Made by a program: the position numbers and the translations under genes
From: a virus
Direction: 5' to 3' (one strand)
IMG/VR virus record: IMGVR_UViG_3300005549_000002
Coordinates: 1 to 64,000 of that record
DNA length: 64,000 nt
Shown: positions 1-64,000 of the stretch, one piece after another
Numbering within the stretch: the stretch's first letter is position 1
Layout: each line of letters begins with the position of its first letter
The notes under the pieces: model-generated
Seen by the model: the letters and a program-made list of their open reading frames with translations, nothing else
Databases searched by the model: none
Told to the model about the DNA's origin: nothing

Positions 1-98
1 TCCATGATGTTGACGGGGATGCCGCAGCAGGTTGCGTAGTAAGCGCGCATGACGCGGGCATCGATGGCTTTGGATGCGGCTTTCTGTTGACGTGTCAC
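1..98 (-). CDS. Hypothetical protein, truncated by window start
   Basis: GTG at 98 preceded by purine-rich AGAAAGAGAA; reads MTRQQKAASKAIDARVMRAYYATCCG; same strand as neighbours. Confidence 0.45.
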   Translation of the reverse strand, partial: MTRQQKAASKAIDARVMRAYYATCCGIPVNIM

Positions 99-169
99 TG
101 GGTTCTCTTTCTATTGCTCGAGTCGTGAGCAAGGAGGGGCGCCCGTTCACACCGGGCGCCCGACCACGA

Positions 170-1132
170 TCACGCTGCCATCTGGATAGCGGTCTCGAGA
201 GCACGCTTGTTCGTGCTGACCCCGCCCTGAAACCACAGGCGGTCGAGGCGTGTGTCGGCGTTCGCGCCGCGCTCGTACGAGAGGTACTCGGTCACGGCGT
301 TGTAAGCGGCCCACATGGTCCCGCGCACACCCGGGAGGCTGTTGCCGCGCCCGTTCTCGAATAGGTTCGTCACTGCAGAGAGCACGCGACCCTTCTCGGC
401 TTTTTTCGTCGTGTCCTCGTCGCTCGAGTCTTCTTTGCCAGGAGCGAAGACTCGGCAGACGTAGCGCGCGAGATCGGCGGAATTGATGTCGTGCGCTGCG
501 AGTCGGCGATACTGCTCGGCAGTCGCCTCGAATTGCGCGTTGGCGAGGTTCATGACGTCGCGCACGGCCTCGAGCGCATTGTCAACGTTGGCGACGTGGC
601 GGATGCGGACGAGCTTCGATCCGCCGTCACTGTGAGCGAGAGCGAGCGTGTTGGCGCAGACGACGCGAATCGGGGTGAACCCGACGCGCACGGCCATCGT
701 CCCGTCGTGGCTGTTCGAGAGCAGCACGTATTTGGAGACGATGTCGTTCGCCTTGGCGACGATGATGCTCGGCTCGCGATTGATCTTGGCAAGGACCCAG
801 ACGCGCGACCCTTGTCGAAGCGAGCCCGCGGTCTCGAAACAAGCTTCGCCCGACTGCACGAACGGATCGAAGAAGGCGAACGCGGCTTTATTCTGGACGG
901 GAACGTACTGCTCGCCGACGACGCCGAGGATGCGCTTGTCTGTCGAGCGTCGCGTGGCGAACGCGGGCGCGGTCTGACCGTCTGCAGTCTGCAGGCGCTC
1001 GGTGGAAACTTCCCAATCGAGTCCCGCGCAGCGAATCGCTTCCTCTGCGGAGGGGGGGTTCTCGAGCTTGGTGCCGAGCCCGTGCCACGGGGTTTCTTGG
1101 ACGTACATCATCGTTTCGATTTCGTGTGACAT
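170..1132 (-). CDS. DUF932-family phage/plasmid protein
   Basis: Start at MSHEIETMMYVQETPWHGLG (ATG 1132, AGAGG RBS). Motifs PWHGLG, ETAGSL..G.RVW, LLSNSHDG, TPIRVVCANTL and GTMWAAYNAVTEY are typical of DUF932. Confidence 0.85.
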   Translation of the reverse strand: MSHEIETMMYVQETPWHGLGTKLENPPSAEEAIRCAGLDWEVSTERLQTADGQTAPAFATRRSTDKRILGVVGEQYVPVQNKAAFAFFDPFVQSGEACFETAGSLRQGSRVWVLAKINREPSIIVAKANDIVSKYVLLSNSHDGTMAVRVGFTPIRVVCANTLALAHSDGGSKLVRIRHVANVDNALEAVRDVMNLANAQFEATAEQYRRLAAHDINSADLARYVCRVFAPGKEDSSDEDTTKKAEKGRVLSAVTNLFENGRGNSLPGVRGTMWAAYNAVTEYLSYERGANADTRLDRLWFQGGVSTNKRALETAIQMAA

Positions 1133-1193
1133 GTTGTTGCCTCTGTTCTTTTTTTTGGTTGTTGGGAATTGAAGTTTCGGAAAAGTCTTGGGG

Positions 1194-1550
1194 TTAGCCG
1201 ACGACGCGGCGCACGAGTTCGGCGACGTCAACGAGGTCGTTGTAGTCGTCGGCGTTGACGAACGGCTCGGACTTGCCGGCGACGAGCACGAGCAGCGTCG
1301 AGCAGAATCGGTCGATCTTCTTGAAGTCGGCGCCCGTCGCGCGAATCTCGTCGAGCTCAGTGCTCGTGATGCGATCGAACTTCCCACCGATGCAGCCGCG
1401 TCGGGGCGTGGCGAGCGTGTCGAGCAGATTGAAAAACTTGTCGGCGCTGCGGTCAGCGATGATCTCGAACGCATCGCTCACGACGCTCTCGGCGTTCGTG
1501 ATCGTGGCGACGGTGCGGCTCGTGGCGAGAACTTTGATTTGGGAATTCAT
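1194..1550 (-). CDS. Hypothetical early protein
   Basis: ORF from MNSQIKV, downstream of promoter-like repeat copy 1. Confidence 0.6.
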   Translation of the reverse strand: MNSQIKVLATSRTVATITNAESVVSDAFEIIADRSADKFFNLLDTLATPRRGCIGGKFDRITSTELDEIRATGADFKKIDRFCSTLLVLVAGKSEPFVNADDYNDLVDVAELVRRVVG

Positions 1551-1596
1551 TGTGGGTCTTTCGTTTCGGTTCGGGGTCACTTGCTACAATCTTCAT

Positions 1597-1634
1597 TCTG
1601 ACGGACCGCTAGCGCAGCGCAAGAACTTTCCCGC
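1597..1634 (-). promoter_or_regulatory. 38-bp direct repeat copy 1, putative leftward early promoter
   Basis: TCTGACGGACCGCTAGCGCAGCGCAAGaACTTTCCCGC, 37/38 identical to 1924-1961. Minus strand reads TTGCGC-16 nt-CAGAAT. Confidence 0.65.
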
Positions 1635-1654
1635 GCTGCCGGCGGAATATCCGC

Positions 1655-1879
1655 TTAGCGCTTGATTCCAAGCTTCCCGATGGGGAAGTCGTTCGCGGTC
1701 ATGTAGAGAACGTGCTCGATGACAGCGCCGACGATGCGCGCGTCGGTCTCGAACGTCGCGTTTCGCGGGACTTTCTCGCAGAATCGAACGTGCAAATCAG
1801 AGCTTCCGCTGACGGTCACTACCCACGTCCCCACTCGGACATACGTGGCACTCTTCTTGGCAATGAACTTGGTTTGCAT
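1655..1879 (-). CDS. Hypothetical early protein
   Basis: ORF from MQTKFIAKK, downstream of repeat copy 2; shares leader AACCGAAACGAAA with the previous gene. Confidence 0.55.
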   Translation of the reverse strand: MQTKFIAKKSATYVRVGTWVVTVSGSSDLHVRFCEKVPRNATFETDARIVGAVIEHVLYMTANDFPIGKLGIKR

Positions 1880-1923
1880 TGGGTGTCTCGCTCTCGTTTC
1901 GTTTCGGTTACTGCACTCATCAC

Positions 1924-1961
1924 TCTGACGGACCGCTAGCGCAGCGCAAGTACTTTCCCGC
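1924..1961 (-). promoter_or_regulatory. 38-bp direct repeat copy 2, putative leftward early promoter
   Basis: Near-identical to 1597-1634; intergenic, upstream of a minus-strand gene. Confidence 0.65.
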
Positions 1962-2009
1962 AGTTTCGCAGGGAAAGATGGGGGCTCGAGCGAATACGAG
2001 TAGTTAGCC

Positions 2010-2540
2010 GTGCCTGACAAAACCGACCCAGCGCTTGACTCTTCAGTAGAGAAGACGACGCAGCGGCACCCCGCGCTCGAGAGCGTGACTGAGCGCGTGC
2101 ATTACGTCGCCGATCTCATGGCGGCCGCGCTCTGGAACGAACGCACGTCGCGTCGCCTGCAGCGCGAGCTCGGGCAGCGCTGGGGCGTTTCGCCGAGCAC
2201 GATTCGAAACTACTCGACCGAGGCATCGCGCGCGATTCAGGATGCCATCATCGAGCGACGCGCCGCGATCGCGCAGCGCGCCATGGACCGCTTGGAAAAA
2301 ATCGGCGGCGTCGACATCGCAACGCCCGGCATTCCCGGGCTCGCCGGCGCCGTCGTGCATGCGAACGAGCTGCTCCTCAAGATTAGCGGCTTCGCCGAGC
2401 CCGACGAGGACAAGGCGCACCCGCTCGCGGGCCCCGCGGTCGTCATCAACATGACGGGCGCGACCGATCCCGGATCGGAAACCCCGGGCGCCGCGCCCGC
2501 GCCCGCATCCGAACCGCCACCGCCCGATGCTCCGGTTTAA
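2010..2540 (+). CDS. Putative terminase small subunit
   Basis: Overlaps the start of TerL; HTH-like segment (ELGQRWGVSPSTIRNY); helical middle and disordered C-terminus. Confidence 0.6.
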   Translation: MPDKTDPALDSSVEKTTQRHPALESVTERVHYVADLMAAALWNERTSRRLQRELGQRWGVSPSTIRNYSTEASRAIQDAIIERRAAIAQRAMDRLEKIGGVDIATPGIPGLAGAVVHANELLLKISGFAEPDEDKAHPLAGPAVVINMTGATDPGSETPGAAPAPASEPPPPDAPV

Positions 2541-3873
2541 TCTCGACTCGTTTCAGGAGCGCGCGTTTTGGGAATGCGTGCCCGGAACGATTGCGACCTA
2601 CCCGTGGGGTCGCGGCGCTGGCAAAACGTTTCTCGGCCGCGCGCTCATCCACTCGCAGGCGTTCACTCGCCAAGGAATTCACGTCGGGCTCCTCATGCCG
2701 ACGCTCAAGCAGGCGCGCCAGGTTTTCTGGCCGGGCCTGCTCGCCGACTTCGAAGGGCCGCTGCGCAAGCGCATCCACGGGCGACCCAATCGCACGCTGC
2801 TCGAGGCGACCTACGAGAACGGCTCGCGCCTCACCACCTGGGGAGCGGAGAACGCGGGCGGCATCCGCGGTCAGCGCTTCGATGTCATCATCGAGGACGA
2901 GACCGACGACATCGCGCCCGAGGTGGAGCAAGCCGTCGTCCGCCCCACCTTCAGCCGCTCGGGCGTCAACGCCCTGTGGGTGAAGTTCGGCACGCCGCGG
3001 CGCGGCCGCGCGGGCTCGCTCTTCGGAAGTTTCAACCGCGCGCAGCGAAAGCAATCCCGCTACACCGGCTTCGCGCTGCGCTCGTGCGAGTCGCCGCAGG
3101 TGGATCAGGCGTGGCTCGACGGCGTCAAAGACGACACGCCCCCCGACATTTACGCGCGCGAGTATGACGTCAATTTCGACGCCGCCGGCGGACGGGTCTA
3201 CGGCGACGTCTTCAACGAGAAGTTCCACGTCCGCATCCCGCCCGAGGAAACCCAGTGGACGGAGATCCTCATCGGCGCCGACCACGGCTGGGAAGATCCC
3301 GGCTGCCTGCTGCTCATCGGCGTGCTCGGCTCGGGCCGCGACGCCGTCGCGTGGGTGCTCGATGAAATCTACGAACGTCACCGCGCCGATAGCTGGTGGG
3401 TCGATGCCCTGAAACCGTGGACCGAATGGTACCCGCGGCACAAGTTCTACGGCGATCCGTCGCGCCCCGGGCTCGTCGAGGACTATCGCAAGCTCGCCCA
3501 CGCGCGCGTGCAGGAAGTCGACAACGCGATCGAGGACGGGCTTGCCGCCGTCGCCGATCGGTTCCTCATCCGCGGCCGCTACGATGACAAGGGCGAGCTG
3601 CTCGAGCGCTACGCCCGCCTCTACATCCACCCGCGCTGCGTCAACACGCTCACCGAGCTCGGCGCCACGGTCGCGCCGTTCGAAAACCACAAGCCGCTCG
3701 ACGGCATCGGGCCCTACATGCGCAAAAAGGACCCGCTGCTCGAGCTGCGCTACCTCGAAGAAATCGTCGACCGCAACAACCACGCAATGGACGCGCTCCG
3801 TTACCCCATCCTGAACCGGTTCGGGAAGCCCCTGAGCCAGCGCAACGCCGCGCCCTACGACGCCAGGAGCTGA
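2527..3873 (+). CDS. terL: Terminase large subunit
   Basis: Walker A GRGAGKT, Walker B IIEDE, coupling motif GTP, nuclease GADHGWEDP and NHAMDALRY. Confidence 0.93.
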   Translation: MLRFNLDSFQERAFWECVPGTIATYPWGRGAGKTFLGRALIHSQAFTRQGIHVGLLMPTLKQARQVFWPGLLADFEGPLRKRIHGRPNRTLLEATYENGSRLTTWGAENAGGIRGQRFDVIIEDETDDIAPEVEQAVVRPTFSRSGVNALWVKFGTPRRGRAGSLFGSFNRAQRKQSRYTGFALRSCESPQVDQAWLDGVKDDTPPDIYAREYDVNFDAAGGRVYGDVFNEKFHVRIPPEETQWTEILIGADHGWEDPGCLLLIGVLGSGRDAVAWVLDEIYERHRADSWWVDALKPWTEWYPRHKFYGDPSRPGLVEDYRKLAHARVQEVDNAIEDGLAAVADRFLIRGRYDDKGELLERYARLYIHPRCVNTLTELGATVAPFENHKPLDGIGPYMRKKDPLLELRYLEEIVDRNNHAMDALRYPILNRFGKPLSQRNAAPYDARS

Positions 3874-3898
3874 CCTCGGCAGGCGCCACAAAACGCCC

Positions 3899-5731
3899 AT
3901 GGCCGAGACTTCCTACGACGCGACGATCAAGCCGCAGCACTTCGCGAAGCTCGAGCGCTACAAGACGCTCGGCAAGCTCCGCGGGTACTACGCCAGCACG
4001 CAATACGAGGGGCGGCCCGATTTTTTCACCGGCCAGCGAACGCCGCACGACAAGCCCGTGCCGCTGCGCGAGCGTAAGCCCTGCGTCATCTACCCGCTGC
4101 CGAAGAACGCCGTCCACCAGGTGGTCAGGTTCACGTTCGGCGAGAGCCGCTTTCCGACCATCGCCGTCGAGGCTGTCGAGAAAGCCGAAGACGCCGTCTT
4201 CGGGCTCACGCTCGCCGACGACGAGTCCGAGACGCTCGAAAAATACATCGCCAAGCTCATCGAGACGAGCGCCCTCAAGCCGACCATGCGGCGCCTCATG
4301 CGCCCCGGGCTCGCCGTCGGAACCAGCGTCGCCATCCTCGTCGTTCGCAACGGCTGCTTTCGGATCGATATCGCCAACGCCGAAGATTGCATGCCCACTT
4401 TCCAGGGCGGCGACGTCAACGGCGACGTCCTCGCGCTCACCTGGTGCTACCCGTACAACAAGACCGTTCCGAACCGGCAGACGGGCGTGCCCGAGGTGCA
4501 GCGCACCTGGTACCGGCAAGACATTACCGAGGCGGCGTACGTCCTCTACAAGGAAGTCCCCGTCGAAGCCGGCATCGAGCCCGTGTGGCTCGTCGAGAAA
4601 GTCATCCCGCATACCTTCGGGTTCTGCCCGGTGCGCTGGATCCGCAACCTGCACGAGGAGGACTCGGGCAGCATCGACGGGATGAGCCTGTACGATGACC
4701 TGTTCGATGAATTCGACGCGCTCAATTTCGCGCTCTCGCAGCGGCACCGCGGCATCCACCACTTCGGCACCCCGCAGCCTTGGGAAACCGGCGTCGACGA
4801 AGACGACGGACCCGCTCCGACGGGGCGTAAATCCATCGGCACGCCCGGGTTTCAGCCGGCCGGCGGCCCCTCGCCGCACGGCGTGATCCTCGGCGCCGAC
4901 GGCTCGCCCGCGCGCAAGGGCGGTCCCGATCAGGTTTGGAGTTACTCGGGCAAGGAGGTGAGGCTCGGCGTCCTCGAGACGACGGGAAAAGCCTTCGAGG
5001 TTTCCACCCTTCACGTCAACGACATCCGCGCCCGCGTGCTCGAGAGCATGTCGGTCGTGCTCGTGAACATCTCGGAAATCGCCGGGCGCACCCAGCAAGG
5101 CCAGATGTCGGCGAAGTTCCTCGAGCTCGCCTACGAGCCGCTCCTCGCCGTGGTCGACGAGATGCGCCACTGCTGGTGGCCGCTCGGCCTGCAGGCGATC
5201 CTATCGATGATGCTGCGCGCGACCGTCGCGCTCGGCGGCAAAGATCTCTTGATCCCGGGCGCCGAGGGCGCGGCCGCCATCCTGCAGAAATTTCTCACCC
5301 GAACGACGGCGGGCCCGATGTGGGTGCCGCCGACGATGACCCCCAACTGGGGCGACTACTTCGCGGCCGGCCCCGAAGAAATCAACCAGGCGATCACCGC
5401 GGCGAAGACCGCCAACGAAGCGCACCTCGTTCCCATGGAGGACGCGGTGAAATACGTGCTGCCCTACTTCGGGCGCGAGGACGTGCAGGAAGCGCTCGAC
5501 GAAATCGAAGACGACAAGGCCGAGGCGCAAGCGCTCGCGCAAGAAACGGCCATGAACGAAGCGGCCGCGCTCCATGCGGCGGGCGGCATCAAGCCGCCAG
5601 GCGGTGACGGTGCCCCGACCCCGACGAAGCCAACGCCAAGAGCACGACGAGGAGGAAAGTCGAAAAAGGATGCTGCTCGTCGAGGCGGCGGCGCTGGCGC
5701 TCCTTTTGGCAAGACGCCGAAAGGCGGTTGA
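3899..5731 (+). CDS. Portal protein
   Basis: 610 aa directly after TerL; FGFCPVRWIRN and LFDEFDALNFALS resemble SPP1-type portals. Confidence 0.8.
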   Translation: MAETSYDATIKPQHFAKLERYKTLGKLRGYYASTQYEGRPDFFTGQRTPHDKPVPLRERKPCVIYPLPKNAVHQVVRFTFGESRFPTIAVEAVEKAEDAVFGLTLADDESETLEKYIAKLIETSALKPTMRRLMRPGLAVGTSVAILVVRNGCFRIDIANAEDCMPTFQGGDVNGDVLALTWCYPYNKTVPNRQTGVPEVQRTWYRQDITEAAYVLYKEVPVEAGIEPVWLVEKVIPHTFGFCPVRWIRNLHEEDSGSIDGMSLYDDLFDEFDALNFALSQRHRGIHHFGTPQPWETGVDEDDGPAPTGRKSIGTPGFQPAGGPSPHGVILGADGSPARKGGPDQVWSYSGKEVRLGVLETTGKAFEVSTLHVNDIRARVLESMSVVLVNISEIAGRTQQGQMSAKFLELAYEPLLAVVDEMRHCWWPLGLQAILSMMLRATVALGGKDLLIPGAEGAAAILQKFLTRTTAGPMWVPPTMTPNWGDYFAAGPEEINQAITAAKTANEAHLVPMEDAVKYVLPYFGREDVQEALDEIEDDKAEAQALAQETAMNEAAALHAAGGIKPPGGDGAPTPTKPTPRARRGGKSKKDAARRGGGAGAPFGKTPKGG

Positions 5732-6314
5732 GCAAGCCCTCAAGGCCGGTCAGTGGCCGGCCCTCGGCATCTTCGCCGCGCTCCAGCACACGATCGCCCT
5801 CACGCGCGAGGCGGCGCGCATGCTGGCCTTCGCACGCCTGCAGCTGCAGTTTCCGGATCTCCCCCTCATGCGCTCCCCGTTCGGCCCCGGCGTCGATCGG
5901 ATCCGCGCCGGCCAGATCGCGCGCCGGCAAGTGGCCGATCTCGAGCTCCGCGTGGCGCGGCTCGAGCTCGCCGAGCTTTCCGCGGAGCGCAGGTGGGCGA
6001 TCGCGCTCGCCAAGACCGAGGGGCGCGTCGCCGCGACCGCCGCCACCGAAACCTTTTCCGCCGCGAGCGCGGAGCGAACCCTCGTCACCCGCCAGCTCGG
6101 CGGCGGCTACCAGCTCTTGAAAGTTTGGGACGCGCAGCTCGACGCCTGTCCCATCTGCTTTCGGATGGACGGCATCACCGTCCCCGTGAGCGCGCATTTC
6201 CCCGGGGGGCTTGAGCCGGCGATGGTGCACCCGTGGTGCCGCTGCTGGTGCACGATCATCCGAGGCTTCCCACGACGACGAACCTTCCCGCTAGAGCCGC
6301 GCGAAGCGGCATGA
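5670..6314 (+). CDS. Minor head morphogenesis protein (Mu gpF/SPP1 gp7-like)
   Basis: KVWDAQLDACPICFRMDG and P..HPWCRC motifs; follows portal; ATG 5670 after AAAGG. Confidence 0.75.
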   Translation: MLLVEAAALALLLARRRKAVEQALKAGQWPALGIFAALQHTIALTREAARMLAFARLQLQFPDLPLMRSPFGPGVDRIRAGQIARRQVADLELRVARLELAELSAERRWAIALAKTEGRVAATAATETFSAASAERTLVTRQLGGGYQLLKVWDAQLDACPICFRMDGITVPVSAHFPGGLEPAMVHPWCRCWCTIIRGFPRRRTFPLEPREAA

Positions 6315-6327
6315 GGACACAACCGCC

Positions 6328-6555
6328 ATGGCCTATTTCTGCACCAAAACCGGCAAGCGCATCGTAGCCCCCGGCGTCTGCAAGGAAGTCGATCCCGAAA
6401 ACGGGCAGGACGAATGTAACGAGGGCGATCCCGAGCCGAAAGCACCGAAGGCCAAGGCGAGCGAGGCTGCGTCGAAGACGGACGAGCACGCCGATCCGAA
6501 GACGACGCACGCCGCCGAGCACCACGATCACAAGTCGCCCAAGGGCGGCAAGTAA
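6328..6555 (+). CDS. Small hypothetical protein
   Basis: GAGGA RBS, host-like codon usage, 75 aa. Confidence 0.6.
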   Translation: MAYFCTKTGKRIVAPGVCKEVDPENGQDECNEGDPEPKAPKAKASEAASKTDEHADPKTTHAAEHHDHKSPKGGK

Positions 6556-6615
6556 ACCTCCGCAAGTTCACCGACAAACTCACCCGCTACCCGCGGACCA
6601 ACTGGAGATCTACCG

Positions 6616-7002
6616 ATGGCCGTTATCAATGGAACCGTGTGGAGCGTCGCGACCCTGGAAGCAGACGCTGTCTCGAACCTGCAGAAGGCCCTGGTGCTGT
6701 TCACGCTCACGGGCACCTATGCGCAAGCCGACGACGCCGCGCTCCTGCTCGTGACGACCGCGATCCAGAACAGCCGCCGTAATGGCAAGGCTGTCACCCT
6801 GGTCGGCGCGATCCTCGACAAGCCCGCCACCAAAGCCTCCGATCCGGCGGCGATCCTCGGTCTGAAAACCGTCGCCGTCTCGACGACGGGCCTCACCTTC
6901 GAGGTAACCGACGGCGACTTCGCCACCGAGTTTGCCAACGCAACCGCGATGGCGGCGCAATCGCGTCCCTTCTCGGTGCTGGTCGCGTTCACCGAGGCGT
7001 AA
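6616..7002 (+). CDS. Putative virion structural protein
   Basis: GGAG RBS; Ala/Thr/Val-rich; in the head module. Confidence 0.55.
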   Translation: MAVINGTVWSVATLEADAVSNLQKALVLFTLTGTYAQADDAALLLVTTAIQNSRRNGKAVTLVGAILDKPATKASDPAAILGLKTVAVSTTGLTFEVTDGDFATEFANATAMAAQSRPFSVLVAFTEA

Positions 7003-7103
7003 AAATTCCCGAAGGCGCGCGTCCTCGCGGCGGCGCGCGCCTCCGTAGCTCGAGCCGCAACCTCCAACGCTCTCGCGGGCGATATCGCGAGTAGGAGCGA
7101 CAG

Positions 7104-7742
7104 ATGACCCCCCCCGATGATCCGGCCCCCGCGCCGAACGGCGAAAAAACGCCCGCAGTTCCACCCCCCGCACCCGCGCCGGTCAACATGACGAGCGACC
7201 AGCTGAAGGTGCGGCTCGACGAAACACGCTCCTCCGCGGAAAAAGCGAAGGAGCACGAGATGCTCAAGGCCCTCGGGTTCAAGAGCATGGACGAAGCCAA
7301 GGCCGCTACCGCCAAGGCCAAGGAACAGCAGGACGCGCAGCTCTCGGAAAACGAGCGCTACAAAAAACAGGTCGAGGAGCTCCGGCCGAAGGTCGAACGA
7401 GGAGAGCGCTACGAGTCGCTCGCCAAGACGATCGTCGACGAACGCTTCGCGAAATTGCCGGAGGCGGCTCGTACCGCCATCGACGCCATCGCGAAGGGAG
7501 ATCCCGAGCAACGCTTCCAGCTCATGCGCATGGCGGAGGCGCTGCAACCCGTCGGTGCCCCAGCGCCGCCGGCGGCAACGCCTCCGGCGAACATCGCACC
7601 GCCGGCCGCGCCGCCTCCATCAGGACAGCAGACGAAATTCCAAGAGTACGAGGCCATGCGGGCAAAGAGCCCGGTCCTCGGCGACATCTTCTACCAATCC
7701 AACACGCGGGAGATCGAAGCAACGCGGCCTCCCGCCACGTAG
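7104..7742 (+). CDS. Putative capsid scaffolding protein
   Basis: AGGAG RBS; coiled-coil Lys/Glu core with Pro-rich ends; immediately upstream of the capsid gene. Confidence 0.7.
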   Translation: MTPPDDPAPAPNGEKTPAVPPPAPAPVNMTSDQLKVRLDETRSSAEKAKEHEMLKALGFKSMDEAKAATAKAKEQQDAQLSENERYKKQVEELRPKVERGERYESLAKTIVDERFAKLPEAARTAIDAIAKGDPEQRFQLMRMAEALQPVGAPAPPAATPPANIAPPAAPPPSGQQTKFQEYEAMRAKSPVLGDIFYQSNTREIEATRPPAT

Positions 7743-7757
7743 CGAGGGAAACAAACC

Positions 7758-8948
7758 ATGAGCGCAATTAGCCGCGGCACGCTGCCGCAAAATTTCGTTG
7801 ATTCGACTTCAACGGGAATGCGGCTGCCTTCGCCCGAGCCCCAGTATTGGTTTGCACGGGCGGCGATGGCCGGGCGGCTTTCGCTCGAGGCCCTTCGGGT
7901 CGGAGCGCCTACCGTTCAACAATTCTTGTCCATGATGGGCAACGGCGTCCAGCTGCCGCCCGATCTCGACCAGATGATGCGGGCTGCCGATGCCTACCCA
8001 GGCATGGTGCAGGCCGTCGATGAGTTCGGCAAGGAAGGCGGCGACACCGTCAAATTCCAGCGCGACGTCTACCCGTCGACCACGACCGGGCTGACCGAGG
8101 ACTCGCGCGTGCACGTTGCCGAGACGACCATCTCGACGACGGGCCAAGCCGTCAAGCAAGAGGAAGTGCCGGTCGTCCTGAAGGAATACAAGGGCCCCTG
8201 GAACGACGTCAGCGCGCAGGTCGATCCCTACGCGATCATCAATTTCGACGCGAAGTACCGCAAGAACCGGGAGGCGCTCGCGACCATCACGACGCGCTTC
8301 CTCCGCCGCGACTACATCCGCTGGCTCGATCGCGTGATCCGTAACCGCTTCATTGCGGACACCGGCAACGCCAACATCACGCTTCCCTCGGGCATCTCGG
8401 CGGTGACCGGGTTCGCCGCCGGCGGAGGCGCCAGCATTTCGCTCGAGCAGATCTTGGCGGCTCGCAAGGCGCTGTCCGATCGCGAGTGGGCGAAGTTCCC
8501 GAATGGGCGCTACGTGTGCGTCGTCCCGACGGCGTTCAACACCCAGATGATTTCCGATGTCGATTACCGGGAGCTGTCGAAAAACCACACCGACGGGCGT
8601 AACCAGCTCTTCGGTTACATCGGCTCGGTGCAGGACGTCGACTTCTTCGAGGTGACAACGACCGCGAACTACGCGCCCACCGCCACCGACGCCAATGCCT
8701 ACAAGACCACGGTCAACGGCGCGACGGTGGGAACGGGCGTGAACCTCGCCGAGGCGCTGCTGTTCGGGCCCGGCGTCGTCGGGTTCGGCACCGCCGTCTC
8801 GGATCAGCAGGGCGCCATCGGCCCCGAGGTTCGCTACGCGGACGACACCAACTACGGCACGATCGCCAAGGTCATCTGGTACGCCCTGCACGCGTTCCAA
8901 ACGCTCGACATCCGCGGTGTTCAGCGGATCCTCTTTCAGACTGCCTGA
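7758..8948 (+). CDS. Major capsid protein (HK97 fold, putative)
   Basis: 396 aa after scaffold; GKEGGDTVKF and DTNYGTIAKVIWYAL resemble N4-gp56-like capsid proteins. Confidence 0.8.
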   Translation: MSAISRGTLPQNFVDSTSTGMRLPSPEPQYWFARAAMAGRLSLEALRVGAPTVQQFLSMMGNGVQLPPDLDQMMRAADAYPGMVQAVDEFGKEGGDTVKFQRDVYPSTTTGLTEDSRVHVAETTISTTGQAVKQEEVPVVLKEYKGPWNDVSAQVDPYAIINFDAKYRKNREALATITTRFLRRDYIRWLDRVIRNRFIADTGNANITLPSGISAVTGFAAGGGASISLEQILAARKALSDREWAKFPNGRYVCVVPTAFNTQMISDVDYRELSKNHTDGRNQLFGYIGSVQDVDFFEVTTTANYAPTATDANAYKTTVNGATVGTGVNLAEALLFGPGVVGFGTAVSDQQGAIGPEVRYADDTNYGTIAKVIWYALHAFQTLDIRGVQRILFQTA

Positions 8949-8993
8949 TCTCGGCTGCCGGGATTCGATTCGGACGATTCGGAGGAACACACC

Positions 8994-9374
8994 ATGGCAT
9001 CCGGTACCTATAACAAGCAGGTCGCGGCGCGGGCAGCCGCCATTCTCACGACAGGTGAGGTGGCGGGCGCGTCGTTCGATCTCAACGAGGCTTTCAATTC
9101 ACAGGTTTCCGTCTTTCTCGATTTCACGATCGGATCACTCACCAACGTGATCGCGCGTTTCTACGCGAGCATGGACGGCACGACCTTCTACCCGATTGCG
9201 GCGCCGACGGGCGCCGTCATGACCGAGACCATCACGGCGAACGGGACGCGCGCCTACACGCTCCCGTCACTCTGCGGGTGGAAGTACTTTCGCGCGTCGC
9301 TCCAAGGCACCGGCACGGCAACGAGCTCCACCGCGACGATGACCTACCGGTACCTGCGCCGCGGATCGCAGTAA
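8994..9374 (+). CDS. Putative capsid decoration/structural protein
   Basis: GGAGGA RBS; beta-rich composition (ASMDGTTFYP, WKYFRA); follows capsid gene. Confidence 0.55.
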   Translation: MASGTYNKQVAARAAAILTTGEVAGASFDLNEAFNSQVSVFLDFTIGSLTNVIARFYASMDGTTFYPIAAPTGAVMTETITANGTRAYTLPSLCGWKYFRASLQGTGTATSSTATMTYRYLRRGSQ

Positions 9375-9380
9375 CCGGCG

Positions 9381-9992
9381 ATGGCCGTCACCGACGCGGA
9401 GATCGAGTCGCTCCGGTACCATCTCGGGTACGGCAATCTCGGTGTGGGCGGCTACCCGTACACGCCCGATGGGTTCCTCGAGCTCTTTCGGGACGTCATC
9501 CAGCCGAACCTGACGGGCGGGACCGAAACGACGGCGACGACCGCCATCACGGCCGGCTCGACCACCGCGGTCACGCCGGCCTCGATGACCGGCATCGTCG
9601 TTAACGCCCGCCTCGTCGTCGATGTCGGCGATCTCGCCGAGATCGTCCCGGTCAAGAGCGTCACCCTGACGACCTTTTCCGCGGTGTTCGTGAGCGCCCA
9701 CCCCGCGAGCGGCTACCCGATCGCGCTCCTCGGTGGGCAGGCGCGGCTTCGCTACCTCTTGCACCGCGCCGACTCCGCCGAGACGCTCTCGCTCGCGGCG
9801 GACGTCGGACTCTTGGCGGGCCTAAAGCAAGTGGACAAGGGCGACGTCGAGTGGTTTCAGTCGGGCTCGGGCGGCAGCAGCGTGCTCATCACGCGCCAGA
9901 AAGCCTACCAGCAGATCCGCCGCCAGCTGTCGAGCCTCGTGCGCGTCCCGCTCGCCGACGAAGGCGAGTCCACGGTCGTCGAGGCGTACTGA
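9381..9992 (+). CDS. Putative head-tail adaptor
   Basis: Synteny; N-terminal TDAEIESLRYHLGY and KQVDKGDVEW segment. Confidence 0.55.
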   Translation: MAVTDAEIESLRYHLGYGNLGVGGYPYTPDGFLELFRDVIQPNLTGGTETTATTAITAGSTTAVTPASMTGIVVNARLVVDVGDLAEIVPVKSVTLTTFSAVFVSAHPASGYPIALLGGQARLRYLLHRADSAETLSLAADVGLLAGLKQVDKGDVEWFQSGSGGSSVLITRQKAYQQIRRQLSSLVRVPLADEGESTVVEAY

Positions 9993-9993
9993 C

Positions 9994-10440
9994 ATGAGCT
10001 TCGCCGATTCGCTGAAACCGATCCTGTACGGCGCGCGCGCGTTCGCCGGCCAGCTCGGCTTTCGGCCGCACGCGGTCGAGATCCTCACGGGCGCGTGGTC
10101 GGGCGCGCATACGGGCGACGGCACCGAAACCGCGACCGCCCTCCCGATCGCCGAGTCGGGCGGGCAGCCTCCGAAAACCAGGTGGCTGAACGACGAGCAG
10201 ATCGCGCTCGGGGGCCTGCCGCGGGGCACGGTCGAAATCGGGCCCATCACGCCGAGCTTTCCGGGCGGCGGCACCTTGCTCGCGACCCTCGCGGGCGACG
10301 CCCTTGTCCGCGGCGAGACGATTCACGTGCGCATCACCGGTCCGAAGCACCCGTCGGGCGCGCTCTATCGATTGACGAGCCTCACCGCCGACAAGGCCCT
10401 GAGCTACAAGCTCCAAGCGCAGCCGGTCGCCACCGCATGA
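9994..10440 (+). CDS. Putative head-closure/neck protein
   Basis: Synteny and size (148 aa). Confidence 0.5.
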   Translation: MSFADSLKPILYGARAFAGQLGFRPHAVEILTGAWSGAHTGDGTETATALPIAESGGQPPKTRWLNDEQIALGGLPRGTVEIGPITPSFPGGGTLLATLAGDALVRGETIHVRITGPKHPSGALYRLTSLTADKALSYKLQAQPVATA

Positions 10441-11207
10441 CGCGCGCCGACTCGATGTTCCAAACATTCGGCGATCTGCACCTGCCGATCGACGCCGCCG
10501 ACGTCGCAACGACGCTCGAGCCGCTCGATCCCGGCCTCGGGAAACTGCTGGCGCTCTTCAAGACCGCCATCAATTCCGAGTACGGGCCCGTGTGGCACAA
10601 GGTCGTCGACGCGCTCCCCGTCGGGCACCCGCTTCGCGCGAGCGATCCGGTCGCCGACACGCTCGAGCTCGAGCCGAGCCCGTCGGTGATGCAGCAGCGC
10701 AAGGCGACGTGGCCGCTGCTTTGCCTGCACCGGACCGGCGAGGCGACCTACGAGCGCGTCATGCTCGACCAGGACCGCCTCACCCAGGAGTGGGGCCTAC
10801 ACTACATCCTCTCGCCGCTCGACATCGGCGATCTCAGGCGCCTCGCGCCGATCTGCGTCGCCGTCGGCAAGCTCATCCGCCTGGTCATCCGCCAGCGCGG
10901 TCACAAGAGCTACGAAGCCGGCGAGCTGCAGTTTTTTCCCGACAAGGGCGGCTTCGCCAGCATCGCGCTCGACTCGCAGGAGGGGCCGGGGCAGGCGTCC
11001 TTCGCGGGCGGCGACAACGATGGGCCGACCTACTACGCGGTCTCGTTCAAGCTCAAAACGACCGAGCTCGCGTACGACGATCTCGACGGGTACGGCGAGT
11101 ATGAGGGCACCGACGTGTCCGTCGGCGTCGGCACGGGCGATGCGATCGTTCCCGATCTCATCCAAGCCGACACCTCGCTTCCCGTCGATCCCGTCGGGGA
11201 CGACTGA
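10437..11207 (+). CDS. Putative tail terminator/neck protein
   Basis: ATGA overlap with previous gene (MTRADS); WPLLCLHR segment; synteny. Confidence 0.5.
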   Translation: MTRADSMFQTFGDLHLPIDAADVATTLEPLDPGLGKLLALFKTAINSEYGPVWHKVVDALPVGHPLRASDPVADTLELEPSPSVMQQRKATWPLLCLHRTGEATYERVMLDQDRLTQEWGLHYILSPLDIGDLRRLAPICVAVGKLIRLVIRQRGHKSYEAGELQFFPDKGGFASIALDSQEGPGQASFAGGDNDGPTYYAVSFKLKTTELAYDDLDGYGEYEGTDVSVGVGTGDAIVPDLIQADTSLPVDPVGDD

Positions 11208-11240
11208 CCGGTTTTTAATCGCAGCGCGAGGAGCGTCCCC

Positions 11241-11432
11241 ATGTCGATCATCGGCATCATCGTAGTCATCATCGTCGTCGGCGTGCTGCTCTACCTGGTG
11301 AACAGCGTTATCCCGATGGACCCGAAGGTGCGGATCATTCTTCAGGTCGTGGTCGTCCTCGCCCTGATCCTCTGGCTGCTCAACGTGTTCGGGCTCCTCT
11401 CCGGCAACATCGGCTCGACGCGGATCCGGTAG
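11241..11432 (+). CDS. Small two-TM membrane protein
   Basis: GAGGAG RBS; two hydrophobic helices around IPMDPKVR. Confidence 0.7.
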   Translation: MSIIGIIVVIIVVGVLLYLVNSVIPMDPKVRIILQVVVVLALILWLLNVFGLLSGNIGSTRIR

Positions 11433-11439
11433 TTCACGC

Positions 11440-11895
11440 GTGCGAGACGGGCCGATCAACATCGACAAGGTGCTGCGCGCCCACACCCGGTTCAAGCGCC
11501 TACACCATTCCCTCTTCGATCGCGAGGTGGAAAAGATCGGAAGGTTCGGCGTCCAGTACGTCAGAGACCACCCGACGTTCAAGCCGCGGACGGGCAACCT
11601 CCAGAAGCAAACCGATTTCCGGATCGTGCGGCTGCGGAGCGGCGCGATCGTCCAGATCCGAAACCGCGCCAAGTACGCGACGGCGATCGATACGGGCTCG
11701 CCGCGTCACATCATCGTGGCGCGCCGCGCGCAATGTCTCTCCTTCATCTGGAAAGGCGTGCGCGTGCGCTTTCGCTGGGTGATGCACCCCGGCAACCGAC
11801 CTTTCAAGTTTCTCTACCGCGCCAGCAACGCTGCCGGCCGCGTCTTCGTACCCAGGATGCACTCCGGCATGGAGCGCATCGCCAAGCAGTTCTGA
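11440..11895 (+). CDS. HK97-gp10-like tail completion protein
   Basis: Basic protein with RTGNLQ, AKYATAIDTG and VMHPGNRPFKFL motifs. Confidence 0.65.
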   Translation: MRDGPINIDKVLRAHTRFKRLHHSLFDREVEKIGRFGVQYVRDHPTFKPRTGNLQKQTDFRIVRLRSGAIVQIRNRAKYATAIDTGSPRHIIVARRAQCLSFIWKGVRVRFRWVMHPGNRPFKFLYRASNAAGRVFVPRMHSGMERIAKQF

Positions 11896-11907
11896 GGGGG
11901 CACTTCC

Positions 11908-12375
11908 ATGAAGCTGCGTTTTTACGCGAACGCCGACGCGCTCGTCTACATCCCGGGCTCGCGGGCCGGCATCGGACAGCCGGCTCACTACATCGGCCGG
12001 CGCTACCAGGCGCCGAAGGACGGCAAGCCCGCGTCCTACCCCGCCACCGAGGAGCCGTACGAGGTCGAGCTCGATCGGACGAGGCTCGTCGACGAGCAGA
12101 TTTTCCTTCGCTACATGAAGCTCACCCGGCGCGGCGACATCTTGCCCGCCGATGAGGCGACGGCCAAGGAGTGCGGCGCCGAGTACCGGGCCGCCACGTT
12201 CAAGGACGACGAGTGGACCCAGCCACCGAAACCGCCCGAGGCGCCGCCCCCGACCCTCGTTGGCAGCGAGCCGAGCGTCGTCACCTCGGCGCCGGCGGAC
12301 GCCGCCTTCCCGCCCCCGCCCGCGACCTACAAGCCTCTCGTCGACAAACGCCACCCACGCAAGGAGTCTGAGTAA
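11908..12375 (+). CDS. Hypothetical protein before sheath
   Basis: GAGGGG RBS; TAATG overlap with sheath; RRGDIL motif in the position of Mu gp38-like small proteins. Confidence 0.55.
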   Translation: MKLRFYANADALVYIPGSRAGIGQPAHYIGRRYQAPKDGKPASYPATEEPYEVELDRTRLVDEQIFLRYMKLTRRGDILPADEATAKECGAEYRAATFKDDEWTQPPKPPEAPPPTLVGSEPSVVTSAPADAAFPPPPATYKPLVDKRHPRKESE

Positions 12376-13928
12376 TGGGCGCTCCCGTCATTCCGATCAC
12401 CGGCATCGACGCGACTTGGCGCGTGCCGGGCGCCTACGCCGAAATCCTGTTCGCGCAAGGCCCGGCGACCGCGAGCGCGGGCGTTCGCGAAATCATCATC
12501 GTCATGCCGAAGCTTTCCGCGGGCCTGTGGACGGCGGCGACGAAGTACAAGGTCCAGAACGAGAAGGACGCCGAAGACGGCGCCGGCGCGGGCTCGCCGA
12601 TTCACCGCGCGGTTCGCATGATCCTACAGGCGAACAAGAACGCCAAGATCTGGGCCGTGCCGGTCTCCGAGACATCGGGCGGCAGCCCCATCGCCGCGAC
12701 CGCGGTCCTCACGATCGCGACCAACGCGACCGGGACCGGCACCCTCACCGTGACCATTTGCGGCGAGGAGTGCGCCTACACCTTCCTCAACACCAACACG
12801 CCGACGATCATCGGCGACGGCATCCGCGATGCTATCAACGCCAAGACGTGGCTGCCCGTCGTGGCCGTCAACGTGACCGGCACCGTCACCCTGACGGCGA
12901 AGCTGAAAGGGATCTCGCAAGGGACCGCCACGCTCGGCGTCATCCGCGTGCGGGCGACCATCACGGCCGGCGTCGGCACCACTGCGGTCTTCGGCGGCGC
13001 GTTTCTCGGGAGCGGCGCGACCGGCGTCGAGGGATCGACGACCGAGGCTGCCAACACCCTGACGGCGTTGAACACCATCGTCGCCGTCAACAAATACTAC
13101 CTGGTCTCGAGCGCGAACGACGCGACGACGCTCGGGCACTTCAAGACCCATTGCGCGACCAAAGCCGAGCCCCGGCAAGGGATCTTCTCGGTCACCATCG
13201 CTGGCTACACCGGCTCGGCGGCGACGGCGCAGACGCTCGCGACGGGCAAAAACTACGAGCGGCTCGCCCTCTATTGCCAGCCGAACAGCGAGCACGACTC
13301 CGCCGAGATCGCGGGCAACGTGGCGGCGATTCGGCAAAAACGCGAGCAGACCGACAGCTCGTACAACCTCGCCGGCTACAGCGAGCCGGATTGGCTCATC
13401 AAGCAGGCGTTCGCCGACGCCGATTGGCCCGACGCCGACGATCTCAACGACATGATCAACGACGGCGTCAGCCCCATCGCCTCGAAAGAGGGCGGGTCCT
13501 ACCTCGTCATGTCGGTCAACACACGTTCGAAGATTTCGACGGGGACCATCGACGATTTTCGCGCGTGCGAGACGCACCGGGTTTCCGCCGCCGACGAATT
13601 CGTGACCCAGATGGTGAACCAGGCGCGGCTCGATCACCAGGGCAAGAAGCTCGAGAACGACCAGTTTCTGGCGGACGGCACCGTCAACCCGAGCCAGCCG
13701 CGCAAGCGCGGTGTCATCCGGCCCTCGACGCTGCGCAAGCCCATCTGCCTGCAGCTCGACGAATTCGAGGCCGCCGGCAAGCTGCAGAACGTGCAGAAGT
13801 CGAAGGACTCGCTTCGCACCGTGAAATCGCCTGCGAACGCTGCGCGCGTGGAATGCGGGCTCGATCTCTACGTCATCGATCACGCCCACCAGTTCACGTT
13901 CCGGGTCGCCGAAAACAGCACCGGCTGA
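12375..13928 (+). CDS. Contractile tail sheath protein (Mu gpL-like)
   Basis: WRVPGAYAEI, GAGSPIHRAV and NDGVSPI motifs; 517 aa. Confidence 0.85.
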   Translation: MGAPVIPITGIDATWRVPGAYAEILFAQGPATASAGVREIIIVMPKLSAGLWTAATKYKVQNEKDAEDGAGAGSPIHRAVRMILQANKNAKIWAVPVSETSGGSPIAATAVLTIATNATGTGTLTVTICGEECAYTFLNTNTPTIIGDGIRDAINAKTWLPVVAVNVTGTVTLTAKLKGISQGTATLGVIRVRATITAGVGTTAVFGGAFLGSGATGVEGSTTEAANTLTALNTIVAVNKYYLVSSANDATTLGHFKTHCATKAEPRQGIFSVTIAGYTGSAATAQTLATGKNYERLALYCQPNSEHDSAEIAGNVAAIRQKREQTDSSYNLAGYSEPDWLIKQAFADADWPDADDLNDMINDGVSPIASKEGGSYLVMSVNTRSKISTGTIDDFRACETHRVSAADEFVTQMVNQARLDHQGKKLENDQFLADGTVNPSQPRKRGVIRPSTLRKPICLQLDEFEAAGKLQNVQKSKDSLRTVKSPANAARVECGLDLYVIDHAHQFTFRVAENSTG

Positions 13929-13950
13929 CCGAGAAAGGTAACGACGCAGC

Positions 13951-14328
13951 ATGGGAACGTTCCAGGATTTTGCACAAATTGGTCTCATGTATGGCGGCAA
14001 TGAGCTGAAGATGCTCACGTCCGTCAAGATGACGACCGACAGCGGGCAGCAGCCCGTGGACCTTCTGAACGAGGGCCTTTCCGGGTTCACGCCCGGCTCG
14101 GGCCGCGTGACCGTCGACATCGGCTACGCGGTGCCGATCGGCGGCCCCGAGGCGCCCTACCAGCAGGATTGCGCCGCCGGCAGTTTCGTGACGCTGCAGG
14201 TCTTCGAGGGCGCGCTCTCGTACATCGGCAAGGGCAAGATCATCAACAACGAGGTCGGGCAATCGACGAACAACCCGATGGAAGGCTCGTGCCAGTGGAT
14301 GGGACCGCTCGCGCCGATCGAGATCTGA
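13951..14328 (+). CDS. Tail tube protein
   Basis: 125 aa directly after sheath; GLSGFTPG segment. Confidence 0.75.
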   Translation: MGTFQDFAQIGLMYGGNELKMLTSVKMTTDSGQQPVDLLNEGLSGFTPGSGRVTVDIGYAVPIGGPEAPYQQDCAAGSFVTLQVFEGALSYIGKGKIINNEVGQSTNNPMEGSCQWMGPLAPIEI

Positions 14329-14346
14329 GCCCCCCAAAAATATAAC

Positions 14347-14476
14347 GGAACGGCGCCGAGCGCGTGGCATGGGATAGGGACCCAGGCTCGGCAAGGTCGT
14401 TTCACAAAGCGAAAGCCCCGAGGCAGCCCCCGCGTCCCTATCGCGTCGGGCCGCCATCGGGGCTTTCGGTTTATTT
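14347..14476 (+). ncRNA. Structured intergenic RNA: two hairpins with complementary loops
   Basis: Stem GCCGAGC/GCTCGGC (14355-61/14386-92) with loop GATAGGGAC; 12-bp stem 14410-21/14457-68 with loop GTCCCTATC; T-rich tail. Confidence 0.55.
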
Positions 14477-14495
14477 GCCGCGAGGAAACCATTCC

Positions 14496-15266
14496 ATGGC
14501 AGGACCGCCCGTCGACATCGAGCAGAGCGAACTCTTCCGGAAACTATGCGAGCCCGGCCCGAGCGAAGTGATCGATTTCCCGCGCCGCAAGGCCAACGGC
14601 GAACCGATCGGCAGCGTTCGCATCCAGGTGCTCACGCAAGAGGAGCACGACCGGGCGCGCACCTTCGCCCACCGCGGGATGAAACTGCAGGGGTTCGACA
14701 AGGACGATCTCAAGGACGCCACCATCCAGGAGATCACCGGCGACGCGATCGCGCGCGAGCTCTTGGCCATGGCGTGCCTCACCGTCACGGGCCCCGAGGA
14801 CGACACGGGGGCGCCCCTCCTCGGCCGCGTGTTTCGCAACGCCGACGATCTGAAAAAACTCCGGCCCGACGAGATCGCGTTTCTCTTCTCGGCCTACCTC
14901 CTGGTGCAATCGAAATACGGGCCGTTTGAAAAGATCATCGGCTCGCCCGAGGATCTCAACGCCTGGATCAAGCGTCTCAAGGAGGGCGGCTCGGAGTTCC
15001 CTTTACTTCGGTTGCAATTGCCTCAATTGGCCCAACTAGCCTACTCGTTGGCGGAAAGAGTCTCTTTGCTCTACGGCATCCTGGAATCCCAGCGACCGAA
15101 CTTGCCGCCTATTTTGGTGTCGCTCCTCGACGACTTCTCTATGGGCACTGGCTCGTTTGGCGAGCCTGCTGCGAGCTCCACCGCGACCGATGGGGAAAGC
15201 TCAGCTGACGAGGGGCCCACCGTTGGGCAGGTGACGACGGTCGCCGAGCAGCTGCGGGGCGCCTGA
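14496..15266 (+). CDS. Tail assembly chaperone with putative -1 frameshift
   Basis: Between tube and tape measure; start MAGPPVDI after GAGGA; slippery C CCT TTA at 14999-15005; -1 frame open to TGA 15206-15208. Confidence 0.75.
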   Translation: MAGPPVDIEQSELFRKLCEPGPSEVIDFPRRKANGEPIGSVRIQVLTQEEHDRARTFAHRGMKLQGFDKDDLKDATIQEITGDAIARELLAMACLTVTGPEDDTGAPLLGRVFRNADDLKKLRPDEIAFLFSAYLLVQSKYGPFEKIIGSPEDLNAWIKRLKEGGSEFPLLRLQLPQLAQLAYSLAERVSLLYGILESQRPNLPPILVSLLDDFSMGTGSFGEPAASSTATDGESSADEGPTVGQVTTVAEQLRGA

Positions 15267-15267
15267 G

Positions 15268-17580
15268 GTGGCGCTGCTCCAATACGACATCAAGGTTGTC
15301 GGCAAGGAATCGGTCGATCGCGCGCTCGCCGGCATCGAGGCGCGCCTGCGCCAGCACAACGCGACGGTCGGCCGCATCAGCGGCGACGTGGGCGGCGCGC
15401 GGCGCGCGGGCACGGCCCCGGCGACGGCGCAGCGGCGTTTCCAATCCTCCGCCGCGCAGCACTTCAAGGAGGTCGACCGCGATCAGAAAAAGGCGATCGC
15501 GGATGAGGCGAAGCTCAAGACCAAGGGGCTGCGCGACGAGCACCGCGTCCGTAACCAAATCAACTCCCTCAACATCCGGGAGCTGAAAAAAGAAGAGCGG
15601 CTGCGCGCCTCGATGGCGACCCGCGACGAGCGGATCATCAGGCGCCAGGCGCGCGCGCGAAGCGAGTTTGCCCAGGCGACGATCGGACACGGCGTCGGCC
15701 GCGCGGCGGGAACCATCAAGGCCGTCGGCGCGGCGGGCGCGGGCCTGCTCGGCGTGGGCGGCGCGGGCCTCGCGGCAACGGCCGTCGCCGGCGCGACGCG
15801 GCTCGACGACAAGGTCCGGCGCCTCATCATCTCCGGCCGGCAGGGCGGCGAGATTTCCAAGTACCACCCCGAGGAGCTCTCCAAGCAATTTCAGCGCACC
15901 GGCATCGAGACGGGCCTTGACCCCGAGGCGGTCGCGGGCGGCGTGCAGGCGTTCGTCACCAAGACGGGCGACATCGAAACGGCGATCAAGAACCACAAGA
16001 CCTTCGCCAAGGTCGCGCAGGCAACGGGCGCCGCCGTGGAGGATGTCGCCTCGGCCGCCGCGGACATGTCCGAGAAGATGGGCATCAAGTCCGTCGAGCA
16101 AATGCAAGAGGCCTTGGCGACGCTCACCCTCCAGGGGAAAAAGGGCGCGTTCGAGCTGAAGGACGCCGCCCAGCAGCTTCCCGAAATCCTCGCCGACGCG
16201 GCGAGCTTCGGCATCAAGGGCAACGCCGGCCTGACCCAGCTCGGCGGGTTTCTGCAGATCGCCCGGCAGGCGACGGGCAGCGGCGCGGAGACGGCGACGG
16301 CGACGTCCGCGGCATTCCGGCAGCTCAAGGCAAAGTCCGCCGACATCCAATCGGGCGGGGCTTTCAGCGGGCGCGCGGTGCAGGTCTTCGAGGGCGGCGA
16401 TCCGACCAAGCCCCTGCGCGACTTCAACGAGATCCTCGGCGACGTGATTTCCGCCTCGCGCGGCAACCTCGTCCAGCTGCAGGAGGTCTTCGACGTGCGC
16501 GGCATCCGCGCCGTCAATCCGCTCATCACGACCTTTCGCAACGCGAGCGAGGCGGCGGGCGGCGGCGACAAGGGCGCGAAGGCGGGGCGCGCCGCCGTGA
16601 TCGGGCAGCTGAAGGAGGCGGCGACCGTCAAGGGGGGCTTTGGCGAGATCGAGAAGGACAGCGCCGCGGCCATGCAGTCTTTCGCGGTGCAGATGTCCAT
16701 CGTCGAGATGCGTTTCAAGCAGGCGATGGCCGGCGAGCTCTTGCCGCAGCTCATCAAACTCGGCCCCGAGATCGGCAAGCTCGTGCCGTACGTCGGGCGC
16801 GCAACGAAGATGTTCGTCGATCTGGTGTCCTTTCTGCTCGCGCACCCTTTCCAGGCGGTCGCGATCATCGTCGCGACGCAGCTCGCCGCCGATTTTGCCA
16901 AGGCGCGGCTCGGCAACCTCGTCGGCGGCCTCATTGGCAAGGCGTTCATGGGGGTCAGGACGCCGGCGGCGGGCGCCGTCGGCGGCGGCGTCGGCGGTGG
17001 TGGTGGCGGGGGCGCAGCTCCGACGGGCGGGTTTCTCCGTGGTAACCCCGGGCTCGCCGGCGCGGCCAGCGCCGCGGGGGCGGGCCTCGCGCTCGGGCTC
17101 ACCATCGGATCGGCCATCATCACGGCGAACGTGGTCAATTTCGAGGCCGGCGAGGCGCAGATGAAGTCGAGCGGCGAGCTGCTCAACAAGATCCGCGAGA
17201 TGAATTCGCCCGAGCAGGCGAAGGAAGCGCGCAAACTCGTCGAGGAGCAGCGCGTCGTGGTCGGCGACACGAAAAAGACGGGCGTCTTCGAATCGATCGC
17301 CAGCGCCGTCATGCCCGACAGCTGGGCGCATAGCATGGCGCAAACGGTCGGAACTGCGGCGAGCGACACCGAGGTCAAGACCCAGGAGTCGTTCCTCGCC
17401 GAGATGGAAATGCAGCTGCGTAAACTCAATGCGCTGGAGGATATCGCCAAACGGCTCAGCACCGCCGGCGTGAGCCAGGAAGCCGCCGCCGTGGAACTGA
17501 GCGCCGCCGCTAAGAAGCTCGGCCTCGCTAGCCCGAACCGCGGCAACACACCGAGCCCCGTAGGCCCAGCCAAAACATGA
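15268..17580 (+). CDS. Tape measure protein
   Basis: 770 aa, Ala/Gly-rich helical; QGKKGAFELKD motif; hydrophobic segments; synteny. Confidence 0.85.
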   Translation: MALLQYDIKVVGKESVDRALAGIEARLRQHNATVGRISGDVGGARRAGTAPATAQRRFQSSAAQHFKEVDRDQKKAIADEAKLKTKGLRDEHRVRNQINSLNIRELKKEERLRASMATRDERIIRRQARARSEFAQATIGHGVGRAAGTIKAVGAAGAGLLGVGGAGLAATAVAGATRLDDKVRRLIISGRQGGEISKYHPEELSKQFQRTGIETGLDPEAVAGGVQAFVTKTGDIETAIKNHKTFAKVAQATGAAVEDVASAAADMSEKMGIKSVEQMQEALATLTLQGKKGAFELKDAAQQLPEILADAASFGIKGNAGLTQLGGFLQIARQATGSGAETATATSAAFRQLKAKSADIQSGGAFSGRAVQVFEGGDPTKPLRDFNEILGDVISASRGNLVQLQEVFDVRGIRAVNPLITTFRNASEAAGGGDKGAKAGRAAVIGQLKEAATVKGGFGEIEKDSAAAMQSFAVQMSIVEMRFKQAMAGELLPQLIKLGPEIGKLVPYVGRATKMFVDLVSFLLAHPFQAVAIIVATQLAADFAKARLGNLVGGLIGKAFMGVRTPAAGAVGGGVGGGGGGGAAPTGGFLRGNPGLAGAASAAGAGLALGLTIGSAIITANVVNFEAGEAQMKSSGELLNKIREMNSPEQAKEARKLVEEQRVVVGDTKKTGVFESIASAVMPDSWAHSMAQTVGTAASDTEVKTQESFLAEMEMQLRKLNALEDIAKRLSTAGVSQEAAAVELSAAAKKLGLASPNRGNTPSPVGPAKT

Positions 17581-18482
17581 CCGACGTCTTCCGACTCCTC
17601 CAACCCTTCGAGTGGCGCGGCCGCCGCTACCCGCTGACGGCGCGGCAGATCACGTTCCAGCACGAGAACGCGCCGCACAAGGTGCAGTACCGCGACGGCG
17701 AGTTTGTCGACATGACGGGCGCGACGGGGTTTTCCTTCTCGTACACGATCCCGATGCGCGAGGACATCGCCAAGGGCCCCTACAAGAACCTCTTCAACGA
17801 GGGGCTGCCGATCCTCCTGCGCGACATCCGCCTGCGCACGCCCGGCATCCTCATCGATCCGGTGCTCGGCCAGTTCCGGTGCGTGCCGCAAACCTTCACC
17901 GACGAGTCCGACGTCCAGCGCCGCGACGGCGACGACATACGGCTCGAGTTCAAGCAAGCGCCCGAATTCGACGCCGACGATCCGGCCATCCGCGACAACC
18001 TGACGGGCATCAATGGCCTCGTCTCCGACGCGGGGCAGCTCGATCAAGCGCTCACCAAGGCCGACTGGAAACAAGAGCCGTCGCCCGAGGGCGTGACGGA
18101 TATCCTTTCGCAGCTGAGCGGCATCGGGAGCGGCGTGCTCCGTCAAAAAAACCGCGTCTCCGCCTACCTCAACGATCTCGCCTTCAAGCTCGAGAAGATC
18201 GAGGACACGGCCGACAAGGTCGAGAACCCTCAGAACTGGGGCCTTCGCAACGACGTGCGCCGCATGCGTGACGTGGTGACGCAGCTGAACCTGCGCGCCG
18301 CGGAAAACCCCGTGCGCAAGTTTCGCCGCATCACCAAGAACGTGGCGATCACCGTCTCCGCGCTCGCCGCCGAGCTCGACATGACCCTCGAAGAACTGAT
18401 CAAGTTAAACCCGGCGCTCGTGAAACTGCCCATGGTGCCGGCCGGGACCAAAGTCACGGCGTACGCCGCGAAGACAGCCTAG
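17577..18482 (+). CDS. Mu gpN-like DNA circularisation/tube initiator protein with C-terminal LysM-like domain
   Basis: FEWRG..HKVQYRDGEFVDMTG, GILIDPVLG; C-terminal ELIKLNPAL...PAGTKV. Confidence 0.7.
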   Translation: MTDVFRLLQPFEWRGRRYPLTARQITFQHENAPHKVQYRDGEFVDMTGATGFSFSYTIPMREDIAKGPYKNLFNEGLPILLRDIRLRTPGILIDPVLGQFRCVPQTFTDESDVQRRDGDDIRLEFKQAPEFDADDPAIRDNLTGINGLVSDAGQLDQALTKADWKQEPSPEGVTDILSQLSGIGSGVLRQKNRVSAYLNDLAFKLEKIEDTADKVENPQNWGLRNDVRRMRDVVTQLNLRAAENPVRKFRRITKNVAITVSALAAELDMTLEELIKLNPALVKLPMVPAGTKVTAYAAKTA

Positions 18483-18488
18483 CCCGCC

Positions 18489-19874
18489 GTGCCTTACGAC
18501 TCACCGCCGACGACCGTCGCGCCGCGCGGCGGCGCCCCCGGCGAGCCGCCCGAGACGCCGCTGCTCGTGCGCTTTCCCGGGCTCGGGCGCGAGACGACAT
18601 CGATCACCGCCTGGTCCATCGACTCGAACTACATGACCTCGACCGACGGGTTCGAGTTCACCCTCTACGACGAGAACATCGAGAACACCCGGCACCTCGA
18701 GCTTCAGCCCGTGGAGCTCATCGTCAACGGCCAATCGCGCCTCATCGGCCGCATTGACCACACGCGGCGCGGCGACGACGGCCTTGCCATTACGTGCATG
18801 GGGCGCGACTTCATCGGCGACATCCTCGAGTGTAACGTCGATCCGCTGCTCAAGATCAAGGAGGGCGACGAGCTGCTCAACGCCATCACGACCGCGGCCG
18901 GGCCCGCCGGCATCAACGCCGTCTTCGACGACGACGGCGCCATGCGGGAGCTCCGGGCCGGCCGCAAGGTGAAGGTCCGGCAGAAAAAACCGAGCAAGAA
19001 AAAGAAGAAGTTGAACGAGTACAAGCCGATGCCCGGTCAGGGCATGTATGAGTTCCTCAACAAGATCAGCGCGCGCGAGGGCGTCACGCTGCAGGCCGGG
19101 CCGAACCGCAACACGCTCGTGATTTCGAGCCCGAACTACGACCAGGATCCGCTCTACCGGATCTTCCGGACGCGCGACCAGCTGACCGGTGCCCATAACA
19201 ACATCGAGAGCGCCGTCGCCGACCGCGATTTTTCCAAGATGCCGACGTACGTGATCGTGCAGGGCGCGTATGCCAAGCCCGGGCAGAAGGGCGATCGCTT
19301 CACCCAGATGTTCGACATGTGGAGCATTTCGGCCCGGTTCGTGAGCGAGCTCGGTAGGAGCCTGCAGGACGTCACGGTGTCGAGCCGATGGGTGCCGGGC
19401 CAGAATCCGGCCGAGGAGGTGCTGCGCGGCGCGCTCTACCGGCTGCTCGTCATCCGCGACGACGACGCGCGCAGCGCCGAGCAAATCGAAAAATCGGCCA
19501 AGCGCGCCATCGCCGAGCGCATGAAGGACACGCTCGAGTACCGCGTCACCTTGAAGGGGCACATCGCCCCCGACTCGGGCGCGCTCTATTCCCAGGACAC
19601 GATGATCCAGGTCGACGACGAGATTGCCGATTTGCACGAGGTGCTCTGGGTCGCGGGCGCGCGCCTCAGCTACAAGCCGCGCGAGGGCCCGAAGACCGAT
19701 CTCGTGTGCTGGCGCCCGGAGTCGTTCCTGATCGACGAGCCGTACCAGCCCGGGGACTCGGGGCCGCCGAAGAAGAAGAAGGAGCCCGAAAAGAAACCCG
19801 AGGACAAGATCGCGCCGCTCATCGATTTGACGGGCGTGGCCCGCGACGACGACGAGGTGCAGCGAAAACTATGA
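18489..19874 (+). CDS. Baseplate hub protein (Mu gpP-like)
   Basis: WSIDSNYMTSTDGFEF, GRDFIGDILEC, PGQGMYEFL motifs; synteny. Confidence 0.75.
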   Translation: MPYDSPPTTVAPRGGAPGEPPETPLLVRFPGLGRETTSITAWSIDSNYMTSTDGFEFTLYDENIENTRHLELQPVELIVNGQSRLIGRIDHTRRGDDGLAITCMGRDFIGDILECNVDPLLKIKEGDELLNAITTAAGPAGINAVFDDDGAMRELRAGRKVKVRQKKPSKKKKKLNEYKPMPGQGMYEFLNKISAREGVTLQAGPNRNTLVISSPNYDQDPLYRIFRTRDQLTGAHNNIESAVADRDFSKMPTYVIVQGAYAKPGQKGDRFTQMFDMWSISARFVSELGRSLQDVTVSSRWVPGQNPAEEVLRGALYRLLVIRDDDARSAEQIEKSAKRAIAERMKDTLEYRVTLKGHIAPDSGALYSQDTMIQVDDEIADLHEVLWVAGARLSYKPREGPKTDLVCWRPESFLIDEPYQPGDSGPPKKKKEPEKKPEDKIAPLIDLTGVARDDDEVQRKL

Positions 19875-20542
19875 GCGATGCCGTCGTCGTCGTCCTCGGA
19901 GCCTCGCACGTCACGGCCGAAGGAGTGCCGCTCATCCAGGCGGTCAACCCTATCGGCAATAGCAACGACGACGTCGAGCCGTTCGGCGAAGTCGCCTCCT
20001 ACCAGGTGCTCGGCGTCACGTCGCTCCCGTGGCCGACGACCAAGGAGGGGCACGCCGAGGGGCTCGTCATCGTCAACGTGGGCGGGCATGACGCCGTCCT
20101 CGTCGGCGCGCGCGATCTTCGCACGGCGAAAATCGTCGGCAAGATGGGGCCCGGTGACACCGTCCTGCACAGCACGGGGCCCGAGCAGGCCGCGCAGGTG
20201 CAGCTCAAGGAAAAAAAGCGGCAGGTCGTGCTCGCCACGAAGGACTCGTCGGGCGAGACCATGATGGTCATCCTCGACGGCAAGAACGACGCCGTCCAGA
20301 TCGTCGGTGCGGGGCATGCGTTCAAGATGTCGCGCAAGGACGGCATCTCGCTCGTCGACAGCTCCGGCAAAGCCGGCATCCAGATCAAGGACGGCGTGGT
20401 CAGCATCTTCGGCGCCCTCGTGTTCGGGGGCCGCACCCCCGATCCCGCGTTCAAGTTCATGCTCGGCCCGGCGACGGGTTCCCCCGGCGCGGCTGCTTCG
20501 ACGCCGATGATCGCAGCGCCCGGGATCTCGCTCGGGCGATGA
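19871..20542 (+). CDS. Baseplate central spike (Mu gp45-like)
   Basis: ATGA overlap; LGVTSLP, GPGDTVLHS and beta-repeat C-terminus. Confidence 0.65.
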   Translation: MSDAVVVVLGASHVTAEGVPLIQAVNPIGNSNDDVEPFGEVASYQVLGVTSLPWPTTKEGHAEGLVIVNVGGHDAVLVGARDLRTAKIVGKMGPGDTVLHSTGPEQAAQVQLKEKKRQVVLATKDSSGETMMVILDGKNDAVQIVGAGHAFKMSRKDGISLVDSSGKAGIQIKDGVVSIFGALVFGGRTPDPAFKFMLGPATGSPGAAASTPMIAAPGISLGR

Positions 20543-20856
20543 GCTGCAACTTCAAGCTGCCGACCGTCGCGCTGCCGCTGCCGTCGCTCGCGCTCCCGAA
20601 AATACCGGCGCTCCCGTCCTTCGACCTGCCCGACGTCGACTTCCCGATCAACTTGAAGCTGCCGAAGATCGCGCTGCCGCTGCCGTCGCTGTCCTTGCCG
20701 AAAATACCGGCGCTGCCCTCCTTCGCGCTGCCCGATCTCGGCGAGCTCGGCATCAAGCTGCCGAAACTCCCGACGGTCGCGCTGCCCATCCCCTCGTTCG
20801 GCCTGCCGAAGATCCCGAGCCTTCCGACCTTCAAGCTCGAGTGCCCGTTTGACTAG
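20539..20856 (+). CDS. Leu/Pro-rich three-repeat protein
   Basis: Three copies of (K)LP.(V/I)ALP(L/I)PS..LPKIP.LP(S/T)F.L; ATGA overlap; Cys near each end. Confidence 0.65.
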   Translation: MSCNFKLPTVALPLPSLALPKIPALPSFDLPDVDFPINLKLPKIALPLPSLSLPKIPALPSFALPDLGELGIKLPKLPTVALPIPSFGLPKIPSLPTFKLECPFD

Positions 20857-21665
20857 GGCGTCACCGTCCACGTGCAGGGCGGGGGCAAGCACCCGACGCG
20901 GCCGAGCGCGTCGTTCGCCGTCACGCTGATCTCGTTGACGCCAAGCGTGAAAATGATTGGGTCGGTTCCGCCCGCCCCGTGAAACGCGATCTCGTGGCCG
21001 GTCGTCGCCGTGCTCGGCACGCCCATGTAGGTTCTTACCATCGCGCCGTTCTTCACGGTCATCACGCCGTCGACGAAGCGGTCCTGAAAGGGACTCGCGA
21101 TGGGGCTCCGAAGTCGGATCTCGCTGAATTGGTAGCTACCGCCCGGCGCGCTCGTCGTCGCGCCGCAGAGAGGGTGGGGGTACGTCGAGATGGGCACCCC
21201 CTCGAGCTCGAACGCGCCGCAAGGCGGCGGGCCCGTGTCGATCGCCCCGTCGACGGCGCCGTCGACGCCCGCATCGGGAGCTCGGTCCGGTTGGCTGTCG
21301 GGCGCCCCGCCCTCGCTGTCGCCGCTGTCGGGCGCGCGGTCGAATCCGCCCACATCTGTCCCCGCTTCGGGCCCTCCTTCCGCGCCGCTGTCGATGGCGT
21401 CCAGGCCGCCCTCGCCGCCCTCAGGCGACCTCGCGTCCGGCATGGCGCCCGCTTCCACCCCAGCCTCTTGGGCGGCCTCGCTGCCGGCGTCGAGCGAAGC
21501 GTTGCCCCCTTCTGCGGCGCTCGCGCCCGCGGCCCCCCCGCCGCTGTCGGGCGCTCCGTCCGGCGGCTCGGGCGGCGGCGCCGTAAACCCCGTCCCCTCG
21601 CTGCCAAAGCACGCTGCCCCCGCGGCGGCGAGGAGCACGAGGCCCACCCAATTCATCGTTTTCAT
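20853..21665 (-). CDS. Lipoprotein on the opposite strand (moron-like)
   Basis: MKTMNWVGLVLLAAAGAA-C lipobox; long D/G/A/P linker (PDSG/DAG repeats); alternative starts at 21692 and 21701. Confidence 0.7.
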   Translation of the reverse strand: MKTMNWVGLVLLAAAGAACFGSEGTGFTAPPPEPPDGAPDSGGGAAGASAAEGGNASLDAGSEAAQEAGVEAGAMPDARSPEGGEGGLDAIDSGAEGGPEAGTDVGGFDRAPDSGDSEGGAPDSQPDRAPDAGVDGAVDGAIDTGPPPCGAFELEGVPISTYPHPLCGATTSAPGGSYQFSEIRLRSPIASPFQDRFVDGVMTVKNGAMVRTYMGVPSTATTGHEIAFHGAGGTDPIIFTLGVNEISVTANDALGRVGCLPPPCTWTVTP

Positions 21666-21800
21666 TCGGAGCGTCCCTATCGCTGTGTTCATGAGCGTCA
21701 TGCTAGCAGAGCGCTAGCGCAGCGCTAGCAGACGCCCCAATTCCCACACCCGCTCGTACGGCCCTTCTCGCGGGGGGCCGGAGAGGACCGCCCGTTCAGC

Positions 21801-22241
21801 ATGCCCGGTTTTGGCGTCTATCCCTCCTGCGTCTCGCCCTACGGGCTCGGCACCCCCACGCCGGCCGCCGAACCGGCGAGCGGTCCCGCCGGATCGCGGT
21901 ACATCAACCCCGCGACGGGCGACTACGAGCAGGACCCGACGACCCGGCAGCTCGCGCAGATGCCGACGACGCGCCAGCGCGTGCTGCTCGCGGTCAAGAC
22001 GCTGCAGAGCTCCATCTCCGTCAAGCGCACCTTCGGCATCAAGCTGCCGCGCAAGATGGGCACCCTCTTCGATTCCGAGATGAAGCAAGCGGTTCGCTCC
22101 GCGCTTCACCACCTCACCGACGACGAGGCGGTCATCCGCATCGACGGCATCACCGTCGTGCGCGGCCGCGCGGGGCGTTCGGAGACGACGATCGAATGGT
22201 TCGATCTCGAAACCGGCAAGTCCGATTCGCTGAGCTTCTAA
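21801..22241 (+). CDS. Baseplate wedge/sheath initiator (gp25/Mu gp46-like)
   Basis: 146 aa just before baseplate J; INPATGDY, RQRVLLAV, FGIKL. Confidence 0.6.
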   Translation: MPGFGVYPSCVSPYGLGTPTPAAEPASGPAGSRYINPATGDYEQDPTTRQLAQMPTTRQRVLLAVKTLQSSISVKRTFGIKLPRKMGTLFDSEMKQAVRSALHHLTDDEAVIRIDGITVVRGRAGRSETTIEWFDLETGKSDSLSF

Positions 22242-22245
22242 AAAA

Positions 22246-23754
22246 ATGGCCGATCTCTACCAGCCCGCAAACGCCGACGAGCTCAAGGGGCAGTTCCTGC
22301 GCGACGTGCGCCTCGGCGCGATCGACGCCGGGCTCGCGGAGCCGCCGACCACCCCCGGAACCGACTGGGATCTGCTCGCGACCGCCGTCGCCAACATGGG
22401 CCTACTCGGCTTCGCCAACGTCAACGCGATCGAGGACGACGCCAATATCTTGAACGCGACGGGGCAGGCGCTCGAGGACGCGCGCAAGGCGGAGGGGCTG
22501 CCCGAGGTGCCGCCGGCGGGCGCGACCGGCAAGCTCGTCATTTCGGTCGAGGGCGTGACCACGATCGTCAACGGGCTCGAGTTCACCTACCCGAGCGGGC
22601 TTCGCGGGCGCGTGACGAGCGGCTACGTGAACCCCGCCGACCAGTCGGAGGTCAACGTCGCCGCGATCGACACCGGGCTCAATTCGAACCTGCGCGCGGG
22701 CGAGATCGTCCGGTTCAAAAACCCGCCCGTGAACCTGTCCGTCGAGGCGAAGGTCTCCACGGGCGAGCCGCTCACGGGCGGGACCGAAGAGGAGAGCGAC
22801 GACCGCAAGCGCGATCGCATCCTCAACGTCCGGCGCAACAAACCCGCGGGCGGCAACTGGGCGCACATCCGCCAGATCGTCCTCGATGCGCTCGGCTCGG
22901 TGCAGGACGTGTACGTCTACCCGGCGCTTGGCGGGCCGGGCTCGGTCAAGGTCGTGCCCGTCAAGGACTTCGATCTCACGCAGGATGATTTCTCGCGCGC
23001 GCTCTCGAGCACGGCGCTCGATGTCGTCCGGCTCGCGATCCAATCGAACCTGCCGACGCCGCAGGAGGTTGTCGTCAACGCCGTCGTGAACCAGGTGGCG
23101 GACTTCACCATCAAGCTCACCATTCCCGACAGCACGCTCGCTGGCGGCAACGGTCGGGGCTGGTCCGATCCGGCGCCGTGGCCGCGGCTCGTCGGCGCGG
23201 AAACCTCGACGCCGATCACGGCCATCAACGCGACCTACGACGTGATCACCGTCGACGCCGACACGACCGTGGCGCCCATCCCCGGCCTTACGCACGTCGC
23301 CTGGTGGTCGCAGGTCGATCGCAAGTTTTACCAGGCCCTCGTGCTCGCCCAAGCGGGCGCGGCGGGCGCGTGGCTGCTCACGCTCGACCGGCCCCTCGTC
23401 GGAAAAAACGGGGCGGGCCCCGTCGTCGGCGGCACGGGCGATTTCGTCTGCCCGGCGGCCGAGAGCATCGACCTTTACGGCGCCGCCTGGGTCGACATCT
23501 TTCGCTCGCTCGGGCCGGGCGAGAACACCACCGACGCGGGCCGCCTGCCGCGCGCGAAGCGCCACCCGTACGTGAGCGACGAGGATCCGTCGACGCTCAC
23601 GAACTCCGTCCTGACCAAGCTCGTGCAGAAGTTCCCCGAGATCACCGACATCGAATACGGCCTGAAGTCGCCTGCGGCGCCGACGGTGCCGGCCTCGGTC
23701 GTCACCGCCCCGAACGTCCTCGTCCCCCGGCGCCTCGCGTTCTACCCGATCTGA
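22246..23754 (+). CDS. Baseplate J-like protein
   Basis: ATGQALE, LTGGTEEESDD..RDRI, PAGGN and VYVYPALGGPGSV motifs. Confidence 0.85.
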   Translation: MADLYQPANADELKGQFLRDVRLGAIDAGLAEPPTTPGTDWDLLATAVANMGLLGFANVNAIEDDANILNATGQALEDARKAEGLPEVPPAGATGKLVISVEGVTTIVNGLEFTYPSGLRGRVTSGYVNPADQSEVNVAAIDTGLNSNLRAGEIVRFKNPPVNLSVEAKVSTGEPLTGGTEEESDDRKRDRILNVRRNKPAGGNWAHIRQIVLDALGSVQDVYVYPALGGPGSVKVVPVKDFDLTQDDFSRALSSTALDVVRLAIQSNLPTPQEVVVNAVVNQVADFTIKLTIPDSTLAGGNGRGWSDPAPWPRLVGAETSTPITAINATYDVITVDADTTVAPIPGLTHVAWWSQVDRKFYQALVLAQAGAAGAWLLTLDRPLVGKNGAGPVVGGTGDFVCPAAESIDLYGAAWVDIFRSLGPGENTTDAGRLPRAKRHPYVSDEDPSTLTNSVLTKLVQKFPEITDIEYGLKSPAAPTVPASVVTAPNVLVPRRLAFYPI

Positions 23755-24290
23755 TGGCCATTACACCGAACGGACTGCCGGCTTGGACGCGCACCGCCAG
23801 CCACACCAACTACGGCGGCGACACCAACAAGCGCAACTACCTATCGCGCGGCGTGATCGATGCCCTGACCGACGTCGGCGCCGAGGCGATTTGCCGCATG
23901 GCCGCGGACATGGAAGCGATCGTGCGCGTCGCGCCCTTCGCGACCATCACCTACCTTTGCGTCGACGGCGCGCCGGCCGCGCCGACGATCGAAACCGTTT
24001 TCATGATGACGGGCGTCCGGCTGACGAGCTACGTCGGCGACGCGGCGCCCGCCGGCTACCCGGCGGCCGCGCGCAATGGCAACGGCGACGTCACCTTCAC
24101 GTTCCTCGCGTCGTACACGGATCCGTACGGCGTCGCCGGCACGTACGCCCCGAAGCATGCCACGGCCCAGATCCACAGCGCGACCGCGGGCGAGCCCGTA
24201 GTCATCATCGCGGCCCAGACGGTGCGGGTGCGCGCGTTCAACGGCGGCGCGGCGCTCGCGAGCCCGCGCGTCACCCTCGTGGTGTGGTGA
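23754..24290 (+). CDS. Putative baseplate/tail structural protein
   Basis: TGATG overlap, MAITPNGLP; similar in size and character to the next gene (VTF...TDPY). Confidence 0.55.
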   Translation: MAITPNGLPAWTRTASHTNYGGDTNKRNYLSRGVIDALTDVGAEAICRMAADMEAIVRVAPFATITYLCVDGAPAAPTIETVFMMTGVRLTSYVGDAAPAGYPAAARNGNGDVTFTFLASYTDPYGVAGTYAPKHATAQIHSATAGEPVVIIAAQTVRVRAFNGGAALASPRVTLVVW

Positions 24291-24291
24291 G

Positions 24292-24738
24292 ATGCCGCTC
24301 GGCGCCTTCGCACCCTTGCCGCTACGCCTCGGGGGCGACGCGCTCGAGGGCTTCGACGCCCGCTCGCACGCGCGCCTTTGCGCGGATCTGGTCGCCGCCA
24401 AGCTCGGCGCGTTCCTCGCGGTCTTCTCCTACACCAAGGTCGGCGCGACGGTTGTGATCCGCGACTACTACGGCCAGAACGGCGCCGGCAGCGCCTACGC
24501 GCCCGACAGCGTGACGGTCGTCGGCACGGGCGAAGTCACCTTCAAGTGGTCGGCGCGGCAGTTCACCGATCCGTACCTCATCGAGCGCCCCATCAACGCG
24601 AAGGCGGGCCGGGCGACCGCCCACAATACGGCGTCCGTTCGCTGCGAGGTCACGGTCATCGCCAACGGCGTGACGGTCAAGACGTTCGATGCCGCCGGCG
24701 CGGCCGTCGACTCGGGCGCCACCGTGGTGCTCGCGTAA
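24292..24738 (+). CDS. Putative baseplate/tail structural protein
   Basis: Shares ADL/ADM, GxGxVTF and TDPY with the previous gene; possible paralogue. Confidence 0.55.
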   Translation: MPLGAFAPLPLRLGGDALEGFDARSHARLCADLVAAKLGAFLAVFSYTKVGATVVIRDYYGQNGAGSAYAPDSVTVVGTGEVTFKWSARQFTDPYLIERPINAKAGRATAHNTASVRCEVTVIANGVTVKTFDAAGAAVDSGATVVLA

Positions 24739-25514
24739 TGGCTGTCATCGTTATCACGGCGGTGCCGACGGGCGAGCCGGCCTGGACGCGCCGGGCCGCT
24801 ATTGGCGACTACGACGGCGCGCTCGACAAGGAAGACTCGACGACCGAGGCGCTGATCCCGTACGCGGGGCAGTGGTACCGCGAGCTCCACGCGATGCGCG
24901 GCTCGGCGTACACCCAGAAACCGCACACGCTGGTCGACGCCGAGAACGTTGCGATCGCGCGGTTCATGTCCGGCGTTTTCAGCCGCACGCCCGAGAAAGC
25001 GCGCGCCAATGCGACGCCGCTCCGCTGCGATGAGAAACTCGAGTACTGGGTCGAGGTCATGCGGCTGCCGTACCGCACCGGCGAGCAGCGCTGGCAGATG
25101 CGCGATCGCGCGCGCGCGCACTACCGGGCCGCCAACGGCCCGACGATCCAGAACGTGATCGACGCGCTCGACGCGCTGCTCGGCGACGCGCTGGTCGGCG
25201 TGACGCACCCCGAGGGGGTCGATCTGGCGACGCCGCCGACGCACACGTTCTGGCCCATCATCAATCCCGGCGCGGCGTCGTTCAGCCTCGGCAAGGGCGC
25301 GTGGCTCTCCGAACGGTGCACGCTCGCCATCGAGACCGACATCCCCGTAGGCATGAGCGACGGCGATTTTTTGCACCTCATGAACGTCGAGATGTTCAGC
25401 CTCCTCGACACCATGCTGCCGGCGTGGGCTTCGTTCAACTGGGCAACGACCAGCGGTCCAGGCTCCGGATTCTTCCTCGATGTCTCACGGCTCGACTTCG
25501 AAGGTCTCACATGA
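24738..25514 (+). CDS. Putative baseplate wedge protein (Mu gp48/gpI-like)
   Basis: TAATG overlap; EKLEYWVEVMRL, LDTMLPAWASF, GFFLDVSRLD. Confidence 0.6.
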   Translation: MAVIVITAVPTGEPAWTRRAAIGDYDGALDKEDSTTEALIPYAGQWYRELHAMRGSAYTQKPHTLVDAENVAIARFMSGVFSRTPEKARANATPLRCDEKLEYWVEVMRLPYRTGEQRWQMRDRARAHYRAANGPTIQNVIDALDALLGDALVGVTHPEGVDLATPPTHTFWPIINPGAASFSLGKGAWLSERCTLAIETDIPVGMSDGDFLHLMNVEMFSLLDTMLPAWASFNWATTSGPGSGFFLDVSRLDFEGLT

Positions 25515-25801
25515 TCCTCACCGACCACTACCCGTCCACCAAAGGGCTCAGCGTCTACAACGCGCTCTCCTTGGCAGGCCGCGACCTCACCCCCGATGAG
25601 ATCGGGGACTACCTCCGAGCGACGTTCGACGAGCGGGTCGACGCCGCCTACGTCGCCGTGGGCATCGACTACCTGGTCAAGCGGGGCTTCGCCGAGCGCG
25701 CGCACGGCCTCGTGGTGATTCCACGCTACGGCGCCGACCGCCATGGCCGCGCGCTCGTGCGCGCCAGAGAAGACATCGATCTCGTCTACGGGAGAGCGTA
25801 A
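25511..25801 (+). CDS. Hypothetical protein, possibly winged helix
   Basis: ATGA overlap; LTPDEIGDYL...IDYLVKRGF. Confidence 0.5.
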   Translation: MILTDHYPSTKGLSVYNALSLAGRDLTPDEIGDYLRATFDERVDAAYVAVGIDYLVKRGFAERAHGLVVIPRYGADRHGRALVRAREDIDLVYGRA

Positions 25802-25807
25802 AAATCC

Positions 25808-26416
25808 ATGACGTATTCCAGGGTAAAGCCGGCCGGCTGGGCGTTCGGCGAGAAGCTGAGCAGCGCCGAAATGAATACGCTCGACACCGATCACGCCGAC
25901 GCGATCGACGCGACGACGCGAACGCTGGGAGCGTTGCCCCTCAACGTGTCGCGCCGCGGGCAATGGCTGCCCACCGCCGATCTGGCCGCCAACTGGGACA
26001 CGCTCAACCTGCAACTCGGCTACGCCGCGTGCACGACCGTCAATGCCAACAGGGTTTTCTGGCCGTTCAGGCTTCCGCACAACGCGACGCTTAACGGCAT
26101 TGTGGTCGTCATCGAACCCGCCGGCGGCCACGCGGCGCTGCCGATCCAGATGCCGGGGTTCGAGCTCATCTCGCTCGACCACTTTGGCGCCGTGACCACG
26201 GAGATCCCATTTGTCGTCGACACGAGCGCGAACGTCGCCGCCTACCAGACGGTTCACGGAATAGCGACGCCACTCGCGCTCACGATCGTCATGTACAACA
26301 CGAGCAAGCACTACACCCTGTGCTTCTCATCGGAGGGCAGCACGAACGCGATCGCCGGGTTGAAGGTCTTTCACTATTACTACGGCTACACGATGACCGT
26401 CCTCGACGCCGACTGA
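25808..26416 (+). CDS. Putative tail protein
   Basis: N-terminal GWAFGEKLSSAEMN typical of fibre attachment segments. Confidence 0.55.
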   Translation: MTYSRVKPAGWAFGEKLSSAEMNTLDTDHADAIDATTRTLGALPLNVSRRGQWLPTADLAANWDTLNLQLGYAACTTVNANRVFWPFRLPHNATLNGIVVVIEPAGGHAALPIQMPGFELISLDHFGAVTTEIPFVVDTSANVAAYQTVHGIATPLALTIVMYNTSKHYTLCFSSEGSTNAIAGLKVFHYYYGYTMTVLDAD

Positions 26417-27550
26417 ATGACCACAGTCGCGACGCTGCCCACCTACGCCATGCCGAACGCGGAGGCGCAGGTGATCTTTACCCGCACCGAGTCCGGCTCG
26501 AACTACTGCCGGGTGTGGGTCACGGCCGCGCCCGATGGATCCGAGCTCGACGGCAAGCTCGAGAAAAGTACGCAGAGCCGCTTCCTCGTCTACCAGGGCG
26601 ACGGCGGCGCAACGCAGCCCTGGCGCTTCACCGCGGACAAGGGGGGCGTCTACACCTTCAAGGCGCAGGAATACATGCGCGGCTCGGGCTACGGCGGCGG
26701 CTACCAGGGCGATCCCGCCGGGGCGCCGAGCGAGACCAAGGTCGGCGCCGAGGCGACGCTCGCGCTCGCCATCGGCAAAAAGGCGACGCAAAAGGTCGGC
26801 GTCTCGCCCGACACGGCCACGCTCGTCGTTTGGGTCTGGGACACGACCATCCGGGCGACGCTCCTCGGCGTGCACGGCGAGGCGAGCCCGCGGCTCGAGG
26901 CGCAGTCGCCGACGGCCCGAACGCTCAGCGCGATGGCGACGCCCGCCGTCCTCACCGCGGTCGCGGCCCTCGCCGACACGACGCAAGCGACGGCGCTCGG
27001 AAGCTTGGCGCTCATCGTCTCGGAGATGGGCACGGACATCAATGCCCATAACGCCCTCGGCGCGACGGCGCACAACGCGGCCGATGCCGACAACGCCATC
27101 CCGGTCGAGCTGCGCTCCTCGCCGTCGCCGCAAACGCTCGCGGAGTTCGTCAACGATGCGCTGCTCAAGATGCGGCGCCACCGCCTGAACGACCACGGGG
27201 GCAAGCCCGCCATCCCCGAGAACCCGGGCACGGGCTCGGCCGCCTACCACCAGATCGGGGGCGTGCGGCAGGCCGATCTCTTGAACATGCCGCTCTACCA
27301 GGGCGTCGCGAGCCTCGACGAGGCCTACGGCGCGCTCGCCGACATCTGGCGCGCGCACGAGGGGCACCGTGTGAGTACGGCCGTGCACGGGACGGCCGAC
27401 ACGACGACCGGGCTCGCGGCGCTCCCGAAAGTGCTCGAGGTGCACCGCCAATACTTGACGGTGCTCGCCAGCCTTTCACCTGCGGTACCGCCGGCACAGG
27501 CGGCGCTCGTCCAGGCCCTCGTTTCGACGGCCGGTTTCGAGGAGGCGTAG
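26417..27550 (+). CDS. Putative virion structural protein
   Basis: 377 aa, coupled to neighbours, in the tail module. Confidence 0.55.
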   Translation: MTTVATLPTYAMPNAEAQVIFTRTESGSNYCRVWVTAAPDGSELDGKLEKSTQSRFLVYQGDGGATQPWRFTADKGGVYTFKAQEYMRGSGYGGGYQGDPAGAPSETKVGAEATLALAIGKKATQKVGVSPDTATLVVWVWDTTIRATLLGVHGEASPRLEAQSPTARTLSAMATPAVLTAVAALADTTQATALGSLALIVSEMGTDINAHNALGATAHNAADADNAIPVELRSSPSPQTLAEFVNDALLKMRRHRLNDHGGKPAIPENPGTGSAAYHQIGGVRQADLLNMPLYQGVASLDEAYGALADIWRAHEGHRVSTAVHGTADTTTGLAALPKVLEVHRQYLTVLASLSPAVPPAQAALVQALVSTAGFEEA

Positions 27551-27557
27551 AAAATCG

Positions 27558-30500
27558 ATGAGTGGGATCCTAGCCAATAGCTCGACCGCCACGATGGTCG
27601 ATGCCGACACGACGCCCGACAATGCGCGGAGCGGCTACGTCACCGCCGACCAGATCACGCTCGGCGTCACGGGCACGCCGGTATCGACCGTGTGGTCGAT
27701 GGCGAAGCCCTCGGCGGAGACCGCGGCTTGCGAGCTGTCGTCGTCGACGGACCCGAACCCGACCTTCACGGCGACGGTCGACGGCTACTTCACCGTCGTT
27801 TGCGTCGTCGACGGGACGACGACCTACGTCCTTCGCATGGCGGTCGCGCGCGTCGGCGTGGTGAGCACGCTCACGGCGGTGCGCATGCTGCCGATCTTGA
27901 ATGCGAGCGTGCCGACGCCGGCGACGGGCCGGACGCTCTTCTCGTCGTCCGATCTCAACGATCTCGCCCAGAAGCTTCCCGACGGGATCACCTATGCGCT
28001 CGCGGGCGGCGCGGGCGGCGGCGGGGGCGGCAGCGGCAGCGGCGCTTACGCCACGATCGCAGCGCTCAAGGCGATCAGCTCGACGCTCCTCGCGACCCTG
28101 GACGACGGCGTCTCGCTTGCGTACGTGACCCCGCTCCGCGCCTGGTTTGTTTGGCAGGCCGCGAGCACGGTCGCCGACGACACGACCGATTTCCTCAGCG
28201 TTGCGGTCACGGTGAACGGCGCCGCGGCGGGGCGCTGGCGCCGGCTCGACTGGGCGCACCCGGCGTGGCGCGAGCAAGCCGCCTGGTTCGTGGATACGGC
28301 GGGCTCGAACGCGAACGACGGGGCAACCGCGCTCACGCCCGTGAAGACGGACGCGGAGATCCAGCGGCGCTGGGGCGCGGGGGTGCGGGCGCGGCTCACG
28401 GTGCCGGTCACGATCACCTACGCGCAGGCTCCCGTCGGGCAGACCAACTACCTTTTCGAGCTCGGCTCGGGCGCTGCGCTCAGCATCGTCGGGACGCCGA
28501 CCATCACCAAGCCCGGCACGATCCTGACGGCAGTGCAGGCGCAGGTGCGGACCGCGGGGGCCGAGCTTGCGTGGGCCATCACGGCGACTGGGCTCGACGC
28601 GACGGATGTCGGCAAGCTCGCCTTCATTACGGCGAGCGGCACCGGCGCCAATGTTGGCGCCTACGCGATGGTGCTGAAGGACGAGACGGGCGGCAAGCTC
28701 CGCGTGTCGCCTTTCGGGACCGTTGACGCGACGACCGCGGCGTTCACCCAGCGCACGCCGCAGGTGGGCGACACGATCGAGATCCGCACGCCGACGACGC
28801 TCAGCGTGGGGTCGATCGATTGCCATGGTGCAGCCGCCGGCGTAACGTCGGCCGGCCTTAACCGGGTGCTGTTCGATTCGGTTACCCTTGATTCTGCCAG
28901 CACGGCCGACGGCGGGATCTATGGTCGCAAGGCGAGCGTCTATTACGCCCGGTCGATACTCAACGGGATCACCTGGATGGGTGAGGGCACCGGGGGGAAA
29001 CCGCCGCACCTGATGCGCGGTGGTGGGATCGGGACGGCGCAGCTGTACGTGCGCAGTGGCGGCGCCAACAGCATTACTTGTCCAGGCTGCCTTGGCACGG
29101 TGTCCGTGGGCGCGAACGGGCACGCCACGATCACGGCCGACACCTATTTCCAGAACAGCGGACTCACGGTTGCGCGGGGAGCCTTCGTCAACTCCCAGGG
29201 ACTGGCGTTCTTCGACAGGAGCACGTCGGACGCCTCGTTGGCAGTGACCCCCGGCGGCTTTTGCCAGCAGAGCGGGGCTGTGCCCGATTGGGGCGCGGCG
29301 AACGCCGGCCACGGGTTGAATGTCCAGTCGGGCTCCAGCTACGTGTACGTGACGAAGCCGACCATCAACAGTGGTCTCGGCGCCGGGCGCGAAGCGAAGG
29401 TCGGCGGTACCGACAAGCTCTACTCAGCAGTTCCGTACATCGAGCCCGCGAACAACGCCGTCTTGGTCCTCAACGACGGCACCGACGGGCCCGCGGCGTA
29501 TTACCAGACCTACGCGACCATCGCGCTCTTGAAGGCGATCACGGCGACGCGGCTCGGTAACCTCCAGGACGGGCAGCGCGTCTACGTCGCGACGCTCCGC
29601 GCGTGGTTTGCCTGGCACGCGGCGAGCGCCGTTGCGGACGACACCGTCGCTTTCCTTTCCGTTGCTGTCACCGCGAACGGGGCAAGCGCGGGCCGGTTCG
29701 TGCGGCTCGGCTGGGCGCACCCGTCGTGGCGGGCGCAGACGGCGTGGTTTGTCAGCACCGCGGGGAGCAACGAGAACGACGGGGCGACGGTGGGCGCCCC
29801 CGTGCTGAGCGACGAGGAGATCGCGCGGCGGTGGGGCGCGGGCATGGTGCTGACGGTGCCGGTCACCGTCACCTATGCCCAGAGCCCGACGACGACGACG
29901 AACCTCGACGTCGGCTACGCGGACGGCGGCTCGCTCTCGCTCGTCGGGACGCCGACGGTGACGAAGGCGGGTACGGTCATCTCGGCAGTGCAGGCGCAGG
30001 TGCGCACGGCCGGATCGGAACTCGGCTGGGCCATCACGGGGACTGGTCTCGGTGCAACCGAGGTCGGCAAGATCGCGGTCATCACGGCGGGCACCGCGAA
30101 CAACATCGGGGCGTACGCCGGCATCCTGAAGGACGAAACCGGCGGCAAGGTCCGCATTTCGCCGTTTGGTAAAGCAACCGCCGACGGTCTCTTTTCTCAA
30201 GTGACGCCGGTCGCGGGCGACACCGTCGAGATCCGCGAGAATACGACCGTTCTGAAGGTCGCTTTCATCAACGTGCAGGGGCTCTCGCAGCTCGCGGCCG
30301 TCGCGAGTCCCGTGCAGAATGTCGTTGTCTTCGACTCCCTTCTCCTCGACGGGAGCGTCGGCGGTAGCCTCAATGGCGGAATCGTTCGCAACGAAGGAGC
30401 TCAGATCTCCTACGTGAGGTGCACGCTGCAAGACCTCATTCTTGCTAGCGCGCCGTCCACATTCTCCAAGCTGCAGTCGGTTTGCGGTGGGCTGATCACC

Positions 30501-33500
30501 GCCGGCGCCGGGGGAGTCGACCTTCGCGGCAATATCATCATGCGTCAGGTCGGTGTGCTCAACACCATCATCTCTGAATCGGCACCTACTGGAAATGCGA
30601 GCTTTCAGGCCGACAATTACTTCCAGAATTCACAGCTCAGCATGAACGCCGGCTGTCCGGCGGTTACCCAGGGCATCGCTTTCTTCGATCGATCCTCGAG
30701 CGACGCCACCTTCACCTTGGGAGCCTCGTCGAACGGCGGAAGCGCCTACGTGCGCCAGACGGGCGCCGTTGCCGACTGGGGCACCGCTAACGCCGGGCAC
30801 GGTCTCGTCGTGCGAAGCGCGAGCTCGTACGTCTACGCGACGAAGCCGACGATCAACTCGGGGCTCGGCGCGGGTCGCGAAGCACTTATCGGCGGCACCG
30901 ACAAGCTGCTGAGCGCCGTCCCGTACATCGAGCCGGGCTGCAACGCCATGGTGACGTCGGCCGATAACATCGACGGCCCGGCCGTCTTCTATTCGGCTTA
31001 CGCCACCATCGCGCTCTTGAAGGCGATCTCGGCCAACCGCCTCGCCGGCCTTGTCAACGGGCAGCGGGTGTTTGTGACCACGCTCCGCTCGTGGTTCGCG
31101 TGGGACGCGACCAGTGCGGTGGCAGACGACACGACGGATTTCCTGTCGGTGGCCGTGACCGCGAACGGCGCCGCGGCGGGGCGTTTCGTCCGGGTCCTTT
31201 CCGACACGCATCCGTCATGGGTCGCGCAGACCGCCTGGTTTGTCAGCACGGCGGGCAACAACGAGAACGACGGGCTGACCTTGGGCACGGCCGTCAAAAC
31301 CGACGCGGAGATCCAGCGGCGGTGGGCTGGCCCTGGCAAGCGCGGGCGCATCGCCGTCACGGTCACGATCACCTACGCGCAATCGCCGGCCGGCGAGACC
31401 AACCTAATATTTGAAATCATCACGGGCGGGCAGCTGCGGCTTGTCGGCACGCCGACCGTCACCAAGGCCGGCACCGTTCTGACGGCGGTGCAGACACAGG
31501 TCCGAACGGCGGGCGCCGAGCTCGGATGGGCGATCACGGGCACCGGGCTCGGTGCGACCGAAGTCGGCAAGCTCGTCGCTATCACGGCGAGCGGCACCGG
31601 CGCGAATGTCGGCGCAACGGCGATGATTCTTAAGGACGAGACGGGCGGCAAGCTCCGGATCTCTCCGTTCGGCACGCTGGCCGAGGCGACGACCGTGTAC
31701 ACCAACATCACCCCGCAGGTAGGTGACACGATCGAAATCCGCGACGTGGCGGCAACGACGCTTACCCTTGGGAAGATCGAAGCTTACTCGGCAGCGAGCG
31801 TCCAGATCCCGGCGGCCTTTGTCTGCGACTCGCTGATGCTCGACGGGGGTGCGAGCGCCGTTGGCAGCGTCTACGCCGCCGGTCCTCTTGTCATCTATAC
31901 CCGTTGCATTCTCAGCAAAATGATTTTGAACGGGCACAGCGCCCCTTCGACAACGCCGCATTCGGTGCGCGGCGGCGGCATCATTGGGGCAGTGTTCAGC
32001 ATCCGGAATTTGGCTGCGTTAACGTCAGTCGGAATTCTAGCGCCGCTTACGATCCGCCAGGGCGGCAACGTGTTTTTACAGCAAGACTGCTACTTCCAAA
32101 ACGCTGGTGTGACCGTGGCCCTTGGCGGTATGGCGCAAGGGACCGGCAACGCTTTCTTCGACCGCTCGACCGCAAGTTCCAGCCTCTTCGTCCAAGAGGG
32201 CGGGCGGTACGTGGCGACGGGTGCGGTGCCCGACTGGGGCACGGCCAACGCTGGCTACGGCGTCGTCGTGCAAAGCAACGCCAGCTACGGGTACGCGACG
32301 AAGCCGACGATCAACAGCGGCCTCGGCGTCGGCCGCGAGGCGATTATCGGGGGCACCGACAAGCTCTACAGCGCGGTTCCTTACGTCGAGCCGGCGAACA
32401 ACGCCGCGTTGGTGCTCACCAACGGCACCGACGGCCCCGCGGTCTTCTATTCGGCCTATGCGAACGTCGCCGCGCTCAAGGCGATCTCGTCGAACCGCCT
32501 GGCGGGTCTGCAGGACGGCCAGCGCGTCTACGTCGCGACCCTCAAGTCCTGGTTCGCTTGGCACGCTGCGAGTGCCGTCGCCGATGACACGACGGATTTC
32601 CTCTCTGTCGCGGTGACGGCCAACGGCGCGAGCGCCGGGCGCTTCGTTCGGCTCGCCGACGCGCATCCCGCCTGGCTCGCCCAGACGGCGTGGTTCGTCA
32701 GTACCGCGGGCTCGAACGAGAACGATGGCGCGACGGTGGGCGCTCCGGTCCTGACGGACGCCGAGATCCAGCGGCGGTGGGGTGCGGGCGCGCGGCTTTC
32801 CGTTCCGGTGACGGTCACGTATGCACAATCGCCAACCGGTATCACCAATTACAATGTCGAGATTGTCACCAATGCCTCGCTCACCTTGGTCGGCACGGCG
32901 ACGGTGACGAAGGCGGGCACCGTCATCTCGGCGGTGCAGGCGCAGGTGCGCACGGCGGGCTCTGAGCTCGGGTGGGCGATCACGGCCACGGGGCTCGACG
33001 CGACCGATGTCGGGAAGATCGCCGTCATCACGGCTGGCACAGCCGGAAACATCGGCGCATATGCGGCTGTCCTGAAGGACGAGACGGGCGGCAAGGTGCG
33101 CGTTTCCCCGTTCGGTAAGTTCACCGCGAACACATCGCCGTTCACGCAAGTGACGCCGGTCGCGGGCGACACCATCGATATTCGTGACCCTACGACGCTA
33201 AAGGTGGGGACGATCGAAGTCAGGTCGTTGACGAACGACAACTTGACGGGAACCGTCGTCAACAACTATCTGATGTTTGATTCGATCCGCGAAAGCGGCG
33301 ATGCCAACGATGGCAATGGCGGCGTTTGCGCGAACCGCGTCACCGTCTTTCATTGCGTGCGTGGCGCCATCGATGCCATTTCGCTCAGCGGCAGCACCGG
33401 CAGCCTCTCGTCGCACAAGTTATGTGGTGGACTCGTGCACAACGCGAGTCCTTCATTCGGCGTCGTGTTCCGCGGTGGCACCGTCGGCACCGTGCACCAG

Positions 33501-33899
33501 AGTGGTTGCCTTACGTCGATTACAGCATCGGCTGGATCGCTATGCATCTTGCAGGCTGATACTTATTTCCAAAACTGTGGTCTCACGATCAGCAGAGGAG
33601 GCGTCGCCAACACACAGGGCGTCGCGTTTTTCGATCGTAGCAGTTCGAACAGTTCCCTTTTGGTTTCCGCGTTGGGCATGTGTCAGCAAACCGGCGCAGT
33701 GCCCGATTGGGGGGCCGCGAATGCCGGCCATGGTTTGACGATTCAATCCGCAGGCTCCTGCGTTTATACGACCAAGCCCACGGTCAACTCGGGGCTCGGC
33801 GCCGGGCGCGAGGCGCAGGTCGGCGGGACCGACAAACTCTACTCGGTTGTCCCCTACGTCGAAGCCACCAACAACGCAGCGCTCGTCCTACTCGCGTAA
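27558..33899 (+). CDS. Giant tail fibre/adhesin with four ~480-500-aa tandem modules
   Basis: Modules start at 28047, 29511, 30999 and 32457 (YA(T/N)(I/V)A.LKAI) and end GGTDKL.S.VPY(I/V)E. Confidence 0.75.
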   Translation: MSGILANSSTATMVDADTTPDNARSGYVTADQITLGVTGTPVSTVWSMAKPSAETAACELSSSTDPNPTFTATVDGYFTVVCVVDGTTTYVLRMAVARVGVVSTLTAVRMLPILNASVPTPATGRTLFSSSDLNDLAQKLPDGITYALAGGAGGGGGGSGSGAYATIAALKAISSTLLATLDDGVSLAYVTPLRAWFVWQAASTVADDTTDFLSVAVTVNGAAAGRWRRLDWAHPAWREQAAWFVDTAGSNANDGATALTPVKTDAEIQRRWGAGVRARLTVPVTITYAQAPVGQTNYLFELGSGAALSIVGTPTITKPGTILTAVQAQVRTAGAELAWAITATGLDATDVGKLAFITASGTGANVGAYAMVLKDETGGKLRVSPFGTVDATTAAFTQRTPQVGDTIEIRTPTTLSVGSIDCHGAAAGVTSAGLNRVLFDSVTLDSASTADGGIYGRKASVYYARSILNGITWMGEGTGGKPPHLMRGGGIGTAQLYVRSGGANSITCPGCLGTVSVGANGHATITADTYFQNSGLTVARGAFVNSQGLAFFDRSTSDASLAVTPGGFCQQSGAVPDWGAANAGHGLNVQSGSSYVYVTKPTINSGLGAGREAKVGGTDKLYSAVPYIEPANNAVLVLNDGTDGPAAYYQTYATIALLKAITATRLGNLQDGQRVYVATLRAWFAWHAASAVADDTVAFLSVAVTANGASAGRFVRLGWAHPSWRAQTAWFVSTAGSNENDGATVGAPVLSDEEIARRWGAGMVLTVPVTVTYAQSPTTTTNLDVGYADGGSLSLVGTPTVTKAGTVISAVQAQVRTAGSELGWAITGTGLGATEVGKIAVITAGTANNIGAYAGILKDETGGKVRISPFGKATADGLFSQVTPVAGDTVEIRENTTVLKVAFINVQGLSQLAAVASPVQNVVVFDSLLLDGSVGGSLNGGIVRNEGAQISYVRCTLQDLILASAPSTFSKLQSVCGGLITAGAGGVDLRGNIIMRQVGVLNTIISESAPTGNASFQADNYFQNSQLSMNAGCPAVTQGIAFFDRSSSDATFTLGASSNGGSAYVRQTGAVADWGTANAGHGLVVRSASSYVYATKPTINSGLGAGREALIGGTDKLLSAVPYIEPGCNAMVTSADNIDGPAVFYSAYATIALLKAISANRLAGLVNGQRVFVTTLRSWFAWDATSAVADDTTDFLSVAVTANGAAAGRFVRVLSDTHPSWVAQTAWFVSTAGNNENDGLTLGTAVKTDAEIQRRWAGPGKRGRIAVTVTITYAQSPAGETNLIFEIITGGQLRLVGTPTVTKAGTVLTAVQTQVRTAGAELGWAITGTGLGATEVGKLVAITASGTGANVGATAMILKDETGGKLRISPFGTLAEATTVYTNITPQVGDTIEIRDVAATTLTLGKIEAYSAASVQIPAAFVCDSLMLDGGASAVGSVYAAGPLVIYTRCILSKMILNGHSAPSTTPHSVRGGGIIGAVFSIRNLAALTSVGILAPLTIRQGGNVFLQQDCYFQNAGVTVALGGMAQGTGNAFFDRSTASSSLFVQEGGRYVATGAVPDWGTANAGYGVVVQSNASYGYATKPTINSGLGVGREAIIGGTDKLYSAVPYVEPANNAALVLTNGTDGPAVFYSAYANVAALKAISSNRLAGLQDGQRVYVATLKSWFAWHAASAVADDTTDFLSVAVTANGASAGRFVRLADAHPAWLAQTAWFVSTAGSNENDGATVGAPVLTDAEIQRRWGAGARLSVPVTVTYAQSPTGITNYNVEIVTNASLTLVGTATVTKAGTVISAVQAQVRTAGSELGWAITATGLDATDVGKIAVITAGTAGNIGAYAAVLKDETGGKVRVSPFGKFTANTSPFTQVTPVAGDTIDIRDPTTLKVGTIEVRSLTNDNLTGTVVNNYLMFDSIRESGDANDGNGGVCANRVTVFHCVRGAIDAISLSGSTGSLSSHKLCGGLVHNASPSFGVVFRGGTVGTVHQSGCLTSITASAGSLCILQADTYFQNCGLTISRGGVANTQGVAFFDRSSSNSSLLVSALGMCQQTGAVPDWGAANAGHGLTIQSAGSCVYTTKPTVNSGLGAGREAQVGGTDKLYSVVPYVEATNNAALVLLA

Positions 33900-33916
33900 A
33901 GGAAAGGGAAAAGCAA

Positions 33917-34087
33917 ATGGAGACTCTCAATGTCGACGACCGCGTGGTCGTCAAAGCCAACACGGCATTTCACGGCGTCGTCACCCGCGCGGATGAAGGG
34001 GGCGGCGGGGGCTACGTCCACATGGACAGCGACGAGGAGCCGACGACGGAGACGTACTTTTCGGCCGGCGAGCTCGATCCGGAGTAG
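33917..34087 (+). CDS. Small hypothetical protein (SH3-like)
   Basis: AAGGAAAGGG RBS; METLNVDDRVVVK...GVVT. Confidence 0.55.
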   Translation: METLNVDDRVVVKANTAFHGVVTRADEGGGGGYVHMDSDEEPTTETYFSAGELDPE

Positions 34088-34099
34088 CCAGGCCCGCTG

Positions 34100-37000
34100 A
34101 TGCCCATCTCCGCGCACTTCACCGTTGACGGGGTCGCGAACCCCGGCGAGCACATCGTCGCCTACGGGGCGACGGTCACGCTCGCGCTCACGTCGATCAC
34201 CGCCGCCGACGTCATTTCTTGGCAGGTGCTCGTCGCGAGCGAGCCCGCGTACACGATCCCGACCATCACGCCCGGCGGTACGCCGCCCGGCTCGACGGCC
34301 TCGTTCACGTTCCCGGCCGATCCGGGCGACGACGTGGGGCGGTCGTTCCGCGTGCGCGCGGTCGTCTCCAATGGGCAGGAGACGGATTTCGAAGATGCGC
34401 TGATCGGCGCCGCGAACATCAACGGCATCGTTCCGCTCTGCCCCGGCGAGCAGTTCGAGCGCCATGCAACGCACGGGTGGGGGCCGGTCATCAATGCGCT
34501 GCTCGCCGGCGGCGCGGGCACGCCCGTGTCGCTTGGCGGCGACGTCGTCGGGACGACCGCCGCCAACACGGTCGTCAAGGTCAACGGCGCGTCGGTCACG
34601 ACGGCAGGGGCCGCTGCCGTCGGCGACGTGCTGCAGCTCACGGCGCCCAATACGCTCGGCTACGCGAAGGTCGCCGCCGCCTCCCTTGCGGCCGGCGCGG
34701 CAATCCTCGGGCAAGCGCTCATCTTCAACGGCACCGCGTGGGCGGCGGGCAACGACTTCGCCGCCCGTAACCTCGCCACCACGGGCACGCTCGCCGCGGG
34801 CGCGACGACGGTCACGGGATCTCTGACGGCGGGGGTGAATACGGCCAAGGCCGTGCTGAATAGCTACAGCGCGACGCCGACGACGCACGGCGCCCTCTGG
34901 CTCGGCGCGATTGTCGCGAGCTCGACGAACCAGGCGCTCGCCGGCGACGGCACGAGCACGTCGATCAACGGCATCACGCGCGTGCAGGTCGCCGCCTCGA
35001 GCGTGGTCAAGGCGGTCTTCACCGCGTCGGGGCTGCGCATCGGCGACGCGACGGACCCCACGACGACGCTCGACGTCCTCGGTCGCGCGACGATTGGCGT
35101 CAGCACCGCCAAGGTCATTCTCGACAGCCACCCAGACGCCCCCACGAGCAACGCGTCGGTCTGGCTGGCGCAGGCTTCCCCGAGCGGCACCAATTACGTG
35201 CTCAACGGGAATGCGTCGACGACGATCCTGAACGCCCCGACGCAGGTGAGGTTCGCCGTCGCAGCCGCGGCGGTCGGGAACTTCACCGCGACCGGGCTCC
35301 GCGTAGGCGATGCGACGACGGCGACCGCGACCCTCGACGTCGTCGGCAGCGCGAAGGTAGGGGCCAGCTACCAAGCCACCATCGCCAGTTTGCCGGGGGC
35401 AACGACGACGCACGCGGGGATGTTCTTTGCCACGCCTTCGGCGACGAACTACGCCTTTTTAGGCAACGCCGCCGACTCCTGGGTCAACGCTCCGACCGGC
35501 AAGCTCTACCTTCAAATCGGGGCGGCCGCCACGGCGAATTTGACTTCGACGGGCCTGCGGATAGGCGACAACACAACCGCGACCGAGAAGCTCGACGTCG
35601 TCGGGCGAGCGGTCATCGGCGTCGGCGCGGGCAAGGCGACGCTCGATAGCTTGGCGGGGTCCACCGCCACGCACGGCGCATTGTGGCTGGGTGTCGCCGC
35701 GGCAAGCGGAACCAATTACACCATCTTTGGAAACGGGAGCACCGACCTTCGCTTGAACGCCCCCGCCTCGGGGATGGGTTTCGATTTCACGGCGGGCAAT
35801 AGCCAGCTGCTCGCGCGCCTCACGGCGACGGGCTTGCGGGTCGGCGACATCACGAGCGCGACGGAAAAGCTCGACGTGGTCGGCCGCGCGAAGATCGGCG
35901 TCGGTGCCGGCAAGTGCGTTATCGATAGCGACATTTCCTTTCCGGCGTCCGACGCCGTCATTTGGCTCGGCCCCATCACACCATCGGCGACCAACGGCGC
36001 GCTTCGCGGCGACGGCACGACCTATACGATGCTCAACGGGGCATCGAACCTCCGCTTTCGCACGGCGAACACCGGCCGCGGGTACTGGGACGCAACCGGC
36101 CTCAAGATTGGCGCGGAGTCGGCAGCGACCGAGTGCCTCGAGGTCGTCGGTCGCGCGAAGATCGGCGTCGATACGGCCAAGGTCTTCATCGATTCGCTTA
36201 TCGGCGCGCCCGCAAGTTGGGGCGGAATCTGGATGGGGCTCACCCCCTCAGGTTCTAACTACATGCTTGCTTCGAACGGATCGGAGACGCGATTAAACGC
36301 GCCTTCGACGCTGGTGCGCATAGGGGTAGGGCTCAACTTCAAGGTCATCTGTAATTCTGTCGGCACACAGGTTGCGCTTAACGGATCCGGTGCGGTAACC
36401 GATCAGCTCGAAGTGGTCGGCACGGCGTCCGCGTCGGTGGACGTCATCGCCAACAGCTTGGCTAACGGTAAGGCGCGCTTGGCGGGGCTCGTCGGCAGCA
36501 CCACGACGCACGGCGCGCTGTACCTCGGCAACATCACGCCATCGGCGACGAACGCGACGCTCTTCGGCAACGGCACGACCGACACGCGCCTGTCGGTGCC
36601 GGGCGCCGGGGCGATCGACATCTACCGCAACAACGCCGGCATCGCTCGCTTCACGGATACGGGCCTCAAGATCGGCGCGGCGAGCAACGCGGCGGCCGCG
36701 CTCGACGTCGGCACGAGCGGGCAGGTGCTCGCCGGGTTCGTCACGTGCGGGGCCACGCCCGCCGCGAGCGGCGCGCTGCGCCTCACCAACAACACCGGGC
36801 TTTACGCCCGCAACCAGGCGAACAGCGCCGACGTACGCATCGTCGATCTCGACACGAACAACAAGACCAACGTCGGCTCCGCGACGACCAAGCAGAGTTT
36901 CAGCGGCGCCCACGAGGTCGTTGTCCGCAACGTCACCGCCAGCTTCACGGTCGACACGACGACGATGGATCAAACCATCTGCGTCGGGACGGGGCTCGGC

Positions 37001-37240
37001 AACGTCACCGTCACACTGCCCACGCCGACGGTGGGCCGGCGCATCACGATCAAGCGTACGTCCGGCACCAATGATGTGATCGTCGATCCCGGCGCGAACC
37101 TGATCGACGGCTCGGCCTTCAACAGAAACCTCGTGACGGACCCGATCGATGGGGAAATCGAGCCCTACCTCGCGCTCGAGGCGGCGACGGTATCGTACTG
37201 GGCGATCGTCGCGCACTGGTCGGTGCTGATGGGCGAATAG
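34100..37240 (+). CDS. Tail fibre protein with ~80-90-aa repeats
   Basis: Repeated TATGL(R/K)(I/V)GD...EKLDVVGRA.IG; LGGDVVGT segment; C-terminal TVTLPTPTVGRRITIK. Confidence 0.75.
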   Translation: MPISAHFTVDGVANPGEHIVAYGATVTLALTSITAADVISWQVLVASEPAYTIPTITPGGTPPGSTASFTFPADPGDDVGRSFRVRAVVSNGQETDFEDALIGAANINGIVPLCPGEQFERHATHGWGPVINALLAGGAGTPVSLGGDVVGTTAANTVVKVNGASVTTAGAAAVGDVLQLTAPNTLGYAKVAAASLAAGAAILGQALIFNGTAWAAGNDFAARNLATTGTLAAGATTVTGSLTAGVNTAKAVLNSYSATPTTHGALWLGAIVASSTNQALAGDGTSTSINGITRVQVAASSVVKAVFTASGLRIGDATDPTTTLDVLGRATIGVSTAKVILDSHPDAPTSNASVWLAQASPSGTNYVLNGNASTTILNAPTQVRFAVAAAAVGNFTATGLRVGDATTATATLDVVGSAKVGASYQATIASLPGATTTHAGMFFATPSATNYAFLGNAADSWVNAPTGKLYLQIGAAATANLTSTGLRIGDNTTATEKLDVVGRAVIGVGAGKATLDSLAGSTATHGALWLGVAAASGTNYTIFGNGSTDLRLNAPASGMGFDFTAGNSQLLARLTATGLRVGDITSATEKLDVVGRAKIGVGAGKCVIDSDISFPASDAVIWLGPITPSATNGALRGDGTTYTMLNGASNLRFRTANTGRGYWDATGLKIGAESAATECLEVVGRAKIGVDTAKVFIDSLIGAPASWGGIWMGLTPSGSNYMLASNGSETRLNAPSTLVRIGVGLNFKVICNSVGTQVALNGSGAVTDQLEVVGTASASVDVIANSLANGKARLAGLVGSTTTHGALYLGNITPSATNATLFGNGTTDTRLSVPGAGAIDIYRNNAGIARFTDTGLKIGAASNAAAALDVGTSGQVLAGFVTCGATPAASGALRLTNNTGLYARNQANSADVRIVDLDTNNKTNVGSATTKQSFSGAHEVVVRNVTASFTVDTTTMDQTICVGTGLGNVTVTLPTPTVGRRITIKRTSGTNDVIVDPGANLIDGSAFNRNLVTDPIDGEIEPYLALEAATVSYWAIVAHWSVLMGE

Positions 37241-37252
37241 GAAGGAATCCAA

Positions 37253-37735
37253 ATGGCGAACCTGCGTTACATTCTCATTCCCGCGAGCGTCTCGGTCAGC
37301 GTCAACCAGGCGCGGTGGAGTTTTCTCCACTGCTTCGTGCACGTGATCGATCGGCACCCGTCGTTCAACCAGACCGGCACCGGGGTGCGCGCAGCGGCGC
37401 GCGTCATGGCGCTCGTCACCGACAACCAGGGGAGGTTCCTGAAGAAGGAAGGCGACGTCATCACGCTCGACCAAGCCGACTGGCAAATGGTGCAGGCGGC
37501 GTTCGAGGAGCCCGCGGCCGGTTACATCCCGGGCCCCTTGACCGACGACGCCGGCGTCCCTATCAACGTTCCGGCGCGCTCGTTCGTTACGTACATCGAG
37601 GCGGTGAGCGACGAGGCGACGAAGAACCACCCCGCGCCGACCGCGGTGCCGCTCGGCGGCATTGCCGAGAACGGCGTCGCCGTCCCGGTGCCCGCGCCCG
37701 CGCCGGCGCTGCCGGCGGCCGAGCCGCCGTCGTAG
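37253..37735 (+). CDS. Hypothetical protein, possible fibre chaperone
   Basis: AGGAAGGA RBS; follows the fibre gene. Confidence 0.5.
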   Translation: MANLRYILIPASVSVSVNQARWSFLHCFVHVIDRHPSFNQTGTGVRAAARVMALVTDNQGRFLKKEGDVITLDQADWQMVQAAFEEPAAGYIPGPLTDDAGVPINVPARSFVTYIEAVSDEATKNHPAPTAVPLGGIAENGVAVPVPAPAPALPAAEPPS

Positions 37736-37738
37736 CGC

Positions 37739-38254
37739 GTGCCGAAGTACGACGACCGGATCGAGCGCGCGAGGCGCGCGCGCGAGGCCGACGAGCGGGC
37801 GCGCGAGAAAGACCCGCGACGAGCGCACAAGGCGTTCCAGTCGACCGATCCGCCTCCGCCCGACTCGTCGTGGCCGCCGAAGCCCGTGCCCGGCGTCGGC
37901 TCGCCGAGCGTCCCGTACCGGCCGCGGCAGCCGACCTTCGGGCGCGGCATCGCGCACATCGCGCACGCCTCGGGGCAGCTGCCGAAACGCGTCGCCGTGC
38001 TGGTCGCTATCTGGGGCGTCGTCTCGACGACCGCCAGCGCCGGGGCCGTGTACCTGATGAGCCAATACATGGTCGGCCTCGATCGCTACGCGAAGGACGA
38101 GGCGGCGCGCAAGGAAGCCGACAGCACGCTCCGCCGCGAGATCGAGGGGCTGCGCGCGACCGTGAATGATCTGCGCGTGAAGATCGCAGGGGCGGAGACC
38201 GCCCTCAAGATGATGCAGCAGGAACCCATTTTGCCGGAGAAAAAACGCCGATGA
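37739..38254 (+). CDS. Single-TM coiled-coil protein (lysis region)
   Basis: TM VAVLVAIWGVV followed by coiled coil. Confidence 0.5.
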   Translation: MPKYDDRIERARRAREADERAREKDPRRAHKAFQSTDPPPPDSSWPPKPVPGVGSPSVPYRPRQPTFGRGIAHIAHASGQLPKRVAVLVAIWGVVSTTASAGAVYLMSQYMVGLDRYAKDEAARKEADSTLRREIEGLRATVNDLRVKIAGAETALKMMQQEPILPEKKRR

Positions 38255-38946
38255 TCACCATGAAACGATTCGGATGGGCGCTCGCCTTGGCGGCGGCATG
38301 GCTGCTCGTGTGCACGACGGTGTGGGCGGCGGACGCGCCGGCTTTGTCGACGGCGGTGGGCCACCACATCTGGCTCACCCTCATCGGCGGACTCTTGCCG
38401 CCGCTCATCAAGGCGTTCAACGAGGGGACGCTGAACCTGCCGACGGTGCCGGCGCGCTACCGGCTGCTGCTCATCGCGGTGCTCTCGGGCATCGCGACGG
38501 CGGCCGAGATGGTCGGCAACGGCGGCGCTTGGCCGGAGGCGCTCATGGCGCTCGCGATCGCCGCGGGCCCGTCGCTCCTCATCGAGGCCGTGCACGCGCG
38601 GTGGGGCGGCTGGAAGGGCGCCACGGTCACCGAGGGGCCCAAATCGAGCGACGGCGGACCGGGCCCCAAGCTCATCTCGGTGCCGCCCCCGCGGCAGACG
38701 GTCACCCCACCGCCGCTCCCCACCACCTTGAAGATGGCGACGCTCGTGATTGCGATGGGGGCCCTGCCCCTCGCGTGCGCTGCGATCTGCCCCACCATCA
38801 AGCTCGCGAGCGACATTTGCCCGATCATCATGGTCGAGCTGCCCGACGGCTCCCTCGAGCCCGTGCCGAAGGCGCAGATCACCGGGCTCGCGGTGCAATC
38901 GCGCGCCATGCGCACCGCGCCGCCCCGGGACGCCGGCCCGGAATAA
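38251..38946 (+). CDS. Multi-TM membrane protein, holin candidate
   Basis: Four to five hydrophobic segments; upstream of endolysin. Confidence 0.5.
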   Translation: MITMKRFGWALALAAAWLLVCTTVWAADAPALSTAVGHHIWLTLIGGLLPPLIKAFNEGTLNLPTVPARYRLLLIAVLSGIATAAEMVGNGGAWPEALMALAIAAGPSLLIEAVHARWGGWKGATVTEGPKSSDGGPGPKLISVPPPRQTVTPPPLPTTLKMATLVIAMGALPLACAAICPTIKLASDICPIIMVELPDGSLEPVPKAQITGLAVQSRAMRTAPPRDAGPE

Positions 38947-38949
38947 CCA

Positions 38950-39186
38950 ATGGAGATCGCGCCGCTGCCGATCGGGCAGCTTGTCAACGTCAGTGAATCG
39001 CTGCGCGCGCTTTCCGATCACGCCGTCGCGAAGGACGCGATCCAGTGCGTCGTCGTGCTCATGGTGCCCGGCTCGAAATGCATCGAGCTGCGCGCCTTCG
39101 GGGCGGGGGCGGACTCCGATCGGGCGCATGTGCTGCTCGGGCTCGCCGCCCGGCAGATAGAGGAGTGGTTCGTCGATGCGATATAG
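38950..39186 (+). CDS. Hypothetical protein
   Basis: 78-aa ORF coupled to neighbours. Confidence 0.5.
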   Translation: MEIAPLPIGQLVNVSESLRALSDHAVAKDAIQCVVVLMVPGSKCIELRAFGAGADSDRAHVLLGLAARQIEEWFVDAI

Positions 39187-39478
39187 CGCGATCGTCCTGG
39201 TCATTGCCTTCGGCTGCGCCGGTCCCGTCAAGCCGGGGCCGCGCCCGATCACGCCCGCGCCCGAGGCGTGCGAAGCGGCGGAGGCGAAGCTGCGCCAGCT
39301 CGACTGCCGGCGCGACGACGGCTCGCCGTGGGCGCTGACGCCGGGGGGGACGCCCTTCGCGCCAGCGTGCCGGCGCGCGCTCGCCGACGGGCGTAACTGG
39401 AACCCGCACTGCATCGCGAAGATCGAGGTCTGCTCGGTGCTCATGTGCGCCTACCGGGGGGAGTGCTGCGGATCATGA
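39176..39478 (+). CDS. Cys-rich lipoprotein
   Basis: MRYSAIVLVIAFG-C lipobox; multiple Cys. Confidence 0.65.
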   Translation: MRYSAIVLVIAFGCAGPVKPGPRPITPAPEACEAAEAKLRQLDCRRDDGSPWALTPGGTPFAPACRRALADGRNWNPHCIAKIEVCSVLMCAYRGECCGS

Positions 39479-40302
39479 TACGGCTTACGGGGGCGCTCCC
39501 CGACCGCGCGCAGTCACGCGAGCGCGATCGCGCCGAGTTCAATTTCGAGGGCACGGCCTCGGCGCTGCTCTACACGAGCGACGCGGATTTCGTGCAGCCG
39601 ATCCGAGGGATCCGGACGCAGCCGAAGTTCCCCGATTGCGTGGGCGAGTCGTGCGCCGCCTTCATCGACGCCAAGCTCCCGGACGCGCTTTGGAGCTCGG
39701 GCGTCTCCATCTGGCGCGAAGCGCGGCGCCGGCAGGGCCTCATCGAGGTGATCGAGATCGGCACGCGCTACGAGTACGCGGTGGAGGGGCTCGTCCGGCG
39801 CGGCTGGGATCTGTACCGCGAGGGCGAGGAGACCGACGACGAGGAAGCCGGCAAGGGCGCGGCGCCGGCGGGCGATGATCTCGCCGACGAGATGTTCGCC
39901 GACGACAAGCGCCTCGGCAAAGATCTCAAGCGCTACCGGATCCTCGGGCTTGGCTCGGGCGTGCTCGACGCGGTCGACGAGGCCCTGCGCCGGGGGTGGG
40001 GCGTCGGCATCGGCACCGGCCTCTTGCCGCCGTTCTTCCAGTACGCGAGCGCGCCCGTGAAAGTCGATCGGGTGCTCGGCACCGACTACATGGGCGGCCA
40101 CCAGGACAGCCACGCGCTGCGCGTCGCGGGCCGCGCCATCACCAAGGACGGCCGCCGCGAGTACCTCGTCCAGAACAGCTGGGGCACCGACTGGGGCGGG
40201 TGCCACGCGCCTGACGGCTCTTGGCTGGCGGGCTGCGTCTGGGTGGACGAAGCGGTCATCCGCGGCGCGCACGACATCCACGTGGTCCAGGTGACCGCCT
40301 GA
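39475..40302 (+). CDS. Papain-like (C1) cysteine peptidase
   Basis: Q.....C (TQPKFPDCVG), His (SHALRVAG) and QNSWGTDWG motifs. Confidence 0.8.
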   Translation: MIRLTGALPDRAQSRERDRAEFNFEGTASALLYTSDADFVQPIRGIRTQPKFPDCVGESCAAFIDAKLPDALWSSGVSIWREARRRQGLIEVIEIGTRYEYAVEGLVRRGWDLYREGEETDDEEAGKGAAPAGDDLADEMFADDKRLGKDLKRYRILGLGSGVLDAVDEALRRGWGVGIGTGLLPPFFQYASAPVKVDRVLGTDYMGGHQDSHALRVAGRAITKDGRREYLVQNSWGTDWGGCHAPDGSWLAGCVWVDEAVIRGAHDIHVVQVTA

Positions 40303-40522
40303 GCGAGCGCCGCAAACGGGGGACGGGCACGATCTTTTTCCGCAATGGCAAGTGGGTCGCGCTCGCGCCGCAGATCGGCGGGCGCGGCAAGGCGAAGCAA
40401 GAGCGCGTCGCGCGCGAGGAAATGCGGGACAAGGCCGAGGCGCGCCTCCATGCGTGGCTCAACCGGAGCGGGCGGATCGTCCACCGCGACCCCAAGCCCG
40501 AGAAACGATCACGGAGAACAGC

Positions 40523-41341
40523 ATGACAACGCCGAGGGACTTGAAGCGGGGGATGGTCGGCGCGGACGTCGAGCTCTGGCAGCGCACCGTCAGCTGCCCC
40601 GTCATCGACGGCGTCTTCGGCGAGAAGACCGAGCAGCTCACCAGGATGTGGCAGCAAATGAAGCGGCTGACGCCCGACGGCATCGTCGGCCCGAAGACGA
40701 GGGAAGCGGCCGCGCTCGCTTCGACGCTGCCCCCGCCGCCGCCGATCGACGAGGTGCTGCCGACGCCGGTGACCTACATCGAAGCGCGCTACTTCACCCG
40801 CGGGCGCCGCGGCGCGACCGTTTCCTGCATCGTCATCCACACCGCCGAGACGCCCGAGGGGGAGAAGACGGCGCGCGGCGTCGGCAGGTGGTTCGCGAGC
40901 GAGATGCGGGGGGCCGACGGGGAGATCCACGAGGGCTCGACCCACTACGGCGTCGACGCGAAGGAGATTGTGCAGTACGTCCGCGAGAGCGACATGGCCT
41001 ACGGGGCGGGGGGCGCGAACGGCAGGGGCATCCACATCGAGCACGCGGGGCGCGCGAGCCAGACCGCCGCCGCGTGGGCGGACCGCTACTCCGAGGAGAT
41101 GCTGCGGCGGTCGGCCGCGCTCGTCGCCGACATCTGCCGCCGGCACGGCATCCCCATCAAGCGCATCGCCGCCGACGAGCTCAAGGCGGGGGCGCGCGGG
41201 ATCTGCGGCCACGACACCGTCACCGCGGCCTACCCCGTCAAGGGGGGGCACACCGATCCGGGGCCGCATTTCCCGTGGGCGCACTACCTCGAACTCGTGA
41301 TGGCGGCCGACGGGCTCGATCATCTCAAGCCGGGCGCTTGA
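40523..41341 (+). CDS. Endolysin: peptidoglycan-binding domain plus N-acetylmuramoyl-L-alanine amidase
   Basis: DGVFGEKT...DGIVGPKT; IVIHTAE, STHY, IHIEH, GH and HTDPG amidase_2 motifs. Confidence 0.88.
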   Translation: MTTPRDLKRGMVGADVELWQRTVSCPVIDGVFGEKTEQLTRMWQQMKRLTPDGIVGPKTREAAALASTLPPPPPIDEVLPTPVTYIEARYFTRGRRGATVSCIVIHTAETPEGEKTARGVGRWFASEMRGADGEIHEGSTHYGVDAKEIVQYVRESDMAYGAGGANGRGIHIEHAGRASQTAAAWADRYSEEMLRRSAALVADICRRHGIPIKRIAADELKAGARGICGHDTVTAAYPVKGGHTDPGPHFPWAHYLELVMAADGLDHLKPGA

Positions 41342-41589
41342 CCCGGCAGATCGCCTGCCCTCGCTGCCAAGGCGACGGCATGATCCTCGAAGCGCCCCAT
41401 GTGCTGGTCACGTGCACGCGCTGCCAGGGCAGAGGGACGATCGCCGCCGCGGCCGAGGCGAAGATGCGCGAGGCCGTCACGACGGTGCCGTGCCCGGTCT
41501 GCGAGCACTGCGCCGCGTGTGACGGTGCACATATGGTCACCCCCGCGCGCGCCGTCGAGCTCCGCAAGCGGCAGCCGCCGCGCCCGTGA
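41338..41589 (+). CDS. Small zinc-finger protein
   Basis: TTGA overlap; CPRCQGDG, CTRCQGRG, CPVCEHCAAC (DnaJ-like CxxCxGxG). Confidence 0.5.
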   Translation: MTRQIACPRCQGDGMILEAPHVLVTCTRCQGRGTIAAAAEAKMREAVTTVPCPVCEHCAACDGAHMVTPARAVELRKRQPPRP

Positions 41590-41598
41590 AACCCTTGT

Positions 41599-41675
41599 GG
41601 GGCGGTAGCTCAGAAGAAAGAGCGCCGCGGTTAACCGCCGCGGAGGTCGGAAGTTGAAGTCTTCCTCGCCCCACC
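41599..41675 (+). tRNA. Atypical tRNA or tRNA-like element (nominal anticodon AAC, Val)
   Basis: Cloverleaf: acceptor GGGGCGG/TCGCCCC, D stem GCTC/GAGC, 6-bp anticodon stem CCGCGG/CCGCGG, T stem GGAAG/CTTCC. D loop lacks GG, T loop is TTGAAGT; ends ACC then a T run. Confidence 0.7.
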
Positions 41676-41837
41676 TTTTTTTCTAACGCCCCTTCGCCAG
41701 AGTTTTTTCGCGAGCGCCTTCCAACGGCGCGCCCCCCGCTCCTGGCCGTCCAGCGCCCGCACGAGCGTGCGGATAACCTCGTGCGGATCCAGCGTGCGAA
41801 TGGACGGCGCGACGTACAGCTTGCCCCGATCGCTCAT
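41631..41837 (-). CDS. Hypothetical protein
   Basis: GGAGAGGGG RBS; last gene of the leftward operon; 3' end overlaps the tRNA-like element antisense. Confidence 0.45.
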   Translation of the reverse strand: MSDRGKLYVAPSIRTLDPHEVIRTLVRALDGQERGARRWKALAKKLWRRGVRKKGGARKTSTSDLRGG

Positions 41838-41895
41838 GCTCGTTCCCCTCCTCCGATAGCGCTACCAAACCAGCTTCACCGGCCCCCGCCCTCCC

Positions 41896-42249
41896 TCACC
41901 GGAGCGCGGGGGCTTCGTCATTTTGTACCCGGAGCGACAGGTACCGAATCTTGCCGTTCGCGCCGACGTGCGGATCGACGATGATCGCGACGCGCTGCGC
42001 GCCCATGTCCGCTGCAAACTGCCGGGCGTCGGAGACTTGCCTGATGCGCTCGTAGCGGAGGGAAAACTCGGCCGCCGCAGTGGCGATCGCCTCGAGCGAG
42101 GAAAAGACCGGGATGCAATGCCCGACGCCGCCGGCGACGCGCAAGAGGACCGGTTGCTCGCCGCGCCACAGGAGCAGCATGCCCTCCAAAAAAACCTCGC
42201 CGACGCGCCCCGTCGGCCTCGGCGGCGAACCGTCGTCGCCCATCACCAT
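41896..42249 (-). CDS. Hypothetical protein
   Basis: Coupled to the upstream gene; start uncertain. Confidence 0.45.
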   Translation of the reverse strand: MVMGDDGSPPRPTGRVGEVFLEGMLLLWRGEQPVLLRVAGGVGHCIPVFSSLEAIATAAAEFSLRYERIRQVSDARQFAADMGAQRVAIIVDPHVGANGKIRYLSLRVQNDEAPALR

Positions 42250-42503
42250 AGGTCGCCCTCGGCCCATTGAGAAATGCGATCGCGGTCGAGATCGACGCCC
42301 GTCCATCGCAGGATCTGCTCGCGCGTCCACACGATGCGGTCGAAGACGACGCCGGCGGTGAGTTTCGAGTCGGCCTCCGACGTGTCGAAGTGGCCGATGT
42401 AGCCATTGCCGACACGCGCCTCGACGTGCAGGTTGCCCTTCAACGCAAGGCCGCCCTTCAACTGCAGAACGATCGGCAGGCGCCGACCTTGACTCGTGCT
42501 CAT
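42243..42503 (-). CDS. Hypothetical protein
   Basis: AAGGGGG RBS before MSTSQG. Confidence 0.5.
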   Translation of the reverse strand: MSTSQGRRLPIVLQLKGGLALKGNLHVEARVGNGYIGHFDTSEADSKLTAGVVFDRIVWTREQILRWTGVDLDRDRISQWAEGDLW

Positions 42504-42520
42504 TTTTTGGTTTCCCCCCT

Positions 42521-43006
42521 TCATGCGTCTTCGTCGGTTAGATCTTCGTCGCTCGTCCGTTTTGCCATGAACGTGTCGTAGTTGTTCCGAATGAACATGA
42601 CCGCGCGCTCGTGCCCCGCCTCGGCCTGCTCCCAGGTCGAATAGCGTTTCTGCAGATCCAGCCAGCCGTGATCGCGCGGTCCTCGGATCGGCGTGGTGAT
42701 CGGGTAATCGACCATCGTCTCGAACAGGAGCGGCGGGCCCAGGCGCTCGCCGTCATTGCCGATGTGGAAGTTGTGATCGATGCCGAGGAACGTCGTGTAG
42801 ACGGTGAAGACGCCGACTTCGGTCTTGCCGACGCGCCGCGCCTCGGCATCATTGAACCACGCCCCCCACGCGCGGGAGTCCGCGCACGGGACCGGCGTGT
42901 GCCCGTCGAGCACGTAGATCCCGAGGAACCGCCCGTCGTACCGCGGATCGGGCGCTTCGCGCGAGCGAACGAGCTCCAAGACCGCGCGCTTTTTCCGACC
43001 GGTCAT
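42521..43006 (-). CDS. Phage hypothetical protein
   Basis: TTFLGIDHNF, PPLLFETMV, RYSTWEQAEAGH, a motif set I recognise from phage accessory proteins. Confidence 0.65.
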   Translation of the reverse strand: MTGRKKRAVLELVRSREAPDPRYDGRFLGIYVLDGHTPVPCADSRAWGAWFNDAEARRVGKTEVGVFTVYTTFLGIDHNFHIGNDGERLGPPLLFETMVDYPITTPIRGPRDHGWLDLQKRYSTWEQAEAGHERAVMFIRNNYDTFMAKRTSDEDLTDEDA

Positions 43007-43296
43007 GGGCGAACCTTGATCGGCACCACGAACGCGGGGACGTTCCTCGGTAGGATGCCGGCGTCTTTGATGTCGCAGACGAAGCACCGAAAGACCGTCT
43101 CCTCCGGCCGCTCGTACGGCGCGTCGAGCGTTGCGATCGTCGCCGCCTCGGCGTGCGAAGCGTAGAGCCTGCGGCACGCGGGGCACGCCCACGGCTCGGC
43201 CGGCCATTGGATTCGCACGAGCTCGGCGGCGATGCGCATGGCCTCGCGCCCTTCGGCGTCGTTGCCTGCGGTGCTCGGGTGAAGGAACTTGCTCAT
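43003..43296 (-). CDS. Zinc-ribbon hypothetical protein
   Basis: CPAC...CFVC; ATGA overlaps on both sides. Confidence 0.55.
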   Translation of the reverse strand: MSKFLHPSTAGNDAEGREAMRIAAELVRIQWPAEPWACPACRRLYASHAEAATIATLDAPYERPEETVFRCFVCDIKDAGILPRNVPAFVVPIKVRP

Positions 43297-43700
43297 GAGC
43301 TCGGCACCTTCCTCGTCGGGTTGAAGATTCGCGCCGCCGTGTCGACGCCGAGCTCGCCAGGCGCGACCTGTTCGTATTCGACGCCCTCTTCATCGAGAAG
43401 CGCCTGCAGCATCATCACGGTCGGCGCATTGCCACGCTCGATCAAGTCGGCGCCGGCGCAGAAGAGGGCCCGAAGCTCGCGCGCCGCGTCGTTCCTGAAG
43501 ATGAGGGGGACGTCGTCGATCGATGCGCAGAGAGGCGTCTCGCGGTGCAGCAGCGCGAAGTGCGGATGCACCGTCGGGTTTTGCCGGCGCCACTCCCGAA
43601 GCACGCTCACCATCATGGCGCAGCAGCGGACGTAGCTATCGGTGGGGTCCGCTTCGCCCCGCGCGACCGACGCCGCTTTGCGCCGCTCGTGCCGGTTCAT
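43293..43700 (-). CDS. Hypothetical protein
   Basis: Starts MNRHERRK; ATGA overlap. Confidence 0.55.
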   Translation of the reverse strand: MNRHERRKAASVARGEADPTDSYVRCCAMMVSVLREWRRQNPTVHPHFALLHRETPLCASIDDVPLIFRNDAARELRALFCAGADLIERGNAPTVMMLQALLDEEGVEYEQVAPGELGVDTAARIFNPTRKVPSS

Positions 43701-43912
43701 GCCGATGCCGCCTTCCCGACAGCGCTTTCGAAGCGTTGCCCGCAAACGGGACAGATCACGACGATGAGGATACGGGCCGGCGGCGGACCGACGTGGGCTA
43801 GCTCCGCGTACGCTTCGCGCGGGGCAAGCCAACCGCATGGGCACTCTTGCTGAATGCTGCCCGCTTCGTTGGCGGCCCTCGCGGCGACGGCGCGACGTTC
43901 GTGCCGGTTCAC
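43697..43912 (-). CDS. Zinc-ribbon hypothetical protein
   Basis: GTG start, (M)NRHERRA; CPCG and CPVCG. Confidence 0.5.
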   Translation of the reverse strand: MNRHERRAVAARAANEAGSIQQECPCGWLAPREAYAELAHVGPPPARILIVVICPVCGQRFESAVGKAASA

Positions 43913-44169
43913 GGCCAAACCTCCCGGCGGTATTCGAGCAGCACGCCCACGAGCTCGTCGAGCGCGCGCGCCGACTTCAATCGGAGCACGACCTGGACGT
44001 CGCTGGCGATCGGGATGAGCAGGTGCACTTGCGTCGTCGGGCCCGAGCCCGGCGGCCCCGGGCGCCAGTCGCGGACAGCGTACTCGTCGCCGACGAAGTA
44101 ACCGGTCTTGCCGTCGTCGACCGGCTGCTCGAGGGATTCGGATGCCGGTATCGGTTGGATCGTTTTCAT
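43909..44169 (-). CDS. Hypothetical protein
   Basis: 86-aa ORF with GAAGG RBS. Confidence 0.55.
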   Translation of the reverse strand: MKTIQPIPASESLEQPVDDGKTGYFVGDEYAVRDWRPGPPGSGPTTQVHLLIPIASDVQVVLRLKSARALDELVGVLLEYRREVWP

Positions 44170-44193
44170 GTGCGCCTTCGCCTTCCCAAAATC

Positions 44194-44445
44194 CTAAAGC
44201 GCCTGGCCCCGCTTGACGAGCCACGCCTCGATCTCCGCCTTCGCACGGTCGAGATCGAAGTAGTAGCGCGGCCAGCCGTCCGCTTCGTCGAAGCCGAGGA
44301 AGAGCTTGCCCCAAGCGTCAATGGTCGCAATGAAGTTGCCGCGGTCGCACCAGCCCGCGCGCGGCGCGAGCCAGATGCTGCACTCGCGCCCGCGAATCAT
44401 GAGGTGCCCGGGGTAGTCTTCCGGGGTCTCCCACGTCATCGCCAT
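44194..44445 (-). CDS. Hypothetical protein
   Basis: 83 aa; RAGWCDRG and DGWPRYYFD. Confidence 0.55.
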   Translation of the reverse strand: MAMTWETPEDYPGHLMIRGRECSIWLAPRAGWCDRGNFIATIDAWGKLFLGFDEADGWPRYYFDLDRAKAEIEAWLVKRGQAL

Positions 44446-44450
44446 CGGTT

Positions 44451-44897
44451 TTACCGCGCCAGCTCGAAGCGATACTTTCCGTTCGTGCCGGTGCGCGTGA
44501 CGATGCCGCGCTCGACCGCCCTTTTCAGGACGCCGTACGTCAACGCCTCGTGCGACCCCTTCGGCGCAACCCGCTTGTGAATGGACTTCGCCGCGACCGG
44601 CGTCTTCTTGCCGCGCAGGAACTTCACGACGCGACCGAGGGACCCATCGGGGTCGATGCTCGTCGCCGCGTCGCCACCGTTGCCGTTGCCGTTCCTGTGC
44701 TCGTCGAGCTTCAGTAGCTTGCCGATCCGCTCGACGCCGCTCCCCGACAGCGCGGCAATGGCGGCTTCGATGCGGGCAAGCTCCGCCACAGCCGTTTCGC
44801 GTTCTTTGATCCGCTCGTCGATCTCGGCAATCTCTTTTCCGACGCGGTCTCGCTCTTGGTTCAATTGCGCGATGATGCTCGGCACCTTCGGTTCCAT
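44451..44897 (-). CDS. Coiled-coil plus winged-helix DNA-binding protein
   Basis: AAAGGGGA RBS; N-terminal coiled coil; C-terminal YGVLKRAVERGIVTRTG..GKY. Confidence 0.6.
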   Translation of the reverse strand: MEPKVPSIIAQLNQERDRVGKEIAEIDERIKERETAVAELARIEAAIAALSGSGVERIGKLLKLDEHRNGNGNGGDAATSIDPDGSLGRVVKFLRGKKTPVAAKSIHKRVAPKGSHEALTYGVLKRAVERGIVTRTGTNGKYRFELAR

Positions 44898-45048
44898 TTT
44901 GGTCGTCCCCTTTCCCGACGTCGGATCTTCTTTACGCCCGCTCGGGCAGAGGGATCAACGACAAAGTATCACGCGTGTAGTAACGCTCGGCCAGGGTTTG
45001 CCCGTAGCGACGGCTTTCGTTTTCCGCTTTTCCCCGAGGATTTCGCCT

Positions 45049-45096
45049 TGAGAACAACCGCCAGCGAACACTTATTACACGCCACGGTTGTTCTCA
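45049..45096. other. Putative attP site of the serine integrase
   Basis: Perfect 12-bp inverted repeat TGAGAACAACCG...CGGTTGTTCTCA spanning 48 bp, central TT at 45072-73, 46 bp past the integrase stop. Confidence 0.65.
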
Positions 45097-45142
45097 CCAC
45101 GAAATCACCGGGTGAAATGGCCTTTTCGTAGGTCCCCCCCCC

Positions 45143-46636
45143 TCAAATCAGGCCGGTTTCTGGGGAGATCTCCTCGGCCAGTTCATCGAGCGTTCGCCAC
45201 TCGATCTCGGGCCGCTTGTCGCGCTCGATCTTGACCACGCGGGCGAGCAGCACGACGAGGCGCCGCCGTTGCTCCATCGGCAGGTTCTGCCACGCCCCTT
45301 GGAGCTGGACGACATTCGCGAGCAGCGCCCGCCGGACGCTAACGTCCTCGAGCGGGGAGCGCTTCAACGCCTGCGCCTCGGCGGCATCGATCTTGGTGCG
45401 CGCGGCGTCGAACTTCGCCATCCTCGCGCTGAACTCCTCGCGGGAGAGGTGCCCATCGACGCGCACCTCGAGCAGCCTATCGCGTTTTTTCTCGAGCGCC
45501 GCACGCTCGCGAGCGAAGTCGATCGTCGGCCGCACAATCCCGCCAGCTTTCGGCGCCAGCGCGATCTCCTTGCGCAGGTGCACGAGGCGCTCGAACATCG
45601 TCTCGCCGACGGCGCCGTCCGCCTCATGCACGGGCACATACCTCGCGCCGCAATTACGAAAGCACCGGTAGTAGTCCACGTAATTCTTGTCGGCGCCGAA
45701 GCCGCCGCCGTACGCGGGACTCATGCGAGACCCGCACCGTCCGCACGAGGCGAGCCCGCGCAGGAGCCAGTGCTGGGTGCGCGAGTCGGTGCCCGCCTTC
45801 GCGCCGCCGAGCTTGCGACGGTCGAGCGCTGCCTGCGTTCGCGCGAAAAGTTCCGGCCGGATGATCGCGGGGTGCCGCCCTTTGATCCACACGCCAGTCG
45901 AGTTTTTGATCTCGCCGAGGTAGATCCGATTGCGCAGGATCCGGTTGACGGTCGTTTTATCCCACTTGCGCGACGCGTCCTTGCGCGCCTCGACGAGAAT
46001 GTCGCCGCACGACCACCCGCGGGCCGACAGCTGGAAGAATTCCAAGACGAGCTTGGCGCGCGGCTCGTCGAGCTCGAGCACGTTGCGCTCGACGCTGCGC
46101 GTGCGCGTGCCCGCTGCGATGGGCCGCCGGTAGCCGATCGGCGCCAGCCCCTCGACGTAGTAGCCCTGATTGCGCAGGAGCAGGCGCGTGCCGACCATGC
46201 GGAGCCTGATCCGCTTGTGCTCCTCGCGCGCCATCATCACGCGCATGTTGAGCATCGAATCGCCCTCGGGCGTCGTTGGGTCGAACATGTCGCCGACGAA
46301 GTAGACGGTCGCGCCGGCCTCGCGGATCTGGCGCATCGATCGGTAGGTGAACTCCGGATCGCGCGACCACCGATCGAGCTTGTCGCAGAGCACGAGATCG
46401 CCAGCGCGCAGCGATGCCATGAGCTGCTGCATTTTCTCGCGCCGTTCGAACTTCTCGTGAACGGCGCTCTCCGCCTCCACGTACCAGACGGCGACGCCCT
46501 TTAGGCCGCGTGACCGCGCGTACGCTTGGAGGACGTTCTGCTGATCTTGGAGCGACGTACCGAGGGCCTGTTCGGGGGAACTGACCCTGGCGTAGCCGCG
46601 GACGCACCCGTACTTCGGCGCCGGCGATTTGGGCAT
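45143..46636 (-). CDS. Large serine recombinase (integrase)
   Basis: GYARVSS catalytic Ser, DKLDRWSR, APIGY recombinase domain, LLRGLASCGRCG...YYRC zinc ribbon, coiled coil. Confidence 0.93.
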   Translation of the reverse strand: MPKSPAPKYGCVRGYARVSSPEQALGTSLQDQQNVLQAYARSRGLKGVAVWYVEAESAVHEKFERREKMQQLMASLRAGDLVLCDKLDRWSRDPEFTYRSMRQIREAGATVYFVGDMFDPTTPEGDSMLNMRVMMAREEHKRIRLRMVGTRLLLRNQGYYVEGLAPIGYRRPIAAGTRTRSVERNVLELDEPRAKLVLEFFQLSARGWSCGDILVEARKDASRKWDKTTVNRILRNRIYLGEIKNSTGVWIKGRHPAIIRPELFARTQAALDRRKLGGAKAGTDSRTQHWLLRGLASCGRCGSRMSPAYGGGFGADKNYVDYYRCFRNCGARYVPVHEADGAVGETMFERLVHLRKEIALAPKAGGIVRPTIDFARERAALEKKRDRLLEVRVDGHLSREEFSARMAKFDAARTKIDAAEAQALKRSPLEDVSVRRALLANVVQLQGAWQNLPMEQRRRLVVLLARVVKIERDKRPEIEWRTLDELAEEISPETGLI

Positions 46637-46782
46637 GGCACTAGCGCCTGTACCAGGATCTCGGCAATCAAGTCAAAACGGTTCACGATACGTGCTCCCC
46701 TCCGGCTATTTGCATCTGCGCGGATGTTCGGCGTTTGCAGAGATCGCGTGTTTTCAGCCTCGCGGTTTTTCGGTGTCGGCAA

Positions 46783-46992
46783 TCACGGCTGCAGCTTGCC
46801 GGCGATGAGGCGCCGGCAGGAGGGGCAGAGCATGAACAGATCGTCCGACGCCGCGTGGCGTGCCCACCAGCCGGCGCGCTCCGCCGCGTTGCGCAGGTAC
46901 ACCGGGCTGCCGTCTTCGCACGGCGCCTCCTCCCCGCCGCAGCCGTCGCACTTCGGCGCGTGGAACGTGACGGTCCATTTCCGAGATGCCAT
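46783..46992 (-). CDS. Small zinc-binding protein
   Basis: GAGGGG RBS; CDGC...CPSC. Confidence 0.55.
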   Translation of the reverse strand: MASRKWTVTFHAPKCDGCGGEEAPCEDGSPVYLRNAAERAGWWARHAASDDLFMLCPSCRRLIAGKLQP

Positions 46993-47021
46993 TCAACGCT
47001 ACCCCTCTTCAGTGGTTCAGT

Positions 47022-47537
47022 TCATTCCGAATTGCCCATGCCCAAGAGCGGCGGCATGTGCCCGCCCACGTAGGCGGCTTCGATTCCGGGCTTCAGCCAC
47101 TCGCCAACGGTCTGCCCATCGGGCAGCGAGATGTCGGCGAGGAACTCGCGGTCAACGGTCGACATCTTCAGCTCTATCAATTCAAGCTTCGCCTTCACAA
47201 TGAGCAGCATGCACCGCCAGCGCGTGCGCGCCTTCTGGTCAAACTGGGCGGCGACCCACTCCGTGCGCTTGGCGGTGCTCAGGTAATTCCAGCCGCGCGG
47301 CGTCTTCAGCTTGGTATCCCAGTCGCGCTTGTCGACCGGCGGAAACTCCTCGCGGCGCGGCAGAGGGATTTGCATCCGAATCTGCCGGCCACCCAGCGAG
47401 AACACGACGACGGCGCGCCCCTTCTCGTCGTCGTGTCCCATCGCGCGCTGGGTCGCGCCATGCTTCTGGAGCAACAGGTCGAGCTCGACCTTTGTCCGCT
47501 CGACCGATACCGATGTGTTTTCGGCGAAGGTCGTCAC
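47022..47537 (-). CDS. Conserved phage hypothetical protein
   Basis: GTG start; FAENTSVSVERT..L..HGA, RWRCMLLIVKAKLE, REFLADI.LPDGQTVGE. Confidence 0.7.
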   Translation of the reverse strand: MTTFAENTSVSVERTKVELDLLLQKHGATQRAMGHDDEKGRAVVVFSLGGRQIRMQIPLPRREEFPPVDKRDWDTKLKTPRGWNYLSTAKRTEWVAAQFDQKARTRWRCMLLIVKAKLELIELKMSTVDREFLADISLPDGQTVGEWLKPGIEAAYVGGHMPPLLGMGNSE

Positions 47538-47809
47538 TCGCGACTCCAGGCGACGACGTCGAACGCGTCGCCGGCGCGCACGACCATGTGGTTGCCCGGC
47601 TTCAAGCTGCCGGCGAAATCGGGCTCGCGGTGCACCGTCACGGTGAAGAGCTCCTGGATCGCGACGTCGCCGCGGGCGAGCCGCACGACGTCGTTGTAGG
47701 TGAGGACCGCCTGGTTCGCGTTCCAGCACGCGACTTGTCGCGGGCGTCCGTTGACGAGGACGGTGATCTGCTTGGTGACGCCGGTGCTGGTATTTTCGCG
47801 CGCGCTCAT
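47534..47809 (-). CDS. Single multi-ubiquitin-like (beta-grasp) domain protein
   Basis: ITVLVNGRP...LTYNDVVRLA...FTVTV...GSLKPG...VRAGDAFDV matches the Multi_ubiq pattern as I know it; AAGGAGG RBS. Confidence 0.55.
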   Translation of the reverse strand: MSARENTSTGVTKQITVLVNGRPRQVACWNANQAVLTYNDVVRLARGDVAIQELFTVTVHREPDFAGSLKPGNHMVVRAGDAFDVVAWSRE

Positions 47810-48054
47810 GGTGCATGGCCTCCTTCGGTGAGACGGTGGTGGGGTGGGCAGTAATCGCGATCGGGCCCGACGCGTACGGCGCACTTGCCGCAGAGCCAGC
47901 GATCGCAGGTACCGCTCTTGGTTTGGACAGGGTAGTCGCATTGCTTGTTGGCGCCGCCCCAGCCGCACGACGAGCACTTGTGGCTCTCGCGCCGGCTGCG
48001 ATCGCACGCGATGCCGACGGCGTGCCCGTTGATGAAAAGGGTCCGGCAGCCCAT
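47806..48054 (-). CDS. Cys-rich zinc-binding protein
   Basis: CSSC, CDYP, TCD..LC..CA, DYCP.H. Confidence 0.6.
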   Translation of the reverse strand: MGCRTLFINGHAVGIACDRSRRESHKCSSCGWGGANKQCDYPVQTKSGTCDRWLCGKCAVRVGPDRDYCPPHHRLTEGGHAP

Positions 48055-48371
48055 CAGCGCGCCCGCACCTGCTCGGGGGTAAGCTGGCGGTAGTACGTAG
48101 AGGGCCCGCCGTCGCGCTGAGCGCCCCACGTGGGCCCTTCGCCGCCTCCCCAGGCGCAGTACCCGCCAGGGCGGCAATCCCAGCCGTCCTGGCAGCACGT
48201 GCCGCCACCGCAGCTATGCCAGTCGCGGCCGCAGGGGTTACCCGGCTCGGGCACGATGGGCCCGGGTTCGTTCCAGCGGCAGCTTTCCATCGAGGCGACG
48301 CAGGTCACCACGCTGACCGCCGAGAGGGCGGCGATGGCGATGGCGCAGAGCAAGGCAACCGGATCCTTCAT
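48054..48371 (-). CDS. Exported Cys-rich small protein
   Basis: AAGGAG RBS; hydrophobic N-terminus; C...C...CC...C...C pattern. Confidence 0.55.
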   Translation of the reverse strand: MKDPVALLCAIAIAALSAVSVVTCVASMESCRWNEPGPIVPEPGNPCGRDWHSCGGGTCCQDGWDCRPGGYCAWGGGEGPTWGAQRDGGPSTYYRQLTPEQVRAR

Positions 48372-48866
48372 GGGCGACTCCTTTTTTTCGGCGCGAGCAC
48401 GTACGGGCCCGTGATGACGGTGCAGCGTTTGCTATGGGACGCGGGGCACGCGAGCGGCCGCCAGAGCTTGGCGGTCTGCCGGGAGTCCTCGGCGGCGATG
48501 AATCGGCGGCACTCGCCGCACGTGATCGCGTAGAGCTCGGGCGGCGCCGTCGGTTTCATGCACGCGCCCCCTTGCCGCCCCGCACCTTCGGCCAGTTCAT
48601 GCCGTACGTCCACGAGAGCTTACCGTCGTCGTGCGATCCGTACGCGTGCGGCGGCAACGTGCAGACGTGGGTGTGCCATACCGCGCCGCAGCGCAGCGCT
48701 TTCGCCTTGCCGGCGGTGTCGGTTTCGGTCGATATTGCTTTGGTCGCGATGCTGAACACGATCGCCGTGCTGCTCATCGGCATCCTCTGGCTTGCGCTTG
48801 CCGTGCCGCTCATCGGTGAGATCGTGCGCGAGCGCCGGCGCCGAGACTGACGGCCCCCCCCGAGGC

Positions 48867-50174
48867 TCACGCAGCGCCCGCGGTACGCTCGGGAACGGCC
48901 TCGGCGACGAGCACCGATCCGTCCTCGATGATGATGGCGCCCTCGTCGCCGTTGCCGACGCGCTCGATCCAGCACTGCGCCCCGGTCTCCTTGGCGAGCT
49001 CGGCGAGGAGAGCGAGGCTCGCGGCGTCGAGCAGCGAGCCCTCGCGGATGAGCATGACCTTGACGCGCGGGTTCAGGGCGGCGCCGATGGCGACCGACAG
49101 GCGCAGGCGCTCGGCCTGGCTCGCCTGCGCGAGCGGCACGCCGCCGAACGTCGGGCCGGCGTCGTCGAAGCCGAGCCCTTCGATGGGAAACTTCACCGCC
49201 GCGAGGCGCTCGGCTTTTTCTGCGTCGAGATCGGCGATGACCTCGGAGAGCTCGTCGCCCTCTTTCGCCTTCGCGGTCGCCTCCTGCTCGAGCCGATCGT
49301 AGTAGAGGTTGGCGCGCACCTTGTGGTTGGTCGCCTCGGCGCTGCTCAAGGCACTTTGCAAGTCGTCGACGGGCGCGGGCTCGGGGGGCAGCGCTTCCTC
49401 GGCGGCGAGGATGGCTTTCACCTGCTGCTCGCGGCGCACCTTGGCCTCGGCGAGATCGCGTTCGAGCTTGGCGATCTGCTCGTCGATAAAACCGAGCTTG
49501 GCGCGGTCCTTGTCGACGAGGGCGAGCAACGTGGTGCGCGAGCCGACGGCGTTGCGGTGGATCTGCAGCTTCTCATTGAGCGCGGCGATGTCGACGAGCT
49601 GCTTCGGGGCGCCGGGGTGGCGCTCGGTGGATTTGAGGACCGCCTCGAGCCGCTTGACCTCTTTGTTCACTTCGGCGCGTTTCTGGTAGGCGACGTCGCG
49701 CGCGCTCGCGAGATCGGACAGATCGAGCCCGACCATCTTTTTCAGGAGCTCGTCCTGTTTCGGCGCCTCCATGCGGGAGAACGCGAGCGGATCGAACGTC
49801 ACCTTGGCGCAGAGACTGTCGAGCAGCTTTTGTGGGCTCGCCTTGGGCACGCCGTCCGCGCCGCGCACGACGAGCTCGGTGCCCTTGGCCGTGAAGGTGC
49901 GTTCGATCTTGAACTCGACTTCGCCCGTCTGGGAATTGCCGAGACCGACATCGACGTCGGCCTTGCGCGTGCCGTGGCGGACGGGTTCGAGCGGGATCGC
50001 CCGAGCGCCCGAGAGCGCCATCTCGATCGAATCGAGGATCGAGCTCTTGCCTTGGCCGTTGCGGCCGCCGATGAGGATGGTGTCGCCCTCCGGCGTGATC
50101 GTGACGGCGCGCAGGCGCTTCACATTGGAGACTTCCAGAGAAAGGATGTGGAGGGGAGTCTTCTCGTTGCTCAT
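48867..50174 (-). CDS. SMC/Rad50-like AAA ATPase
   Basis: Walker A GRNGQGKS, long coiled coil, signature-like ASQAE, IREGSLLD. Confidence 0.8.
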   Translation of the reverse strand: MSNEKTPLHILSLEVSNVKRLRAVTITPEGDTILIGGRNGQGKSSILDSIEMALSGARAIPLEPVRHGTRKADVDVGLGNSQTGEVEFKIERTFTAKGTELVVRGADGVPKASPQKLLDSLCAKVTFDPLAFSRMEAPKQDELLKKMVGLDLSDLASARDVAYQKRAEVNKEVKRLEAVLKSTERHPGAPKQLVDIAALNEKLQIHRNAVGSRTTLLALVDKDRAKLGFIDEQIAKLERDLAEAKVRREQQVKAILAAEEALPPEPAPVDDLQSALSSAEATNHKVRANLYYDRLEQEATAKAKEGDELSEVIADLDAEKAERLAAVKFPIEGLGFDDAGPTFGGVPLAQASQAERLRLSVAIGAALNPRVKVMLIREGSLLDAASLALLAELAKETGAQCWIERVGNGDEGAIIIEDGSVLVAEAVPERTAGAA

Positions 50175-50188
50175 GTCGGGCCTTCCTT

Positions 50189-51268
50189 TCAACCGTCGGC
50201 GCCTGGTTCGGGGGCGCCGTCTTTGCCCGCGGCGGGATCGCCCTGGGGCTGCGCGCTCGTGTCCGCGGGCTTTGCTTCGCCCGCCTTCGCGCTCTTCACC
50301 GCGGCCGCCGTTCTGGTTTTGTGCTTGTCGAGGACCTCTTGCACCTTTTTGGCGGCCGCGTTGTCCTTCTGCTCGCCCTCGGCCGCCGGCGCCTTCGCGT
50401 CGACGATCGCGGCCCAGGTCGTCTCGCCGTCGCGGATGGCCGAGTGGATGCCGCGAAGGTCCGCGAGCTGCGCCGGCTGCAGATCGCCCTCGGTGCCGAG
50501 GTATTCCTTGAGCTGGTCGGGCATCACGCCGAGGAGCGCGAAGGCGTCGAAAATGCGCTTCTTGGCCGCGGCCGGATCCGTGGCATCGGTCTTGCGCTGC
50601 GTCGCGCGGCACGCCGCTTCGCAATCGTCCTGGATGTCGCCGGGCAAGAGGCGCAGGACGCCGTTGCGCAGCGCCTTGGAGATGAAGGCGTTGGTTTTGT
50701 TGAGCACCTCGTCGTCGGTCGCGGGCACGATGAAGACCACGTCGCCGTAGGAGTTCATGCGCTCCGCGAGCGGGCGCTGCCCTTGCTTCAAGAATTTGCG
50801 CTCGACGGTTTTGGTGACGTGCACGTCCTGCTCGATCGTCGAGTTCGCCTCGAGATCCATCACCGTGATGCGCACGATCGCCTTCTCGTCGTCGTCGTAG
50901 ATGCTCGTCGCCGACGAGTAGAAATTGGTGACGTTGCGGATGGCGGCTTCGGCGAACCGGACCGAGAGCCCCTCGACGAAATTCTTCTCATAGACGCCCG
51001 TCTCCGCGTTCTTCTTACTGCCGACGGGCTTTCGGTAGATGGCGGCTTCGGCAAAGCCGGGGCGCGCGCACTCCTTCATGAGTTTGCTCCGCACCACGTC
51101 CCAGTCGCGCGGCTGTTTCATCGCGAGGACGTAGCGGGCCTCGATCGAAGCCTTGGCCGCCGCGGCGATCGCGCTGGAGGCGGTCTCGTGCTGGGCCTGC
51201 ATCTCGCTGCTCGAGAAGCCTTGCCGCACGATGGCGCCGCTATTGTTATTCGGATCTTGCTGGGTCAT
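50189..51268 (-). CDS. Putative recombination/strand-annealing partner protein
   Basis: AAGGAG RBS; between YqaJ and ATPase; PRD, GLSVRFAE, SKALRNGVLRLLP. Confidence 0.55.
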   Translation of the reverse strand: MTQQDPNNNSGAIVRQGFSSSEMQAQHETASSAIAAAAKASIEARYVLAMKQPRDWDVVRSKLMKECARPGFAEAAIYRKPVGSKKNAETGVYEKNFVEGLSVRFAEAAIRNVTNFYSSATSIYDDDEKAIVRITVMDLEANSTIEQDVHVTKTVERKFLKQGQRPLAERMNSYGDVVFIVPATDDEVLNKTNAFISKALRNGVLRLLPGDIQDDCEAACRATQRKTDATDPAAAKKRIFDAFALLGVMPDQLKEYLGTEGDLQPAQLADLRGIHSAIRDGETTWAAIVDAKAPAAEGEQKDNAAAKKVQEVLDKHKTRTAAAVKSAKAGEAKPADTSAQPQGDPAAGKDGAPEPGADG

Positions 51269-52356
51269 CGTTTTGATCTCCTTCGTCCTTGTCCGTAGCG
51301 AATCTTGGGAAGCGTCTCGCGCTCGACGCTCTCGGCGAGCAAATCGACCAGCGTGTTGGTATTGGCGGGCGGTAGCGCGGCCGCTTTCACGAGGCCGCCG
51401 GGGTGCCCCTTCAGCGGCATGAGCTTGCGCGCCTCGCGCGCCTCGACTTCGTAGGCTTCGCGGGCCTCGGTCGCCCAGCGCCAGATGCTTTTCCCGCCGA
51501 CGGGCTCGGGCAGCACGCCGTAGCTGGCGGATCCCATGGCGTGCATGATGAGCTGTTTGAAATGCTGCTGGCGGCGCTTGAGCTCGGCGCGCTGCGTCGA
51601 TGCGTCCTGGTACGCGCGCGTCCACTCGAGCGCCTCGGCCGGCAGCGCGACCGTTGTGCCGTTCTCGCGGGGGTAGAGGCGCTCGAGCGCTCTCGTGGCG
51701 CCGGGCTTGCCATCGAGCGGCGGCCGCGGCGGCGTGAGCGTGCGAACCATTTCCATGAACCGCTCCGACTCCTCGACGATGGCGGCGTGAAACTCGGCGT
51801 TCGCCTCGATGTTGATGCGCACGGGGCGCTGGCCGCCGATGAGGCAGAAAATGATGGCGCGCTCGGCGCCCGTCACCAGCATTTGGTGCTGGGCCTGCAG
51901 GATCACGTGCGTCGGGCAGAGGCTCGTGTCCTCGTTCCAGTCCTTGGCGCGCCACGCGCTCGTCGTCTTTCCCTCGTAGATATGCCAGCCGCCCCGGCCG
52001 CCGACGTCGACGGCGCCGTCGAGCGTCGCGCCGAGGTGCGGGTGCTTACGCGATCGGAGCAGCTCCCCGCCGGGCGCATGCTTCCACCCGTAGTAGCGGG
52101 CCGCCGATTCGAGGATCGCGCTCTCGAGCGCGCTGCCCCAGAACATCGGGCTATTGATGTTGACGATCTCCTCCGCGGGGCGTTCGGTCACCATCTCGAC
52201 GTAGAGATCGAGGGCGGAGGCGAACGGGTGCTCGCCGAAAAGGGCGGCGGTCTTGCTCGCCGTCACCATGGTGCGGCGCATCGCGAGCCACTTCGCACGC
52301 TCGGCCACGGTGACGCCGGTGAACTCGGCGGCGGGGAAAAGATCGGCGGTGCTCAT
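51265..52356 (-). CDS. YqaJ-like viral recombinase/exonuclease
   Basis: WLAMRR..VTAS, WGSALE, ATLDG, YEGKT, QAQHQMLVTG. Confidence 0.85.
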   Translation of the reverse strand: MSTADLFPAAEFTGVTVAERAKWLAMRRTMVTASKTAALFGEHPFASALDLYVEMVTERPAEEIVNINSPMFWGSALESAILESAARYYGWKHAPGGELLRSRKHPHLGATLDGAVDVGGRGGWHIYEGKTTSAWRAKDWNEDTSLCPTHVILQAQHQMLVTGAERAIIFCLIGGQRPVRINIEANAEFHAAIVEESERFMEMVRTLTPPRPPLDGKPGATRALERLYPRENGTTVALPAEALEWTRAYQDASTQRAELKRRQQHFKQLIMHAMGSASYGVLPEPVGGKSIWRWATEAREAYEVEAREARKLMPLKGHPGGLVKAAALPPANTNTLVDLLAESVERETLPKIRYGQGRRRSKR

Positions 52357-52567
52357 TTGTCGGGCAGCCCCTTTCCCATGCGGAGCCGCTCGGCAGCGCG
52401 GATATCCGAGACGATGGTGGTGACTTGTTCGAGGACGAGCTCGCGCGGGCCGCCGCGACCGAGCATCACTTCGATGGTGCCGAGGACGGCCCGCGCGAGC
52501 GCCTCGTCGGAGAGGGTGGCGATGATCTTCACCATGGGAAAGCGCGGATCGAGGTAGGTCCGCTCGG

Positions 52568-52879
52568 TCACGGCGCCACCTTGGCGGGGCAGACGTGCGC
52601 CCGGAAACGTGACCAGCCGGCGTGGAGCGCTTCGTCGTAGGGCGCGGCCATTTGCCCGCCGAATGCATTCTCGACGACGACATAGGCGCCGTCGTTGACG
52701 GGTTCCGCGTTCAGGATGAGCTCGTCGCCGAAGGCGTCGCTCGTGTAGACGGTCCGCTGGCGGCATGCGCAGGGGAGCAGGCGCGCGACGACGCGGCAGA
52801 CGCGCTTGCCCGGGTGAGCTTGCGCGGGGGGGAAGTAGGGCGTGCCGCGCTCGGGCTTGCCGAAGGGGACGCGGCTCAC
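52568..52879 (-). CDS. Hypothetical protein
   Basis: GTGA overlaps; LNAEPVNDG..., FRAHVCP; resembles 59980-60219. Confidence 0.45.
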   Translation of the reverse strand: MSRVPFGKPERGTPYFPPAQAHPGKRVCRVVARLLPCACRQRTVYTSDAFGDELILNAEPVNDGAYVVVENAFGGQMAAPYDEALHAGWSRFRAHVCPAKVAP

Positions 52880-53364
52880 GACGCTAACGCCTTTCGCGCG
52901 GCGGCCATGAGCCGCAGGAAGTTCTTCGGGCGCTCGATGACGCGCCGATCGTTCGGATCGACCAGGTGGCCGACGTGACGGCGCAGCGCCTTCAGGGTAT
53001 CGCCGCCGACCATCGTGCGATGAATCCGAAACTCCCGCGCCGCCAGGGCGGTGGCGAGCGTGTTGGACGCGCAGATCTCCTCGGGCTCGTGCCCGTCCCA
53101 CCAGTAGAAGTGCAGCTGGAAGAGGCTCAAGGCGAGGGGGTTGCCGTTCTTGTCGGCGTCGCATTCCCAGCGCTTGCAATTGCAGCGCTCGATGTCCTCG
53201 CGAAAGTCGGCTTCGGCTTTGGCGGTGACAACGAGCATGAGGCCGAGCTCGAGATCATCGCCGACCGCCAAGGCGATATCGCTCGCGTACCTAGTCGCCG
53301 TCTCGGGGGGCAAGGACGGCGCGAGCGACAGGATCGCGCTTGTGAAGAGGGCGGAGAGCGTCAT
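52876..53364 (-). CDS. Possible lysozyme/SLT-fold exported protein
   Basis: Hydrophobic N-terminus; AKAEADF and SLFQL resemble transglycosylase motifs I and II. Confidence 0.4.
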   Translation of the reverse strand: MTLSALFTSAILSLAPSLPPETATRYASDIALAVGDDLELGLMLVVTAKAEADFREDIERCNCKRWECDADKNGNPLALSLFQLHFYWWDGHEPEEICASNTLATALAAREFRIHRTMVGGDTLKALRRHVGHLVDPNDRRVIERPKNFLRLMAAARKALAS

Positions 53365-53410
53365 AGGCCACCGCCCCAACGGCAAGCGTAGTTCGGGTCC
53401 ATGGATCTAC

Positions 53411-53489
53411 CACGACCGTAGTACGTACTACGAACGTGGTCAAGCGCCGGGCGCAAGTATTTTGCGCGAAGGAAACTAGTACGAACGTA
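53411..53489 (-). promoter_or_regulatory. Leftward early promoter with three operator-like sites
   Basis: Minus strand TTGACC-17 nt-TACGGT; motif YACGNNYGTAVTA at 53411, 53426 and 53477. Confidence 0.7.
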
Positions 53490-53503
53490 CGCCCGGCGAC
53501 CGT

Positions 53504-53947
53504 TTAGGTCCGAATCGCGCGCAGCTGGGTTCCGGAGTGGCCGTGCATCATGAAGATCGACTGCACCATGGAAAGCGGCGCGTGCGGCTGCAGCTCGGCG
53601 AGCTCGCAAAATGTCGCGCTGCGTGCCGCCGTCTCCGGCAGGATCAGTTCACACATGAGCGGGTACGGCGGGAAATCCGGCCAGAGGTGCTTGACGATGA
53701 AGCGGTACATCGCGAGGCCGCGCTGCACGAGCGTCGCGTCCTGCGGATAGTAGAGAAAGCCATCTTGTACGAACGCGACCTCGGTTCGGTTCGGGCACGG
53801 CGAGAGGCCGAACGTGTCCGCCAGATCGCGCGGATCGCAGCAGTGCGGCTCGCCGGCGATGTTGTACGCGGTCTCGACGAGGAGCCGCACGTCCTTGCGC
53901 GCAAGTGCGCCGCGTAGCGCGTGATGCAACGTAAGCGGTCGTGTCAT
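53504..53947 (-). CDS. Degenerate ImmA/IrrE-like protein lacking HEXXH
   Basis: Downstream of the repressor; DPRDLADTFGL...LYY...QRGL...CELILP follows the DUF955 layout. Confidence 0.45.
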   Translation of the reverse strand: MTRPLTLHHALRGALARKDVRLLVETAYNIAGEPHCCDPRDLADTFGLSPCPNRTEVAFVQDGFLYYPQDATLVQRGLAMYRFIVKHLWPDFPPYPLMCELILPETAARSATFCELAELQPHAPLSMVQSIFMMHGHSGTQLRAIRT

Positions 53948-54085
53948 CCGACGAAGTGCCCCCTCGGCCGGATTAACATCGCGCTGATCAAGTATCCGTG
54001 TCTACGCCGAATCGACCGGACCAAAACTTTTTTTTCGGCACCGGGGCAAACGTGCCCTGTGGATAAATCGTGCTTACGGGAGCAC

Positions 54086-54646
54086 TTATCCCTTGGGTGG
54101 CGAGGAGCGCCGCGGGGTCGGCTGCTCGGCGTGCCCGATCGGGGCGAAATACGTTTTGCGAAACCAGCGTGCTTTCTTGTCGAGGCGCTGCCGCTCGTTC
54201 AGATCGGCGCACGTCTTCTTGAAGCGCTCGGCTTGGTTGAGCAGCCAGTAGGCGGTGAGCTCGTCCGTGGCGGTTTTGCGCGGGAGCTCGCCAACGCCGA
54301 CGATCGCCCAGTCGAGCGTCGGGTCGAGCTGCATCGCGTGCGTAGCGATCTCGACCCATGGGCTCGTGGTGTCGTTGGCGATCTCGAGTGAGAGGGAAGG
54401 CGGTGGTTGTCTTGGCACGTCGGGCTCCTCGGGGGCGCCGACGCCGCTGACGATCCAGCTGCGCGACACCTTGGTAATGAAGGAAAGTTTCTCGGCCGCC
54501 TCGGCGCCGATATTTTTGCGCGCGGGATCGGCAAGGATGCGGCGCAGGAACGAGCGGCTGAGGCCGGCGCGGACCGACAGTTTTTCCGGGGAAAGCTGGG
54601 TCAGGTCGCAGAGGTACTGCAACCGCTGTTGGATCGTCGTCGCCAT
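54086..54646 (-). CDS. CI-like XRE repressor
   Basis: IQQRL...LSPEKLSVRAGLSRSFL...SWIVSGVG; divergent from a second HTH gene. Confidence 0.75.
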   Translation of the reverse strand: MATTIQQRLQYLCDLTQLSPEKLSVRAGLSRSFLRRILADPARKNIGAEAAEKLSFITKVSRSWIVSGVGAPEEPDVPRQPPPSLSLEIANDTTSPWVEIATHAMQLDPTLDWAIVGVGELPRKTATDELTAYWLLNQAERFKKTCADLNERQRLDKKARWFRKTYFAPIGHAEQPTPRRSSPPKG

Positions 54647-54672
54647 GCACCTACATCATGCCCAAATACAAC

Positions 54673-54732
54673 CACGCGCGTAATACAATTTTGCTTGACC
54701 ACGTTTGTAGTAGTAATTATACGTTCGTACTA
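54673..54732 (+). promoter_or_regulatory. Rightward promoter with three operator-like sites
   Basis: AT-rich; TTGACC(54695)-17 nt-TATACG; motif copies at 54673, 54700 and 54720. Confidence 0.7.
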
Positions 54733-54748
54733 CATGGGACGGGGCAAA

Positions 54749-55003
54749 ATGGACGACATCGCGGCGCGACTGACGTGGGCTCGCACGGCTTCGGGAATGA
54801 CGGCCTATGCGCTCAGCATCCGCGCGGGCCTCTCGAAAACCCATTGCTCGATGATCGAAAATCGCGAGCGCAGAAAGATCGAAGTGGAAACCGCTCAGAA
54901 AATCTCGGCGGTGCTTGGCATACCCTGGCCCTGGCTTTTGTCGGGCGAGGGCAACGCGCCGACGGAAGCGCAGATCAAAAAGGCAGTGGCGGGAGCAGCG
55001 TAG
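54749..55003 (+). CDS. Cro-like XRE HTH protein
   Basis: IAARLTWAR...ALSIRAGLSKTHCSMIEN...WLLSGEG. Confidence 0.8.
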   Translation: MDDIAARLTWARTASGMTAYALSIRAGLSKTHCSMIENRERRKIEVETAQKISAVLGIPWPWLLSGEGNAPTEAQIKKAVAGAA

Positions 55004-55176
55004 GCCATGGCCGCGCGCTCGGCGTTGCAAGTGGGTACGCGGCCGCTTGCGAGCTTTCCATTCGCGGCGCCCTATCACCACACCGTCCACCTTGGCGCCG
55101 CGCAAGGTGAAGGGCAAGGGCTGAAATGCACTGAACAGCACACGCAATTCGAAGAACGGGAGCGGGGGGCTCACTG

Positions 55177-55677
55177 ATGGCGCGGCAGCTCAAGGTCTAT
55201 ACGACGCACAAGGACCTGCGCAACCGCCGCACGCGCGAGGTGCGCGCCAAGACCGAATCGATGCTGCGCCTCTCGCGCCGCGAGCTCGAGCGCGGGCGCC
55301 TTCTTTTCCCGAGGAGCGAAGACGGCCCTCGTCCGCGCGTGCGCGGCGATTGCATTGCGGGACCGCGCCCATGCCCCTACGTCGCGTGCCGGTACCACCT
55401 CTACCTCGACGTCAAAAAAAACGGCGCCGCCATCAAGTACAACTTCCCCGATCTCGAAGTGGGCGAGCTTTCGGATTCCTGCGCGCTCGACGTTGCCGAT
55501 AACGGCGGCAACACGCTCGAGGTGGTCGCCAAGCTCATGAACCTCGTGCGCGAGGCCGAGAGCCGAGCCAAGCGCGTCGTCGCCGATCACCTCCTCGACA
55601 AGGTGCGAGCCCGCAAACGGGAAGCGGACTCACGCGTGTGCGCGCGCGCGCGAGGGGGGGAGGGGGGCCGCCCATGA
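55177..55677 (+). CDS. Cys-rich DNA-binding protein with sigma-region-4-like HTH
   Basis: RGDCIAGPRPCPYVACRYHLYLDV, SCALDVA, TLEVVAKLMNL; family I associate with myxobacteria and their phages. Confidence 0.6.
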   Translation: MARQLKVYTTHKDLRNRRTREVRAKTESMLRLSRRELERGRLLFPRSEDGPRPRVRGDCIAGPRPCPYVACRYHLYLDVKKNGAAIKYNFPDLEVGELSDSCALDVADNGGNTLEVVAKLMNLVREAESRAKRVVADHLLDKVRARKREADSRVCARARGGEGGRP

Positions 55678-56642
55678 CCGAGGAGTGGGTGCCGTTCCAG
55701 AAACGCCTCGCGAAGGGGGCGAAGCGTTCGCTGCCGCGGGGGGTGCGCTTCGTGCTGCTCGAGCTCGCTCTTGAGGCGCGGCAGCGCGCCGGGACCATCG
55801 AGCTACCCCTCGGGTGGACGACCGAGAAGGCCGTCCACGATCTCCTCGGCGGCAACAAAAAAGAGATCAACCAGGCGCTCCGAGAGTTCACAAAACCGGA
55901 CGCAAGTGGAGTCCAAGTCGTTCAAATTGAACGAGATGACACCAAGCACAGACTAACTTTTTGCAAGTGGTCGCAATTTTCCGGGCCCAAGTCGAGCACG
56001 TCTCGCGTGCAACTTTTCCGCGAGCGGAGGAAAAACGCCGACTTAGCTGGCGATGAAACGCAGGGCGACGTTTCCGAACGAAACGGCGAAACGCTCTACA
56101 GTACAGAACAGAATAGAACAGTAGAGAACAAACCCCCCCTACCCCCCGAGGGGGAAGAAGAGGGCGACCCTAGTTCACCGCCCGAGCCGGTCGTGCACGA
56201 CGGCGGTCGCAAGACGACCTACGACCAAGCGTGGCGCCTCTGGCGGGAATTGTACGAGGCGAGCCGACGCCGGTACGGCAAGTACGTCGAGGTGTTCGTG
56301 CAGGACGACCGCGTCGTGCAGCGGCTCGCGCACCGCGCCGAGGAGCTCGCCGAGGGCAACGCGGCGCGCACGGCGGCGCTCCTGCGCCATTGGTTCGTGA
56401 GCTTCCTGCGCGACGACGGCGACATGAGCTGTCACGTCAACGCGCGGCACCCCCTTCGCCTGCTCGAGCGACGACTGCCGACGTACGGCGATCTGCCGAG
56501 GCCCGCATCGGTGACGCGCATCAAGGCGCCGCGCCCCGCCGAGCCGCCGCCGCTGTCGCAAGAAGAACATCTCGCCGCCGTCGAGCGCGCGCGCGCCATC
56601 GCACGGGGCATCGGCGATCCGAAGAAAGGATCGACCGCATGA
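55674..56642 (+). CDS. Putative replication initiator
   Basis: Upstream of DnaB; KSSTSRVQLFRER and TEQNRTVENKPPLPP linker typical of phage initiators. Confidence 0.6.
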   Translation: MTEEWVPFQKRLAKGAKRSLPRGVRFVLLELALEARQRAGTIELPLGWTTEKAVHDLLGGNKKEINQALREFTKPDASGVQVVQIERDDTKHRLTFCKWSQFSGPKSSTSRVQLFRERRKNADLAGDETQGDVSERNGETLYSTEQNRTVENKPPLPPEGEEEGDPSSPPEPVVHDGGRKTTYDQAWRLWRELYEASRRRYGKYVEVFVQDDRVVQRLAHRAEELAEGNAARTAALLRHWFVSFLRDDGDMSCHVNARHPLRLLERRLPTYGDLPRPASVTRIKAPRPAEPPPLSQEEHLAAVERARAIARGIGDPKKGSTA

Positions 56643-58072
56643 CGGCAGCGCGCGATCGCTACGCCGAGGACCGCCAGGCGCCCGTCGCTGGGCGTATTCC
56701 CCAGCACGATCTCGACGCCGAGGCGGCGGTGCTGTCGGCCATGCTGCTCGAGCAAGAGGCTGCCGATCTCGTCATTCCCATCTTGCGCGCCGAGCACTTT
56801 TACTCCGAAGCGAATCGCCGCATCTACGAAGCCGCGCTCGAGCTCGTGCACGAGGGCAAGCCCATCGACGTCGTGACCGTCGCGGGGCGCCTTCGCGACA
56901 AGGACAGGCTCGCGCAGGTCGGCGGCAGTGCGTACTTGGCAGGGCTCGTCGACGCCGTCCCGTCCGTCGCGCACATCGAAACGTACGCCGCGACGATTGT
57001 CGACAAGGCGCGCCTGCGCGCGCTCTGCACGCTTTGCCAGACCGTCGCCGCGGAAGCTTACGGGCACCGAGGACCTGCAGCGGAGCTCATTGAGACCGCC
57101 GAGCGCGGCATCTTCGATCTGTCGAGCCAAGACACGAGCCACGACTTCGTCGACATCGGCGAGCCGGTCGGCGCTGCGTTCGACCACCTGATGGATCTCG
57201 CCCGCCGAGGCGAGCGCATGGTCGGCCAGTCGACCGGGTTTTTCCGCCTCGATTCGAAGACGGCGGGCCTGCACGACGGCGATCTCACCATCGTCGCCGC
57301 GCGCCCTGGCATGGGCAAAACGTCGCTCGTGCTCGACATCGCGCAGCACGTCGCGGGGCTCGACGTCGACCCGCTGCGCGGCGTTGCCATCTTCTCGCTC
57401 GAGATGCCGAAGGAGCAGCTCGCCATGCGGATGATGTGCTCGCGCGCGAGCGTCTCGGTGAACCGTCTTCGCCACGGGCACATCTCGGGCGACGAGTGGG
57501 ACCGCCTCGCGCTCGCAGCGAACGAGCTTCGCCAGATGCCGATCTTCATCCTCGACAAGCCGGGGCTCACGCTCATCCAATTGCGCAGCGGCCTACGGAA
57601 ACTCATCCGAGAAAAGAAACGCGCGGGCACGCTGATCCGCGTCGTCGCCGTCGACTACCTGCAGCTCATGCACGGCGCCGGAAAATCGCGCGAAGAAGTC
57701 ATCGCTGGGCTGTCGGCGGGGCTGAAAGAGATTGCCAAGGAATTCGAGCTGCCCGTCGTCGCGCTCGCGCAGCTCAACCGCGCCCCCGAAACGCGCGGCG
57801 GCAAGGACAAGCGCCCGCAGCTTTCGGATTTGCGCGAGTCGGGCGCCGTCGAGCAGGACGCGGACAACGTCATCTTCGTTTACCGCGAGGACTACTACGA
57901 CAAGCGCACCGAGAAAAAAGATCTCGCCGAGCTCATCGTGGCCAAACAGCGCAATGGCCCGACGGGCAGAACGCTCTGCCGCTTTCGCGGCCCCTTCACG
58001 CGATTCGAAAACCTCGCGAGCGGCGAGGAGCCCGACGACTCCGACGAACCCGACGACGACAGCGCAGCATAA
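56639..58072 (+). CDS. dnaB: Replicative DNA helicase
   Basis: AEAAVL, AARPGMGKT, FSLEM, VDYLQLM, QLNR, SDLRESGAVEQDAD, KQRNGPTG. Confidence 0.95.
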   Translation: MTAARDRYAEDRQAPVAGRIPQHDLDAEAAVLSAMLLEQEAADLVIPILRAEHFYSEANRRIYEAALELVHEGKPIDVVTVAGRLRDKDRLAQVGGSAYLAGLVDAVPSVAHIETYAATIVDKARLRALCTLCQTVAAEAYGHRGPAAELIETAERGIFDLSSQDTSHDFVDIGEPVGAAFDHLMDLARRGERMVGQSTGFFRLDSKTAGLHDGDLTIVAARPGMGKTSLVLDIAQHVAGLDVDPLRGVAIFSLEMPKEQLAMRMMCSRASVSVNRLRHGHISGDEWDRLALAANELRQMPIFILDKPGLTLIQLRSGLRKLIREKKRAGTLIRVVAVDYLQLMHGAGKSREEVIAGLSAGLKEIAKEFELPVVALAQLNRAPETRGGKDKRPQLSDLRESGAVEQDADNVIFVYREDYYDKRTEKKDLAELIVAKQRNGPTGRTLCRFRGPFTRFENLASGEEPDDSDEPDDDSAA

Positions 58073-58090
58073 CCCAAGGAGAGCCCCAAA

Positions 58091-58576
58091 ATGAAACCGA
58101 TCCTTCATCGTGTTGGCGAGAAACTCACCGCAGGCGAGCGCGACAAACTGCTTATCGAACTCGCCGAGGCGCGGCTCGAGTGGACGCGCATCAAGGACGA
58201 GAAACGCGAAGAAGACCGCACCTACAACGAGCAGATGAACCTGCTCGACGACAAGATCCAGCTGCTCGCCGAGTCCGCGCGCGACAATAAGAAATACGAG
58301 GACGTCGAGGTGCGGCTCGAGCCCGACGACGTGGCGGAAGAGATCACGATCTACCGCCTCGACAACGACGAGAAGATCCTGACGCGCCCGATGGACCCGG
58401 ACGAGTGCGACGAGGCGGCGAAGCGGCGCAAGAACCCGACGCTGCCGTTCGTCGGCGCCGCCAAGCGAAAAACCATCTACGACGAGCCGCCCGATCGCCT
58501 GAAACACAACGGGCAGGAGCTGCAGAAGGTCAAGCGCGCGAAGGGGAGGGGCAAGGGCAAGGAGGTGCGGCCGTGA
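58091..58576 (+). CDS. Hypothetical protein
   Basis: AAGGAG RBS; charged coiled coil; YRLDNDEKILTRPM. Confidence 0.65.
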   Translation: MKPILHRVGEKLTAGERDKLLIELAEARLEWTRIKDEKREEDRTYNEQMNLLDDKIQLLAESARDNKKYEDVEVRLEPDDVAEEITIYRLDNDEKILTRPMDPDECDEAAKRRKNPTLPFVGAAKRKTIYDEPPDRLKHNGQELQKVKRAKGRGKGKEVRP

Positions 58577-59502
58577 ACTTCGCCGTCGTGATCTACCACG
58601 AGCACTGCGTCGACGGTTTCACCGCCGCGTGGGTCGCGTGGTCGCAGCTCGGCGACGGGGCAGCGTACGTGCCCGCAAAATACGGGAGCAAGCCGCCCGA
58701 CGTCGCGGGCAAGGACGTACTCGTGCTCGACTTCAGCTACCCGCGCGAGGTGCTGCTCGACATGGCGGGCAAGGCGCGCACGCTGCGCGTCCTCGATCAC
58801 CACGCGAGCGCGCAACGCAACCTCGCCGGGCTCACCTTCTGCAAATTCGACATGGAGCGCAGCGGCGCGGGGCTCGCTTGGGACGAGCTCTGTCCCGACG
58901 CGCCGCGCCCGCTGCTCGTCAACCTCGTCGAGGATCGCGATCTCTGGCGCTTCAAACTGATGGACTCGAAAGCGCTGAGCGCGTGGATCAGCGTGCAGCC
59001 GCGCGAGTTCGAACGCTGGGACGAGCTCGAGGTAGAGCTCCTTGGCGACTATGCCGGCTGCGTCGCCAAGGGCAACGCGATCCTCGATCACATCGCGGCG
59101 TACATCGACGCGACGGCGAAGAACGCGCGCATGATGGACGTGCTCGATCACTACGTGCCGGTCGTCAACGCGCCCGGCATGATGGCGTCTGAGCTCGTCG
59201 GGCACCTCGCCGAGAATGCGGATTTTGCGGTGGGGTGGTTTCAGCGCGTCGACGGCCGCTACCAATATTCGCTGCGCTCGCGAGGCGACGTCGACGTCGC
59301 CGAGATTGCCGAGACGTTCGGCGGCGCGGGGCACCGGGGCGCGGCGGGTTTCGATTCCATCATGCCGCCCTCGTGGCTGTTCGACGACAAGCCGCGCGAG
59401 CGCGACACCGACAGACCGCCGGCGCAAGGCGAGGAGCCGCTCTCGCCCGAGTACATCGGAAAACTCGTCGGCGTCGACCGCGGCAGGGAGGGTGCGCCGT
59501 GA
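58573..59502 (+). CDS. DHH/DHHA1 phosphoesterase
   Basis: IYH..CVDG, LDFS, LDHH, DRDLW, SLRS and GGAGHRGAAG motifs. Confidence 0.85.
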   Translation: MNFAVVIYHEHCVDGFTAAWVAWSQLGDGAAYVPAKYGSKPPDVAGKDVLVLDFSYPREVLLDMAGKARTLRVLDHHASAQRNLAGLTFCKFDMERSGAGLAWDELCPDAPRPLLVNLVEDRDLWRFKLMDSKALSAWISVQPREFERWDELEVELLGDYAGCVAKGNAILDHIAAYIDATAKNARMMDVLDHYVPVVNAPGMMASELVGHLAENADFAVGWFQRVDGRYQYSLRSRGDVDVAEIAETFGGAGHRGAAGFDSIMPPSWLFDDKPRERDTDRPPAQGEEPLSPEYIGKLVGVDRGREGAP

Positions 59503-59629
59503 GCCCGTGGGTCTGGAAGTGCTGGCGGCTTGCATGGACGGAGTTCGGCGACATGCGGCAGGGCGAGATGAGCAGCGGCGGCGGCAACGTCTGGCGGCGC
59601 GTCGTTTTCGGCCTCTGGTGGAGGACGTC

Positions 59630-59983
59630 ATGAGGGTCATCTACATCGCGGGACCGTTTCGCGGCGCAAGCACGTGGGACATCGAGTGCAACGTACGGCG
59701 CGCGGAAGCGGTCGCGCTCGAAGTCGCCAAGCTCGGCGCGATGCCGCTCTGTCCGCACACCAACACGCGCTTTTTCCACGGGCAGCTCGACGACGCGTTC
59801 TGGCTCGGCGGCACGCTCGAGCTCATGCGCCGGTGCGATGCGTTGCTCCTGCTCCCCGACTGGGAGCGCTCGTCGGGCACGCGCGGCGAGAAGACGGCGG
59901 CGGAGGGCACCAGCATGCCCATCTTCTCGAGCCTCGGCGATCTCGAATGGTGGCTGAAGAACGACGGGAGGGAAGTCGGATGA
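59630..59983 (+). CDS. DUF4406/nucleoside deoxyribosyltransferase-like protein
   Basis: IYIAGPF, CPH, CDALLLLPDWERSSGTRGE. Confidence 0.75.
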   Translation: MRVIYIAGPFRGASTWDIECNVRRAEAVALEVAKLGAMPLCPHTNTRFFHGQLDDAFWLGGTLELMRRCDALLLLPDWERSSGTRGEKTAAEGTSMPIFSSLGDLEWWLKNDGREVG

Positions 59984-60219
59984 GCGCCAAATGCAATTCG
60001 TGCGATGCGCCCATCATCTGGGCGCTGACGGAGAACGGCAAGCGCATGCCCGTCGACGCCGAGCCCGTGCGCGATGGCAATATCGTGCTCGAGCACCATG
60101 GCCAACGCGTCACCGCCATCGTGCGCGACGCGATGCTGCCGGGCCTCGAGCCGCTCTACAAATCCCATTTCGCAACGTGCCCGAACGCGAGCACGCATCG
60201 AAGGACGACAGGAAAGTGA
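59980..60219 (+). CDS. Small zinc-binding phage protein
   Basis: CNSC..IIWALT..GKRMPVD...SHFATCP. Confidence 0.7.
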   Translation: MSAKCNSCDAPIIWALTENGKRMPVDAEPVRDGNIVLEHHGQRVTAIVRDAMLPGLEPLYKSHFATCPNASTHRRTTGK

Positions 60220-60589
60220 TGACAAGCGCCGAAACCTGGTTCGAGCTCGCCGAGCGCGAGTTCGAAAGCATCGTCGACGCCGAGGACGACGCGGCGAGGG
60301 CGGCGGTCGGCCATGCTCGATCTGCACGACGGCAACGGCTTCGCGTCGAAGCTCTCGCAGGAAACCGCCGAGGAATACCGCAAGAGCATGCGCATCGTGA
60401 AGGAGCTGCAGTGCATCGACGCGGCCGCGCAAGAGGAGCCGACAGCGCCACCGACGGGGCTCGCATGAACCCCGGGCTCCTGCTCGTTTGCACGTTCTTT
60501 GTCGCCGGCCCCCTCGTCGGCATCCTGCTCGCGCTGCTCGAGATCGCTGCCGAGCTCCGAATCCACAACAACAACCGACGGGGCGAGCC

Positions 60590-60802
60590 ATGAGCAAACG
60601 AAGCGAGGACACGGAGGTGCTCGAACAGATTCGCCGCAAGGGATGCCGCTGGCCACACTGCAGGCAAGAAGCGAAGGTCACCAGAGTTTCTGCGCTTGAC
60701 GCCTCCGACGGATTCTCGGTGCCCCTCTGCGTCGAGCATGCCGCTGAGGGCGATCGCCTCGGATATTGGGAACCGTACGAAACGGAGCCGAGGGAACCAT
60801 GA
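60590..60802 (+). CDS. Small Cys-containing hypothetical protein
   Basis: ATGA overlaps; CRWPHC...LCVEH. Confidence 0.5.
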   Translation: MSKRSEDTEVLEQIRRKGCRWPHCRQEAKVTRVSALDASDGFSVPLCVEHAAEGDRLGYWEPYETEPREP

Positions 60803-61428
60803 AAGACTGGACACGACCGCGGCAGACCAAGCTCGCGCTCATCCCGGGGCAGCGCGTCGACGACGACGACGCCACCATTCCGGCGCTCGGCGATTCGATG
60901 CCGATCGCGACGAGGGCGCCGCCGAACCCGCCGCAGGTCGTCTTCACCGTGCCGGGCGATCCCGTCCCGTGCTCGCGCCCGCGCGCGGTGCCGCTCATGC
61001 GCGACGGCAAGGCCGTCCTCGGGCCCGGCGGGCGGCCCATCATCACCGCCTTCACGCCGACGGAAACCCGTCACTACGAGCAGCACGTCCAGCGCCACGC
61101 GCGCGCGGCGTTCGAGCATTGCGACGACTGGCGGCGCGTCTACGCGAAGAAAGAGGCGGTGCGCATCCACATGCACATCGTCCGCCGGCACTGGCGCGGC
61201 GACTGGGACAACTTCGCGAAAGGCATCGCCGACGGCATTGCCAATAGCGGGCTCGTCTTCTTCAACGACAACCGGATCACCGAGGCGCTCATCTCGATGC
61301 GCACCGATCCGGACGACGAACCGCGCGTCGAGGTGAAGGTCGAGCGCGCGACCAAGGATCTGCGGATGCAATTGTGGATGCAAATCGCGCTCGAGAACGG
61401 CTGGACGCCGCCGGCGAGGCCCGCGTGA
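60799..61428 (+). CDS. rusA: RusA-like Holliday junction resolvase
   Basis: VPGDPVP..RPR, GDWDNFAKGIADG, NDNRI, PRVEV. Confidence 0.8.
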   Translation: MKDWTRPRQTKLALIPGQRVDDDDATIPALGDSMPIATRAPPNPPQVVFTVPGDPVPCSRPRAVPLMRDGKAVLGPGGRPIITAFTPTETRHYEQHVQRHARAAFEHCDDWRRVYAKKEAVRIHMHIVRRHWRGDWDNFAKGIADGIANSGLVFFNDNRITEALISMRTDPDDEPRVEVKVERATKDLRMQLWMQIALENGWTPPARPA

Positions 61429-61748
61429 TGGCGCTCTCCCCCTTTTCCATGCACAAGGCTCGCCAGCGCGCGCTCGACGCCGCGCTCGAAGCCAAGCGCG
61501 GGCTCGATGCGACCAGGTGGGTGGTCACCGTGGGCGTTTTCATCGGGCAGCTCGCGCGCGTCTGGAACGAGACGCTCACCGGCGCTCGCCTGGCGCTCTG
61601 CCTCGGCGTGCCCTTTTTTTCCTTGCTCGTGATGTCGAGCGCGCAAGCCATCTGGGCCCGGCGGGCGGCGCGGCGGATCGAAACGTACTGGCCGCTGCCG
61701 CCGCTGCCGAAGCTGCACCTCGGAGACGACGATGAGAACGACGAATGA
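61428..61748 (+). CDS. Two-TM membrane protein
   Basis: TGATG overlap; two hydrophobic stretches. Confidence 0.5.
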   Translation: MALSPFSMHKARQRALDAALEAKRGLDATRWVVTVGVFIGQLARVWNETLTGARLALCLGVPFFSLLVMSSAQAIWARRAARRIETYWPLPPLPKLHLGDDDENDE

Positions 61749-61980
61749 CATTTACGACAAGCTCGCCGCGCACATCAAGCACTGGCGCAAGATCAAGGGC
61801 AAGGGCTTTAACGCCAACCCGTTCGCCGAGCTGAACGAAAAGGTGCGCTGGCTCTGCTCGTACGCCGACGGACAGGAGAAAGTGCTGCTGCGATTCCTCT
61901 TGCGGCTCGAAACGATCGGATTGGAGCAGACGAAACGCGCGCTGAAACCACGCGCGACGAAAGGAAGGGGAGCGACGTAA
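61732..61980 (+). CDS. Hypothetical basic protein
   Basis: GGAG RBS; 82 aa; directly upstream of the RAMP-like gene. Confidence 0.55.
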   Translation: MRTTNDIYDKLAAHIKHWRKIKGKGFNANPFAELNEKVRWLCSYADGQEKVLLRFLLRLETIGLEQTKRALKPRATKGRGAT

Positions 61981-62019
61981 GCAGCACGCAAAACGGTAAC
62001 GGCAAGGAGGATAGGGACC

Positions 62020-62592
62020 ATGCAAAAGATAAAACTGCGACTGAACGGTGTGCGACCTCTCATGATGCACAACGGGCGACTCGCCGACCCGATGAACGAA
62101 TACGTGCGCGAGATGAAGAAGATTACCGGCAAGGGCAAAAAGAAAACGGACGATGACCTTCTCAAGCTGCGCTGGCTCGAATGGCGTGGTGGCCTCTACG
62201 TCGATGAGAAGGGTGCGCCGTGCATGCCCGGGGACAACATCCACGCAGCGCTGGTCGAGGGTGCGCGCAAGCAGCGCCTCGGCAAAGACGTCGATGCGGC
62301 GATCATGGTGGATGAGCCCGAGTTCCCGCTCAAGTACGAGGGAACGCGAGACGTGCAAAAGCTCTACGACGATCCGCGGTTCGTCGACGTGCGTGGCGCC
62401 GTCGTTGGCAAAGCGCGCATCATGCGAACGCGGCCGATCTTCCGGAATTGGTCCCTCGACATCGAGGTGAATTTCGACCCATCGCTCGTGAACGAGGCGC
62501 AGGTCATCGAGGCTGCACGCGCATGCGGAGAGCAGATCGGTCTCGGCGATAACACGCCGCGCTTTGGTCGCTTCTTGGTCGAGCAGATTTGA
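62020..62592 (+). CDS. Stand-alone RAMP/Cas7-like RNA-binding protein
   Basis: N-terminal strand KIKLRLNGVRPLMMH, CMPGDNIHAAL (cf. RAMP iPgss.kGal), strand WSLDIEVNF, C-terminal glycine-rich loop GEQIGLGDNTPRFGRFLV; AAGGAGG RBS. Confidence 0.7.
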   Translation: MQKIKLRLNGVRPLMMHNGRLADPMNEYVREMKKITGKGKKKTDDDLLKLRWLEWRGGLYVDEKGAPCMPGDNIHAALVEGARKQRLGKDVDAAIMVDEPEFPLKYEGTRDVQKLYDDPRFVDVRGAVVGKARIMRTRPIFRNWSLDIEVNFDPSLVNEAQVIEAARACGEQIGLGDNTPRFGRFLVEQI

Positions 62593-62596
62593 GCAT

Positions 62597-62997
62597 GGCG
62601 GTGCGTGGCGCGGCGATGCGTGTCATGGTCGGACCAGGTCGGGTCAGGCGACGCAAGGCATGGAGTTCTCGGCTATCGGAAGGTGGCCGTGAGCTCTGTG
62701 GTTGGGTTTGGCGTGGCGGTGCACGTCAAGGCGGGTCTCGGCAGGGCGCAGCATGGCAAGGAGCTGTCCGCGATCGAGAGATTGCGAACAGCACTGTTGG
62801 TGCGGTCGGGATGGGTCTGGTTGGGCAGGGCCAGGATGGGCATGTCCAGTCCCGTCATGGCTCGGTTTGGCAGGAGTTTGGCAAGGAGCGATCGCCCGTT
62901 CGAGAGGATGGGCGGTTGCACTATGGCGGTGCGTGGCCTGGCTCTGTTGGCCGTGGCGCGATCGGTCGCGGAAGGGCAGGGCGCGGCAAGTTGAGGA
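62597..62997 (+). ncRNA. Array of four GGY-NN pentamer tracts separated by GNRA hairpins
   Basis: Tracts 62597-62661, 62700-62759, 62799-62884, 62925-62989; hairpins 62663-62696, 62763-62792, 62888-62919. Confidence 0.85.
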
Positions 62998-63233
62998 GCT
63001 GTCAACAGTCGACGAGCCGAACTCGTGGTGAACGCGTGGGGACGTCTAAGCTCGGGCCTGACGACGTCCGCGCGGTACTCGGGCTCCACGATGTCGGCGC
63101 CATGCGCAAGGACATAGCTGAGCTGTTCGGAATAGCCGGCAAGTCCGTGGAGCGAATCGTCTATTTGGCGTCACGTGGAAGCACATCCACGAGGAGCGGA
63201 GCCGATGACCGCGAAGAAGCGCAAACCGAGTGA
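62991..63233 (+). CDS. Small HTH protein or remnant, like the C-terminal HTH of phage HNH nucleases
   Basis: RGERVGTSKLGPDDVRAV...KDIAELFGIAGKSVERIV; start codon uncertain (TTG 62991). Confidence 0.4.
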   Translation: MRSCQQSTSRTRGERVGTSKLGPDDVRAVLGLHDVGAMRKDIAELFGIAGKSVERIVYLASRGSTSTRSGADDREEAQTE

Positions 63234-63387
63234 GGTGGAGGTGGTTGCGATGGCGATGTGGGCGCAAGGCAACTGGCATCATATGGCCCCGCCGCAGATT
63301 GAATGGCGACAGCGGCCGCTGGGCACAAGGGCGATGTATCGCGGCTTCGCTCGCGCATTCCTCCGCGCACTGAGGGGGGCTACTTGA
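63205..63387 (+). CDS. Small hypothetical protein
   Basis: GGAG RBS; MTAKKRKPSEVEVVAMAMW. Confidence 0.5.
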   Translation: MTAKKRKPSEVEVVAMAMWAQGNWHHMAPPQIEWRQRPLGTRAMYRGFARAFLRALRGAT

Positions 63388-63406
63388 CCGCCGCCGAAAC
63401 CAGACG

Positions 63407-63547
63407 CGCGTTCGAGAGACTGCGGGCAGCGCCTGTGGTGTCGGTCGCTTGGCGGGGTTGGCTCTGGTCCGGCATGCTCGGGCATGTCCCGGCACGGCTC
63501 CGGCAGGTCCGGGCATGGCACGGCGTGGCAAGGCGAGGGCCTTCGCC
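63407..63547 (+). ncRNA. Fifth, detached GGY-NN unit
   Basis: GAGA-capped hairpin 63407-63424, 16 pentamers at 63451-63531 ending GGCAA, short hairpin 63532-63547. Confidence 0.75.
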
Positions 63548-63567
63548 GGCGTTGAAAGGAATCGACA

Positions 63568-64000
63568 ATGAACGAATCGGTCAAAGTAGCACTTGTTCAC
63601 CCGATAGACTTCGAGTCGATCCGAAAGGGCGACGCCATCGGGCAAGCACAGATCGAGATCATTTCGCAGGTGCGCTACTCGGAAGATCCCGAGCGGTATC
63701 GAATCGAGCAGATGCAACTGAAAGGACAGATTGAGCAGCATCGACCCGATCTCGCAGTGGTCATGTCACGGCGATGCCTGCGCGTGCTCACCGATCCGGA
63801 GCTCGTCGGCTATCGGCAAACACGTCAGGAGCGCGACGTTCGATCGCTGAAACGCAACGTTGCCCTCGGCGCTCGCGTCGACCGATCGCAGCTTGGTGAG
63901 ACCGAAGTGAGACGTGCCGATTGTCTCGACATGCACATCGCGGTGAGCGCCATCGAAGCGGATCGGAATCTGCGGGAGTCGAGAAAGAAGATTCGTGAAC
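63568..64000 (+). CDS. Hypothetical protein, candidate partner of the RAMP/array module (runs off the window)
   Basis: GAAAGGA RBS, ATG 63568, open for 144 codons: MNESVKVALVHPIDFESIRKGDAIG... Confidence 0.7.
   Translation, partial: MNESVKVALVHPIDFESIRKGDAIGQAQIEIISQVRYSEDPERYRIEQMQLKGQIEQHRPDLAVVMSRRCLRVLTDPELVGYRQTRQERDVRSLKRNVALGARVDRSQLGETEVRRADCLDMHIAVSAIEADRNLRESRKKIRE

Follow-up and report, generated by a model that had tools for sequence, protein, structure and literature searches.

Because VIPR (Viral Interference Programmable Repeat) systems have been in print since April 2026, the system discussed here is not new, and the locus that we describe is another example of it. VIPR is a recently described form of RNA-guided DNA recognition that uses a gapped code and has been proposed to be older than CRISPR. 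The preprint describing these systems (bioRxiv 10.64898/2026.04.26.720920) recognises arrays by at least four exact units and gives 9–16 YNNGG/GGYNN units as typical, and it presents the vrRNA tail of the SUSP1 clade as a pseudoknot. The accompanying cryo-EM preprint (10.64898/2026.04.26.720927) reports that, in the Vipr protein of the Escherichia phage SUSP1 (type II VIPR; PDB 36pp), W178 stacks on G2 and R179 contacts Y3. The SUSP1 system targets a satellite, and a third VIPR preprint describes vrRNAs that target host repeats or other VIPR loci. A further point of comparison is the Pseudomonas prophage system of phage vB_Pae_LESphi2, which we assume to fall in the P. fulva clade of the VIPR preprint. 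More distantly, the Cas7/Csm3 proteins of class 1 CRISPR-Cas share with Vipr both the fold and the principle of one subunit per fixed guide-RNA step.

The window analysed here comprises the first 64,000 nucleotides of a 72,612-bp contig, a complete phage genome with terminal repeats that encodes a terminase, portal, sheath, tape measure, baseplate, endolysin, serine integrase, RecE, DnaB and RusA. The phage is a soil phage. Positions 62020 to 64047 very probably constitute a VIPR locus of this temperate tailed phage, a membership shown by sequence comparison through the Vipr match, the Cas7/Csm3 fold, the vrRNA arrays with structured tails and the arrays that adjoin vipr in homologous viral loci. 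Its features are the following:

62020 to 62592, plus strand: vipr gene, ATG start, 190 aa, a minimal Cas7-like RAMP
62597 to 62699, plus strand: vrRNA1, 13 GGYNN units (62597–62661) and a hairpin tail (62662–62699)
62700 to 62798, plus strand: vrRNA2, 12 units (62700–62759) and a hairpin tail
62799 to 62924, plus strand: vrRNA3, 15–16 units, the final GGCAA at 62880–62884, and a hairpin tail (62885–62924)
62925 to 63035, plus strand: vrRNA4, 13 units (62925–62989) and an atypical tail without significant structure
63036 to 63233, plus strand: small ORF inside the array gap, GTG start, 65 aa, weakly HTH-like
63205 to 63387, plus strand: small ORF overlapping the previous one, ATG start, 60 aa
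63451 to 63547, plus strand: vrRNA5, 10 units (63451–63500), a 1-nt slip, 7 units (63502–63536) and a short terminal hairpin
63568 to 64047 of the contig (the window ends at 64000), plus strand: vap1-like accessory gene, 159 aa

The protein encoded by vipr is homologous to SUSP1 Vipr from end to end and similar to it in length: in a phmmer search of PDB sequences, residues 2–188 of its 190 aligned with residues 2–188 of the 202 in chain 36pp_D, “SUSP1 Vipr protein” (E 9.9e-31). It also matches phrog_4652 (E 1.4e-56) and is about 34% identical to the Felixounavirus copies and 41% identical to the Vipr of LESphi2. The gene is present in a single copy in the genome, and no Vipr relatives were found in the genome contig collection. 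A first-pass annotation, made from the sequence alone, had read 62020–62592 as a RAMP/Cas7-like gene, and structure prediction agrees, as the AF2 model (pLDDT 94.6) has Csm3/Cas7 chains as its top Foldseek matches, with 73 PDB chains at E≤0.001 and, against Csm3, type VII Cas7 and type IV Csf2, a Foldseek probability of 1.0 and a TM of about 0.5. Vipr is a minimal Cas7-like RAMP, a fold that comprises an RRM core, a glycine-rich loop and a thumb. It differs from Cas7/Csm3 in its step, which is 5 nt here with two guide bases each, and its identity to Csm3 is 11–14%. Additionally, unlike class 1 systems, the locus is devoid of CRISPR repeats, cas1, cas2, cas3, cas10 and other RAMPs. The absence of CRISPR-Cas components noted in the first pass held when the 82 ORFs were compared with cas families (0 matches, PADLOC, E≤1e-5) and when Tandem Repeats Finder was run, which returned no CRISPR-like array. 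We consequently rejected class 1 CRISPR-Cas, since there is neither a repeat-spacer array nor any further cas gene and the locus has only a Cas7-like fold in common with it.

The residues expected to contact the guide are only partly those of SUSP1. The thumb and the G-loop were located by alignment to SUSP1 residues rather than by inspection of the model. Among 50 Vipr relatives, the thumb R138 and the G-loop positions G174..G183-R184-F185 are invariant, and the SUSP1 residues H17, K33, R138 and D177 are conserved in the protein (alignment to 36pp_D; family columns). By contrast, the G-loop reads GDNT where that of SUSP1 reads GDWR, so that W178 is replaced by N and R179 by T, in columns that hold an aromatic residue in 44 and an arginine in 41 of the 50 sequences, respectively.

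As the first-pass annotation had stated, a periodic tract starts four bases past the vipr stop codon (62590–62592), with the first GGC unit at 62597. Self-identity of the tracts reaches 0.40–0.57 at lags of 5, 10 and 15 and is about 0.25 at other lags, and the vipr coding sequence (62020–62592) has no lag-5 signal (0.243). There are five tracts of 12–17 units each, all on the vipr strand. The earlier counts of exact GGY stand for the first four (8/13, 8/12, 10/15 and 7/13); for the fifth, noted as 12/16, we found 7/10 and 6/7 flanking a 1-nt slip. All the other units inside the counted runs are one mismatch from GGY, as had been claimed. Over the 71 units, G occupies position 1 in 90% and position 2 in 79%, and position 3 is C or T in 95%; 46 units are exact GGY and 25 (35%) are not. 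Positions 4 and 5 were said to vary freely, and they are indeed nearly uniform, with 15 of the 16 dinucleotides in use. When both strands of the 72,612-bp contig were scanned, windows with at least 6 GGY in 12 in-register pentamers were confined to the five plus-strand tracts, the maximum on the minus strand being 5 per 12, and the only runs of at least four exact units in the contig were those at 62697, 62816 and 63509. Each of the five tracts is a vrRNA gene built of GGY-NN units. As in SUSP1, the predicted vrRNAs are of about 100 nt, lie on the vipr strand and combine GGY-NN units with a structured 3′ tail.

The tails of vrRNA1, vrRNA2 and vrRNA3 each consist of a 13-bp hairpin with a GNRA-like cap, a plain structure in which no pseudoknot like that of the SUSP1 clade was seen. 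This hairpin is 93.6% paired, with double (compensatory) changes in 10 of the 13 pairs; none of 500 shuffles paired as highly, and slid controls gave 35–51%. For instance, the vrRNA1 tail folds at −28.6 kcal/mol (z −6.5). A conserved, covarying hairpin caps three of the five vrRNAs. In the window, a model of this tail (R1) detected the three tails on which it was trained and no others, missing that of vrRNA4 (fold z +0.54), and matched one of 82 other Vipr loci. The short hairpin of vrRNA5, which lies just 5′ of the ribosome-binding site of the next gene, has a z of −2.29, with 2 of 200 shuffles equally good. As vrRNA4 lacks a structured tail and vrRNA3 (following ‘GAGTT’) and vrRNA5 contain 1-nt register slips, some of the guides may be defective, and a downstream insertion may have truncated the vrRNA4 tail. 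In the 61900–63700 region there were no Rfam matches at E≤1; no sigma-70-like promoter was found at the locus, and terminators were predicted at chance level only. Among the sequencing runs listed as containing the stretch there was a single DNA run and no RNA run.

The two small ORFs within the array are a further difference from SUSP1. The first (63036–63233) matches Pfam HTH_7 with an E of 0.024, short of the cut-off of that family; it is missing from the array of a close relative (L001, see below), and tblastn found no relatives of it in 80 Vipr loci. The second (63205–63387) has neither a family match nor a relative in the 80 loci. Both were rejected as vap candidates on these grounds (relatives in 0/80 loci), and the same applies to the 82-aa gene upstream of vipr (0/80).

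The vipr gene is not “lone”, contrary to the first-pass annotation, because the vap1-like gene at 63568–64047 comes after the array. Relatives of this gene occur in 12 of 80 viral Vipr loci, always 3′ of vipr and close to it or to its arrays. Its family (A3) was compared by hhalign with A4, the family of the gene immediately 3′ of vipr in phages wV8 and LESphi2 (phrog_5926), giving a probability of 95.7% (E 1e-8, 111 columns), whereas a control comparison with the Vipr alignment gave 0.5%. From its position in wV8 and LESphi2, we infer that phrog_5926 is vap1. The accessory gene would thus be distantly homologous to the gene that SUSP1-like phages carry in the vap1 position, a relationship whose sole tie is this profile–profile comparison. 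The protein alone matched no PHROG or Pfam family, 12 of the 13 members of its family lack a PHROG match, phrog_5926 had no match across the whole genome, and BLASTP detected no similarity between the 159-aa protein and the corresponding wV8 and LESphi2 genes. A word-index search with the protein retrieved only itself and the L001 copy. Its AF2 model (pLDDT 86.9) had no Foldseek match at E≤0.001, and what VIA-align matched to it (Z≤8.9, residues 75–150) were generic helical hairpins; neither a winged-helix nor an HTH domain was recognised in this way.

The gene order also differs among the systems. SUSP1 shares with the present locus a phage context without cas genes and a related accessory gene, but there this gene, which is only remotely similar, stands directly after vipr and not behind the array. 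LESphi2 resembles our phage in being temperate and in having GGY arrays, three in its case, that adjoin vipr, and it carries a gene of phrog_5926 in the vap1 position; its arrays are, however, upstream of vipr with vap1 directly after it, whereas here the order is vipr, array and vap1-like gene. Judged by resemblance, the locus seems closest to type II, as opposed to types I and III–VII; type II is marked by a DNA-binding vap and a simple tail-capped array. Among solved structures, the type II protein of SUSP1 matches its Vipr best, its accessory gene is vap1-like, and neither genes for a nuclease or helicase nor a hammerhead ribozyme (Rfam: none) lie within it.

Comparison with other loci shows which of these features persist. 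The Vipr of L001 is 94% identical to the one described here; at the DNA level, vipr is 85% identical, the tails 72–84% and the guide regions, which are scrambled, 56%, the tracts differing by indels and scrambled NN. L001 shares the N-T G-loop and has 11 vrRNAs versus five here, and short-hairpin tails of the vrRNA5 kind precede both vipr and the downstream gene in it. GGY arrays adjoin vipr in 6/6 of the first loci inspected and in 0/2 control loci. The expectation that homologues would have adjacent pentamer tracts was confirmed in further viral Vipr loci, as 75 of 80 have same-strand GGY arrays and 2 of 80 have minus-strand ones. Together with the full-length SUSP1 Vipr match, the Cas7/Csm3 fold and the tailed arrays, this bears out the likeness to “VIPR-type” systems proposed in the first-pass annotation.

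By analogy with what has been published on SUSP1 and P. fulva, vipr and the array would be transcribed together, and cleavage would release RNAs of about 100 nt. Each pentamer would be occupied by one Vipr protomer, sequestering GGY and displaying NN, and the resulting filament would bind double-stranded DNA reading NN-x-NN-x, with one base skipped per unit. The formation of an R-loop triplex might then block transcription, an effect that the vap1-like protein would probably enhance. The likely targets would be genes carried by a rival, be it a phage, a prophage or a satellite. The first-pass annotation had arrived at much of this scheme, proposing a Cas7-like polymer on GGY-NN RNA with GGY as a handle and NN as a discontinuous guide, and several guides per locus that would act by binding against rival phages; both proposals coincide with what the VIPR preprints describe.

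Targets were sought with the rule of a 1-nt skip, taking at least 80% of NN as the threshold for a natural target. No self-target was found in the phage's own 72.6-kb genome, where the best sites (0.56–0.79 of NN) fell within the shuffled-guide null; the VIPR preprint likewise reports no self-targeting in its systems. Neither the window guides on L001–L004, including the L001 vipr locus, nor the L001 guides (some of them crudely trimmed) on the present genome scored above that null. Collection scans covered vrRNA1–4. Exact scans of the viral contig collection gave 0 matches each for full vrRNA1 and vrRNA4 and for the 10-unit cores of vrRNA1–4. With up to 3 mismatches, vrRNA1 was found in 0/301 genomes of one candidate host phylum, that of a Polyangiaceae MAG, picked solely because a terminase of this MAG is 35% identical. 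The 9-unit core of vrRNA1 had 69 matches in metagenome contigs, which upon extension gave 1 at 24/26, 66 at 18–21/26 and 2 cut by contig ends; the 24/26 match falls in an ORF for a housekeeping-like membrane protein of 119 aa, on a contig with 56% GC, and was judged to be due to chance. Among 185,579 species genomes, the exact 10-unit core of vrRNA2 had 0 matches, and those of vrRNA4 and vrRNA3 had one each, both at chance level: the vrRNA4 match scored 20/26 and lies in an ATPase gene that seems RarA-like, and the vrRNA3 match, from a Cyclobacteriaceae MAG with 40% GC, scored 22/30. Thus, there was no convincing natural target across the viral, genome and metagenome scans (exact or with up to 3 mismatches) and, because none was found for any guide, a role against rival phages is what we infer from the related systems.

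These searches bear on what the locus does. It is unlikely that a working VIPR is aimed here at the host chromosome, regulating genes for the phage, or that the array is a decoy or anti-VIPR array and not directed at rival phages. The 0 phage targets in 6 exact viral-collection scans would be consistent with such roles, as would the guides against host repeats and other VIPR loci described in the third preprint; nevertheless, vrRNA1 had no match at up to 3 mismatches in the 301 genomes of the candidate host phylum, the exact 10-unit cores yielded just the two chance-level matches in species genomes, and the window guides fail to match the L001 vipr locus. The failure of target searches would also be expected of a decaying or partly disabled system, VIPR by descent but no longer silencing anything, as would N178 and T179 where the family has an aromatic residue and arginine, the 25/71 units that are not exact GGY, the register slips, the unstructured tail of vrRNA4 and the two unrelated small ORFs inserted in the array. 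We consider decay very improbable, however, since the vipr ORF is intact, the tails of vrRNA1–3 hold their pairing via compensatory changes and L001, at 94% identity, has the same N-T residues in its G-loop and an array that is larger still, which points to selection rather than decay.

There is next to no chance that the tracts code for protein (62589–63233, 214 aa, or 62605–62994, 129 aa; Gly/Arg/Trp-rich) with an incidental 5-nt period. Although frames of 129–214 aa stay open through them and a GC3 heuristic retained 62605–62994, G-rich pentamers are simply free of stop codons, and the period is 5 nt and not 3 (for 62593–63000, 0.404 at lag 5 and 0.235 at lag 3). Furthermore, the L001 tracts have diverged from those here through indels and the scrambling of NN, whereas the tails covary as RNA, and comparable arrays lie beside vipr in 75/80 loci. 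A VIPR locus with vrRNA genes thus remains our preferred reading. Within it, we tentatively consider, as a minority possibility, that the locus and its near relatives form a distinct sub-branch whose scaffold code has been relaxed or changed. The traits of such a sub-branch are GDNT instead of GDWR, GTC, TGC and GGA units, register shifts caused by 6-nt ‘NNNTTT’ units, a simple GNRA-like hairpin tail and a vap1-like gene behind the array and behind a short-hairpin vrRNA. If the recognition rule does differ, for instance in the bases displayed around slips, published target-prediction rules would fail for the branch, in keeping with our searches having yielded no target.

The known picture of VIPR is unchanged by this locus, whose use lies in cataloguing and in the choice of variants to test. 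It contributes a well-preserved case from a temperate phage of high GC content whose genome is complete, and it documents natural variation at the GGY-reading residues of the G-loop. It also offers a hairpin-type vrRNA tail with strong covariation and points to a second, divergent vap1-like family, present in 12/80 viral Vipr loci, that is missed by standard family libraries. Finally, the array of L001 is almost wholly re-written with respect to the one described here, providing a natural view of guide turnover.

The 190-aa gene vipr (62020-62592, +) is followed by DNA with a 5-nt period, as the first-pass annotation had proposed: four bases separate its TGA, which ends at 62592, from the opening GGC pentamer at 62597. 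In these tracts, self-identity reaches 0.40-0.57 at lags 5, 10 and 15 versus about 0.25 at other lags, and the same test detects no lag-5 signal in the vipr coding region. Exact GGY triplets, in register, make up 8/13, 8/12, 10/15 and 7/13 units of tracts 1-4, and 7/10 plus 6/7 of the fifth, which is interrupted by a 1-nt slip; earlier counts made by hand agree almost exactly with these values. Every non-GGY unit within the five runs is a single mismatch from GGY. Over the 71 units, G occupies position 1 in 90% and position 2 in 79%, and C or T occupies position 3 in 95%, while the guide bases at positions 4-5 (NN) are near uniform, with 15 of the 16 dinucleotides present. When both strands of the 72,612-bp contig are scanned, windows with at least 6/12 in-register GGY occur in the five tracts only, all on the + strand. 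In line with the absence of CRISPR machinery noted at first pass, a scan of 82 ORFs gave no cas family match, and no CRISPR-like array was found.

The protein also fits the Cas7-like (RAMP) fold on which the first-pass reading depended. In a sequence search of PDB chains, Vipr matches 36pp_D, the "SUSP1 Vipr protein" of an Escherichia phage with type II VIPR (Viral Interference Programmable Repeat), with E 9.9e-31 over residues 2-188 on 2-188, and it is a member of phrog_4652 (E 1.4e-56, PHROGs); Pfam holds no family for it. The AlphaFold2 model, built with 50 relatives as input, has a pLDDT of 94.6, and its best solved folds in Foldseek, searched with a library older than the Vipr PDB entries, are Csm3/Cas7 subunits of type III, VII and IV effectors (probability 1.0, TM about 0.5), with 73 PDB chains matching at E<=0.001. 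When the 36pp_D alignment is mapped onto the residues named in the SUSP1 cryo-EM preprint (10.64898/2026.04.26.720927), H17, K33, R138, D177, G88 and K89 are kept, and R39, E71 and K82 are conservatively replaced by K40, D72 and R83. W178 and R179, described there as stacking on G2 and holding Y3, respectively, are N and T here, in a G-loop that reads G-D-N-T-P-R-F-G-R-F (window 62553-62564; Vipr residues 178-179). Of the 50 relatives, 44 have an aromatic residue at position 178 and 3 have N; at position 179, 41 have R and 6 have T. The N-T pair is therefore an oddity of the small clade to which this phage belongs. G2, whose stacking partner W178 is replaced by N, is also the least conserved scaffold base in the window's tracts (79%).

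Arrays accompany vipr well beyond this genome. In a search by the G-loop pattern alone, a relative turned up in 444 viral contigs. Same-strand GGY arrays adjoin vipr in 6/6 of the first loci inspected (including phages wV8 and LESphi2) versus 0/2 control loci, and in 75/80 further viral loci, with minus-strand arrays in 2/80; the pairing of gene and array expected at first pass is thus found in homologues. The remaining five of the 80 (L093, L122, L136, L143 and L150) have no GGY array by the criterion used and may use variant scaffold triplets. The resemblance to VIPR-type systems, raised in the first-pass annotation, is borne out by the full-length SUSP1 Vipr match and the arrays; the finding is real and was correctly read, and on this evidence the locus is a VIPR family member.

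The tracts belong to units (vrRNA1-5) of about 100-125 nt, published vrRNAs being about 100 nt (10.64898/2026.04.26.720920). At their 3′ ends, vrRNA1-3 carry GGCAA-GGAGC, then a stem closed by a TCGRRAG loop and, after the return strand of the stem, GCNCTRYGG. When 3 tails of the window are aligned with 9 of L001 (an IMG/VR contig from a relative), the twelve form a 13-bp hairpin that is 93.6% paired, with both-side changes in 10/13 pairs; these values were reached by 0/500 shuffles, and slid controls gave 35-51% pairing. The vrRNA1 tail has a folding energy of -28.6 kcal/mol (z -6.5). As the hairpin-tail model has one match only in 82 other Vipr loci, this tail type is clade-specific. vrRNA4 has 13 good units and a tail with no significant structure (folding z +0.54). 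vrRNA5, with 10 + 7 units on either side of its slip, is closed by a short hairpin (z -2.29) immediately upstream of the next gene's ribosome-binding site; similar short-hairpin tails precede vipr and the same downstream gene in L001, with folds that taken alone are not significant (z -1.19 and -0.86). Register slips are 6-nt units ending in TTT (GAGTTT at 62869-62879 in the window; CGTTTT, CGCTTT and GTCTTT in L001, at about 4185-4210 and 4570-4580), except that of vrRNA5, which is an additional C at 63501. vrRNA1 (62597-62611) and vrRNA4 (62925-62939) open with the identical 13 bases GGCGG TGCGT GGC, preceded by AT, which suggests that one was derived by duplicating the other's 5′ end.

Within and behind the array lie the following:
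63036-63233, small ORF 3′ of vrRNA4, overlapping the next, weakly HTH-like (Pfam HTH_7, E 0.024, below the cut-off)
63205-63387, small ORF 3′ of vrRNA4, overlapping the preceding one
63568-64047, 159-aa accessory gene 3′ of the array, retained in L001

The two small ORFs have no counterpart in the L001 array or in 80 other Vipr loci. By tblastn, the 159-aa gene has relatives in 12/80 Vipr loci, in every case immediately 3′ of vipr or of its arrays. Directly behind vipr, wV8 and LESphi2 carry a gene of phrog_5926, which we take as vap1 given where it lies and given the "vipr-vap1" segment of 10.64898/2026.10.15.759431; phrog_5926 itself has no match in this phage genome. A profile-profile comparison of the 159-aa family (13 sequences) with the phrog_5926-like family (10 sequences) gives a probability of 95.7% (E 1e-8, 111 columns) versus 0.5% for the control against the Vipr alignment. 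On this evidence, the locus has a vap1-like gene that is divergent and has been displaced to the far side of the array. In the model of its protein (pLDDT 86.9), a small alpha/beta part at the N-terminus is accompanied by a long helical hairpin; structural searches with this model gave no informative match.

Among VIPR subtypes, the locus seems most like type II, because its best solved relative is SUSP1 Vipr, it has a vap1-like accessory gene, and it contains no nuclease gene and no ribozyme or other Rfam family. By contrast with SUSP1, whose tail is described as a pseudoknot (10.64898/2026.04.26.720920), the tail here is a hairpin, the G-loop carries GDNT, the gene order differs and two small ORFs are inserted into the array.

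By homology with published systems (10.64898/2026.04.26.720920, 10.64898/2026.04.26.720927), on which all functional steps rest, the window itself supplying the parts list and its conservation, one Vipr would bind each pentamer, hiding GGY and displaying NN. The filament would read dsDNA as NN-x-NN-x, an R-loop triplex would form and transcription would be repressed, probably with enhancement by the vap1-like protein. The guides have no match beyond chance in their own phage genome, and 10.64898/2026.04.26.720920 likewise reports no self-targeting for its systems. No natural target was found, a weak negative because the scans were exact or allowed <=3 mismatches.

The contig, which has 66% GC and terminal repeats, represents a complete phage genome and encodes terminase, portal, major head, tail sheath, tape measure, baseplate and endolysin, together with a serine integrase, RecE-like exonuclease, DnaB and RusA. 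vipr lies two genes past rusA, as part of the module for replication and recombination. The terminase's best cellular relative, in a Polyangiaceae MAG, is 35% identical. Elsewhere, an AAA ATPase (48867-50624, -; phrog_1499; PADLOC mad3, PtuA and LmuB-like N-terminus) and, past the window (contig 66034-67781, +; L009 5035-6779), a gene resembling type II methyltransferases and another with a partial mad3 match may serve defence or anti-defence on the phage's behalf. Two very large ORFs 3′ of the baseplate genes (27558-33899 and 34100-37240, +; 2113 and 1046 aa) match no PHROG at E<=1e-5 and probably encode tail fibre or host-recognition proteins. A tandem repeat (20547-20735; 102-bp unit, 1.9 copies, 85% match) lies within a minus-strand ORF.

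VIPR was already described as a system in preprints of April 2026 (10.64898/2026.04.26.720920, 10.64898/2026.04.26.720927), and this locus is a further member of it. Its comparison with L001 bears on how arrays evolve. The two Vipr proteins are 94% identical, and the L001 array (3420-5220) comprises about ten vrRNAs 3′ of vipr plus 1 on its 5′ side, versus five in the window. DNA identity is 85% in vipr and 72-84% in the tails versus 56% in the guide regions, about the level expected from the shared scaffold alone. Judged from these alignments, the guides have turned over while the scaffold is conserved, and the arrays grow, shrink and are rewritten fast.

What the first reader, a model, noticed from the sequence alone, without database searches (positions are those of the whole stretch)
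62662..62924. Sequence-divergent, structure-conserved GNRA hairpins delimit the array units
Seen: each of tracts 1-3 ends GGA and is followed by a 12-14-bp hairpin closed by C-G on a GNRA loop (GGAA, GAGA, GAGA), then (A/T)CT(G/A)T. Stem sequences differ but pairing is kept, with many G-U pairs that work only on the + strand. A fourth, shorter GAGA hairpin (63407-63424) precedes unit 5. Inference: this is selection on RNA structure; the hairpins may be processing sites, end caps or filament stops, the reverse of CRISPR where repeat sequence is fixed.
Basis: partly seen in the sequence, partly recalled or inferred. Interest (0 to 1): 0.75.

Follow-up and report, generated by a model that had tools for sequence, protein, structure and literature searches.

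The report
Hairpin tails of phage VIPR guide RNAs
The hairpins are real, structure-selected 3' tails of the guide RNAs of a phage VIPR system, an RNA-guided DNA-silencing system first described in 2026 preprints, so this is a new example with a simpler tail, not a new kind of element.

Summary
Three hairpins (62665-62694, 62763-62792, 62888-62919; 12/13, 12/13 and 14/14 pairs; loops GGAA, GAGA, GAGA) each follow a G-rich tract. They fold far better than shuffles and better on the + strand.

The tracts are YNNGG pentamer repeats, the strongest period-5 G signal in the 72.6-kb phage genome. The upstream 190-aa ORF matches the solved SUSP1 Vipr protein (E 2.9e-55 and 1e-30). The locus is therefore a VIPR system (bioRxiv 10.64898/2026.04.26.720920), whose guide RNAs (vrRNAs) are YNNGG repeats plus a structured 3' tail.

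All 9 inter-tract gaps of the only close relative (L002) carry the same hairpin. Across the 12 hairpins, 93.6% of cells pair against 64% in shuffles, and 12 of 13 pairs show compensatory changes. A covariance model built from L002 alone finds exactly these three sites in the window.

The fourth, short hairpin is a chimeric remnant. Its 3' arm pairs 11/13 with a 5' arm right after tract 4, about 400 nt upstream.

Most likely role: a sequence-independent cap, filament stop and end-definer. RNA ends and processing are untested. Verdict: new member of a known kind, with a plain GNRA hairpin instead of the SUSP1 pseudoknot.

The parts
62020..62592 (+). vipr gene (190 aa), a Cas7-like RAMP that binds one YNNGG repeat per protomer
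   Evidence: phrog_4652 E 1.4e-56. PDB 36pp_D 'SUSP1 Vipr protein' E 2.9e-55 by profile and 1e-30 by single sequence over residues 2-188. AF2 model pLDDT 94.9, closest solved folds Csm3/Cas7. H17, R138 and D177 conserved.
62594..62664 (+). vrRNA1 guide tract: 14 YNNGG units, then A (ends GGA). It starts 1 nt after the vipr stop codon.
62665..62694 (+). tail hairpin 1: 12 of 13 pairs, GGAA loop
   Evidence: model R1 48.3 bits, E 3.6e-07
62697..62762 (+). vrRNA2 guide tract: 13 units, then A
62763..62792 (+). tail hairpin 2: 12 of 13 pairs, GAGA loop
   Evidence: R1 44.4 bits
62796..62887 (+). vrRNA3 guide tract: 15 units in register (62796-62870), then a tandemly duplicated 3' handle of about 11 nt (62865-62888)
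62888..62919 (+). tail hairpin 3: 14 of 14 pairs, GAGA loop
   Evidence: R1 43.2 bits
62922..62997 (+). vrRNA4 guide tract: 15 units, then A
62998..63010 (+). 5' arm of a split tail hairpin. It pairs 11 of 13 with 63418-63430.
   Evidence: arm matrix and the minimum-energy fold of 62991-63445. Only 58 of 72,599 13-mers in the genome pair this well with that arm.
63036..63387 (+). two small overlapping ORFs enclosed by the split hairpin: 63036-63233 (65 aa, weak HTH_7 hit below cut-off) and 63205-63387 (60 aa). Absent from L002.
63407..63430 (+). short GAGA hairpin (63407-63424, 6 of 7 pairs) inside a chimeric tail remnant. Its 5' part and loop resemble hairpin 3, and its 3' arm (63418-63430) resembles hairpin 2.
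   Evidence: (family D18, 93%)
63434..63538 (+). vrRNA5 guide tract, about 18-20 units with register shifts
63532..63547 (+). short terminal hairpin of the last unit (6 pairs, GGCC loop). Weak on its own. The surrounding stretch is conserved with L002.
63568..64000 (+). candidate vipr-accessory gene (159 aa; ends at 64047 of the full record, beyond the window)
   Evidence: relatives lie next to vipr or its arrays in L002's contig (held three times, as L002, L087 and L102) and in 10 further loci. No Pfam family. No similarity to the genes after vipr in wV8 or LESphi2.

Best explanation
The hairpins are the structured 3' tails of individual guide RNAs (vrRNAs) in a VIPR (Viral Interference Programmable Repeat) locus of a 72.6-kb phage.

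The locus is probably transcribed together with vipr as one + strand RNA. Vipr protomers coat each YNNGG tract, one protomer per pentamer. They hold the GGY bases and present the NN bases for gapped pairing with target DNA; this mechanism is published for the SUSP1 homologue.

Each tract ends in a fixed handle (GGC-AA-GG-A). In that handle the base after the last GG is a purine, which the published pyrimidine pocket of the next protomer would exclude. A 13-14-bp helix with a GNRA loop follows directly.

Inference: the purine plus the helix stop the filament and set its register. They cap the RNA 3' end against 3' exonucleases. They leave only 2-3 unprotected nucleotides before the next tract, and that is where units are separated. 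Only the shape of the stem matters, so stem sequences drift or are pushed apart, while the loop, closing pair, base pair and flanks stay fixed.

Shown here: the locus is a VIPR, the hairpins are real, they covary, they favour the + strand, and they lie 3' of tracts. Inferred only: the capping, stopping and processing roles.
For: Identity of the system:
- The Vipr homologue is established, and the Cas7/Csm3-like fold.
- The published GGY contacts H17, R138 and D177 (section 5 of the structure preprint) are conserved.
- Across 70 pentamer units, position 1 is a pyrimidine in 93%, positions 4 and 5 are G in 89% and 80%, and the NN positions are near uniform.
- The four strongest period-5 G peaks of the whole genome lie in the array.
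- 76 of 84 related viral loci have a period-5 G peak of 3.0 or more on the vipr strand, and none of the 84 reaches that on the other strand. 82 of 84 have called tracts on the vipr strand.

Hairpins:
- All 3 of 3 gaps between the window's tracts 1-4 and all 9 of 9 gaps in L002 hold the hairpin.
- 93.6% of cells pair against 64.1% in shuffles (0 of 500 reach it). 12 of 13 pairs change on both sides. Slid controls give 31-53%.
- Model R1, built from L002 only, gives three hits of 43-48 bits in 64 kb on both strands. The next best is 14.2 bits.

3' association:
- Tract 1 starts 1 nt after the vipr stop codon, with no hairpin before it.
- Family-wide, the 40 nt after the last tract of an array are more structured than controls (p 0.004). 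The 40 nt before the first tract are not (p 0.82).

Purine stop: A follows the last GG in 11 of 12 units, against 4-11% A at that position inside tracts.

Published parallel: vrRNA is a repeat tract plus a 3' tail with conserved structure (discovery preprint, Results read). A 3' pseudoknot caps the RNA, and the protomers next to it are the best ordered (structure preprint, passages).
Against: - No RNA data exist for this sequence, so no 5' or 3' end is mapped.
- Tract 4 lacks a local canonical hairpin, and tract 5 has only a weak 6-bp one. A long GNRA hairpin is therefore not strictly required.
- The published tail is a pseudoknot described as invariable in sequence, so its role may not transfer to this hairpin.
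- The window's Vipr has N and T where SUSP1 has W178 and R179, both GGY contacts. Details of recognition, including purine exclusion, may differ.
- The 12 hairpins come from only two genomes, and w1/b1 and w2/b2 are positional counterparts. The rows are not fully independent.
- No natural target was found for any guide. Activity of this particular locus is unproven.
Confidence: 0.72

Rival explanations
1. The hairpins are excised processing modules, not retained tails. A host structure-specific RNase cuts at the base of the helix and releases tail-less guide tracts. The candidate is RNase P, reading the 13-bp helix as a tRNA acceptor/T-arm minihelix; RNase III is an alternative.
For: Other VIPR arrays carry self-cleaving hammerheads between guides (discovery preprint, Results and the fig. 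S19 legend). In locus L006 (Vipr 51% identical) two tails look like tRNA minihelices: a 6-7-bp stem enclosing a T-arm with a GGTTCGATTCC-type loop. One of them has a sub-threshold match to mascRNA-menRNA (20.4 bits, E 0.28). The window's helices are 13-14 bp with a conserved G-C at the base and R-C after it. From general knowledge, this is about the length of the acceptor/T-arm stack.
Against: No CCA-like trailer follows the helix, and there is no T-loop. ARAGORN finds no tRNA in L006, and the Rfam match is far below its gathering score. In SUSP1 the tail stays on the mature RNA and is seen in the cryo-EM maps. The helix is too short for a typical RNase III site, and the extension of the helix into the flanks is not conserved in L002.
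Confidence: 0.12
2. Vipr itself, or the accessory protein, recognises the hairpin and cleaves at its base, as Cas6 does at CRISPR repeat hairpins. The hairpin would then be a processing handle.
For: Vipr is a RAMP related to the Cas5/6/7 group. The layout is guide, then hairpin, then 2 nt, then the next guide, which mirrors crRNAs that keep a 3' hairpin. The loop, the closing C-G and the U.G beneath it are conserved, which could mark a protein contact.
Against: The closest folds are Cas7/Csm3 backbone subunits, not Cas6. No nuclease activity of Vipr was mentioned in the passages and sections I read. Tail types differ widely between clades with similar Vipr proteins, which argues against a specific protein-hairpin lock.
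Confidence: 0.1
3. The inverted repeats act at the DNA level, as recombination or cassette-exchange sites, or as cruciforms, and RNA structure is incidental.
For: The interior of the array is not alignable between two phages whose Vipr proteins are 94% identical. The element before unit 5 is a chimera of two hairpin types, and a two-ORF cassette sits inside a split hairpin.
Against: 30 of 146 paired cells are G.U, which become C.A mismatches on the other strand. The reverse complements of hairpins 1 and 3 fold at -9 to -10 against -25 to -28 kcal/mol. Family-wide the + strand is more stable (Wilcoxon p 1.3e-12). Divergent stems give recombination little homology to work with.
Confidence: 0.04
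4. The hairpins are intrinsic terminators or attenuators that meter transcription along the array, or the region encodes a protein and the hairpins are chance.
For: They are stable GC-rich hairpins within one transcription unit. An open frame of 129 aa (62605-62994) crosses the array.
Against: No T-run follows any hairpin, and the terminator scan finds none in the array. The periodicity is 5, not 3. The array has no conserved translation between the two close phages. Covariation excludes chance.
Confidence: 0.02

Closest known systems
vrRNA 3' tail of type II VIPR systems (Escherichia phage SUSP1 clade), bioRxiv 10.64898/2026.04.26.720920 and 10.64898/2026.04.26.720927
   Same: A Vipr homologue over its full length. 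Tracts of 13-15 YNNGG units against the published 9-16. Each tract is followed at once by a structured element on the same strand. Units sit in tandem next to vipr in a phage genome. In the related phage wV8 the tail stems also covary between units.
   Different: The SUSP1-clade tail is about 40 nt and forms a hairpin plus pseudoknot. The preprint calls it invariable, and in wV8 two of the four tails are identical over the 55 nt printed. Here the tail is a plain 13-14-bp GNRA hairpin with no room for a pseudoknot, and the stems are only 30-60% identical within one array. The window's Vipr is about 34% identical to Felixounavirus Viprs. The accessory gene is unrelated by BLASTP. I could not see the supplementary figures (S9, S16-S20) or the data files, which may already show this tail class.
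Pseudomonas VIPR clade (P. fulva prophage in the preprints; Pseudomonas phage LESphi2 examined here)
   Same: Long hairpin tails with stems that differ between units and no obvious pseudoknot. The structure preprint notes that the P. fulva complex lacks the pseudoknot landmark.
   Different: LESphi2 tails are longer, composite hairpins with other loops. The arrays lie upstream of vipr. Vipr is 41% identical. Model R1 does not detect these tails.
CRISPR repeat hairpins and the Cas6-bound 3' handle of type I/III crRNAs (general knowledge)
   Same: A RAMP backbone protein bound periodically along a guide, and a hairpin at the 3' end of each unit that marks unit boundaries in a multi-guide transcript.
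   Different: No repeat of fixed sequence, no spacers of contiguous sequence, and no cas1/cas2. Periodicity is 5 nt, not 6. The guide information sits in two of every five bases. No Cas6-like fold is among the top hits.
Hammerhead-interspersed and staggered VIPR arrays (discovery preprint, Results and legends of figs S18-S19)
   Same: A structured or positional device between guides that defines unit ends.
   Different: No ribozyme is found here. Rfam gives nothing relevant at E <= 10 across 58000-64000. There are 33-35 nt between the window's tracts 1-4, not overlapping units.

Membership tests
VIPR system | A Vipr protein: a minimal RAMP (RRM core, G-loop, thumb) homologous to the SUSP1 Vipr | tested here: met
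   PDB 36pp_D E 2.9e-55 by profile and 1e-30 by single sequence, residues 2-188 of both. Model pLDDT 94.9 with Csm3/Cas7 as the nearest folds. The G-loop GLGDxxPRFGRF is conserved.
VIPR system | Conserved GGY-contact residues (H17, R138, D177, W178, R179 in SUSP1) | tested here: inconclusive
   H17, R138 and D177 are identical. Positions 178 and 179 are N and T instead of W and R. Relatives mostly carry W, Y or F, then R or T, at these positions (pattern).
VIPR system | vrRNA tracts: tandem YNNGG repeats (at least 4; typically 9-16) next to vipr on its strand, with variable NN | tested here: met
   Five tracts of 13 to about 20 units. Composition Y 93%, GG 89%/80%, NN near uniform. Strongest period-5 signal of the genome. 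The NN content is not alignable with L002.
VIPR system | A structured 3' tail after the repeat tract | tested here: met
   Three canonical hairpins with covariation. Tract 4 has a split tail and tract 5 a weak short one.
VIPR system | A vipr-accessory (vap) gene in the locus | tested here: inconclusive
   A 159-aa ORF after the array has relatives beside vipr arrays in L002's contig and 10 further loci. It has no Pfam family and no similarity to the genes after vipr in wV8 or LESphi2.
VIPR system | Viral or proviral context | tested here: met
   A virus record of 72,612 bases with 100-base terminal repeats. DnaB, RusA and a nucleoside deoxyribosyltransferase-like gene lie upstream.
VIPR system | vrRNAs expressed as RNAs of about 100 nt that co-purify with Vipr | not testable with these tools
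   No RNA run holds the sequence (reported only as tried).
VIPR system | Guides match DNA targets by the 1-nt skip rule | tested here: inconclusive
   No match above shuffled-guide nulls in the phage's own genome or in L002's contig. No exact 10-unit match in viral contigs for guides 1-3, or in genome contigs for guide 2. Exact-match scans miss imperfect targets.
VIPR type II (SUSP1 / P. fulva type) | Placement in the published Vipr phylogeny together with vap1 | not testable with these tools
   The classification rests on the authors' tree and data files (method section read). Supplements are closed.
CRISPR array | Direct repeats of fixed sequence separated by unique contiguous spacers | tested here: not met
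   The repeat searches find only loose families of 61-78% identity. The hairpins share 9-18 of 30 positions.
Intrinsic terminator | A GC-rich hairpin followed by a U-run | tested here: not met
   No terminator-like site in 62593-63560.
Self-cleaving ribozyme spacer (hammerhead) | A match to a ribozyme covariance model between guides | tested here: not met
   No such Rfam match at E <= 10 in 58000-64000.

The most novel reading that the evidence does not exclude
VIPR tails are interchangeable, sequence-independent end modules: GNRA hairpin here, pseudoknot in SUSP1, tRNA-like minihelix in L006, hammerhead elsewhere. Their only shared job is to stop the Vipr filament and define RNA ends. In this clade the stems would be actively driven apart within an array. 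One driver would be avoiding recombination between units. Another would be escape from rival phages' vrRNAs, which the October 2026 preprint reports as aimed at the repeat-tail junction. If true, any stable helix placed after a GG-purine would serve as a tail, which would simplify the design of multi-guide arrays.
Probability: 0.25. Interest if true: 0.5.

Novelty: new member of a known kind. Interest (0 to 1): 0.33.

Why it matters
Preprints of April to October 2026 describe that system as VIPR, so the main finding is not new.

Four points remain:
- A tail class differs from the characterised pseudoknot. It shows by covariation that the tail needs shape, not sequence.
- A purine after the last GG, followed at once by a helix, is a plausible and testable filament-stop signal.
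- The sections and passages of the three preprints that I read say nothing on how tandem units of this kind are separated. A locus with only 2-3 free nucleotides between a hairpin and the next guide is a clean place to test it.
- Tails appear to be modular across clades, which bears on building multi-guide VIPR arrays.

Tried and rejected
Searches that found nothing:
- Rfam (E <= 10) over 58000-64000 gave only weak, unrelated matches.
- Gathering-level Rfam over 20 related loci gave one tRNA and no ribozyme.
- A motif scan of viral contigs for this tail class returned 29 stretches. Only the three sites on L002's contig were real; the rest were chance matches in coding DNA.
- Protein-seeded scans for close relatives gave only L002's contig again and a 1.7-kb fragment in metagenome contigs. 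They gave nothing in genome contigs.
- As a result the covariation rests on two genomes.

Target search by the 1-nt skip rule:
- Own genome and cross-targeting with L002's contig gave nothing above shuffled-guide nulls.
- Exact 10-unit patterns for guides 2, 1 and 3 in viral contigs, and for guide 2 in genome contigs, gave 0 hits each.

RNA evidence: no RNA holder is listed for the sequence.

Ideas rejected:
- Extension of the helix into the flanks as an RNase III site. It is seen for hairpin 1 but is not conserved in L002.
- The 129-aa and 214-aa frames across the array as genes. They have period 5 and are not conserved.
- The 159-aa ORF as a homologue of the wV8 or LESphi2 neighbour genes. 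There is no similarity.
- My first guess (TRAP-like or DNA-level binding sites) was dropped once the PDB match appeared.

A coordinate slip (the 5' arm of unit 4 taken one base off) was corrected.

Limits of what I saw:
- Supplementary files of the preprints are closed. I saw only figure legends, so figs S9 and S16-S20 and data S4 may already show this clade or this tail type.

Papers, and how much I saw of each:
- 10.64898/2026.04.26.720920: outline, all of Results, Discussion, two methods sections, and passages.
- 10.64898/2026.04.26.720927: outline, section 5, and passages.
- 10.64898/2026.10.15.759431: abstract start and passages only.
- A full-text search for 'vrRNA' found 8 papers. Three are these preprints and one is a language-model preprint with a single mention, which I did not read.
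Full report
**What is in the sequence.**
The window is the first 64 kb of a 72,612-base virus record with 100-base terminal repeats. Replication-type genes lie upstream of the finding: DnaB at 56231-58072, a RusA-like resolvase, and a nucleoside deoxyribosyltransferase-like gene.

A 190-aa ORF ends at 62592. One base later a G-rich stretch begins and runs to about 63547. Read in steps of five, it consists of YNNGG units. Over 70 units the first position is C or T in 93%, positions 4 and 5 are G in 89% and 80%, and the two middle positions are close to uniform. A Fourier scan for period-5 G puts the four strongest peaks of the whole genome inside this stretch: 4.68, 3.75, 2.24 and 2.06, against a genome mean of 0.21 and a next-best peak of 1.78.

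There are five tracts:
- 62594-62663, 14 units.
- 62697-62761, 13 units.
- 62796-62887, 15 units plus a tandemly duplicated end.
- 62922-62996, 15 units.
- 63434-63538, about 18-20 units with register shifts.

- Hairpin 1 is at 62665-62694: 12 of 13 pairs, GGAA loop.
- Hairpin 2 is at 62763-62792: 12 of 13 pairs, GAGA loop.
- Hairpin 3 is at 62888-62919: 14 of 14 pairs, GAGA loop.
- All three are closed by C-G, and 8 of the 38 pairs are G.U.

With short flanks they fold at -28.5, -19.6 and -25.4 kcal/mol (z -6.3, -3.5, -5.1), and none of 300 shuffles is as stable. The reverse complements give -9.2, -17.7 and -10.0. The strand preference is therefore clear for hairpins 1 and 3 and slight for hairpin 2.

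**What the locus is.**
The ORF matches phrog_4652, a family of unknown function (E 1.4e-56). It has hundreds of relatives in viral and metagenomic data. A profile of 50 relatives matches one solved structure, 36pp chain D, named 'SUSP1 Vipr protein', at E 2.9e-55. The single sequence matches it at E 1e-30 over residues 2-188 of both proteins. The AlphaFold model is confident (pLDDT 94.9), and its nearest solved folds are Csm3/Cas7 backbone subunits of type III and VII CRISPR complexes.

A literature search on the name led to three 2026 preprints on VIPR, Viral Interference Programmable Repeat systems. The discovery preprint (10.64898/2026.04.26.720920; Results read) reports the following:
- The Vipr protein is phage-encoded.
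- vrRNAs consist of 9-16 YNNGG repeats, with GGY fixed and NN hypervariable.
- The NN bases pair with double-stranded DNA and skip every third target base.
- The result is transcriptional silencing of competing phages and satellites.

The structure preprint (10.64898/2026.04.26.720927; section 5 and passages) adds:
- One protomer binds per repeat.
- The two G are held by H17, D177, R138 and W178.
- The Y sits in a pocket of the next protomer that sterically excludes purines.
- A 3' pseudoknot caps the RNA.

The window's protein keeps H17, R138 and D177, but has N and T at positions 178 and 179. The locus meets the defining features that can be tested in silico. The hairpins of the finding sit where the published tail sits.

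**Association across relatives.**
In 84 related viral loci, 76 have a period-5 G peak of 3.0 or more on the vipr strand, beside the gene. None reaches 3.0 on the opposite strand. My tract caller finds tracts on the vipr strand in 82 of 84 loci and on the other strand in 5.

Of 139 inter-tract gaps of 25-70 nt, 113 are unique. Among these, 81% fold with six or more consecutive pairs, against 63% for their reverse complements and 42% for 339 control segments (Mann-Whitney p 2.7e-22; + against - strand, Wilcoxon p 1.3e-12).

The 40 nt after the last tract of an array are more structured than controls (p 0.004). The 40 nt before the first tract are not (p 0.82). Tract 1 of the window starts right after the stop codon. 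Together these place the structure on the 3' side of each guide.

**Covariation.**
Only one close relative could be fetched: L002, a contig whose Vipr is 94% identical. The same contig was met again as L087 and L102.

Its array holds ten tracts. All nine gaps between them carry the same design:
- a fixed handle ending in GG-A (GG-C in one unit);
- a 13-bp stem;
- a tetraloop, GNRA in 7 of 9 (GGAG and GATG in the other two);
- then R-C and the first unit of the next tract.

I aligned the 12 hairpins, three from the window and nine from L002. These are every canonical gap, with none dropped; for hairpin 3 the inner 13 pairs were used.
- 93.6% of 156 cells form standard pairs, against 64.1% in shuffles (0 of 500 reach the observed value).
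- 12 of 13 pairs have changes on both sides.
- Sliding the partner by 1-3 columns gives 31-53%.
- 30 of the 146 paired cells are G.U.
- Only the closing C-G never varies. The G-C at the base and the U.G under the closing pair are nearly fixed.

As a held-out test I built a covariance model from the nine L002 tails alone. I searched the whole window on both strands without filters. It returns exactly the three hairpins at 48.3, 44.4 and 43.2 bits (E 4e-07 to 3e-06), and the next hit scores 14.2 bits.

Caveats: there are two genomes only. Hairpins 1 and 2 have positional counterparts in L002 (26/30 and 23/30 identical). The rows are therefore partly related, although most of the nine L002 stems differ strongly from each other (12-20 of 30 identical).

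**How special this tail class is.**
The model finds one marginal match in 77 other loci: L020, 28 bits, E 0.014. The three tails of L020 are also divergent long stems, 12-14 bp, capped by GAAA or GGAA-type loops after a tract that ends in GG.

Other clades use other tails.
- Some have a constant CA-rich leader followed by a variable stem, for example L014. Others are nearly invariant, for example L009 and L010.
- In phage wV8, a SUSP1 relative, the tails fit a pseudoknot design with covarying stems, and two of the four are identical.
- Pseudomonas phage LESphi2 has long composite hairpins.
- Two tails in L006 look like tRNA minihelices.

Sequence-divergent, structure-conserved tails are therefore a family trait. 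The plain GNRA hairpin is one variant of it.

**The fourth hairpin.**
The 7-position stem at 63407-63424 pairs 6 of 7. It is not significant by energy, and the model did not list it at E <= 10.
- Its 5' part and loop are 13 of 14 identical to hairpin 3 (family D18).
- Its 3' arm (63418-63430) resembles that of hairpin 2.
- The 13 bases right after tract 4 (62998-63010) pair 11 of 13 with that 3' arm.
- The minimum-energy fold of 62991-63445 forms this long-range helix.
- Only 58 of 72,599 13-mers in the genome pair that well with the arm. One of them is hairpin 2's own 5' arm, so part of the fit comes from family resemblance.

Between the two arms lie two small ORFs, 63036-63233 and 63205-63387. 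The first has a weak helix-turn-helix hit below the cut-off. Neither is found in L002 or in any other fetched locus.

My reading is that the tail of unit 4 was split by an inserted cassette, or by recombination between units. The short hairpin would then be a remnant and not a 5' element of unit 5. This is inference.

Unit 5 ends in a weak 6-bp hairpin just before the ribosome-binding site of a 159-aa ORF. Relatives of that ORF sit beside vipr arrays in L002's contig and 10 further loci. It is the best candidate for the accessory gene. It has no Pfam family and no similarity to the corresponding genes of wV8 or LESphi2.

**Mechanism.**
Shown by others for SUSP1: Vipr coats the repeats and a structured 3' element caps the RNA.

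Shown here:
- The tail is under selection for pairing on the + strand.
- It follows a fixed handle.
- The base after the last GG is A in 11 of 12 units, against 4-11% A at that position inside tracts.

Inferred:
- A purine at the Y position cannot enter the next protomer's pocket, and a helix starts at the very next base. The filament therefore ends there and its register is set.
- By general knowledge of 3' exonucleases, the stable GNRA hairpin would protect the 3' end.
- Only 2-3 nucleotides stay exposed between the helix and the next coated tract, so separation of units would happen there.
- No promoter-like or terminator-like site lies in the array, which fits one transcript from vipr onward.

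Why the stems differ is open. Neutral drift under a shape-only constraint is the simplest reading. Two further ideas are avoidance of recombination between units, and escape from rival vrRNAs. The October 2026 preprint reports rival vrRNAs with footprints across the repeat-tail junction (passage).

**What argues against, or is missing.**
- No RNA data exist for this sequence (tried).
- Two of the five units lack the canonical tail.
- Positions 178 and 179 differ from SUSP1.
- No target was found. The phage's own genome and L002's contig give nothing above shuffled-guide nulls. Exact 10-unit patterns for three guides found nothing in the viral collection, and one guide found nothing in the genome collection. 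Exact scans would miss imperfect targets.
- The rival that tails are excised modules gains some colour from the tRNA-like tails of L006 and from the published hammerhead arrays. It has no direct support here.

**Novelty.**
The system and the idea of a structured vrRNA tail are in print as preprints. In the sections and passages I read, how type II-like tandem units are separated is not addressed: 'processing' occurs once in the discovery preprint and only for sonication time, and 'RNase' and 'tRNA' do not occur.

I could not see the supplements, which may show this clade. I therefore rate this a new member of a known kind, with a distinct, simpler tail.

Noticed in passing
L006:3630-3690 and L006:3760-3810: In this related viral locus (Vipr 51% identical) two vrRNA tails look like tRNA minihelices: a 6-7-bp outer stem encloses a T-arm with a GGTTCGATTCC-type loop. 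One has a sub-threshold Rfam match to mascRNA-menRNA (20.4 bits, E 0.28). ARAGORN calls no tRNA. This could mean unit separation by host tRNA-processing enzymes. 'tRNA' and 'RNase' do not occur in the main text of the discovery preprint.
   Followed up: partly
window 62998-63430: A two-ORF cassette (65 aa with a weak helix-turn-helix hit, and 60 aa) sits between the two arms of what looks like a split tail hairpin (11 of 13 pairs over about 400 nt). The closest relative's array has no such insert.
   Followed up: partly
window 62865-62888: The 3' handle of tract 3 is tandemly duplicated (period 11, 2.1 copies, 92% matches). This hints at slippage as one way that tracts change length.
   Followed up: no
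window 62594-62609 and 62922-62937: Tracts 1 and 4 start with the same three pentamer units (direct-repeat family D2), so they may share ancestry by duplication.
   Followed up: no
window 62020-62592, residues 178-179: The window's Vipr has N and T where SUSP1 Vipr has W178 (stacks on the second G) and R179 (holds the pyrimidine). Most relatives carry an aromatic residue at 178.
   Followed up: partly
window 63568-64000 (ORF ends at 64047 of the full record): This 159-aa ORF of no known family recurs beside vipr arrays in L002's contig and 10 further related loci. It is a candidate accessory gene of this clade, unrelated by BLASTP to the genes that follow vipr in wV8 and LESphi2.
   Followed up: partly
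window 62003-62722 and 63496-64010, compared with L002: Between two phages with 94% identical Vipr, only the gene, unit 1 and the last unit with the downstream gene align (80% and 72% nucleotide identity). The array interior differs entirely in content and unit number (5 against 10 tracts).
   Followed up: yes
L066, L052, L055, L075 (related loci): Some arrays have gaps of only 8-19 nt between tracts, too short for a hairpin tail. These may be the staggered arrays mentioned in the preprint.
   Followed up: no
phage records listed: Vipr relatives occur in 130 cultured-phage records. Most are Felixounavirus-like coliphages, but Mycobacterium phage LittleE, Gordonia phages and Pseudomonas phages also appear. 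All are annotated as hypothetical proteins.
   Followed up: no

Follow-up and report, generated by a model that had tools for sequence, protein, structure and literature searches.

A probable VIPR guide-RNA array with variant features in a temperate myovirus

Near the end of the window (the whole 64,000-nt stretch of viral DNA analyzed here) lies a region that very probably encodes the guide RNAs of a VIPR (Viral Interference Programmable Repeat) system carried by a phage. We base this identification on the homology, fold and contact residues of the protein encoded next to it, the structure of the RNA tails, the hypervariability of the NN dinucleotides, the linkage of the array to the vipr gene, a vap-like neighboring gene and the lack of self-targets. 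The locus is a member of the VIPR family with variant features and not a new kind of system.

VIPR is a recently described relative of CRISPR, presented in three bioRxiv preprints of 2026. According to the available text of the study that describes VIPR (10.64898/2026.04.26.720920), the system combines a minimal RAMP protein, Vipr, with vrRNAs made of 9-16 YNNGG repeats and a 3' tail. The NN dinucleotides pair with DNA and one target base is skipped, usually the one at the codon wobble position; this 1-nt skip was shown by pangenome search, in vitro binding and GFP repression. The same text gives competing phages and satellites as the targets of VIPR and catalogues 667 VIPR loci. The original prediction for our region, made from the letters alone, was that its dinucleotides form gapped guides which skip one target base and thereby tolerate changes at wobble positions. 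This idea is correct but already published, since it is the VIPR mechanism itself, and homology to the characterized systems supports it here. As far as the available text of the published work goes, the reading matches a mechanism shown experimentally for homologues.

The cassette and its phage

The contig that contains the window is 72,612 nt long and its first 100 nt are the same as its last 100 nt; because of this terminal overlap, we take it to be a closed circular genome of ~72.5 kb. Its phage genes include terminase, portal, major head, sheath, tape measure, baseplate and endolysin, as well as a serine integrase, a RecE-like exonuclease, DnaB and RusA. The best named relative of its TerL, at 35% identity, comes from a Polyangiaceae MAG, and a Vipr profile gave three weak partial matches in the 301 Myxococcota genomes sampled. 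At ~62003-64047, the cassette runs in the order vipr, four tandem vrRNA units, a 0.4-kb insertion, a fifth vrRNA and a vap-like gene, with the array starting three bases past the vipr stop codon. Its features are listed below; L001 is the closest related locus, from another viral contig.

62020..62592, + strand: vipr, encoding a minimal RAMP protein of 190 aa, phrog_4652 (PHROG E 1.4e-56)
62595..62694, + strand: vrRNA unit 1; tract 62595-62664, terminal repeat ATGGA, tail hairpin 62665-62694
62698..62792, + strand: vrRNA unit 2; tract 62698-62762, terminal repeat AAGGA, tail hairpin 62763-62792
62797..62919, + strand: vrRNA unit 3; tract 62797-62887 with 14 variable NN, tail hairpin 62888-62919
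62923..62997, + strand: vrRNA unit 4; tract opening with the 15-mer of unit 1, no canonical tail hairpin
63045..63387, + strand: insertion stretch, not in the L001 array (blastn), with two small overlapping ORFs
63444..63550, + strand: vrRNA unit 5; tract 63444-63539 of ~20 repeats, terminal repeat GAGGG, then a short hairpin
63568..64047 (contig coordinates; the window ends at 64000), + strand: vap-like gene, 159 aa

Units measure ~100-125 nt. Each has a tract of 11-15 NN-GGY pentamers, or ~20 in unit 5, and closes its repeats with a purine-ended one, GGA or GGG; units 1-3 then carry a 13-bp hairpin. The variable dinucleotides read GG GT GC GA GT AT CG CA CG CA GA AA in unit 1 and TG TT GT GG AC AA GG TC AG GC AT in unit 2. 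All five NN strings read out in the original prediction agree with the sequence, with the first constant repeat of some units left out. The string for unit 5 shares in this agreement except for its 'TC' near 63498, which is ambiguous owing to one extra base; because of that base, unit 5 is split over two registers.

The units differ in how intact they are. Unit 1 folds with a z of -5.5 against shuffles. In unit 3, 11 nt of the tract/tail junction are duplicated (62865-62888, reported as a TRF row), and the register slips by +1 close to the 3' end. For unit 4 we found no tail hairpin, the fold of 62985-63045 being no better than that of shuffles (z +0.54), and the unit was probably truncated by the adjoining insertion. 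Because unit 4 is without a canonical tail, the functional guides may number four rather than five. The insertion encodes ORFs of ~62 aa (HTH_7-like, E 0.024, below cutoff) and 60 aa, and had no PADLOC match. Unit 5 lies directly upstream of the vap-like gene, and its 3' part together with that gene is 72% identical to L001 (blastn).

Period-5 repeat tracts

Read as pentamers, 62595-63539 holds five NN-GGY tracts with a 5-nt period, all on the + strand. When the whole 72,612-nt circular contig was scanned for 60-nt segments with at least 6 of 12 GGY in phase, the + strand qualified only at 62583-63561 and the - strand nowhere, its maximum being 5. Autocorrelation of GG at lags 5 and 10 was 0.30 and 0.25 in the array versus 0.01 and 0.00 contig-wide. 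In the 66 repeats, G has a frequency of 0.89 at position 3 and 0.79 at position 4, and C or T one of 0.95 at position 5; the two NN positions are near even. Tract length ranges from 11 to 20 repeats over the five tracts, unit 5 being the longest at ~20. The GGY motif is degenerate in the window, because exact GGY is present in only 42 of the 66 repeats (64%).

Two finer points that had been predicted from the letters were borne out. The 15-mer common to units 1 and 4, ATGGCGGTGCGTGGC, has just two copies in the window (62595 and 62923) and was seen in 0 of 100 shuffles. The four units said to end in GGC-AA are units 2, 3, 4 and 5; unit 1 ends in CGC-AA. An Rfam search of 58000-64000 at E up to 10 gave no matches in the array except opposite-strand noise (E 7.6), and TRF found no long-period array. 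Between 61300 and 64000 there were no promoter-like sites, and terminator-like sites occurred at the shuffle rate.

Repeats of this kind might serve no guide function at all: they could be a periodic, TRAP-like leader to which a protein binds, or a ribosome-binding decoy (AAGGAG), regulating the gene downstream, or else G-rich microsatellite sequence that arose by chance or a coding region rich in Gly and Trp. TRAP is a protein oligomer that assembles on (G/U)AG repeats and reads a triplet every 5-6 nt in single-stranded RNA, and the period-5 triplets of the array resemble such a binding site; the recurring AAGGAG likewise resembles a Shine-Dalgarno sequence, and a 214-aa open frame spans the region. 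However, a 5-nt period cannot be codon periodicity, no genes follow units 1-3, and the tracts are strand-specific, unique in the contig and travel with a Vipr homologue in phages of E. coli, Pseudomonas and Mycobacterium. The partner protein, moreover, is a RAMP, which in a homologue forms a filament, and the bases between the GGY triplets would carry DNA-pairing information, whereas the spacer bases of TRAP sites are inert. We consider an origin without guides extremely improbable. A TRAP-like RNA scaffold was dropped as a candidate in view of the RAMP fold and the VIPR papers.

The Vipr protein

The product of vipr matched the 'SUSP1 Vipr protein' of PDB entry 36pp_D over residues 2-188 of both (phmmer E 9.9e-31), and the family profile gave E 1.1e-54. 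Neither Vipr nor the vap-like protein could be placed in a family by Pfam or PADLOC (four proteins scanned with PADLOC). An AF2 model from the single Vipr sequence was poor (pLDDT 51) and we used instead a model built on a 67-sequence alignment, which reached a pLDDT of 94.3. Among the matches listed by Foldseek for this model, all were Cas7-type RAMPs, the best being Csm3/Cas7 (E 1.9e-6). With VIA-align, the best 20 rows were all CRISPR RAMP subunits (Z 9.9-7.7), led by gRAMP, Cmr4 and Csm3 (Z 9.9-8.8); Cas7 subunits of types VII and IV were among the structural matches. On the predicted structure, Vipr as a whole has a minimal, Cas7-like RAMP fold.

In the cryo-EM structures presented in the available text of a companion study (10.64898/2026.04.26.720927), H17, R138, D177 and K33 are among the residues that bind GGY and the skipped base, and mutation of R138, D177 or K33 abolished silencing. 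H17, K33, R138 and D177 are all present in the window Vipr and invariant in a 6-sequence alignment; all three silencing-essential residues (D177, R138, K33) are retained. Across the 67 sequences, H17, R138, D177 and K33 are kept in 65, 67, 62 and 51, respectively. The same text describes how W/Y178 and R179 stack on G2 and Y3 in each of the two solved systems. At these G-loop positions, the window Vipr has N178 and T179. Asparagine at position 178 is found in 3/67 sequences and an aromatic residue (W/Y/F) in 61/67; position 179 is T in 10/67 and R in 53/67.

Tail hairpins and tract ends

We aligned the tails of window units 1-3 with nine tails from L001, leaving out units 4 and 5, and found a 13-bp hairpin with a GNRA-like tetraloop in all 12. 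Hairpin cells were paired in 93.6% of cases versus 68.7% in shuffles, and compensatory changes were present at 10 of the 13 base pairs. The covariation score was 0.78, compared with 0.25 for shuffles and at most 0.16 when partners were slid, and 0 of 500 shuffles reached the observed value. The tails are alike in structure and not in sequence, mean column identity being 65%. The hairpin is shorter in unit 5 and in the last unit of L001.

The tracts also tend to stop in a characteristic way. At ten loci, 30 of 37 automatically called tract ends are purine-ended, and the corresponding figure for internal GG repeats is 27 of 340. Four of the seven non-purine ends are register slips, beyond which the continuing tract is purine-ended, and one is the internal break of unit 5 (63498). 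Since the Y3 pocket excludes purines, as reported in the available text of 10.64898/2026.04.26.720927, the terminal purine could mark the end of the filament. We found no mention of a terminal purine in the available text of that study or of 10.64898/2026.04.26.720920.

Relatives, variability and exchange

Vipr relatives in viral contigs share 94% and 34% identity with the window protein. Searching with Vipr by tblastn returned 130 phage records, 77 of which are Escherichia phages, including Felixounaviruses, whose protein is ~34% identical to that of the window; homologues are also present in mycobacteriophage LittleE, Pseudomonas phage LESphi2 and Gordonia phages. A metagenome scan for close Vipr relatives yielded five loci, of which L009 is the same 11,069-nt contig as L001. 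In the window, L001-L004, LittleE, LESphi2 and wV8, period-5 GG(Y) tracts adjoin vipr on the same strand, and none of these had opposite-strand tracts. L010 and L011 show the same vipr-strand linkage.

Variability was compared against one relative, L001, using two pairs of units whose position and tails identify them as orthologous; a third pair was left out because of its register slip. Identity was 10/44 at NN positions, 40/66 at GGY positions and 65/84 in the tails, with 484/573 identical nucleotides in vipr. NN are thus at chance identity between window and L001, and the tails are conserved. The original prediction had held that NN positions as conserved as GGY among relatives would speak against a guide code, and the NN positions proved less conserved than GGY.

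Exact GGY makes up 64% of repeats in the window and 59% in L001, compared with 81-89% in four other loci. The looser motif arises mainly from U at the second G, which is found in 14-16% of repeats. As a separate observation, loose GGY coincides with the missing aromatic residue at position 178, a correlation within one clade.

Some of these features could be signs of decay, in a partly inactive VIPR locus whose clade no longer guides DNA binding. The rare N178 and T179, the reduced share of exact GGY in both the window and L001, the insertion that breaks the array, the missing tail of unit 4 and the failure to find a target for the window guides would all fit such a history. On the other hand, the vipr frame is intact and its protein is 94% identical in two otherwise unrelated phages, the four contact residues are retained, pairing in the tails is maintained by compensatory changes, and the NN tracts differ between relatives with their frame maintained. 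An intact vipr, kept residues, tail compensation and NN change in frame together point to selection, and we regard decay as unlikely.

By blastn, L001 shares with the window contig only 62003-62722 and 63496-64010. The two are otherwise unrelated, and therefore the cassette moves between phages; judging from these alignments, vipr, vrRNAs and vap appear to travel together as one unit between such phages. The arrangement of the cassette also bears on how its RNAs are used. Standalone vrRNAs redirect a phage's VIPR machinery, according to the available text of 10.64898/2026.10.15.759431, and by the same token the main task of the window RNAs might be to decoy or redirect the Vipr of a competitor, as the solo vrRNAs of satellites do, and not to guide the adjacent Vipr. 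The window units are not solo, however, but have an intact vipr on one side and a vap-like gene on the other, and this cassette order is repeated in L001. A decoy role as the main function seems to us very unlikely, and guiding the adjacent Vipr is the reading we retain below.

The vap-like accessory gene

The vap-like ORF recurs after the L001 array with 71% identity, and its protein has 290 homologues at E<=1e-3. A word-based homologue search with the protein found only its own copy and that of L001, and PHROG gave no match for it. We compared the vap-like family (A6, 64 sequences) with the genes that follow vipr in wV8, LESphi2, LittleE and L011 (A4). The two families aligned in hhalign with a probability of 97.3% (E 1.7e-11, 121 columns); a shallow vap-like profile of two sequences gave E 0.021. 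Three of the four A4 members belong to phrog_5926 (E<=4e-31), with L011 matching weakly (E 0.026). By their position, we infer that these post-vipr neighbors are the vap1 of 10.64898/2026.04.26.720920, as far as its available text describes that gene.

Searches for targets

Within the phage's own contig, the best 1-nt-skip matches of the guides covered 12/16 to 19/26 NN (64-75%), which is within the range of shuffles and below the 80% NN match that we took as the threshold for self-targets from the available text of 10.64898/2026.04.26.720920. The original prediction had also expected matches to be enriched at one gap size. This was not seen in local DNA: over the own contig and seven loci, no gap of 0-3 nt gave matches above shuffles except for each guide's own gene at gap 3. 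Ten L001 guides compared with 164 kb of local DNA, including the window contig, likewise gave none above shuffles.

Outside local DNA, 18-base 1-nt-skip seeds of units 1 and 2 had no matches in the viral_contigs collection. Seeds of 16 bases from units 3, 4, 5 and 2 gave 6, 3, 5 and 12 matches (26) in the same collection, and at these 62 of the 208 NN outside the seed were matched (30%), which is the chance level. When up to 3 mismatches were allowed, the complete pattern of unit 1 matched twice in 201 Polyangiales genomes, and the reversed-pattern control not at all. These two matches, each with 3 mismatches, lie in ordinary genes, for release factor RF3 and a hydrolase; the mismatches fall at A/T positions, as expected by chance, and we judged both to be chance matches. 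As a control we used a guide of LESphi2, a phage whose host is well sampled, and it found no target in viral_contigs either. Because this control was also blank, the target search, which used exact seeds and one collection, is insensitive, and its blank result therefore does not count against the VIPR model.

Comparison with known systems

The closest characterized systems, in the available text of 10.64898/2026.04.26.720920 and 10.64898/2026.04.26.720927, are the type II VIPR of Escherichia phage SUSP1 and of a Pseudomonas fulva prophage. Like the window locus, these have a homologous Vipr of ~190 aa, NN-GGY vrRNAs on the vipr strand with a structured 3' tail and a small accessory gene; they too are phage-borne and have no self-targets. 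By this resemblance, the window locus would be assigned to type II. Relative to the descriptions in these texts, it departs in several respects. In the window, the tail forms a 13-bp hairpin with a stem sequence that varies by unit and a GNRA-like loop, whereas the SUSP1 tail is invariable and contains a pseudoknot. The window array lies between vipr and the vap-like gene, whereas characterized arrays flank a vipr-vap pair, and it is interrupted by the 0.4-kb insertion with its two small ORFs. The G-loop has N178 and T179 in place of the W/Y and R of the solved SUSP1 and P. fulva systems. In addition, the second G of GGY is G at a frequency of 0.79 in the window, compared with at least 0.92 in other loci.

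The Cas7 backbone of Class 1 CRISPR systems (Csm3, Cmr4, Csf2, gRAMP) has the RAMP fold in common with Vipr, with its RRM core, glycine-rich loop and thumb. There too, each protomer occupies one RNA step of fixed size and a structured handle caps the guide. In VIPR this step is 5 nt, with three guide bases sequestered, as opposed to 6 nt in Class 1 Cas7, with one base flipped. Class 1 arrays consist of near-identical direct repeats and contiguous spacers, whereas the window has no such array and its guide information is non-contiguous. Unlike Class 1 CRISPR, the window locus is carried by a phage and gave no sequence-level match to defense models (PADLOC, four proteins).

By analogy with the characterized homologues, one Vipr protomer would bind each repeat, and the protomers would flip out and clamp the GGY bases. 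The resulting helical filament would present the NN dinucleotides, which would pair with double-stranded DNA in the pattern NN-x-NN-x, passing over one base each time. Within coding targets this base would usually be at the codon wobble position, and binding would silence transcription of a competing phage or satellite. For the window guides, expression, processing, filament formation and the skip rule are all presumed on the strength of this analogy.

It is possible, though we hold this tentatively and think it somewhat doubtful, that the window clade is a distinct VIPR variant with another way of gripping and bounding its guide. As part of such a variant, loss of the aromatic/Arg clamp may go with tolerance of U at G2. 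The filament may be bounded by the purine-ended terminal repeat, followed by the hairpin with its GNRA-like loop, and the purine may act as a stop signal for Vipr polymerization.

The phage that carries this VIPR system is a complete temperate myovirus with a G+C content of 66%, which comes from a rhizosphere metagenome. For those who work on VIPR, the locus offers natural variants in the form of a hairpin cap, a G-loop without the aromatic residue and arginine, a loose GGY and a terminal GGR repeat, the last of which may set the length of the filament.

Comparison of the VIPR cassette with its closest relative

The closest relative of the window's VIPR cassette lies on a viral contig (locus L001, 8.2 kb). 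DNA homology between this locus and the phage contig is confined to two blocks, listed here with the ORFs that interrupt the window's vrRNA array.

Homology blocks and interrupting ORFs
Window 62003-62722 / L001 3575-4311: vipr and first vrRNA, 80% identity
Window 63045-63387: a pair of short ORFs (about 62 and 60 aa) that overlap each other, within the vrRNA array
Window 63496-64000 (to contig 64010) / L001 5163-5674: last vrRNA and vap-like gene, 72% identity

The position of the two ORFs is occupied by additional vrRNA units in L001, and unit 4, immediately 5' of them, has lost its tail hairpin. The first ORF gave a weak helix-turn-helix match that fell below the cutoff (HTH_7, E 0.024). 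To judge from these alignments, the cassette seems to have undergone modular transfer between otherwise unrelated phages, with replacement of the middle of the array. Upstream of vipr in L001 (3418-3535), a period-5 tract of degenerate sequence finishes with AAGGG and a short hairpin; the window has an 82-aa ORF there (61732-61980) and no tract.

The G-loop of the window's Vipr (gene at 62020-62592) reads D-N-T through residues 178-179, compared with D-(W/Y/F)-R in most family members. Within the repeats, U replaces the second G in 14-16% of those in the window and L001 arrays, versus 3% or less in each of five further loci.

Tract ends and a variant repeat

Across the window, L001-L007, L010 and L011, the terminal repeat had a 3' purine (GGA or GGG) at 30 of 37 called tract ends, as against 27 of 340 internal repeats. 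The tail hairpin begins immediately 3' of this purine-ended repeat. The terminal purine may be what signals Vipr to stop polymerising. The repeat consensus itself differs in L011, a metagenome contig encoding a 46%-identical Vipr, where every repeat carries a purine and each tract is closed by GGATTTTTTAC; the U runs there are terminator-like.

NN-GGA repeat tracts flanking vipr in L011
938-1051
1606-1719
2180-2409

Contig termini

Because the first and last 100 nt are identical (window 1-100 = contig 72513-72612), the genome is probably circular and closed, with a length of about 72.5 kb. An element of about 30 nt (core ...CTGACGGACCGCTAGCGCAGCGCAAG...) is present in five copies on either side of the circular junction, at intervals of about 285-327 nt. 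Every copy follows the reverse-complemented start codon of a short ORF on the minus strand. These repeats may serve as promoters, operators or leaders.

Ranges that contain the five copies
Window 1553-1634
Window 1880-1961
L013, another stretch of the same contig, 9698-10333 (contig 70697-71332)

VIPR-like loci in Myxococcota

Searching 301 sampled Myxococcota genomes with the Vipr profile returned three weak matches, two of which are adjoined by period-5 GG tracts on the same strand.

Positions for these two matches
L050 1913-2236
L048 1368-1486
L048 2052-2155

This pairing of match and tract indicates that distant VIPR-like loci exist in the phylum.
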